DNA of 41,203 nt from a virus. The stretch is from IMG/VR virus record IMGVR_UViG_3300035698_009173; one strand, written 5' to 3'. This document shows, one piece after another, positions 1-41,203 of this stretch (its first letter is position 1; each line of letters opens with the position of its first letter). Made by a program: the position numbers and the translations under genes. Below the pieces are notes generated by a model that was not told the DNA's origin, made no database searches, and worked only from the letters and a program-made list of their open reading frames with translations.

Positions 1-87
1 ACCGCCGTGGAAAATGCAATTATTCGGAATGACTAATTGACAGTTTGTGAATAACTGTTATGTTGTTTGTAGCTAAGGGAGGCAATT

Positions 88-300
88 ATGAGCACGTATA
101 TTCCGAGGTATGTAATCGTAACGGCATTCATGGACCCCCGCGATGCGATTGATTATGCGAAATCGCGTGCGGACGAATACACCCAAGCATTGGTTTATAT
201 TCTGGGTAGAGGAATGTTTACGTCATTCGGTCCAGATTTTCGTCTTTCTTCTGATGCTATCAGCGCCGCTGTAGCGGAGGTACTGGGCACAGAGGACTGA
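88..300 (+). CDS. hypothetical small protein (70 aa)
   Basis: ORF with RBS AAGGGAGG 7 nt upstream of ATG; upstream TTGACA(37-42)/TATGTT promoter. Confidence 0.5.
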   Translation: MSTYIPRYVIVTAFMDPRDAIDYAKSRADEYTQALVYILGRGMFTSFGPDFRLSSDAISAAVAEVLGTED

Positions 301-449
301 CCCCCACGTTTGCCCTGCAAAGCCCGGAGATCGACTGCATGGGCTTCTGACAGCCTAATAAAGCACCTTCCTGAGGGAGGGTGCAGCTTTGCTATTAATG
401 TTGTGTGGTGGGTGGATCCCGTACTTCTAATTTAACAGAGTGGTGGGGA

Positions 450-705
450 TTGACAAGTAAAAAAGCGGGTAGCTGGCAACATTGCCAACTACCCACTATG
501 ACCCAAGGGAGGGTCTTACTATGCCTACCCACAACAGTATGGCTGTATTTTTATCTTTGTCAAGTAAAAGTGGGTAACTTGCTAGTGTTACGCAAGCTAC
601 CCACAGTTGCCTACTACACGTGATAGCACGTAGGCGTGGAGTCCTTATAATAAGCTATTCTTTCTCTTTGTCAAGCAGAATCACATGCCGCCTTTGGCGG
701 CATGT
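450..705. promoter_or_regulatory. structured non-coding region: three TTG(A/T)CAAG boxes, each followed by a hairpin (two long GGGTA...TACCC stems, one GCCTAC...GTAGGC stem, one 10-bp ATGCCGCC hairpin)
   Basis: inverted repeats 467-494, 572-602, 609-635, 683-705 read directly; no credible CDS (track ORF 405..623 lacks RBS or promoter). Confidence 0.45.
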
Positions 706-797
706 CTAGGGTAACATACGAATGCATTATTAAATAAACAATCGTTTGACAAAAGGGACGGATACCTTATACTAGATGTAGCCCAAGGGAGGTCACA

Positions 798-1502
798 ATG
801 AATCTGGTACAAGCCAAACAAGAACAAGAGAAATTGCAGCAAAAAGCGGACAGGCTGGACATCCGCATTGCCATGCTAGAAAAGTTGGAAAACGATGAAA
901 AAATACAAACGGACATCGCGAGGCTGAAAGGCGCGGTGTTCGTAGCAAAAAGGACAGAAAAAGAGTTCCAACACGCAGTCGCGGCCATGTATCCTCAAAC
1001 GGATGCAATGGACCCGATCTCTTTTGAGAAATACTTGGAGGTCTATCGCAAGAAGTTTGAGCGGGATTCTGCACAAGTGGATCGTGTCGCTAAAGAAACT
1101 GTGCGGCAAATCATTGTGGATTATGCTGGTACAATGAGCGGAGGCTGGGGGGTTGTGGATTGGTTGCGTGCCGTGGCGTTTTCTAAGGCATTTGAGGCAC
1201 ATCGAGGGAGAATTTACAGGGCATTGGTCCAGGTGTCTACTGACCGAGGGGACGACTCCCACGGTGATCTGGTGGACGCTCTGGCCTTGTTCTTGGACGC
1301 CGGGCATGTGGGCATGCTGGAAGATACCCCAAGCGATTGGAAAAGCATTGTGGACAAGCAGACGCTTGCATACTCTGCCATATCGCATAAGTTTGGACGT
1401 GCCCCATTTGTCGAAGAGCATGTCCTCGGCGGTGAAAACTACTTCATGATGAAGTTGGATGAAGCAATCCTGACCTACGCAAAAAGCGTGGATTGGAGTT
1501 AA
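798..1502 (+). CDS. hypothetical protein (234 aa)
   Basis: ORF with RBS AAGGGAGG; promoter TTGACA 746-751 / TATACT 768-773. Confidence 0.6.
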   Translation: MNLVQAKQEQEKLQQKADRLDIRIAMLEKLENDEKIQTDIARLKGAVFVAKRTEKEFQHAVAAMYPQTDAMDPISFEKYLEVYRKKFERDSAQVDRVAKETVRQIIVDYAGTMSGGWGVVDWLRAVAFSKAFEAHRGRIYRALVQVSTDRGDDSHGDLVDALALFLDAGHVGMLEDTPSDWKSIVDKQTLAYSAISHKFGRAPFVEEHVLGGENYFMMKLDEAILTYAKSVDWS

Positions 1503-1515
1503 TCTAAACTTCTGG

Positions 1516-1544
1516 TTGACAAATGCAATTCGATTTGTTATGAT
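1516..1544 (+). promoter_or_regulatory. sigma70-type promoter (TTGACA-17-TATGAT) for 1568 gene; representative of about 20 similar early promoters
   Basis: exact -35 TTGACAA, 17-bp spacer, -10 TATGAT, followed by the RBS block GACACGGGAGGTTGAAATG. Confidence 0.6.
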
Positions 1545-1567
1545 AGGTGTAGACACGGGAGGTTGAA

Positions 1568-1840
1568 ATGGCTCATTACTTGGTAACCTGGGAAATTGAA
1601 GTGGATGCATCTGACCCCACAGATGCAGCAGCACAAGCACAAGAAATCCAACGGGACGAAAACAGTTTGGCAACAGTGTTTGTTGTTGAGGATCAAGATG
1701 TGGGGGAAGCACATGAGATCGATGTGGGGAAAAGAGTGTTGTGCAGATTTTGTGAAAAGATGATTTCATCATCATCAAATAGTACATACGTTTACAAGGG
1801 GGATTATGTTTGTGAAGATTGTTGGAATTGTCGCTTGTGA
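1568..1840 (+). CDS. small Cys-rich (CxxC..CxxC) protein, 90 aa
   Basis: ORF with RBS ACGGGAGG; own promoter 1516-1544; C-terminal CRFC..CEDCWNC zinc-ribbon-like pattern. Confidence 0.5.
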   Translation: MAHYLVTWEIEVDASDPTDAAAQAQEIQRDENSLATVFVVEDQDVGEAHEIDVGKRVLCRFCEKMISSSSNSTYVYKGDYVCEDCWNCRL

Positions 1841-1863
1841 ACTACCGGTTAAAGGAGTTAATC

Positions 1864-2154
1864 ATGGATACCCCAAAATTCACCTCGAAAAGGACAGTAG
1901 TCACAGCGGGCATAAGTCAACGTATGCAAGCGGACCCCGATTTCGGAGAATTGGTTAATGCGTCAATCAATCGCCACTTCGCAGGCGATTGGGGGGACCT
2001 GGGATTGTCGGACAGCTTGGATAATGACCGTGCTTTGAAGTCCGGGGATGATCGCCTCTTTTGCGTGTACGAATTGGAGGGGCACCCCAAGATCTGGATT
2101 GTTACGGAATATGACTACAGCGTGACAACCGTGTTATTTCCTGAGGAATACTGA
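1864..2154 (+). CDS. hypothetical protein (~96 aa)
   Basis: ORF in track from 1819; ATG 1864 preceded by AAAGGAG RBS; followed by intrinsic terminator 2195-2218. Confidence 0.5.
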   Translation: MDTPKFTSKRTVVTAGISQRMQADPDFGELVNASINRHFAGDWGDLGLSDSLDNDRALKSGDDRLFCVYELEGHPKIWIVTEYDYSVTTVLFPEEY

Positions 2155-2194
2155 AAAGAGAGCGGACACCCCACCCCCTGTCCCTGCTTTCGGA

Positions 2195-2218
2195 GCCCGG
2201 CTAGTCCGGGCTTTTTTC
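2195..2218 (+). terminator. intrinsic terminator
   Basis: GCCCGG-CTAGT-CCGGGC stem-loop followed by TTTTTT. Confidence 0.7.
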
Positions 2219-2282
2219 TATTAAACGTGCTTGACAAACGCATTAAGATTATTATACTTAATGTAGAACACGGGAGGTCAAA

Positions 2283-2723
2283 ATGGGTTGGTTATTCGAG
2301 TACAATACACAAGACATGACTCGCAGGGAATATGCAAACGACATGCTGAAAAAGCTTACACATGCATGGCCTCGTGGGTCAAGTCACGTTATTACCCATT
2401 CCTTGCAGGGGAATCACTTGTGGGCGGTTGTGGGGAATTACCGCAAGGATACGGGACAAATCACAAAGCATATCTTTTTGGCTTTGCTGAAAAAGAGTGA
2501 TGGTATGTGGGGGTATAAGGACATGGATGAAGACTGCCATCCGTATTATTACACATGCCCCTTGCGACTTCTACGTATGACAAAACCTCGCACGCAAGAT
2601 AGCCTAAACTGGCGTCAAGGGGTTCGAGAACACTTGGACAGAGTTAATCGTCGTCGCAAACTGATTAAGTTGTGGCGTACTGATCGTGTAGCTTATCATC
2701 ATGAATTACAAAAAAGTGCTTGA
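2283..2723 (+). CDS. hypothetical protein (146 aa)
   Basis: ORF, RBS ACGGGAGG, promoter TTGACA 2231-2236 / TATACT 2254-2259. Confidence 0.5.
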   Translation: MGWLFEYNTQDMTRREYANDMLKKLTHAWPRGSSHVITHSLQGNHLWAVVGNYRKDTGQITKHIFLALLKKSDGMWGYKDMDEDCHPYYYTCPLRLLRMTKPRTQDSLNWRQGVREHLDRVNRRRKLIKLWRTDRVAYHHELQKSA

Positions 2724-2771
2724 CAAGTTTTTGTTTACTCATATAGTAGATGTAACCACGGGAGGCAACAA

Positions 2772-3188
2772 ATGAACAACGACAATGACAGCATTCGAAG
2801 GTGTGGAATGTGCCGCAAACGTTTTACCTCAGGCGAGGGTTATTCGGCATACCCAATTGAGGGAGCCCCTGTCAAGGATTCATTTTGTTCGCTTGCATGT
2901 ACCAAGAAGTACGCGGGGATGAAAATGCAAGAAGCAATGGACCCGCTTATCCAGAAAATCTGTGACATGGTTAATCGCATGGGCTCGCTTGATGATGTTG
3001 CAGAAGCCATGTGTAAGTCCATGATCCACCAGCACCGATATTTGCAGGCTGAGGCAATCAATGCTTTCGCTATGTTCCTGCTGAAATACGGGGAAAAGTG
3101 CAAAGCAGAAAAGTTGTTTGACGCTCGCAACGAAGCAGCAGTTGCCCAGGCCGAACGAATGGGAAAAGCAGCGTACGATTTTAGTTGA
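2772..3188 (+). CDS. hypothetical protein with N-terminal CxxC..CxxxC motif (138 aa)
   Basis: ORF, RBS ACGGGAGG, promoter TTGACA 2720-2725. Confidence 0.5.
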   Translation: MNNDNDSIRRCGMCRKRFTSGEGYSAYPIEGAPVKDSFCSLACTKKYAGMKMQEAMDPLIQKICDMVNRMGSLDDVAEAMCKSMIHQHRYLQAEAINAFAMFLLKYGEKCKAEKLFDARNEAAVAQAERMGKAAYDFS

Positions 3189-3259
3189 CAAGTCTCGAAG
3201 AATTGCTATAAAGAGAATAGAACATAAACGAAACAATCACTAGCACGAGAGGTTACACC

Positions 3260-3619
3260 ATGAGCAACAAGACCCAAACCACGGAAGCCAAAAAGACCGA
3301 AACCCTCACCGATGAACAAGTCAAAGCCATGGCCATCGAACGCGGCTTGATCAAGTCCGTCCGTAGCGAAGGTCAGGAAGCCTTCGAAGGCGCGTCCAGT
3401 CGTTTGAAGGCTTTGGAGGCTGAGATTTTCGGGCTGCTCGAACAGGCCGATTTCGGTGGCCCCGTCGAAGTTCGCTTCGGCATCAAGCGGGATGGCGAGC
3501 AGTTCTTGAAGGCCATCCGCACCCGCAAGGAATACGCGGCCCGCGACAAGAAAGCCGACCCGGCCCCGGTGGTCGCACCCGTCGCCAAACCCAAGAAAGG
3601 CAAGGGCAAGAAAGGCTAA
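3260..3619 (+). CDS. hypothetical protein with Lys/Gly-rich C-terminal tail; GC-rich codon usage unlike neighbours
   Basis: ORF 119 aa; RBS GAGAGG; about 58% GC versus about 48% in neighbours; strong terminator immediately downstream. Confidence 0.55.
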   Translation: MSNKTQTTEAKKTETLTDEQVKAMAIERGLIKSVRSEGQEAFEGASSRLKALEAEIFGLLEQADFGGPVEVRFGIKRDGEQFLKAIRTRKEYAARDKKADPAPVVAPVAKPKKGKGKKG

Positions 3620-3636
3620 GAGATTAATCGGCTTGC

Positions 3637-3669
3637 AAAAAGGGGCGGCGAAAGCCGCCCCTTTTTTTG
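3637..3669. terminator. intrinsic (potentially bidirectional) terminator
   Basis: AAAAAGGGGCGGCG-AAA-GCCGCCCCTTTTTTT. Confidence 0.8.
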
Positions 3670-3718
3670 TTGACAAACCTTGTGGAATTGTTACACTTTA
3701 TATGAAAGGACGGTAAAG

Positions 3719-3916
3719 ATGCTGTATAACTATAAGCAAGGTGCGGTGCCCAGGAATTCAGAGGATGCGGTCCTTGCGGCATCTGCCAGGATTTTCAGAC
3801 AGATTCAAGCAATAGCGTTTGCCAACAAGAAAATGACCATGAAAGAACTACAAGCAATCAATACACTGATTGCGCAACTACTCACAGCACCCAAGGGGCT
3901 AATCTCTGAGTGCTAA
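3719..3916 (+). CDS. hypothetical small protein (~65 aa)
   Basis: in-frame ATG inside track ORF 3680..3916 preceded by AAAGGACGG; promoter TTGACA 3670-3675. Confidence 0.4.
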   Translation: MLYNYKQGAVPRNSEDAVLAASARIFRQIQAIAFANKKMTMKELQAINTLIAQLLTAPKGLISEC

Positions 3917-3985
3917 GCTTCACTCCCCCGTGTCTGTGGTGGCCCTGGTGAAAACTGGGGTCATCACTTTTTAACAACCTTTTGC

Positions 3986-4013
3986 TTGACAAAAGGTTAA
4001 AGTCCCTTATAAT
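3986..4013 (+). promoter_or_regulatory. sigma70-type promoter TTGACA-16-TATAAT (MTase gene)
   Basis: consensus hexamers seen directly. Confidence 0.6.
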
Positions 4014-4038
4014 GAATACAGAACACGGGAGGCAACAA

Positions 4039-4563
4039 ATGCACAATACAGCAATCAGGCGGAAAAAGGCAAGCACCCCCATGTTGGAGGCATACGCAGG
4101 CGGGGCAGTCTCAGGGCGTGTGTTAGACTTTGGTTGCGGTGCCGGGGCTGATGTAGCCTGGTTGAAAGAAGAAGGGTTTAAGGTCAAGGGGTACGATCCA
4201 CACACCCCACAGTTTACCAAGCTCCCACGTGGCAAGTTCGACACGGTGTTAGTCACCTATGTCGCCAACGTGATGCAGAACCCCTTCCCCATGTTGGAAG
4301 AGGCCTGGAAAACGGTGCGTAAGGGCGGACGAATGGTTGTGACCTGTCGAGGCAAGACTGAGGTTGACTACTCGGCTAAGAAAGGTGGATGGCTTCAGAC
4401 GGGCATAGGCTGGACCACAAGCCGGGGAAGCTACCAACGAGGGTATACGCCAGCTATGTTGACGGACCTGTGTAAACGGCTCTGTGATAGCACAGGGGAC
4501 AGCCTGGGGTTGTTTAGCAATACCGTCAATGGCAATCCCATGATCGTGGTGGTGAAGGGATGA
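4039..4563 (+). CDS. class I SAM-dependent methyltransferase-like protein
   Basis: motif I-like VLDFGCGAGAD; ATG 4039 directly after ACGGGAGG RBS (track ORF starts 3982); promoter TTGACA 3986-3991 / TATAAT 4008-4013. Confidence 0.6.
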   Translation: MHNTAIRRKKASTPMLEAYAGGAVSGRVLDFGCGAGADVAWLKEEGFKVKGYDPHTPQFTKLPRGKFDTVLVTYVANVMQNPFPMLEEAWKTVRKGGRMVVTCRGKTEVDYSAKKGGWLQTGIGWTTSRGSYQRGYTPAMLTDLCKRLCDSTGDSLGLFSNTVNGNPMIVVVKG

Positions 4564-4733
4564 AAACTCTTAAGAAAAGAAATCCTTTTGCGCTAATCGC
4601 TCTTTTGCGTAAAGCGGGCAGGCACAAAGACAGAAAGAAAGAGCGGAACAAAAAGGCTTGTCGGGGAAAGATAAAAGAATAACTTGACACGGAATGAATC
4701 TATCTTATACTAGAGGTAGAAAGGGAGGACACA

Positions 4734-5117
4734 ATGGGACACACTCATTATTGGCGTTTGGCGGACACGATGGTCAAGAAGGACTATGAGCAAGCCCTGT
4801 TCAATTGTCGGAAGATTGTCCGGTCGTCCACCATTCCTTTGGAATTTGGCGTGCGCGGACGGGATCTGGTTTTCAATGGTGTGGGGGAAGATGGGCATGA
4901 AGAATTTGTACTAGAAGAGTTCCCAATTTTTGGGTTCAATTTCTGCAAAACCGCACGCAAACCTTACGACCTGATCGTGGTCGCCTGCTTGTGTGTCTTG
5001 AATGAGTGCACAGATGAAAGCCCGTCCAGTGATGGTGACCCTGCGGAATGGGAAAAGGGCCGTGCCTTTGCGGAGGAGGTATTAGGGCGCAAGGTAACCA
5101 ACCCTCTTGCCAGGTGA
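4734..5117 (+). CDS. hypothetical protein (127 aa)
   Basis: ORF, RBS AAGGGAGG, promoter TTGACA 4684-4689 / TATACT 4706-4711. Confidence 0.5.
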   Translation: MGHTHYWRLADTMVKKDYEQALFNCRKIVRSSTIPLEFGVRGRDLVFNGVGEDGHEEFVLEEFPIFGFNFCKTARKPYDLIVVACLCVLNECTDESPSSDGDPAEWEKGRAFAEEVLGRKVTNPLAR

Positions 5118-5246
5118 AAAGGCGGCAGGCAGGCATACCCCCGGATAGGTACTTAAGCGGCAGGTGCACGCGGGCGAGTGCGCGTAGGCGAGAAAGAAGT
5201 TGACAAAAAGTAAAAAGATATTATATTAAAAGTACGGGAGGTAAAA
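5118..5246 (+). repeat. intergenic promoter/RBS cassette duplicated at 11320-11504
   Basis: shared blocks AAAGCGGCAGG, GGTACTTAAGCGGCAGG, GCGTAGGCG, CTTGACAAAAAGTAAAAA, ATTATA, AAAGTACGGAGG. Confidence 0.75.
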
Positions 5247-5510
5247 ATGAAAACACTTGAAGTTCTCAGTGAGCAGATTACTTGGCAAGGAGAAACACGA
5301 ATTGTTAAGGATGAATTTGGGGTGAATAAATATGGGGAAGGTCTTTTTGTACGGCGGATTGATGGAACTTGGGGGGCATTAATGGGAACTGGCCAATTCA
5401 ATGCGAAGTCCCCAAAAGAGATGATGCGAAAACTTCGTGCAAGTTGGTTAAACTCATATGAACAAATTCGCATGGTTCGGGGTTCTGCACGCGGGTGGAT
5501 TGACGTGTAA
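5247..5510 (+). CDS. hypothetical protein (87 aa)
   Basis: ORF, RBS ACGGGAGG, promoter TTGACA 5200-5205 inside the duplicated cassette. Confidence 0.5.
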   Translation: MKTLEVLSEQITWQGETRIVKDEFGVNKYGEGLFVRRIDGTWGALMGTGQFNAKSPKEMMRKLRASWLNSYEQIRMVRGSARGWIDV

Positions 5511-5630
5511 AAAGGCCAAGAGCATCAAGAGCAATAGTTAAGCAGTACTTAACACATCGGACATTCGTACTCCTTTGTAACCCACCCTTACTACTATATA
5601 GGACAGATTGAGTCCTTTTATAAAACGGAT

Positions 5631-5678
5631 CGGTCCCCTTATATATCAATTTAACACTGAATTGACTTTTGTCAAGTG
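5631..5678. repeat. dispersed conserved intergenic element, copy 1 (GTCCCCTTA-TATATCAATTTAACACTGAATTGACTTTTGTCAAG)
   Basis: near-identical to copies at 7802, 8632 and 13232. Confidence 0.8.
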
Positions 5679-6054
5679 AATAATGCAAGTTTTTTATTAT
5701 TCTTTTGAATGCTTTTTTCACTTGACTAAGGGCGGTTTTGCATTATGCTAGGGGGGACCGACAAAGGAGAAAAACCATGCCAGCCACAACAAGTCTCGAA
5801 GAATATTAAGATGCGTGCGATGATTACACGGGGTGGGGTACGACGTGCCAAGCCTTCACACGCGATTGTACAGAGCCGGATGCGGAAGGTTATGATTGCC
5901 CGGATTGCGGGAACAATACGGTTATGGATGCAGAGCAAGCCTTGCTTATGGGTGAATTAGAAATTGAATAAAAAGACTTGACAAACACTCACGGATTATT
6001 ATAATGTTGACATAGCGGGATTGACCGACAACCTTTTACCAAAGGAAAGACGCC

Positions 6055-6495
6055 ATGAACGATTCACAGAAAAAAGCCTTGGAACAAGCCGCAATAAGTA
6101 AGGCAATCTCGGCCAAAGAGTTTAAAGCCGCATCGGCAAATTTGGAGCCCGGAAGCTACGCGGTTGACATGACGGTCCAGATCAAAGGCACGCTGAACAA
6201 GGGCGAAGCTTTTGAACAAAGGATTTCCAACAAAATCAATTGGATGCTTCTTTTCAGTATCGCTGCATCCAAAGTCAACGACGAGACTTTGGCATGCATC
6301 ATGAAGTCTTATGACGCAGCTGAGGGGAGCAAGGAAAAAGCAGAAGAACTGACCGATAAGGTCAAGGGCAAGGTCCAGAATCATGTGGACGATCAAAAGG
6401 GCAAGACCTTGACCCTTAAATCCGGTAATGTCAAGTCTGCCTTGACGGTCAAGGCGGTGCGAGTGAAAAACGGGACGGTCAGCCAGGAAGTCTAG
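6055..6495 (+). CDS. hypothetical protein (146 aa)
   Basis: ORF with AAAGGAAAG upstream; followed by strong intrinsic terminator 6505-6547. Confidence 0.55.
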   Translation: MNDSQKKALEQAAISKAISAKEFKAASANLEPGSYAVDMTVQIKGTLNKGEAFEQRISNKINWMLLFSIAASKVNDETLACIMKSYDAAEGSKEKAEELTDKVKGKVQNHVDDQKGKTLTLKSGNVKSALTVKAVRVKNGTVSQEV

Positions 6496-6504
6496 AACAC
6501 GACA

Positions 6505-6547
6505 AAAAGACTCCCCTTATCCCCCGCTCCGGGGGAGTCTTTTTTTA
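6505..6547. terminator. intrinsic terminator
   Basis: AAAAGACTCCCC..GGGGAGTC stem followed by T8. Confidence 0.75.
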
Positions 6548-6570
6548 ACCTGTTTTCCTTTTTATTAATT

Positions 6571-6615
6571 CTCCCCTTACATGCTAATTTAACAGTATGA
6601 TAAGATATGACAAGC
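6571..6615. repeat. degenerate copy of the dispersed element (CTCCCCTTACATGCTAATTTAACAGTATGA..ATATGACAAGC)
   Basis: shares CCCCTTACA..AATTTAACA..GACAAGC spacing. Confidence 0.55.
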
Positions 6616-6719
6616 ATTTTCTTTATTCCCAAACAACTTTTTATTTTTGTTAGGGTGGGCTTATTCTACTTGACAAAGTACAGAAAAGCATTATCCTTAA
6701 GGCATGGAGGCAATAAATT

Positions 6720-7517
6720 ATGATAACGACAAAAAGCAGGCTCGACGGCGGATTAGTCTATTCGAAATCACTCGGCATGTTTAACCTCAATCGTGGATCG
6801 GGCTCGTGCCGAAAAACCCCGGCGTGCAAGGATTGTTATGTCAACCGATCTTGCACAGCGTACAAGTTTACCAAGGCGGCATGGGCTCCAGGTGGAACGG
6901 ACGATTTAAACTGGGCTCGCTGTACTAGCGAAGTCTTTGAAGGGCTTGAAAGGGTCCGCTTGGCTTCTAGGGGGGAAGTGTTACGGACAAGCGCGGATGT
7001 TAAACGAGTAGCGGGATGGATTGTTGCTAACCCTAACACGCTTTTTTGGATACCCACCCGATCCATTTACAAAAATCGTGGCCGGGATCTGGATATTGAT
7101 CATATGAACTTGATCACACGCGAGATTGCCAACCTTCGGAATGCCCGCGTTATTGCCAGCCTTGATCCCTTTACGGCCCACCATTGGGCAGTTCTGAGGG
7201 ATGCTAACTGGTCTACCATGTTTTACGAGTCCGCAAACATGCCCAAAGGATACGAGCACGCGGGATCACACCCCGCGCTTGGTAAGAAAGGCTCCATGCT
7301 TCACTTGTGCTCAAAGACTTGGGATCTGTCTTTCCAGGACAATGGTCGCCTAGTCGGTCCTAAAGGCGATTGTGCTACTTGTGAAAATGGTTGTTTTGAA
7401 TTGACGCGGGTTGACGTATGGTTGCGCAATCATGCCAGAGCCCCAAAGAATAGTGCAATCCATGCCAAGGCTCAGATGCAAAAAAAGATTGACAAAGTGG
7501 TTGACAAACAGGCTTGA
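6720..7517 (+). CDS. hypothetical Cys-rich protein (265 aa)
   Basis: ORF with RBS CATGGAGG; promoter TTGACA 6671-6676. Confidence 0.55.
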   Translation: MITTKSRLDGGLVYSKSLGMFNLNRGSGSCRKTPACKDCYVNRSCTAYKFTKAAWAPGGTDDLNWARCTSEVFEGLERVRLASRGEVLRTSADVKRVAGWIVANPNTLFWIPTRSIYKNRGRDLDIDHMNLITREIANLRNARVIASLDPFTAHHWAVLRDANWSTMFYESANMPKGYEHAGSHPALGKKGSMLHLCSKTWDLSFQDNGRLVGPKGDCATCENGCFELTRVDVWLRNHARAPKNSAIHAKAQMQKKIDKVVDKQA

Positions 7518-7551
7518 TCTATTATACTTTATCTAACGGAGGTAACACAAA

Positions 7552-7710
7552 ATGATCTTCATCCTTTTTCCAGCCCTGCTAATAGTCACGCTGTTTGCGT
7601 GCTTGACCTTACCCCGGTCAATAAGGGTTGGAACCGATAGCGCGGTGAGTCACCCTACTCATAAAGCGCATAACACTAATAAAGGTGCAAGTCCTTGGGG
7701 GTTTACTTGA
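7552..7710 (+). CDS. small hydrophobic (membrane) peptide, ~52 aa
   Basis: not in ORF track (<60 aa); strong RBS AACGGAGGT 7 nt upstream of ATG; hydrophobic N-terminus; terminator 7738-7775 downstream. Confidence 0.3.
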   Translation: MIFILFPALLIVTLFACLTLPRSIRVGTDSAVSHPTHKAHNTNKGASPWGFT

Positions 7711-7737
7711 TGACGAGAACTACTAGGGCTATAAGGT

Positions 7738-7775
7738 GTCCGGTTATCCTTTGGGTAGGATAGCCGGATTTGTTT
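7738..7775 (+). terminator. intrinsic terminator
   Basis: TCCGGTTATCC-TTTGGGT-AGGATAGCCGGA followed by TTTGTTTTTGTG. Confidence 0.6.
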
Positions 7776-7801
7776 TTGTGCGCGGTGTTTTTTTTGTTAA
7801 T

Positions 7802-7846
7802 GCTTCCCTTACAAATCAATTTAACAATGAATTAACTTTTGTCAAG
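7802..7846. repeat. dispersed conserved intergenic element, copy 2 (CTTCCCTTACAAATCAATTTAACAATGAATTAACTTTTGTCAAGC)
   Basis: sequence identity with other copies. Confidence 0.8.
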
Positions 7847-7937
7847 CTTTTCTTTAAAGTATCTTTTGCATATTCTACTTGACAGGCTAGAGATAACGCT
7901 TATACTGTATGTAGACACGAAAAACAAGGGAGGCATA

Positions 7938-8372
7938 ATGAGCATTCGATCTAACATCAAAGTCACGGATGCATACGGCGACACGTTGTGGTTTTACAGG
8001 CATTCGGACGGCTACCCTCGCGGCCCCCACGGTGCAGTGGCTTTCTTGCGTGTGTTCATGCAGCGGGTGGCAAACGGTGAATACCGGGATAACTCCAATC
8101 AATCGTCTGGTCACCTCGTGGTTATGGGGTCTACCGATGAATACGTCAAGGGCTGGAAGGCAAGCTTGATAGAGCCCACCAGTGGCATGCATAGCGACAT
8201 TGAATGGTTATACACATGCAATCTGGAAAAACGGCAACTGCACGTCGCTATGGTTTGCGGCGATGAAGTCAAACAGGTTTGCGTTATTCGGTTTAAGCAT
8301 CGCAAACGTGCCAAAGTTTGGCATATTGGCAAGCCTATGTTTTCTTTTCGGGACGCTAGAAAGAAGAAATAA
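7938..8372 (+). CDS. hypothetical protein (~144 aa)
   Basis: internal ATG of track ORF 7839..8372 preceded by CAAGGGAGG; promoter TTGACA 7869-7874. Confidence 0.5.
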   Translation: MSIRSNIKVTDAYGDTLWFYRHSDGYPRGPHGAVAFLRVFMQRVANGEYRDNSNQSSGHLVVMGSTDEYVKGWKASLIEPTSGMHSDIEWLYTCNLEKRQLHVAMVCGDEVKQVCVIRFKHRKRAKVWHIGKPMFSFRDARKKK

Positions 8373-8424
8373 ATATTTGTCAAGGTTTTCTCAAATGTTA
8401 TACTAGGGACAAGGAGGAATCATT

Positions 8425-8622
8425 ATGGCGCATCGGTGCAAGAAAGGTGGGCTTGCCAAACGTTTTTACAAGACAGGCGAGATTGGCCCCGGTGGATTGA
8501 CTTGTCCATGCTGCGCGGACACAAAGAAGATCGGGAAAACGAAGAATAAGGCCCTTGGCCGTAGGGTCAAAAGAATCAATCGACGTGCTTGGAAAGCTGA
8601 GGCTGAGAGGGAGGTAGCCTAG
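8425..8622 (+). CDS. small basic Cys-rich protein (65 aa)
   Basis: ORF with RBS AAGGAGG; CPCC and Lys/Arg-rich. Confidence 0.45.
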   Translation: MAHRCKKGGLAKRFYKTGEIGPGGLTCPCCADTKKIGKTKNKALGRRVKRINRRAWKAEAEREVA

Positions 8623-8631
8623 CTTTTTAAT

Positions 8632-8678
8632 GCTTCCCTTACAAATCAATTTAACAATGATCCCGCCCCTTGTCAAGC
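8632..8678. repeat. dispersed conserved intergenic element, copy 3
   Basis: CTTCCCTTACAAATCAATTTAACAATGA then TTGTCAAGC. Confidence 0.8.
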
Positions 8679-16221: not shown

Positions 16222-16318
16222 GCCCCCCTGCTACAAAAAAATTAAAAAAAAAGGTGACAAACATGATCACCGCTGTATAATCTCTGTGGACATTTACGAA
16301 AAAAACGAAAGGGTATCA

Positions 16319-16543
16319 ATGAGCGATTCAGGAAGAACCGGAGGATTAGGTGTGGGTACAGTACTAACCATTGTGTTTGTGGTGTTAAAGCTAGTAGGAA
16401 CAATCGACTGGTCGTGGTGGTGGGTGCTCTCCCCCTTGTGGATTGGTTTTTTTGTTTGTCTCCTATGGATTATTATTGCCGCATTAGTAATATCCTCAAA
16501 TAACAAACACTATAAAAACAATTATCTTAGATGGAAAGATTAA
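16319..16543 (+). CDS. small membrane protein with DWSWWWV motif (paralog of 30716-30907)
   Basis: internal ATG with AAAGGGT RBS; two TM segments; LKLVGTIDWSWWWVLSP shared with the minus-strand paralog. Confidence 0.5.
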   Translation: MSDSGRTGGLGVGTVLTIVFVVLKLVGTIDWSWWWVLSPLWIGFFVCLLWIIIAALVISSNNKHYKNNYLRWKD

Positions 16544-16926
16544 TGAAAACCACACATGTGCATGAAGTGAGTAATGACCTCCTAAACCCACTTGTTACGT
16601 GCATCATTCGGGGGAAGTACTGGAGCGCAGTAAAAGAGAACGGGGCGTACCTGGCGTTGTCTGGGTATGCTGCGTACGGAGTAAAGGATAGTACGCCTTG
16701 GAGCGTGGGGGCTGATGGACAAAGCGGGGCTGATAGGGAATCCATCATAAATGATTTGGTGAAGAATGATTTGGTGCAGTTCTCTGGTGAGCCCCCGAAT
16801 GAAAATCAAGAAGATGAACAGACTATCGCGTACAGGGTGTCGTGGAAGTGGCCAGCACAACTAATGGATGAAATGGCGGCATGGTTAATCAAAAACTACA
16901 CCGAAAAGCCTGCAAAAGGAAAATAA
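16531..16926 (+). CDS. hypothetical protein, WWP/YRVS paralog family member
   Basis: YRVSWKWP motif shared with 17010-17303. Confidence 0.5.
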   Translation: MERLMKTTHVHEVSNDLLNPLVTCIIRGKYWSAVKENGAYLALSGYAAYGVKDSTPWSVGADGQSGADRESIINDLVKNDLVQFSGEPPNENQEDEQTIAYRVSWKWPAQLMDEMAAWLIKNYTEKPAKGK

Positions 16927-17009
16927 TGACTAGACATATCTATGAAGACAATAAAATGGGTATGCTTATTCGTAATGATTATATGCGAAAACTATAAAAG
17001 GAAAAACAA

Positions 17010-17303
17010 ATGATAATTAAACGTATACAAGAATTGGGCGATGTAGTGGGCGATATAGAGATAACCCCGATTGTTATGAAGAGGATTGGACAACGACATT
17101 GGGTGGTCTATGAAGAAGGTACCATGTATGTGGCCGCAAAGGGAACAATCATAAAAGATACTCCAGAAGAGCAGGTAATCCGATATCGCGTATCTCCATG
17201 GTGGCCTAAAGATTTAGCTTATCTACTGGGGCAACATCTTATCACCAATCAGATTGATCTTATTGAAAGTGAAGATCGAGAAATACCCGCGAGAAATGCG
17301 TAA
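17010..17303 (+). CDS. hypothetical protein, WWP/YRVS paralog family member
   Basis: IRYRVSPWWPKDL; RBS AAAGGAAAA. Confidence 0.5.
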   Translation: MIIKRIQELGDVVGDIEITPIVMKRIGQRHWVVYEEGTMYVAAKGTIIKDTPEEQVIRYRVSPWWPKDLAYLLGQHLITNQIDLIESEDREIPARNA

Positions 17304-17305
17304 TT

Positions 17306-17548
17306 ATGAAAACAGTTTATAAATACATAAGTGGGGAAATAATTCCTGAAGTCACGTATAAAATTCGGGGAAAAAATACGATAATAGCAGCAATTAAACA
17401 TGAGCATACGTGGGTATCTGTAATAGGGAGCCCACGAAAAATTAATCAATTTAAACAAGTTGTGGAGTTTAAGCAAAATTTTTGTTGGCCTAGTATTCTT
17501 ACTATCCTATTTGCTAATTATTTACTGGAAGGAAAAGCTAATGACTAA
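17306..17548 (+). CDS. hypothetical small protein, paralog of N-terminus of the next gene
   Basis: SPRKINQFKQVVEFKQNFCWP versus QIKNINQFKTIITYNTRTWWP in next gene. Confidence 0.5.
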   Translation: MKTVYKYISGEIIPEVTYKIRGKNTIIAAIKHEHTWVSVIGSPRKINQFKQVVEFKQNFCWPSILTILFANYLLEGKAND

Positions 17549-19697
17549 GAAAAAAATTATACATAGATTTAATGGTGTAGAAGGAAAACCTGAAATAGTG
17601 TGCAAAGTACATAATACTGAATGGGCTGTTTTTCAATGTGATAGTACATGGGTAGCAGCGGTCGGCCAAATAAAAAATATTAATCAATTTAAAACGATCA
17701 TCACATACAACACAAGAACATGGTGGCCCAATGCGGTTGTTACTGCGTTTGTAGATTACATGATGTCAAAGAGGGGAGTCCCAGTAAAAACTCCTACTCA
17801 AAAAGAACTAAATTATTCTACAAAAAAGATTGAGAACCTTTATGCAGACTGGGATAAATTTTCTGAAAAGTTAACTAAAGACGTTGGAGAAACTCGTAGA
17901 AAAGTATTTGAATTGGGTGTACATACCACTAATAAAATAGGTGGGCTAGAGCACCGAACAACAAGTCTCGATAACCGCACAGAAAGTCTCAGCAAACTAA
18001 CTGGGAAGATCAACCAAGACCTGAAAGACTTAGGTCCCGTGTTAGCGGAACTAACCAAGCAACTAAGTTCGGGTGCAGGGGATATAAACCAAAATTCCCA
18101 AGTGGGAAATACGGAAGTCCTTAAAGGAAAAGAGGAAGGATACAAAGCCGGATACAAAGAAGGTCAAGAGGTAGGATTAGCAGAGCAGCGTGAGGCGGCA
18201 CGTACACAAGATTATAGGGATCCTAATAATACCGAAATGTATACATCCCGACATGGTAAAACGGTTCCGATCAGTAAGACCTTGTTAGCATTAGTAACTG
18301 CTGACAAAAAAGGACAGTATGCCCAAGGAAAAACAAATGGTCATATAGCTGGATTACGCGAAGGAAAAAAAATATGTGACGAAAAACGTGAAGCTGCAGA
18401 AAAAGATAAAAAATCTGCTGATGGTCCTAATCCGAATGTCACGTACGTTACCCAAAATGACGAATCATTTTTAATTAATAAAAATTTACTAAAGACGATA
18501 ATTGATGAACACCAACAAAAGCAAAATAAAATATCTTACAATGAGGGATATCAAATAGGTTGGGAAGAAGGGGGAGGAAAGTCAGGATGGGAAGCATGTG
18601 AAAAAGCTATCATAAATGGCACACATGTGGTAGATCCCATCGCGCATTTCAACACCATTCCTGATAAGACAGGCAAGAAAGTAAAGGTGTCCACGCGTGT
18701 GTATGCAGCAATCGAACACGTCGTGGATGTTGAAAGACTTAATGGAAGAAAAGCAGGGTATGATGAAGGTTGGAAGGCATGCGAGAAAACAGTTGATGAA
18801 TTGGCAACAGAAGAAATCCCATTCAGTGGAAGACTTTTCAAGGTCACTAAAGAGGTTTTTGAAGCATACAATAGTTGTAACAGGGCTGGCCGGGATTATG
18901 AAGCAGGACTAGCAAAAGAAAAGATAGGCCGAGCATACGACGAGGGTGTACGTGCAGGGAGTGATGCAAGGGGTGGTACAGCCTATCGATATGATGACCA
19001 GCACATTATTAGATGTATAACAGAGGAACAACAAAAACACATAAGTGAGTTGGTCATACACATACAAGAAAAAAATTCTAAAATTTTAAACGAAATATTA
19101 TTAGAGAAAGATGATAAACATAACGTAATTCTTAAATACGCTCCGGGACACAGCATTACAGATTTAACGGCGGAACAATATCAGCAAATAGGTGATATGA
19201 GAATCTTCATGCGGAATCAAGCAAAGAGAGCATATGAAGATGGTCGTACGAGAGAAGCGAGTAGGTACCAAGACCATACACGAACATTCGCGTACAACGC
19301 GCAACATGAGATTAAAGAGCTAACGTCACAACAACAAAGACAAATCGGTTCGTTGATTGCATTCTTGCGTGAAGGGCATTGTCAAATTGTTAGAAATTTA
19401 AGAGAAAGCGATAATAAAGAACGGTCGCACTCCTTCAAATACGCTACGCTGCGTGGAGCCTGCGAACTAACCGGCTTAACTGAAAAACACGTACGTATAA
19501 TTAAATTTTTGTTAACGAGAAAGCTTAGAGAAGGATTTAATCGTGGAAAGAATTATGAGAGGATTGAGAATCTGACTGAACAACCGAGTATAGTTGAGCG
19601 CGCATACAAAAACGAAGCATCCCTCGAAGAAATAAGCGCCTACAGCGCCGGGTTTGAACGCGGGTACGAAGCACGCACACATGAACAGGAGGAATAA
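17541..19697 (+). CDS. large repeat protein (~718 aa) with N-terminal WWP domain and multiple GY-x-EG repeats
   Basis: ATG 17541 after GGAAGGAAAAG RBS; repeats KAGYKEGQEVG / NEGYQIGWEEGG / KAGYDEGWKACEK / RAYDEGVRAG / RAYEDGRTRE / AGFERGYEART. Confidence 0.6.
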   Translation: MTKKKIIHRFNGVEGKPEIVCKVHNTEWAVFQCDSTWVAAVGQIKNINQFKTIITYNTRTWWPNAVVTAFVDYMMSKRGVPVKTPTQKELNYSTKKIENLYADWDKFSEKLTKDVGETRRKVFELGVHTTNKIGGLEHRTTSLDNRTESLSKLTGKINQDLKDLGPVLAELTKQLSSGAGDINQNSQVGNTEVLKGKEEGYKAGYKEGQEVGLAEQREAARTQDYRDPNNTEMYTSRHGKTVPISKTLLALVTADKKGQYAQGKTNGHIAGLREGKKICDEKREAAEKDKKSADGPNPNVTYVTQNDESFLINKNLLKTIIDEHQQKQNKISYNEGYQIGWEEGGGKSGWEACEKAIINGTHVVDPIAHFNTIPDKTGKKVKVSTRVYAAIEHVVDVERLNGRKAGYDEGWKACEKTVDELATEEIPFSGRLFKVTKEVFEAYNSCNRAGRDYEAGLAKEKIGRAYDEGVRAGSDARGGTAYRYDDQHIIRCITEEQQKHISELVIHIQEKNSKILNEILLEKDDKHNVILKYAPGHSITDLTAEQYQQIGDMRIFMRNQAKRAYEDGRTREASRYQDHTRTFAYNAQHEIKELTSQQQRQIGSLIAFLREGHCQIVRNLRESDNKERSHSFKYATLRGACELTGLTEKHVRIIKFLLTRKLREGFNRGKNYERIENLTEQPSIVERAYKNEASLEEISAYSAGFERGYEARTHEQEE

Positions 19698-19698
19698 G

Positions 19699-20025
19699 AT
19701 GAACGAGTACAGCCTTAATAAAGGTATTTTATTAAAGGGACTAAGAAAAGCATTATTCAACGCTGCATCAAGTGTTGTTCCCGTCGGAGTAATCAATGAA
19801 TTAGCAGAGTACGTAATCGACAACATAGAAGAAGAATTTTTAGACTATGATCTTAATTTCTATATACCACAATCTGTTGAGGCAACTTGGGACACAAGAG
19901 AAGATGCGTACGTAAGCAAAATTACAAAATTAGAAGAAGAAATTAAAAATCTTAAAAAAATGGTACTGCAGAAAACCTCCCCGCACCCCCCGTGCTCCCC
20001 AAAAAAAAATAAGAAATCTCGTTGA
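19699..20025 (+). CDS. hypothetical protein (~108 aa)
   Basis: ATG after ACAGGAGGAATAAG RBS (track ORF from 19654). Confidence 0.4.
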   Translation: MNEYSLNKGILLKGLRKALFNAASSVVPVGVINELAEYVIDNIEEEFLDYDLNFYIPQSVEATWDTREDAYVSKITKLEEEIKNLKKMVLQKTSPHPPCSPKKNKKSR

Positions 20026-20074
20026 CAACATAGCGTTCGATTATTATACTGCGCCTGCACGATAACTAACAGAG

Positions 20075-20521
20075 GTGACAATGAACAATCTTGGAATTGA
20101 TGTACAGGCATGGATTTGGGTAGTAGAGGCGGCGCTGATAACAGGACTCAGCGTATGGATTACCTACGATATCCTACGATACTGGAATAGGATGGGGAAG
20201 TTTGAAGATTCTGTTATGTGGAAAACAACACAAACAATCATAACAGTAGGTATCAAAGGCATCGTTTTAGTCCTATTAATCTTTGCACTGTTTGTTTTCT
20301 TTGGTCAAGGCAAAGCTCCTAATGGATTGCCCGCATCTGAGGACAGTCATCGCAAGATGGTTAAGGCACGCCCTGACCCCACACCAGAATCCGCTATCCG
20401 CGAGGAGGCTAAAGCTGCACGAGATCCTTATTTGAATGCTGTCGATAACGATGCAAGTGCTGCACGAACTGAAGCAGACGCATACCTTAAAAAAGCTCTT
20501 GAAGGAAGCAAAACAAAATGA
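20075..20521 (+). CDS. membrane protein (2-3 TM) upstream of SPFH gene
   Basis: RBS CAGAGGTGACA; hydrophobic segments; 4-nt overlap with next gene, so coupled. Confidence 0.5.
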   Translation: MTMNNLGIDVQAWIWVVEAALITGLSVWITYDILRYWNRMGKFEDSVMWKTTQTIITVGIKGIVLVLLIFALFVFFGQGKAPNGLPASEDSHRKMVKARPDPTPESAIREEAKAARDPYLNAVDNDASAARTEADAYLKKALEGSKTK

Positions 20522-21390
20522 AGAAACCAACTCTATTTTTTATCGCAGTACTGGCGTTCCTCTCACTCGGGTGTAACATGCGCGTCCCACCAGGGTATGT
20601 GGGCATGGTATTGACGCCCAACGGCTTCCAGGGAGACGTGCTACAGCCTGGACGGCACGCCTGCTGGGGTCGTGATGAAATGGTCTTGATTCAAATGAAG
20701 GAAGAGACCATGAAAGAGGCCATGAGTATCTTATGCAAAGATGATTTGAATTTCAAATTTCATCTGAACGTGCGTACGCGTTTGCGTATCACGAATTCTG
20801 AAACGATGAAAGTTTTGCTGGAACGTAAAGGCGCGGACTTAGTGTCTAGTGCGGATGGACGCATTCTTCAATTCAACGTCCTGTACAACACCTATATTAG
20901 TCCAGTTGCTCGCGCAGTAGCTCGTGCTGCGGTTAGTAAATACGAAACCACACAAGTACGTGACCACCGTGAAGAAATTGAGAAATTTGTTTTGACAGAG
21001 ATTATTAACGCCGTTAAAGGTACACCTTTGGAAGTAGTTACTGTCACGACTTCTAATTTCGATTATCCCGACGTTATTACCAAAGCCGTCGAGAAAAAGC
21101 GTACTCGTGAGATTCAACTTCAAGAAGAAAAAGCAAAGCAGGCAATGGAATTGCTTCGCGCAGATAATCGATTGAAGATTGCTGAGAAGATGAAGATTGT
21201 TCGTGCTGCAGAAGCACAAGCCGATGCCGTGTATATTAAAATTCTTGGATCTTCTTTGGATAAGAATTACTTGGACTGGAAGCGTATTGAGCGCGATGTG
21301 AAGCTCTACGAACGTGTGGGTCCTGGTGATAAGGTAATCGTCTCCGGGGCTGCTCTGCCGATAGTGGATACACGCGGCGCTACGAAGTAG
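20518..21390 (+). CDS. SPFH/band-7 (stomatin/prohibitin/HflKC-like) lipoprotein
   Basis: lipoprotein signal with lipobox LSLGC; SPFH-like core followed by coiled-coil KRTREIQLQEEKAKQAMELLRADNRLKIAEKMKIVRAAEAQ. Confidence 0.65.
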   Translation: MKKPTLFFIAVLAFLSLGCNMRVPPGYVGMVLTPNGFQGDVLQPGRHACWGRDEMVLIQMKEETMKEAMSILCKDDLNFKFHLNVRTRLRITNSETMKVLLERKGADLVSSADGRILQFNVLYNTYISPVARAVARAAVSKYETTQVRDHREEIEKFVLTEIINAVKGTPLEVVTVTTSNFDYPDVITKAVEKKRTREIQLQEEKAKQAMELLRADNRLKIAEKMKIVRAAEAQADAVYIKILGSSLDKNYLDWKRIERDVKLYERVGPGDKVIVSGAALPIVDTRGATK

Positions 21391-21460
21391 AGTCTGAAAG
21401 GGGGTGTACCGTGGCTGAGAAAAGAAATAAAAAATTCGTATTACAGCTTGTGAAAATCTT

Positions 21461-22087
21461 TTGACCAATTATGCGGATGCGCACAACCAGACAAGCGATC
21501 ATATAGATGAAATACAAGACACTGTAGATAAGTTATATGACCGTATGGCTGTTGTCGAACAAAGCATAGCGAGTACACAGCACGGTACACCCACTATTCC
21601 TGAAAAAGAATTTGCATTAGATGGATCTATTGTGAGCGTTATTCCAACTGTTGAAGAAACTAAATATCAAAAAATTCTAGAAGAGTGTGTCCGACTACTT
21701 CGTGGCAACTCAAGAGATAGTCTTCCATTAGAGGAAGTCCCGGAAACTATTTCAGCATTGATCACAAAAGCTGATATAGCGTACGCGAGCGGTAAACTGA
21801 CTGTAGAGGACACACACACCTACAGGATAACTAAACATACTACGGAAGGAATTAGCGTCATTAATGGGCTTACTACAAGACAGGTAACAAAAATAAAAAA
21901 ATTATTTAATGAAATTGCACACGATAGTCGTGTACAAGGGCAAGAAGTTGAGCAAGCAAACATACGTAGATTAATAAAAAAAGAGTATGATCTCGTAAGT
22001 GGTGGGATCCATAATGCTGAATGTATCATAGACCGTCTTTACGAAAAAATTACAGGTAACAGTATAGAGGACAAAAATGATTCCTGA
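21461..22087 (+). CDS. hypothetical protein (start uncertain)
   Basis: track ORF begins with TTG; first in-frame ATG at 21545; no clear RBS. Confidence 0.4.
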   Translation: MTNYADAHNQTSDHIDEIQDTVDKLYDRMAVVEQSIASTQHGTPTIPEKEFALDGSIVSVIPTVEETKYQKILEECVRLLRGNSRDSLPLEEVPETISALITKADIAYASGKLTVEDTHTYRITKHTTEGISVINGLTTRQVTKIKKLFNEIAHDSRVQGQEVEQANIRRLIKKEYDLVSGGIHNAECIIDRLYEKITGNSIEDKNDS

Positions 22088-22550
22088 CCCCGAAAAAAGA
22101 ATCAAAGATGATATAAAACAAGCAAACAAAAATATAAAATATAAACAAAGTGAGGTAGAAAAACTTAAAGATCATAAATTTTGGTTAATAAAAAAATTAA
22201 AAGAATCTAAAAAACAAGCACTTATTAGGCGATTTGAAGAATTGGTATTAGAACGTATATGGGAAGTGCGCAGTATTCATCAACAGTACCCATTATACAA
22301 TGCACAAAGTCCAGGAGAATGTTGTATATCTTTGGCAACACGCGGGAACAAAGAATTATTTTATTTGATGGACAGATTATCCGAGGTCAGGGGAGAAAAA
22401 ACTAAGTACGGGGTACGCAAACAAAACAATTTTATTATTCTTAATTTTGAAAATGTGGGGCAGTTAGCTAGATTATCCGCTGACGGGCTTAGAGTACACA
22501 CTAAAGACTTCATAACCTCTCCATTCTTTTTCATTCTTCATATGCGTTGA
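22077..22550 (+). CDS. hypothetical coiled-coil protein (157 aa)
   Basis: ORF overlapping upstream stop (coupled). Confidence 0.45.
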   Translation: MIPDPEKRIKDDIKQANKNIKYKQSEVEKLKDHKFWLIKKLKESKKQALIRRFEELVLERIWEVRSIHQQYPLYNAQSPGECCISLATRGNKELFYLMDRLSEVRGEKTKYGVRKQNNFIILNFENVGQLARLSADGLRVHTKDFITSPFFFILHMR

Positions 22551-22615
22551 GCACTATTCTGCCCGTAACATCGGACTTTTGTACAGAATAATGCTCAAAT
22601 AATTATTGAGGACTT

Positions 22616-23302
22616 ATGATAGCTCCAAGTAAATATCCTAGGACACCCCACCTACCCTGGTCGCCGGGGGGTACACGAGATGACAGACGAATTAAGGATG
22701 CGTCTATTTTCGTTAACCGGGAGCTTGTTATCACTGAAAAATTAGATGGGTCGAATGTGTGCCTAACTTCTACAGAGGTGTTTGCGCGGTCTCATGGTAA
22801 GCCTGCTACGCATCCTTCCTTCGATTTGCTTAAAGGAATACACGCAGCTATTCGACATAAGATAGACCCGTGCATGCCACTTTTTGGTGAGTACTGTTAT
22901 GCAGTCCACAGTATCGTCTACGATGCACTTCCTTCTTACTTTTTCTTATTCGGAGTAGTGTTTGAGGGGGCGTCTAAAGAATCAAGAAAATACCATTGTC
23001 CACAATGGGATCCCTGGGAACAGGTACAAGAGTTAAGTAAAATCCTAAATGTATTATGTGTCCCAGAGCTTTTTACTGGAAAAGTTAATTCATTAGAAGA
23101 ATTAGAAAAATTAACACAAAAATTAGCAAACCAGCCTTCAGAATACGGGGGTAAACGCGAAGGGTTAGTTGTACGGATGGCTGGTGCTTTTAGTGGGGAT
23201 AACTTTGATAAACGCGTTGCAAAGTGGGTTCGTAAGGATCATGTGCAGACTGATAAACATTGGGCGAATTGTAAAATTACAAAACAAAAATTAAGGAGTT
23301 AA
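22616..23302 (+). CDS. ATP-dependent RNA ligase-like nucleotidyltransferase (KxDG motif)
   Basis: N-terminal KYPRTPHL and nucleotidyltransferase motif I EKLDGSN typical of RNA ligase families. Confidence 0.55.
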   Translation: MIAPSKYPRTPHLPWSPGGTRDDRRIKDASIFVNRELVITEKLDGSNVCLTSTEVFARSHGKPATHPSFDLLKGIHAAIRHKIDPCMPLFGEYCYAVHSIVYDALPSYFFLFGVVFEGASKESRKYHCPQWDPWEQVQELSKILNVLCVPELFTGKVNSLEELEKLTQKLANQPSEYGGKREGLVVRMAGAFSGDNFDKRVAKWVRKDHVQTDKHWANCKITKQKLRS

Positions 23303-23304
23303 CC

Positions 23305-23616
23305 ATGGATGATTCGTACAAAGAACTCGAAAATATTCTTAGGTTTTTTGATGAAGCATCGGAATCTATTGGGGTGGACTACCCAAATATGTATATCGTT
23401 GGTGGGTCATATAGTAATAACTTAGTTTTAGGGGACCGCCCATTATGGGAATCCGATGAAGACGTAAGAGAATTTGACGATGAAAAAAACGAGTACAAAA
23501 CATCTATCGTGGAAGCTACCATCACAGACTTAGAAGACTACGTTGCGTACATCACAAAATTAGTAGAAGCGGTGAAAAAAATAGTCAAAGCGGAAGCGCT
23601 GAGCAAAGTATTCTAA
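23305..23616 (+). CDS. hypothetical acidic protein (103 aa)
   Basis: ORF, RBS TTAAGGAG. Confidence 0.45.
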   Translation: MDDSYKELENILRFFDEASESIGVDYPNMYIVGGSYSNNLVLGDRPLWESDEDVREFDDEKNEYKTSIVEATITDLEDYVAYITKLVEAVKKIVKAEALSKVF

Positions 23617-23708
23617 GAAAATGAAAAATTATTAGTTGACAAACTGAGATGGAATCGTACAATACATGTCGGAAGGTAACACAAACCAAAACCCGGAGGA
23701 AAAAAAGT

Positions 23709-24629
23709 ATGCGTAACACAACTCAAGACATGGAGGAACGTATGAACAAAGTATTCGCTTTACTAAGCCCTATTGACAAAGAATGTATCAACAGAGTCGG
23801 CCCGCATGAATGGTGTGGATGGTGCGAAATCACCCCACCCATAGCACAAAAAATGCTTGAGCTTCACACAAATAACCGTAAAATATCTAACGCGCATGTC
23901 AATCGCATCGCAACGGATATCAAAGAGAACAACTGGGTCCGTATGCCCATGCCGCTTATCTTCACAGACACCGGCACGGGCGTGGATGGGCAACATCGTT
24001 TGCGTGCCATCGTAGAGGCCAACATCGCGGTCAATTCGTTGGTGTACATTGGTGCCGATGAAAAAGAATGCATGTGGTTAGACGCTCTAGGAAAGCGCCG
24101 CATGGTACATGACCAGCTTGGAATGCACTCTGAAGATCCTAATGTGCGTGAAAACATTACCGGCGCACACTTCACTATTTCTTTCCTCTTGATGCGTATC
24201 AGCAAAGAGAGCAGAGAGAACGCCTTATTCGGCGGCAGCAGATTCTCGATGCTTGAAGGTGCGGCATTTACTGAAAAGCATTTTGAAGCAATCGATTTTG
24301 CAATTTCGTTTAAAAAGAATGTTGCTAAGGGGATCAATGCACCAGCATTCGCTCCCCTGGCTCGCGCATATTACTCCGTACCCCGCGACGTTCTTTCCAG
24401 ATTTGGAGAGGTGCTAGCAACCGGTTTGAGCACATCCCCAAGCGAACACGGGATTGTGAAGCTTCGCAACCGTCTCAAGGACAAGGTGCCCATCAGGGTT
24501 AACGGGGTTACCCGGCAGCCCAACAGGGAAGACACTTATAAGCTCGTCCAATCAATCTTGCGGAAGTACGTGGATGGGCGCAGTATTGACCGCGTAAAGG
24601 CGGTTAACATCGACTTGTTCCCCTGGTAA
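23709..24629 (+). CDS. ParB-like nuclease (ParB/Srx fold) domain protein
   Basis: DGQHRLRA motif of ParB-like nuclease domain; ATG 23709 after CCGGAGGAAAAAAAG RBS; promoter TTGACAA 23634-23640. Confidence 0.55.
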   Translation: MRNTTQDMEERMNKVFALLSPIDKECINRVGPHEWCGWCEITPPIAQKMLELHTNNRKISNAHVNRIATDIKENNWVRMPMPLIFTDTGTGVDGQHRLRAIVEANIAVNSLVYIGADEKECMWLDALGKRRMVHDQLGMHSEDPNVRENITGAHFTISFLLMRISKESRENALFGGSRFSMLEGAAFTEKHFEAIDFAISFKKNVAKGINAPAFAPLARAYYSVPRDVLSRFGEVLATGLSTSPSEHGIVKLRNRLKDKVPIRVNGVTRQPNREDTYKLVQSILRKYVDGRSIDRVKAVNIDLFPW

Positions 24630-24700
24630 CACTAGCACGAAGTATAATAAGCACACGGCCATGAAAATGATCGTGTGCTTTTTACTTTAAGGATATTAGA

Positions 24701-25435
24701 ATGAAAGTCTCTATTCTTATTCTCACATACAATAGGTTGGATATTGTTAAAAAATATCTACCGAAAATTGTACAACGAAATACTGAACCCGATTCAGAGA
24801 TCCTAATATGGGACAACGGTTCAACAGACGGCACAGCAGAATGGGTGTACAACTATGCCCTGCAGCACCCACCGGGGAAAATCATTTTTACTCGCGGGGC
24901 AGAGAACCATGGAATGGAGGCTATCAATTTCTTAGCACAAATGGCTAAAGGAGAATATGTCCTTAAGCTAGATTGCGATATGCACGTACCAGAAGGTTTT
25001 GTACAGGATTTAATCAAAGCTTATGAAATGGTTGATGATAATCTCATTTTGTTTATGGGATATGATATGTCCTGGCTAGATGAAAATACATTCGCAACAC
25101 GCAAGGGATTTACTCCCTTCGACCCACCGAACGGAAGAATTGAAAAAGTGCATGACGGTGTTGTTTTAATTAGCCACTACCCAAGTAAGTTCATGGTCAA
25201 CGGGGCCTGCAGGCTCTCTACGCGCATTGATTTCCTTAAACATGGTATGCACCCAAAGGGCGCGAAGTATGGCATAGACTACACTGTAAACGTCCAGGCA
25301 GAGAAAGCTGGATTCTATGTGGCCTTTTACAACAATAAGACTCCAGTTATCCATTGTAATGAAAAAGATACCACAGAGTACCGAGCATTCAAAGACGCTG
25401 AGTTAGAAAAGTACTCTGGGCCGAAAGACGTATAG
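24701..25435 (+). CDS. family 2 glycosyltransferase
   Basis: ILILTYNRLDIV..DNGSTDGT GT-A/GT2 signature. Confidence 0.65.
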   Translation: MKVSILILTYNRLDIVKKYLPKIVQRNTEPDSEILIWDNGSTDGTAEWVYNYALQHPPGKIIFTRGAENHGMEAINFLAQMAKGEYVLKLDCDMHVPEGFVQDLIKAYEMVDDNLILFMGYDMSWLDENTFATRKGFTPFDPPNGRIEKVHDGVVLISHYPSKFMVNGACRLSTRIDFLKHGMHPKGAKYGIDYTVNVQAEKAGFYVAFYNNKTPVIHCNEKDTTEYRAFKDAELEKYSGPKDV

Positions 25436-25447
25436 GGAGATACCAAA

Positions 25448-26074
25448 ATGTCTATAAATAAATTAAGATATGTGTCAGTAGGGTTTACTCGTATTGAGGA
25501 TAAAAAAAGAGATGAATTTATTATTAATCCAAATAGGATAAAAATTTTAGGCGCGTTCCCCGATGAAGAACACGCAAACTATACTAGTAGTTATTATGCT
25601 GGGAAAGAAAACAGAGAAGAAGCTTGGGACAGTGCCGTCACAATAGACTTGCCACAAAGAAGTATCAAAGCGTGGTACGAGCCTATGCACTGGACGGACA
25701 AAACTAAAGGCGGATACATTATTAAAATGGAGCATACTATATGTTTTTACAGTAAAGGAAAAGCATGGATCACTCTTGTGACTTCCGCTGAGGAATCTTA
25801 TACTGCAGGATACAAAGATTCTTTTGGAATTGCGCACCAACTTGAATTATCTTCGGGAGTTTTACATAAATGCCCTACATGTGGTATTTGGTCCTCTTTG
25901 CATGACCTAGATTTTAGATGTGAAGATGATACTGGAGAATTAATTTGTGCTCAGTGTGAGCATAAATACTCCGCAGAAGAAAAAGAATGGATGAATAAAG
26001 AAAATGTTTTTAAACGCCATAAAAAATTATTCACTGAATATGTCAGAGACGGAAACGATCAACCGTCTACTTAA
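25448..26074 (+). CDS. hypothetical protein with C-terminal CxxC..CxxC zinc ribbon
   Basis: ORF, KCPTCG..CAQCEHKY. Confidence 0.5.
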   Translation: MSINKLRYVSVGFTRIEDKKRDEFIINPNRIKILGAFPDEEHANYTSSYYAGKENREEAWDSAVTIDLPQRSIKAWYEPMHWTDKTKGGYIIKMEHTICFYSKGKAWITLVTSAEESYTAGYKDSFGIAHQLELSSGVLHKCPTCGIWSSLHDLDFRCEDDTGELICAQCEHKYSAEEKEWMNKENVFKRHKKLFTEYVRDGNDQPST

Positions 26075-26180
26075 CCGAATTATAAACAAAAGTTAATCTT
26101 TTCTTGTTTCTTATGTTAATGTTAACGTAATTGAATGGTGCCTTCGAGCACACCACGCAAACGAAACGAGAGGTAACACT

Positions 26181-26738
26181 ATGATTTCACTGAAGAAATT
26201 TTTCAAAGACTCACTTCCAGGCACTATCCTAAACATCGGCACAAGCTTTGCTAAGCTGTATAGCACACAAAGCAATGAAATTGGCCGTATAACAAAAGAA
26301 TTAATACACCTGCAGGAAAGAGTTAACATCTCAGAAGCTATCATGCGTAGTCCACAAAAAGAAGAGACTCCTGAAGCAGCAATAAATCGTTTATTAGAAG
26401 CCGTAAGTGGCGTCACAGATGATTTGAGTACTGCTCGCAGGTTGGATTCTCGTATTGAAGATTCACAAGAAAAAATAAGGGTGCTCAGTAACCTAGTTAG
26501 TCGCACTGCAAAACGGGGAGAAGTTTTTAAATTTAATGGCGATAACTGGGTGAACCTTACTGAAAAAGATTTAACAAAAATGAAAAACGAGATGGTAAAA
26601 CAAATTAATGGAGCAGTAGAAAATATGACAAGATCACTCAATGACCGCGTACGAGAAACAAAAATAATTAATAAACGTCTCGATATATTAGAAAACCCCA
26701 AGACCCCAAAAAAGAGATCACGTGCTAAATCTCACTAA
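26181..26738 (+). CDS. hypothetical coiled-coil protein (185 aa)
   Basis: ORF, RBS GAGAGGTAACA. Confidence 0.5.
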   Translation: MISLKKFFKDSLPGTILNIGTSFAKLYSTQSNEIGRITKELIHLQERVNISEAIMRSPQKEETPEAAINRLLEAVSGVTDDLSTARRLDSRIEDSQEKIRVLSNLVSRTAKRGEVFKFNGDNWVNLTEKDLTKMKNEMVKQINGAVENMTRSLNDRVRETKIINKRLDILENPKTPKKRSRAKSH

Positions 26739-27348
26739 GGGAGTTTCTCCATGTCTTTACCATGTGTTTGAGGAAATATTAATAAAGAATTGTGAAATAA
26801 CATTAGATAAAGAAGAAGACGATGATGATACTCTTACGCGACAGTTTCAACATAGCTTAGAATATATTCATGTCTACTACAAGAAAGAAAACGTAGGAAA
26901 ATTTGGAAAAACTTCTCTGAAGGTTACCGCCCGTAATAACCCGCAGAATGATGCCTGCTTAGGCCCTTTATTTGGTAAGGAAGAAGAAATAAAGAAATCC
27001 TATGAAGACTTCCAGTGCTTTGTAGACTTGTGTGTTAGATTCTTAATACGTTCCGTAGCAAGCGCAGAACTGCATATAGCTAAGGGGTACGTACATGATT
27101 TTACCTCAATATTTTTTAATAAGAATAGCTATCTAAAAGATCTTATCCCCCCGTACATTTCCAACACCCCTGCACACAGTGTCGCCTTACCGAATGATGC
27201 CGGTCCAGTGTTATACGGTATGGTCGCGATAAAAGAGTTAGCGGGTAAACAACTTCAAAGACCGCAAGGGGGGCAGTACATCGTTATCCCTATGCCCCCA
27301 CTGTCTGACATTTATGAAGCATATGTGACAGCTTCTATTAAAAAGTAG
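26722..27348 (+). CDS. hypothetical protein (start uncertain, GTG)
   Basis: track ORF; overlaps upstream gene end; RBS ambiguous. Confidence 0.35.
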   Translation: MLNLTKGVSPCLYHVFEEILIKNCEITLDKEEDDDDTLTRQFQHSLEYIHVYYKKENVGKFGKTSLKVTARNNPQNDACLGPLFGKEEEIKKSYEDFQCFVDLCVRFLIRSVASAELHIAKGYVHDFTSIFFNKNSYLKDLIPPYISNTPAHSVALPNDAGPVLYGMVAIKELAGKQLQRPQGGQYIVIPMPPLSDIYEAYVTASIKK

Positions 27349-27383
27349 TTGACACCGCACGCCTTCGCGGTTATACAAGGTGT

Positions 27384-28637
27384 ATGGGTAAGGCCACGAA
27401 AAAAAGACAAAACGATTCTGAAGCTGAAGAAAACAAAATGCTTCAAAAGCTTACTGATTCTAATGATCATTCTAAAGGCCGAACAAAGAAGAAGTTCAAT
27501 AAACGTAAGCGCATACAACGAGATTCGATACACTCTGTGCAAACTTGCATGCGTAGATACGGGCTTAATGCGTATAAACAAATTCATGCATGGGTACCGC
27601 ACAGGTACTCATTAGACAAAGCCCAAACTGATCTTATTAAATATGCGTACGTAGCATATGCTATCCCTCACGTTTTCAGAAGTTTAATTGAATTAGGGGT
27701 AGCCTGGCCAAGCACCACGGATAATGATTTAGGGTATTGTACTGCCATGCAAGTTTGTCGTGGAGGATCCTTTTATAAATTGCACAGCACTGATCGTGTG
27801 AAAGCTCTTTGTAAATATGTGATGTCTAGGAAAGAAACACATACATTTCTTACCAACGGCCCTTACAAGTTTACAAATAACAACGCATTCTATATTGCTT
27901 TTCAAAAAAATATGGTATGGTCCAAAGCGACTTGTGCAGGCTTGAAAACAGGAGTTCCTGAAGTACTGGCTAACCATGCCTTCTATCTCCCATTTTCTTC
28001 TGAGGTGTTTGACTCTTTTGTGTTATTTCTTAAACGACATGAGAATAATTATGCTCCTCAAGATATTGGGGACATCTTAGATTTTTTAGAAGATTCTTGG
28101 GCTAATCTTGAATACCCATCTTTTGCTGGACGTTCCTGGACACGTATTGTTCATGCAGCTAATCATTGGCACGCTGACGTTGCGAATGTTCGTATGGTAC
28201 AAGCGCAGCAACGGAGAGATATTTGGAGTGAACGTACGCCACCCGTATCAAAAGAACCGTTTAAGAAACAGAACAAAATTGAAGAACGGTGGCTTGCGTA
28301 CAGAGATGCCGATAAGCTTAAGTATATTATTTGTCGTTTACACAATTACGATGCTCTCCAAGCTGAAGGGAATCGTATGCACCATTGTGTTGGTGCGTAC
28401 TACACGAAATGCCGTAATGGACATAGTGAAGTTTATTCGGTAGCTAGGCAAGAAAAGATTCGAGGTGGTTGGACATACAGCGATATAAAACATGCAGCAA
28501 CGTTGGAAATTTCTTGTCCGCAGAATAGCCTCGTACAAGCACGCGGTGTGTGTAATAAACCAATGGTTGCTAGTACTAAGAAAGTAATTAAAGAATGGGC
28601 ACGAAAGAATAATGTTGACGTAGCACTTTATGTTTAA
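27384..28637 (+). CDS. hypothetical protein (417 aa), weak resemblance to PcfJ-like family (MHHCVGAYY motif)
   Basis: ORF with promoter TTGACA 27348-27353; motif EGNRMHHCVGAYY recalls PcfJ-like proteins (from memory only). Confidence 0.45.
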   Translation: MGKATKKRQNDSEAEENKMLQKLTDSNDHSKGRTKKKFNKRKRIQRDSIHSVQTCMRRYGLNAYKQIHAWVPHRYSLDKAQTDLIKYAYVAYAIPHVFRSLIELGVAWPSTTDNDLGYCTAMQVCRGGSFYKLHSTDRVKALCKYVMSRKETHTFLTNGPYKFTNNNAFYIAFQKNMVWSKATCAGLKTGVPEVLANHAFYLPFSSEVFDSFVLFLKRHENNYAPQDIGDILDFLEDSWANLEYPSFAGRSWTRIVHAANHWHADVANVRMVQAQQRRDIWSERTPPVSKEPFKKQNKIEERWLAYRDADKLKYIICRLHNYDALQAEGNRMHHCVGAYYTKCRNGHSEVYSVARQEKIRGGWTYSDIKHAATLEISCPQNSLVQARGVCNKPMVASTKKVIKEWARKNNVDVALYV

Positions 28638-28707
28638 TTCTAAAATAACTAATTGAAAATGTAAACTACTTTGTATAAAAAATATAACGAGGTTAAAGGA
28701 GATAGGG

Positions 28708-29847
28708 ATGAACAACACATTTACAATTAAAGGATCTGCTACACAAATTTCAGTATACGCACACGTTGTTGAAGAAAGTGCGCTGCAGCAATTGCACCAC
28801 GTCGCCAACTGTCCCGCGTTCTCGGATTCACAGATTGTAATTATGCCAGACGTGCACGCGGGTAAGGGCGCAGTTATTGGGTTCACCGCGACGCTTGGAG
28901 AACTTGTGTGCCCCAACGTCGTAGGTGTGGATATCGGCTGCGGAGTAATCGCCGCCAACCTCGGACCTTCTTGCCCAGACTTCCCTAAACTGGACAAGTT
29001 TATTCGTACAAATATTCCAAGTGGGCACTCTGTTCGTCAAAGCAATGTAATTGGGAATTCTAAAGAAGAAGAATTGATGGAACAGGTTCATGAAGTTGGG
29101 AGAAATATTCAAACAGCAGAATCACTTAGCTATTACGTTAATTCTATAGGAACACTTGGTGGAGGAAATCATTTTATTGAGGTTGGAAAAGGTGAACGTA
29201 ATGATTACTGGATCATTATCCACAGTGGTAGTCGGAAATTTGGGAACGACATAGGAAATTATTATTGGAAGCATGCAAAAAAACTTGAAAATTATTCTAA
29301 TGGAAAAAAAAAACTAGCATGGTTAGGCGGATCTGATCGTGACGATTATCTTTTTGCAGCGAATATTGCCCAACAATACGCAAAGTTAAATAGAAAAGCA
29401 ATGATGGATAGTCTTCTTCATTACTTAGGATTTGATTTTGCGTACACTGAACGAGTTGAGTCTGTTCACAACTACATTGATTTTACAGATACTGTTTCAA
29501 TGATTCGGAAAGGAGCAATCTCTGCCAAAAAGGGAGAGCGTGTAATCATCCCCATGAACATGGCTTACGGGTGCGTTCTCGGTACTGGATTAGGTAAGGC
29601 TCTTTGGAATAACTCCGCTCCACACGGCGCAGGCAGAGCAATGAGCAGATCTGTAGCGAAGAAGAGTATTACATTAGATGAATTTAAAGCAGTGATGACG
29701 GATGTATGGAGCAGTTGTGTGCAACAATCTACAATAGATGAAGCGCCGCAGGCATATAAACAAGTAGACGATGTATTGGACTATTTGTCTGAGACAGTTA
29801 CCCTGGACACAAAAATCAAATCTGTTTATAACTTTAAAAGCACCTAA
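28708..29847 (+). CDS. rtcB: RtcB-family RNA 3'-phosphate ligase
   Basis: VDIGCGV metal site, GGNHFIEVG, and APHGAGRAMSR (His-guanylylation region) motifs; RBS AAAGGAGATAGGG. Confidence 0.6.
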   Translation: MNNTFTIKGSATQISVYAHVVEESALQQLHHVANCPAFSDSQIVIMPDVHAGKGAVIGFTATLGELVCPNVVGVDIGCGVIAANLGPSCPDFPKLDKFIRTNIPSGHSVRQSNVIGNSKEEELMEQVHEVGRNIQTAESLSYYVNSIGTLGGGNHFIEVGKGERNDYWIIIHSGSRKFGNDIGNYYWKHAKKLENYSNGKKKLAWLGGSDRDDYLFAANIAQQYAKLNRKAMMDSLLHYLGFDFAYTERVESVHNYIDFTDTVSMIRKGAISAKKGERVIIPMNMAYGCVLGTGLGKALWNNSAPHGAGRAMSRSVAKKSITLDEFKAVMTDVWSSCVQQSTIDEAPQAYKQVDDVLDYLSETVTLDTKIKSVYNFKST

Positions 29848-29856
29848 GAGGAAACT

Positions 29857-30492
29857 ATGTACAAATACAAAAAGTTTATTAAACCAATTAGTATTATTAT
29901 GTACACATCTTTCGCGATAATTGCGTTAGCTTGTGGAGGACTTGCGCTTTTCCTGCACGAAAATTGGGTAGCGGGCGAAATAGTTACTTTAAGTTCTGCT
30001 ATCCTTGTCACATTAAGCATTTGTGGACTAATGCTTTATAAAGAATACAAAAGTTTGCCAAAATGGATCACAGCACAGGGGGTCGGCGTCTGGGAATCCA
30101 TCCCATGGTTTGATGCGACTGGACGAATGGTACTAAATAAGTCTATTGATCTTTTTATAAATATCGTTTCAACTGAAAAACAAATACCAAAGTATCAATT
30201 GTTACTAACGTTACAAAAATTAAACGTAGAGTGGACTACAAAATCGATTAGTTTAGTCGGTGTCGGATGGACAGTACAAGATAAAGCTGGCGTGCAACAA
30301 GGAAACAATATTATGGTTCAGTGGCTTGGAGATCTATACAAATCCGCATTTGTTCATGAGTTAATTCATTTTATTCGAACACAGCACTGCCACCTTCCTA
30401 CAGATTACGCACACAAAGATTATGATTGGTGGTATTTAGAGAATAAAATAAATAACTACATAAGAAATACGATGTATATCGGGGAATGCTAA
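29857..30492 (+). CDS. membrane protein with HExxH zinc-metallopeptidase-like motif
   Basis: three N-terminal TM segments; FVHELIHFIRTQH. Confidence 0.5.
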   Translation: MYKYKKFIKPISIIMYTSFAIIALACGGLALFLHENWVAGEIVTLSSAILVTLSICGLMLYKEYKSLPKWITAQGVGVWESIPWFDATGRMVLNKSIDLFINIVSTEKQIPKYQLLLTLQKLNVEWTTKSISLVGVGWTVQDKAGVQQGNNIMVQWLGDLYKSAFVHELIHFIRTQHCHLPTDYAHKDYDWWYLENKINNYIRNTMYIGEC

Positions 30493-30719
30493 TCTGTTGT
30501 AAGTATTTCTTCAATAATTGTCAAATCTTCTTGAACTGCCTCATCTTCTTCTGCAATCATTCCCATAATTAGGCTAGCAAATGTTTTTCTTAGAGAAGAC
30601 ATCTTATCTTTCAACAATTCATTTTCTTTTATAATTTTATGAATGGTTGTTTCAGAAGATTCTTCTAACATAACGATGTTCACAAGAACACCCCCGTATA
30701 TTGTGTTGGTTGGCTTCAT
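30489..30719 (-). CDS. hypothetical acidic protein (~76 aa)
   Basis: internal Met of track ORF 30489..30821 chosen so that it abuts (ATGA overlap) the upstream paralog gene. Confidence 0.35.
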   Translation of the reverse strand: MKPTNTIYGGVLVNIVMLEESSETTIHKIIKENELLKDKMSSLRKTFASLIMGMIAEEDEAVQEDLTIIEEILTTD

Positions 30720-30907
30720 AACTCCCACTGGAAAACTATAATGAATCCCAATATTGCGAAAATCAATATCAAAATACTTACAACGATTAGAACGGGGGAG
30801 AATACCCACCACCAGGACCAATCAAGTACATTAAAGAGCTTTAAAAGTACAAATATAAGTTGAACAATTCCGGGAATAACAATACCTGCATCTATAAGTT
30901 TACTCAT
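30716..30907 (-). CDS. small membrane protein with DWSWWWV motif (paralog of 16319-16543)
   Basis: LKLFNVLDWSWWWVFSP versus LKLVGTIDWSWWWVLSP. Confidence 0.5.
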   Translation of the reverse strand: MSKLIDAGIVIPGIVQLIFVLLKLFNVLDWSWWWVFSPVLIVVSILILIFAILGFIIVFQWEL

Positions 30908-30957
30908 TTTATCTCAACCTTAACTTTTAAATCACCTACCCATAAGATCGTATGGGA

Positions 30958-31140
30958 CTAACAGCTACCACAAGTAGCGCACATTGCCGTCATCGACGCT
31001 ACAAGTAGAATACTAACAAGTACAATTTGTAGTTTGTACTTTCCCCAAACAGTTTGTACAAAATTAAAAATCTTTTTAGTTTGCGCATTCATGACTACCT
31101 CCACATCCTGGGTCTTCTGGGATACCGACTCCACAGCCAT
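30958..31140 (-). CDS. small membrane protein (start uncertain)
   Basis: track ORF; overlaps next ORF in different frame. Confidence 0.3.
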   Translation of the reverse strand: MAVESVSQKTQDVEVVMNAQTKKIFNFVQTVWGKYKLQIVLVSILLVASMTAMCATCGSC

Positions 31141-31294
31141 ATTTAGTTTCTATTGTAGTTCTTGGTTTAAAATATTCATATGGCATATTTTCTCCAAGAT
31201 ACTCTATGCGTAACGTTCCGCATTTTACACACCATTTATACGCGACACCTGACACATACGCTGTGGGCATGGATACCCAATCATGGTTATTCAT
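31076..31294 (-). CDS. small zinc-ribbon protein (72 aa)
   Basis: CVKCG..CGGSHEC. Confidence 0.4.
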   Translation of the reverse strand: MNNHDWVSMPTAYVSGVAYKWCVKCGTLRIEYLGENMPYEYFKPRTTIETKYGCGVGIPEDPGCGGSHECAN

Positions 31295-31478
31295 TTTTAT
31301 TCTTGATCTCCTTGTATAGGGTTAACATTAAATTTGTTTTTTGAATTAATTGATAACCTTGTTTAGAAAGTTCACTAGTTCTACTTCTTTTTGCAATAGT
31401 AAGCTCTAACTCTAACTGATCACGCAAATCATAACAAAGTTCATACAATGGTATTAAGATTTCGTTGTTATCTGGCAT
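31287..31478 (-). CDS. hypothetical small protein (63 aa)
   Basis: ORF in operon context. Confidence 0.4.
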   Translation of the reverse strand: MPDNNEILIPLYELCYDLRDQLELELTIAKRSRTSELSKQGYQLIQKTNLMLTLYKEIKNKNE

Positions 31479-32454
31479 TATTCTCTAACACCGTTGCAGA
31501 AGATGTCCGTATAAACCATGCTGACTCTTGCAATTCATCGATTGTATGTGCACCGAGCATGGACATGCCTTGCCGAAGTGCAGCAAGCAAACCAATTGTA
31601 ACGTCCTCAGCACTCCCTTGGTTAGGAATGACCGTCTGTATACCTTCCGGTACTAATTCTGGCCGCATAGCGCCTGTAAATGCTTCCTGCGCCTCTTTTG
31701 ATGCCAGTCCTCGATACATTTTTTGCCCATTTAGCCCATACTGTCCGTAGGCTTCTGTCGTACCTCCATACATGCGGCCCAGCATGACAAATGATGCGCC
31801 ACCTGCTAGTGCTTTTACAATATCGCCGGGATGTTTTATCCCTCCATCAGCAATTATGTCTATACCTACCGAAGCACATTCGCATACGGCAGATAATTGG
31901 GGTCTTCCACATCCTGTTATTAATCTTGTACTACAAATCGATCCACTACCTATTCCAATCTTAACTACGTTAGCTCCTGCTGATTGTAATCGGCGTGTGG
32001 CAGGCTTTGTTACGACATTCCCAACGACTAATACCTGGGTATCCCTAATTTTAGACCGAATATACTCGACTTCTGATAATACAGCGCAAGTATCTGCGTG
32101 TGCTAGGTCTACAAAAATAAAATCAGGAGATAAGTCTAAAACAGCATCCCTACGAACGTTATCGCGGATACCTAATGTAGCTGCAGAATATTTACATGAC
32201 TCTTTTACTTCTTTAATTTCATTTATTTGTGATTCAATACTACAAAATCTATGTATCGGAACAATTACTTTGTACTTATCGACCGCTTTAGCGACAGCAG
32301 CTATCCCTGTCGTCTCCATATTCGCAACAATGATGGGTGCAATCGTTTTTTCTAATATAGTGATGTCTGTTACTGGTTCTAACCTGCTTTCTAAACTTGA
32401 ATGTTGTGGAAGTAACAATACATCATCGTATGTAACTTCTTCTTTTCCGATCAT
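31468..32454 (-). CDS. IMP dehydrogenase/GMP reductase family oxidoreductase (GMP-reductase-like size)
   Basis: catalytic loop GIGSGSICSTR and IIADGGIKHPGDIVKALAGGA (TIM-barrel IMPDH/GuaC signature), 328 aa with no CBS insertion. Confidence 0.7.
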   Translation of the reverse strand: MIGKEEVTYDDVLLLPQHSSLESRLEPVTDITILEKTIAPIIVANMETTGIAAVAKAVDKYKVIVPIHRFCSIESQINEIKEVKESCKYSAATLGIRDNVRRDAVLDLSPDFIFVDLAHADTCAVLSEVEYIRSKIRDTQVLVVGNVVTKPATRRLQSAGANVVKIGIGSGSICSTRLITGCGRPQLSAVCECASVGIDIIADGGIKHPGDIVKALAGGASFVMLGRMYGGTTEAYGQYGLNGQKMYRGLASKEAQEAFTGAMRPELVPEGIQTVIPNQGSAEDVTIGLLAALRQGMSMLGAHTIDELQESAWFIRTSSATVLENNAR

Positions 32455-34034
32455 AAGATCTCGGAAGAATTAACTGGCGTTTGAAATTCGATTGGGTAGT
32501 TATGGAACATAGGGGTGAAGCGAGTTATCTTACCCTGTGTATCTAATGTCAATGTTACGATGATTCCACCAATTGTTGGATAAAAATCTCCGTAAGTAGC
32601 GTAGATATTCATTGTTTCGAAGCAAGGTACCAGGCAACTATGCACGTTCTGTGGCATAAAATACCCATTAGTATGTTTGTGTCCGCAAAATAGGATGTCA
32701 GGAGAGTTATTTTTTGATATTGTACGCTGCAAATGTTTCTCAAGAGACCAAGAACGTGCATGTGCAGAAGATTTAATGTGCGATAGCTCAATATCAATTC
32801 CATAAGGGTCTAAAATAAGCCTGGCGGCAATATTACCAATACATGTAGTATCAGGTCTACGAATCTTGATCAACTCAGAAGGATCCGTTCCATTTGATTT
32901 CATGAAATCTACGTCATGATTACCTAAAATGTATACGTACTGCAAATCATCATGCTTTGGTAGGACATCTGCACAAATTTGACACTGATCTTTGCACGCC
33001 CATGCTTCTAATTCAAGTGTTTGACCTCGGTAAACGTTATTACCAGCTAACATATCACCCGCATGGAGAATTGTGCGTACGTTAAATTCATCATACGCCA
33101 TCTCTACAAAGTCTACTATTTCATCTTTCATACAATGTGCAGATCCAAAGTGTGTATCAGAGATTACTGCGAATCTAATAGTATTATTAGATAGTTTTGG
33201 TATATTAATTTTGGGTCTTTCTCCAATTATTACTGAACTATCGATTACATTTGTATCTATTTTTACTTTATCATTAGAAATATTGAGTCTATACCCTTCT
33301 GCTTTAGCTCTAACTAGGGCAGACTCTAATCTATAGGGGGAACAATCGAATGTATTGCATAAAAGTGTTAATGTTAATGGTATTCTCTTTCCTTTTGCGT
33401 TTCTTTTTTGTCCTTTTGAGTATTTTAATACATATTCAATTATTTTTTCTTCTAAATTCATGCCTTCGTCAACTTGCGTAAGGTGTTGAGTACTTTTACG
33501 TGACTTTGGGTCATTTTTTACTTTATTATCTTTTACTTTTTTTGTTTTTGCACGTTTTTCCATCATTTTTACTTTCTTTTGCGCAGCTTTATACTCTTTA
33601 ATCACATTCTTAGCACCTTTTCCTACTAAATTCTTAACAGACTCACTCAAACAGTTGCGTCTTAGTGCTCCGCGAACCATTTCATAGGTAATAACTACAT
33701 TCATGGCATCAGTTGCATTAGTTAGGGCTTCTTTAATCGTTTGTGCCTGTAAAAAACAATCAAGCATAGTTAATACTGTAGATTCATTCCAAAAAATAGA
33801 ATTATTATTACGATTTACTTTTGAGAGTAATACTGAAGAGCTTTTTATAGCATTATCACGAAGAGTCATACGAACTGCATTGGCTGTAGTTGTGTGATTA
33901 AATTCTCTCGAAATTTCATCCACAGCATCTGTAATACGTTCATACTTTTTCAAAATATTGCAAAGAATTTCAACACGTTTAGGTGTCCAAAACCTACTGT
34001 ACGATCCTGATCCACGTAATCTCTCTTTAGACAA
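32451..34034 (-). CDS. calcineurin-like metallophosphoesterase with Lys-rich N-terminal region
   Basis: VISDTHFG, GDMLAGN, ILGNHD motifs in C-terminal half. Confidence 0.65.
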   Translation of the reverse strand: MSKERLRGSGSYSRFWTPKRVEILCNILKKYERITDAVDEISREFNHTTTANAVRMTLRDNAIKSSSVLLSKVNRNNNSIFWNESTVLTMLDCFLQAQTIKEALTNATDAMNVVITYEMVRGALRRNCLSESVKNLVGKGAKNVIKEYKAAQKKVKMMEKRAKTKKVKDNKVKNDPKSRKSTQHLTQVDEGMNLEEKIIEYVLKYSKGQKRNAKGKRIPLTLTLLCNTFDCSPYRLESALVRAKAEGYRLNISNDKVKIDTNVIDSSVIIGERPKINIPKLSNNTIRFAVISDTHFGSAHCMKDEIVDFVEMAYDEFNVRTILHAGDMLAGNNVYRGQTLELEAWACKDQCQICADVLPKHDDLQYVYILGNHDVDFMKSNGTDPSELIKIRRPDTTCIGNIAARLILDPYGIDIELSHIKSSAHARSWSLEKHLQRTISKNNSPDILFCGHKHTNGYFMPQNVHSCLVPCFETMNIYATYGDFYPTIGGIIVTLTLDTQGKITRFTPMFHNYPIEFQTPVNSSEIL

Positions 34035-34196
34035 AATAAACTCCTTTTTTAGTAATTAAGAACGTAAACATACGCACATTATACTTTATGCATATTTTAT
34101 TTAGTAAAGTGTTGTTTGTGCACGTCGTTTGCATAGGTCCTTGGGTCACTGAGGTATAATACCAAAACAAAATAACTTATAAGGAGAGTTCCGCAC

Positions 34197-34610
34197 ATGA
34201 ATCAAGAAAAAATTAATAAAATTTTAGAAAAGAGTACACGGAAAGCGCTATGTATGCCCCTTATCTATGTATCGGGGGCATTTCGGGCGGAAACTAGTTG
34301 GGGTATTGAACAAAATATCCGTAAAGCAGAAAATTATGCTCTAGATTTATGGAAATTAGGTGCAGCAGCCCTGTGTCCACACACAAATACACGTTTTTAC
34401 CAGGGGGAACTACCCGATGAGGCCTGGTTAGCGGGGGATTTGGTCATGTTAAAGGGTTGTGATGCAATATTCATGCTTCCTGAGTGGGAAAAGTCAGAAG
34501 GAGCATGTATAGAACTTGAATTTGCGAAAATATTGAATAAAAAAGTACTTTATACACTAAATCTAGTTGAACAGTACGTAATTAACCACATTAATAAAAA
34601 TAATAGTTGA
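34197..34610 (+). CDS. DUF4406/nucleoside 2-deoxyribosyltransferase-like protein (tentative)
   Basis: LIYVSGAF..SEGACIELEFAK pattern; RBS AAGGAGAG. Confidence 0.4.
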   Translation: MNQEKINKILEKSTRKALCMPLIYVSGAFRAETSWGIEQNIRKAENYALDLWKLGAAALCPHTNTRFYQGELPDEAWLAGDLVMLKGCDAIFMLPEWEKSEGACIELEFAKILNKKVLYTLNLVEQYVINHINKNNS

Positions 34611-34651
34611 CAAAGCGTCTAAAACGGCTATCCTACATGTAGGAGGTAGTC

Positions 34652-34876
34652 ATGGACAAACTAAACGTGGTTATAGACAAACAAATCATTAAAGAAGCAA
34701 TAAAAGAATTGAAAAAACACAAAGAATTGCAGTATATTGCTGCAATTATTGAAAACTTAGCCAATGAAGTACTGTGTACGGAGTGCGCAGGCAGTGGAAA
34801 GAAAAATATATGCCTCGATCAGACCTATAAATGCTTTAAATGTGGCGGATCTGGTAAAAAATATGAGGATATTTGA
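34652..34876 (+). CDS. small zinc-ribbon protein (74 aa)
   Basis: CTECAGSGKK..CFKCGGSGKK; RBS GTAGGAGGTAG; promoter TTGACAA 34606-34612. Confidence 0.4.
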   Translation: MDKLNVVIDKQIIKEAIKELKKHKELQYIAAIIENLANEVLCTECAGSGKKNICLDQTYKCFKCGGSGKKYEDI

Positions 34877-34877
34877 T

Positions 34878-35066
34878 ATGATTACTACTTTTTTCAAGAA
34901 AATAGCCGAAAAAGTCATTAAAAACCTCAAAATAGCAGTCGTTGGGGAGGGATCAGAGCTTAAATTTCAACTTTTGTACAAAAATAAGGTTATTTCTGAG
35001 GATTTTTTACTTATTTCTTCCTTAGAATTCAAAAATACACGTAAAAACGGTCAAAAAATTCATTAA
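34878..35066 (+). CDS. hypothetical small protein (62 aa)
   Basis: ATG immediately after previous stop; inside track ORF 34764..35066. Confidence 0.3.
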   Translation: MITTFFKKIAEKVIKNLKIAVVGEGSELKFQLLYKNKVISEDFLLISSLEFKNTRKNGQKIH

Positions 35067-35208
35067 ATTAGGTACTAATGTGGGTATTTTAGCTAAAATT
35101 GGGGTATAATGCTGCCGAAACTACCCTATTTTGCCTGAAATTACCCTATTTTAAGGATTAAATAAGGTGTTTTTAGTTGTAAAATAGCACTAATTACCGG
35201 AGGTTAAC

Positions 35209-35541
35209 ATGTCAAGTCACCTAAAAAGTAATAAACATTTTGAAAAATCCACCGTAAAGAAGCTATCTATTGTGGCATCGGAGGTTGCAAACATAATTTT
35301 AATCGATAGTTTAGCAAAAAAGACTGTAGAAGCGGTAACAAACGGCAGAACAAAGATAACGGGTATTGCACAGCTGTTTATATACCTGCAAGACAACGCT
35401 ACTGTGATAGCCCTAGCAAAAACAGCTAAAACTATGAAAGTTATAGAGGATAACGAGGTACGCAGAAAACAAGTGTGGGATGCGCTCGATGAGACTATTC
35501 AACAGAACAAAGATGAAGAAAAACAAGAGTCAGACAATTAA
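35209..35541 (+). CDS. hypothetical protein (110 aa)
   Basis: ORF with RBS CCGGAGGT. Confidence 0.45.
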   Translation: MSSHLKSNKHFEKSTVKKLSIVASEVANIILIDSLAKKTVEAVTNGRTKITGIAQLFIYLQDNATVIALAKTAKTMKVIEDNEVRRKQVWDALDETIQQNKDEEKQESDN

Positions 35542-35591
35542 ATCGGTTTACATTGTCAGACAACTTCGTATACTAGCTGCAGGAGGCAGTT

Positions 35592-41203: not shown

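Follow-up and report, generated by a model that had tools for sequence, protein, structure and literature searches.

A 41-kb window (the whole stretch of viral DNA analysed, 41,203 nucleotides of a 45-kb contig) probably represents a stretch of early or accessory genes, transcribed from strong host-type sigma-70 promoters, in a large uncultivated phage, in which two RNA-sealing enzymes and eight tRNAs would guard translation and a metallophosphoesterase would form a separate DP1/Mre11-like module. It covers part of a genome only, phages that carry the small ligase (cultured and assembled) being mostly larger than 300 kb; it holds no structural gene, and its assignment to a phage is suggested by PHROG hits, tRNA arrays and relatives. 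Twelve consensus sigma-70-type promoters were found in the window, against an expectation of 0.22, and all 12 lie on the plus strand. Their placement assigns the small ligase, RtcB and the two tRNA clusters to four separate transcription units, of which the two ligases occupy consecutive ones.

Two RNA ligases and their transcription units

Domain identities, catalytic residues and gene order in this region were observed directly, as were the promoter motifs:

20022..20050, plus strand: consensus sigma-70-type promoter (TTGACA-N17-TATACT), heading the unit 20075-23616
22616..23302, plus strand: 228-aa stand-alone ATP-dependent RNA ligase (Pfam RNA_ligase PF09414, E = 2.6e-24)
23305..23616, plus strand: 103-aa acidic ORF, beginning 2 nt past the ligase stop
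23636..23663, plus strand: consensus sigma-70-type promoter, heading the unit 23649-30492, with RtcB inside
27384..28637, plus strand: 417-aa PcfJ-like protein (Pfam PcfJ, E = 2.5e-12), directly 5' of RtcB
28708..29847, plus strand: RtcB 3'-phosphate/2',3'-cyclic-phosphate RNA ligase, 379 aa (Pfam RtcB PF01139, E = 3.1e-62)
29857..30492, plus strand: 211-aa ORF, starting 9 nt past RtcB

A preliminary description of this DNA had reported a KxDG RNA ligase, RtcB and a calcineurin-like phosphoesterase. All three ORFs are present at the coordinates and on the strands listed here, with matches to PF09414, PF01139 and Metallophos PF00149, and the proposed difference in chemistry between the ligases is upheld by Pfam, PHROG and the catalytic residues, one being an ATP-dependent KxDG enzyme (KLDGSN) and the other RtcB.

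The 228-aa ligase consists of a nucleotidyltransferase domain only, without a C-terminal tRNA-specificity domain, and carries motifs I (K42LDGSN), III (FGE92YC), IV (E182GLVVR) and V (K203WVRK207). It matched RNA ligase in PHROG (E = 1e-37), the best Foldseek matches of its AF2 model (pLDDT 90.7) were NgrRnl, Trl1-LIG, Rnl3, T4 Rnl2 and REL1, and it belongs to the Rnl2-like group typical of jumbo phages. More than 3279 homologues were found; those in GenBank fall in 28 phage records, nearly all of jumbo phages, and carriers include XacN1, Atu_ph07, SCTP-2, CcrSC and several metagenomic phages of 485-735 kb. The ligase and the 103-aa ORF are the last genes of their unit, and this ORF matched no family in Pfam, PHROG and NCBIfam-type profile searches.

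For RtcB, the Pfam match spans positions 1-423 of the 426-position model, PHROG returned 'tRNA splicing ligase' (E = 4.5e-121), and alignment to the PDB entries for T. thermophilus, human and P. horikoshii RtcB revealed that all catalytic residues are kept (metal ligands D75, C78, H155, H172 and H254; nucleophile H306). Like the GTP-dependent enzymes of E. coli and P. horikoshii, it has a full-length Pfam match, Asp/Cys/His metal ligands and the His nucleophile motif PHGAGR; unlike them, it is shorter (379 aa), scores under the curated cutoff of every NCBIfam RtcB equivalog (for TIGR03073, the RtcB-with-PrfH model, 96.9 versus 271.8), and is flanked by the PcfJ-like protein and an HExxH membrane protein. 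Homologues occur in 680 phage records, with an identity of at most about 42% to any from a cultured phage, and IMG/VR yielded no close relative. None of RtcA, RtcR, Archease or PrfH was found near the gene. Both the PcfJ-like/RtcB pairing and the 211-aa ORF are conserved with RtcB in loci L002, L003 and L008; the ORF combines hydrophobic N-terminal segments with an HELIH (HExxH) motif and matched no Pfam, PHROG or NCBIfam profile.

We took a census of genes within 6 kb of small-ligase homologues at 80 viral loci, using Pfam on one representative per cluster and tblastn as a second count. Among these loci, which are phylogenetically non-independent, T4 Rnl1-type ligases were present at 14 (tblastn 13), lambda-phosphatase-type Metallophos proteins at 11 (tblastn 11), Pnkp (AAA_33 kinase plus HAD_PNKP) at 9 (tblastn 11), RtcB at 7 (tblastn 8) and CCA-adding enzymes at 6 (tblastn 6). 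The proximity of ligase and RtcB exceeds chance: RtcB lay within 6 kb at 8/80 ligase loci versus 1/82 control loci (Fisher p = 0.017, the loci not being fully independent). A predicted role of the ligases in RNA repair is well supported, because the genes found close to small-ligase homologues include those for Rnl1-type ligases, Pnkp, CCA-adding enzymes, RtcB and a phosphatase of the lambda-phosphatase/CthPnkp type.

tRNA genes and comparison with known repair systems

ARAGORN identified eight tRNA genes in two clusters (37871-38097 and 40736-41170), in keeping with the at least seven tRNA or tRNA-like genes previously noted. Seven of the eight were confirmed by Rfam at gathering score, and the eighth matched the tRNA-Sec model alone, under its threshold.

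37832-37859, plus strand: perfect sigma-70 promoter, followed by tRNA-Phe(GAA), tRNA-Trp(CCA) and tRNA-Gln(UUG), to 38097
40701-40728, plus strand: sigma-70 promoter, heading the second tRNA cluster
to 41170, plus strand: second-cluster tRNAs, namely tRNA-His(GUG), tRNA-Leu(CAA), an odd tRNA, tRNA-Ser(GCU) and tRNA-Ser(UGA)

The odd tRNA (40921-40997) has an 8-nt anticodon loop, and a homologue of the major vault protein, adjoining a PARP, is co-transcribed with tRNAs. The enzymes had been described as lying next to tRNA clusters; the tRNAs are there and the adjacency is loose, the distance to the first tRNA being 3.8 kb for the phosphoesterase, 8 kb for RtcB and 14.5 kb for the ATP-dependent ligase.

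Family membership and context suggest that RtcB and the small ligase would be independent sealers with complementary end chemistry. RtcB would directly link a 5'-OH end to a 3'-phosphate or 2',3'-cyclic phosphate via a His306-GMP intermediate, with no need for end healing, and the Rnl2-like ligase would seal 3'-OH/5'-phosphate breaks using ATP and Lys42. Along with the eight phage tRNAs, which are transcribed from promoters of their own, both would keep the translation apparatus going despite cleavage of tRNAs or other RNAs by host nucleases; tRNA as substrate, and the timing and physiological role of every enzyme, we infer. Heavy selective pressure from tRNA-targeting defence, also proposed earlier, can be conjectured.

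Jumbo phages with RtcB, Rnl1/Rnl2 and tRNAs have already been described (Iyer et al. 2021, PMC7824862), phages with RtcB and/or Rnl1/Rnl2 beside tRNA arrays including BcepSauron, BcepSaruman and XacN1, and the combination seen here is therefore not a new kind: the window adds one more phage with RtcB, an ATP-dependent ligase and tRNAs, a known kind of anti-defence kit. Like those sets, it has multiple tRNA genes and an ATP-dependent (ATP-grasp) RNA ligase alongside RtcB in an accessory region; the difference is that its 41 kb yielded no Pnkp, HD-Pnk, 2H, HAD or RlaP partner. The preliminary description had invoked the logic of T4 Rnl1 and Pnkp, the counter to PrrC. Sealing and replacement tRNAs do fit large phages and the ligase neighbourhoods, and the window shares with T4 an ATP-dependent ligase of the covalent nucleotidyltransferase superfamily and the presumed purpose of restoring nuclease-cut tRNA. 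However, its ligase gave no Pfam RNA_lig_T4_1 match, T4 Rnl1 ranked only 43rd by fold, and no T4-like kinase-phosphatase was found. Profile searches of the 41-kb window returned no 5'-OH polynucleotide kinase, nor any kinase or phosphatase partner for the ATP-dependent ligase; a T4-like heal-and-seal pathway is therefore not demonstrated.

The metallophosphoesterase and its gene context

31468..32454, minus strand: GMP reductase/IMPDH-family enzyme, 328 aa (Pfam IMPDH, E = 1.8e-77)
32451..34034, minus strand: 527-aa metallophosphoesterase protein (Metallophos PF00149, E = 3.7e-9, residues 286-455 only)
34197..34610, plus strand: DUF4406 protein (Pfam DUF4406, E = 4.5e-11), divergent from the phosphoesterase

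This enzyme had been cast as the healing arm of the repair set, an assignment not supported by profile, fold and gene context. Its metallophosphoesterase domain is complete (D293/H295, D327, N372/H373, H419, H452/H454), with five motifs intact and invariant across its family. The N-terminal 285 residues matched no Pfam family; they hold two helical HTH-like repeats (about 16-70 and 82-136), a Lys-rich helix and a winged helix (about 216-260). Searched against the PDB, the family profile was significant for PolD small subunits alone (E = 4e-11 to 9e-7), the remaining matches, MarR-type regulators and MJ0936, having E values of 0.1 or worse. The top 10 Foldseek matches were all DP1 (best E = 1e-10), followed by Mre11, MJ0936 and SbcD, placing the fold with the PolD DP1 exonuclease and then Mre11/SbcD. 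NCBIfam DP1 models matched with E = 3.3e-13 (score 49 versus a curated cutoff of 445), PHROG returned 'DNA repair exonuclease', and the annotation carried by its structural neighbours in viruses is either 'DNA polymerase II small subunit' or metallophosphatase.

Like archaeal PolD DP1, an Mre11-like 3'-5' proofreading exonuclease, the protein has a helical/winged-helix region preceding the phosphodiesterase domain; unlike DP1, to which it is only 15-17% identical, its model leaves no room for an OB fold between winged helix and catalytic domain, and the window encodes no DP2-like catalytic subunit. With the Clostridium thermocellum Pnkp phosphatase, lambda phosphatase and ApaH it shares the binuclear metallophosphoesterase superfamily, but it is not a member of their clade: its motifs differ (SDTHFGS/HAGD/GNHD/GHKH versus GDIHGC/GDLIDRGP/GNHE) and it has no PDB profile match there. 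The phosphatases that accompany small-ligase homologues, by contrast, are related to lambda phosphatase, ApaH and PDB 4J6O (named by its depositors only 'Metallophosphoesterase', and presumably the CthPnkp phosphatase domain); their PDB profile matches differ from those of the window family, and hhalign between the two families gave a probability of 6.6%. The protein looks like a DP1/Mre11-like nuclease or phosphodiesterase whose catalytic site is intact and whose N-terminal domains are of a DNA-binding type. Since hydrolysis of 2',3'-cyclic and 3'-phosphates is within the reach of the metallophosphoesterase fold, CthPnkp being an example, the substrate is not readable from the fold.

Ligase, RtcB and phosphoesterase belong to three different transcription units, the last on the opposite strand, separated by gaps of 5.4 kb and 2.6 kb that contain unrelated genes (GT2, PcfJ-like, GMP reductase and others). 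The phosphoesterase stop overlaps the GMP reductase start (ATGA), forming a translationally coupled, separate minus-strand module; the pair is kept in locus L008, where the phosphoesterase lies within about 3 kb of RtcB. The DUF4406 gene, conserved in loci L008 and L009, encodes a protein presumably related to the nucleoside 2-deoxyribosyltransferase family, and is in favour of nucleotide metabolism as the theme of this sub-region; 'nucleoside 2-deoxyribosyltransferase' is the PHROG name of two neighbours of the phosphoesterase family. Family neighbourhoods, also observed directly, are mostly of DNA and nucleotide-metabolism or head genes: other lineages have NrdD, DNA methyltransferases, nucleoside deoxyribosyltransferase and helicases nearby, and distant relatives lie between portal and head protease, adjoining a PD-(D/E)XK exonuclease. 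At the 61 viral loci examined for the phosphoesterase family, it was met with RNA-repair genes once, in L099, where its gene is part of an island with the order RNA-ligase - HNH - HD-Pnk - ... - RtcB; 59/61 had none of those searched for. Proximity of a DP1-like phosphoesterase to RtcB is thus seen in two lineages (the window with L008, and L099). Taken together, the enzyme is probably outside the RNA-repair set, in a module of its own, and would most likely serve nucleic-acid breakdown, nucleotide salvage or another DNA transaction.

Alternative roles for the three enzymes

All three enzymes could instead form one heal-and-seal toolkit, in which the phosphoesterase would strip 2',3'-cyclic and 3'-phosphates as CthPnkp does, the ATP-dependent ligase would seal tRNAs cut by anticodon nucleases, and RtcB would act in parallel. 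The invariant motifs, the L099 and L008 loci and the recurrence of a metallophosphoesterase beside the small-ligase family (11/80) are consistent with such a toolkit, and calcineurin-like phosphatases seem to fill this role in a few jumbo phages (PMC7824862). We nevertheless consider it unlikely: the ligase-associated phosphatase is of a different clade, PolD DP1 is the sole significant PDB profile match, the window-type phosphoesterase was found at 0/80 ligase loci and almost always apart from RNA-repair genes at its own, it is coupled to GMP reductase on the opposite strand, its HTH and winged-helix regions suggest DNA binding, and healing for the ATP-dependent ligase would be incomplete, no 5'-OH kinase having been found in the window. 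Under a further explanation, which we regard as quite improbable, the ligases are real and act on targets other than tRNAs (rRNA or mRNA, DNA 3'-phosphate ends, RNA:DNA hybrid nicks, phage transcripts), for instance in RtcB2-PrfH-like repair of colicin-E3-cut 16S rRNA or RtcB capping or joining of DNA 3'-phosphate ends, and the tRNAs adjust codon supply. RtcB does repair 16S rRNA in E. coli (PMC9223846, PMC13166195), the closest folds of the small ligase include the nick sealers NgrRnl and T4 Rnl2, the tRNAs are not adjacent to the ligases, and tRNA arrays are equally frequent near unrelated accessory genes (13/80, 6/61 and 6/21 loci). Yet CCA-adding enzyme, Rnl1 and Pnkp, the classical tRNA-repair partners, recur beside the small-ligase family, and the window carries no sign of rRNA repair, with no PrfH and a TIGR03073 score far under its cutoff. 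The equivalent T4 enzymes, moreover, act on tRNA-Lys.

A very remote reading makes the phosphoesterase an anti-signalling enzyme directed against the cyclic (oligo)nucleotides of CBASS, Thoeris or type III CRISPR, and the region a general counter-defence island. Such roles have been predicted for calcineurin-like phosphodiesterases (T5 A1 orthologues) of jumbo phages (PMC7824862), an NAD+-consuming PARP lies nearby, and MJ0936-type phosphodiesterases are among the fold matches. Similarity to T5 A1 was undetectable, however, and the sole match in a set of 50,697 phage records from GenBank was to a haloarchaeal virus; small-molecule phosphodiesterases match far less well than DP1 and Mre11, the HTH and winged-helix domains are in keeping with the binding of a polymer, and its neighbours in several lineages are a PD-(D/E)XK exonuclease and head genes.

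The two RNA ligases and their neighbours

Profile and motif analysis upheld the gene calls of the preliminary description, which had reported a KxDG RNA ligase, an RtcB, a calcineurin-like phosphoesterase and at least seven tRNA or tRNA-like genes in this region. Its interpretation, by the T4 Rnl1/Pnkp logic of tRNA healing, was supported in part: the RNA-ligase pair and the tRNAs form a credible phage RNA-repair and translation-maintenance kit of an already-known type, but no kinase was found with them in the window and the phosphoesterase is probably a bystander.

Features of the proposed RNA-repair region
22616-23302, + strand: small ATP-dependent RNA ligase, 228 aa (Pfam RNA_ligase PF09414, E 2.6e-24; PHROG RNA-ligase families)
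28708-29847, + strand: RtcB, 379 aa (Pfam RtcB PF01139, E 3.1e-62; PHROG 1075, E 4.5e-121)
32451-34034, - strand: metallophosphoesterase, 527 aa (Metallophos, PF00149, only at residues 286-455)
37871-38097, + strand: tRNA-Phe, tRNA-Trp and tRNA-Gln (ARAGORN)
40736-41170, + strand: tRNA-His, tRNA-Leu, an odd tRNA, tRNA-Ser and tRNA-Ser (ARAGORN)

The small ligase carries motifs I (K42LDGSN), III (FGE92YC), IV (E182GLVVR) and V (K203WVRK207), and K42, D44, G45, N47, E92, E182, G183 and K203 are invariant among 29 homologues. Its AF2 model is confident (pLDDT 90.7), and the top 30 Foldseek matches in the PDB are all RNA ligases (NgrRnl, Trl1-LIG, Rnl3, T4 Rnl2, REL1); an entry deposited as 'putative ATP-dependent DNA ligase' follows at rank 31 and ASFV DNA ligase at rank 34, the E-values of DNA-ligase fold matches being about 100-fold weaker than that of the top match. 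As modelled, its adenylyltransferase fold resembles RNA ligases more closely than DNA ligases. A nucleotidyltransferase domain makes up the whole protein, which covers the fold targets in part (target-normalised TM-score 0.28-0.49). We rejected full-length membership in Rnl1, Rnl2, Rnl3 or Rnl5, since it lacks the domain appended in each: the C-terminal domain of T4 Rnl2, the tRNA-binding C-domain of Rnl1, the dimerisation and C domains of Rnl3 and the N-terminal OB of Rnl5. The most fitting name is minimal Rnl2-like ligase. The family comprises more than 3279 homologues, some in Sorangium and other Polyangiaceae, and is represented in 28 GenBank phage records, nearly all of jumbo or mega phages, including XacN1, Atu_ph07, SCTP-2, CcrSC and metagenomic phages of 485-735 kb. 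No solved structure was found among its sequence relatives, and within the literature covered no member of this 228-aa family turned up that has been characterised.

RtcB scores 211.6 bits against PF01139 (cutoff 27), covers model positions 1-423 of 426 and retains D75 and C78 (DIGCG), H155 (GGGNHF), H172 (HSGSR), H254 (VHNY) and H306 (PHGAGR). Its metal-ligand and PHGAGR motifs align with those of solved RtcBs, including T. thermophilus RtcB, and we assume for these residues the roles known from PhoRtcB, namely metal ligands and, for H306, formation of the covalent His-GMP. By profile and catalytic residues alike, the sequence identifies it as a member of the PF01139 3'-phosphate RNA ligases, predicted to join 3'-phosphate or 2',3'-cyclic phosphate ends to 5'-OH ends in a GTP/Mn2+-dependent manner. 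In GenBank, 680 phage records include an RtcB homologue, and no close relative of the window RtcB was found in IMG/VR. Nine nucleotides past RtcB lies a 211-aa ORF (29857-30492, + strand), kept with RtcB in the comparison loci L002, L003 and L008; it has N-terminal hydrophobic segments and a zincin-like HELIH (HExxH) motif, and it matched no family.

The genomic company of the small ligase was surveyed in 80 viral loci with homologues, where neighbours within 6 kb were clustered, one representative per cluster was scanned and the counts were repeated by tblastn. Near the homologue we found a T4 Rnl1-type ligase in 14 of the 80 loci (13 by tblastn), a 240-aa Metallophos protein in 11 (11), Pnkp (kinase plus HAD phosphatase) in 9 (11), RtcB in 7 (8) and a CCA-adding enzyme in 6 (6). 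For RtcB, 8/80 is above the rate in control loci (1/82; Fisher p = 0.017). Because such neighbours recur, the prediction from gene context that the small ligase is an RNA-repair enzyme is well supported.

Ten loci (L022, L027, L028, L029, L031, L032, L036, L040, L055 and L066, at ~100-9000 in each) keep a jumbo-phage cassette in the order Pnkp, small membrane protein, T4 Rnl1-type ligase, 240-aa unknown and Rnl2-like minimal ligase, followed by a ~85-aa Cys/His-rich protein, a lambda-phosphatase-type Metallophos, a ~116-aa helical protein and paralogous ~160-aa proteins. Its conserved place between Pnkp and Rnl1 on one side and a lambda-type phosphatase on the other recommends the minimal 228-aa ligase family for biochemical work. 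We considered the 103-aa ORF that follows the window ligase as an equivalent of the Cys/His-rich protein and rejected it, as the two have no similarity. Elsewhere, in L011 (8001-13794), a histidine phosphatase (His_Phos_1) comes after a homologue 53% identical to the window ligase, and genes for a Tpt1/KptA RNA 2'-phosphotransferase and a release-factor-like protein (PCRF/RF-1) lie nearby, which suggests a repair route of the 2'-phosphate type in that element.

Healing enzymes and RNA ends

RtcB does not require end healing, and an ATP-dependent RNA ligase requires 3'-OH/5'-P ends. Searches of Pfam, PHROG and NCBIfam revealed no polynucleotide kinase, HAD_PNKP, HD, 2H, RlaP or Archease in any ORF of the 41-kb window, and a motif screen (P-loop kinase, HAD DxDxT, 2H HxT/S, HD) yielded no convincing P-loop kinase there. 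The sole double HxT/S candidate, a 99-aa ORF at 13277-13576, was dismissed as a chance match, being too short and lacking family support, and P-loop-like strings in a 745-aa ORF were likewise discounted as a kinase for want of family support. A T4-type set, in which a 5'-OH kinase and a 2',3'-phosphatase are encoded with the ligase, was not found in the 41-kb window. Since it needs 3'-OH/5'-P ends, the small ligase may act on breaks made by metal-dependent nucleases; alternatively, it would be served by healing enzymes encoded outside the window.

Gene sets that join RtcB to ATP-grasp RNA ligases, healing enzymes and arrays of tRNAs are documented in detail for jumbo phages, and different ligases have been proposed to handle different nuclease products in them (PMC7824862). 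The window resembles these sets in its RtcB, ATP-dependent ligase and tRNAs, whereas the healing complement is incomplete in the region seen. If the ligase pair and tRNAs do act as an RNA-repair kit, large phages would counter RNA-cutting defences with ligases for both kinds of RNA end and with spare tRNAs, and the window would be an example from an unsampled lineage, with no cultured or IMG/VR relative.

A DP1-like metallophosphoesterase

The phosphoesterase scores 37.7 bits against PF00149 (cutoff 21.5), and its five metal motifs (DxH, GD, GNH(D/E), H, GHxH) are present as D293/H295, D327, N372/H373/D374, H419 and H452/H454, all invariant among 20 homologues; judged by these motifs, it belongs to the calcineurin-like metallophosphoesterase superfamily. 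In alignment and model the catalytic domain is preceded by between one and three HTH-like helical repeats, then a Lys-rich helix and a winged helix, the last weakly matched by MarR-like profiles. A word-indexed search returned only 28 homologues, but the family proved large in a full profile search, with 3406 representative clusters at E <= 1e-3 and 1160 at E <= 1e-30. Among cultured-phage proteins, T5 A1 included, the single match was to a haloarchaeal virus at 25% identity.

Against the PDB, the family profile (A1) gave significant matches to PolD DP1 chains only (E 4e-11 to 9e-7), and the ten best Foldseek matches were all DP1, followed by Mre11, MJ0936, GpdQ and SbcD. In the BFVD library, viral structural neighbours bear the annotation metallophosphatase or 'DNA polymerase II small subunit', and the PHROG label is 'DNA repair exonuclease'. 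The resemblance to DP1 is confined to the phosphodiesterase domain and helical lead-in. We did not assign the protein to PolD DP1 or the eukaryotic B-subunits, because NCBIfam PolD small-subunit models match at E 3.3e-13 with 49.4 bits, far under the cutoff of 445, because the model leaves no segment the size of the DP1 OB fold between winged helix and phosphodiesterase domain, and because no DP2-like catalytic subunit was found among the window ORFs.

The preliminary description had cast this protein as the healing arm of the toolkit, a claim that did not hold at the level of clade. The Metallophos family associated with the small ligase (A3) bears the motifs GDIHGC, GDLIDRGP and GNHE, and its profile matches diadenosine tetraphosphatase, 4J6O, ApaH and lambda phosphatase, whereas A1 matches none of the last three; aligned to each other by hhalign, A1 and A3 reach a probability of 6.6%. 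Entry 4J6O, named by its depositors only as 'Metallophosphoesterase', is presumably the CthPnkp phosphatase domain. Checked for its fold, the window protein is thus a metallophosphoesterase nearest to DP1 and then Mre11, outside the CthPnkp/lambda-phosphatase clade (GDxHG...GDxxDRG...GNHE). Lying close to RNA ligases does not in itself mark a metallophosphoesterase as a healer of RNA ends; its clade has to be considered. Neither fold nor motifs decide the substrate, RNA 2',3'-cyclic phosphate or 3'-phosphate ends included.

In the window the gene is part of a short block on the minus strand; its stop codon overlaps the GMP reductase start (ATGA), and a DUF4406 gene stands divergent to it. L008 encodes a relative 59% identical and keeps the order PARP, DUF4406, phosphoesterase, GMP reductase and, further on, RtcB. 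Relatives at 37-38% identity are placed between a portal with amidase and a head protease, beside a PD-(D/E)XK exonuclease, with no RNA-repair genes within 10 kb. Head modules holding a DP1-like phosphoesterase and a PD-(D/E)XK exonuclease were seen in L004, L006, L007, L010, L096 and L097 (~7500-13100), flanked by a portal with Amidase_2 gene and a head maturation protease. Where the others have the portal, L010 has a gene of 1045 aa with faint intein and LAGLIDADG matches. Across 61 viral loci (36 lineages at 70% identity) the family keeps mixed neighbours, mainly of DNA and nucleotide metabolism, which include NrdD, methyltransferases, nucleoside deoxyribosyltransferase, helicases, a DNA ligase and portal proteins.

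Most likely, the phosphoesterase is a nucleic-acid nuclease or phosphodiesterase, linked in the window lineage to purine and nucleotide metabolism; it is probably a bystander to the RNA-repair set, drawn from a DP1-like nuclease family. A role in RNA end healing has family-level evidence against it, the gene being present in 0/80 small-ligase loci in addition to its separation from A3, but one exception speaks for such a role. In L099 (IMGVR_UViG_3300036987_000083, 179 kb) a jumbo-phage contig, a family member (hhalign E 4e-52) sits within a compact RNA-repair island (2155-11250) that runs PF09414 RNA ligase, HNH, HD-Pnk (HD plus AAA_33 kinase), an intervening gene, phosphoesterase and, further on, a third Metallophos unrelated to the other types, another intervening gene and RtcB. 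From this placement and the nearness to RtcB in the window, it is conceivable, at long odds, that this large uncharacterised DP1-like HTH/winged-helix phage family has in some phages been recruited as a third, hitherto unrecognised metallophosphoesterase type for RNA end-processing, beside RtcB, HD-Pnk and Rnl2-like ligases. If so, a nuclease fold of the PolD-proofreading type would be tied to RNA repair. The analysis also draws attention to the DP1-like phosphoesterases of phages as a large family still to be studied.

Two further homologues lie among tRNAs: one in L104 (IMGVR_UViG_3300035182_002586, 529 kb) amid 42 tRNAs in 12.9 kb, on a contig that also holds a small ligase ~320 kb away (L038), and one in L106, in a tRNA-dense region with 18 tRNAs.

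Transcription units, tRNAs and a major vault protein homologue

The window is matched by a 45-kb ENA metagenome contig, and megablast of 22000-34500 against GenBank phages gave no match. Elsewhere in it, PHROG and Pfam recognise a SNF2 helicase, sigma factor, ArdC-like protein, methyltransferase, SPFH, PcfJ-like protein, GT2, PARP and MVP homologue, and no structural genes were found in the window. Such a gene content would suit a large phage's early or accessory region. Phage origin is likely and not proven, because ArdC, sigma factor, PcfJ-like and ParB-like genes also occur on conjugative elements. The sigma-70-family factor is encoded at 12305-13069 (+ strand) and an anti-restriction-like protein with ArdC-N and zincin metallopeptidase at 13580-14491 (+ strand); G+C is ~0.47-0.49 over 1-14000 and falls to 0.35-0.43 over the rest (16000-41203).

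A broad promoter and terminator scan returned counts at or under shuffle expectation, and only the strict TTGACA-N16/17-TAYAMT subset was significant, with 12 exact sites, every one on the + strand, where chance would give 0.22. The first 8 kb contain eight of them, and the pattern suggests short units read early by host RNA polymerase.

Exact-consensus promoters and units, named by promoter start
746, 2231, 3670, 3986, 4684, 5978, 7501, 7879, 20022, 23636, 37832, 40701, + strand: promoter sites
P20022, + strand: 148-aa ORF, SPFH protein, 208-aa ORF, 157-aa ORF, RNA ligase, 103-aa ORF
P23636, + strand: 326-aa ORF, GT2, three unknown ORFs, PcfJ-like, RtcB, 211-aa HExxH membrane protein
P37832 (promoter 37832-37859), + strand: three tRNAs (37871-38097), then MVP (38155-40659)
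P40701, + strand: five tRNAs

Because P20022, P23636 and the minus-strand block divide them, the small ligase, RtcB and phosphoesterase belong to three separate units, with 5.4 and 2.6 kb of unrelated genes between.

ARAGORN finds eight tRNAs in the window, seven of which the Rfam gathering score upholds. The odd tRNA-like gene (40921-40997, + strand; Rfam tRNA, 40.5 bits) has the anticodon arm CUUAGG-UUUAUUGA-CCUAAG, which gives an anticodon loop of 8 nt or, if the stem is extended to 7 bp, one of 6 nt. No anticodon could be assigned by ARAGORN, and none of the loci compared has a counterpart. Possible readings are a tRNA that decodes quadruplets or is unusual in another way, a nuclease-resistant variant and a decoy.

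The MVP homologue (38155-40659, + strand, 834 aa; MVP_shoulder E 8.8e-23, Vault_3, Vault repeats) shares the promoter-defined P37832 unit with three tRNAs. Full-length identity is 50-54% with the MVPs of Myxococcota (Polyangiaceae, Nannocystis), Desulfobacterales and other bacteria; with a small clade of metagenomic sequences, identity is 58-66%. A PARP (35592-36797, + strand, 401 aa; WGR plus PARP catalytic domain) is encoded 1.3 kb upstream, so that two of the four eukaryotic vault components stand side by side in a phage; phage MVPs have been reported without vPARP (2023 preprint). Conserved MVP-PARP adjacency was rejected, as L093 has no PARP within 10 kb of its MVP and L008 holds PARP and tRNAs with no MVP at that position. 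Because the MVP gene is co-transcribed with tRNAs and stands beside PARP, one may speculate that its product forms a vault-like shell in the same RNA-protection programme.

Other viral MVP homologues also neighbour tRNAs: in L093 a 63% identical MVP lies within an array of 25 tRNAs, and in L161 the MVP follows 11 tRNAs. In raw counts, tRNAs occur within 6 kb in 6/21 viral MVP loci, only modestly above 13/80 small-ligase and 6/61 phosphoesterase loci, and we claim no enrichment. In L166, L167 and L173 (2350-3064), the tRNA cluster upstream of the MVP homologues includes an amber-suppressor-type tRNA with anticodon CUA ('Pyl' by ARAGORN), which hints at stop-codon reassignment or suppression.
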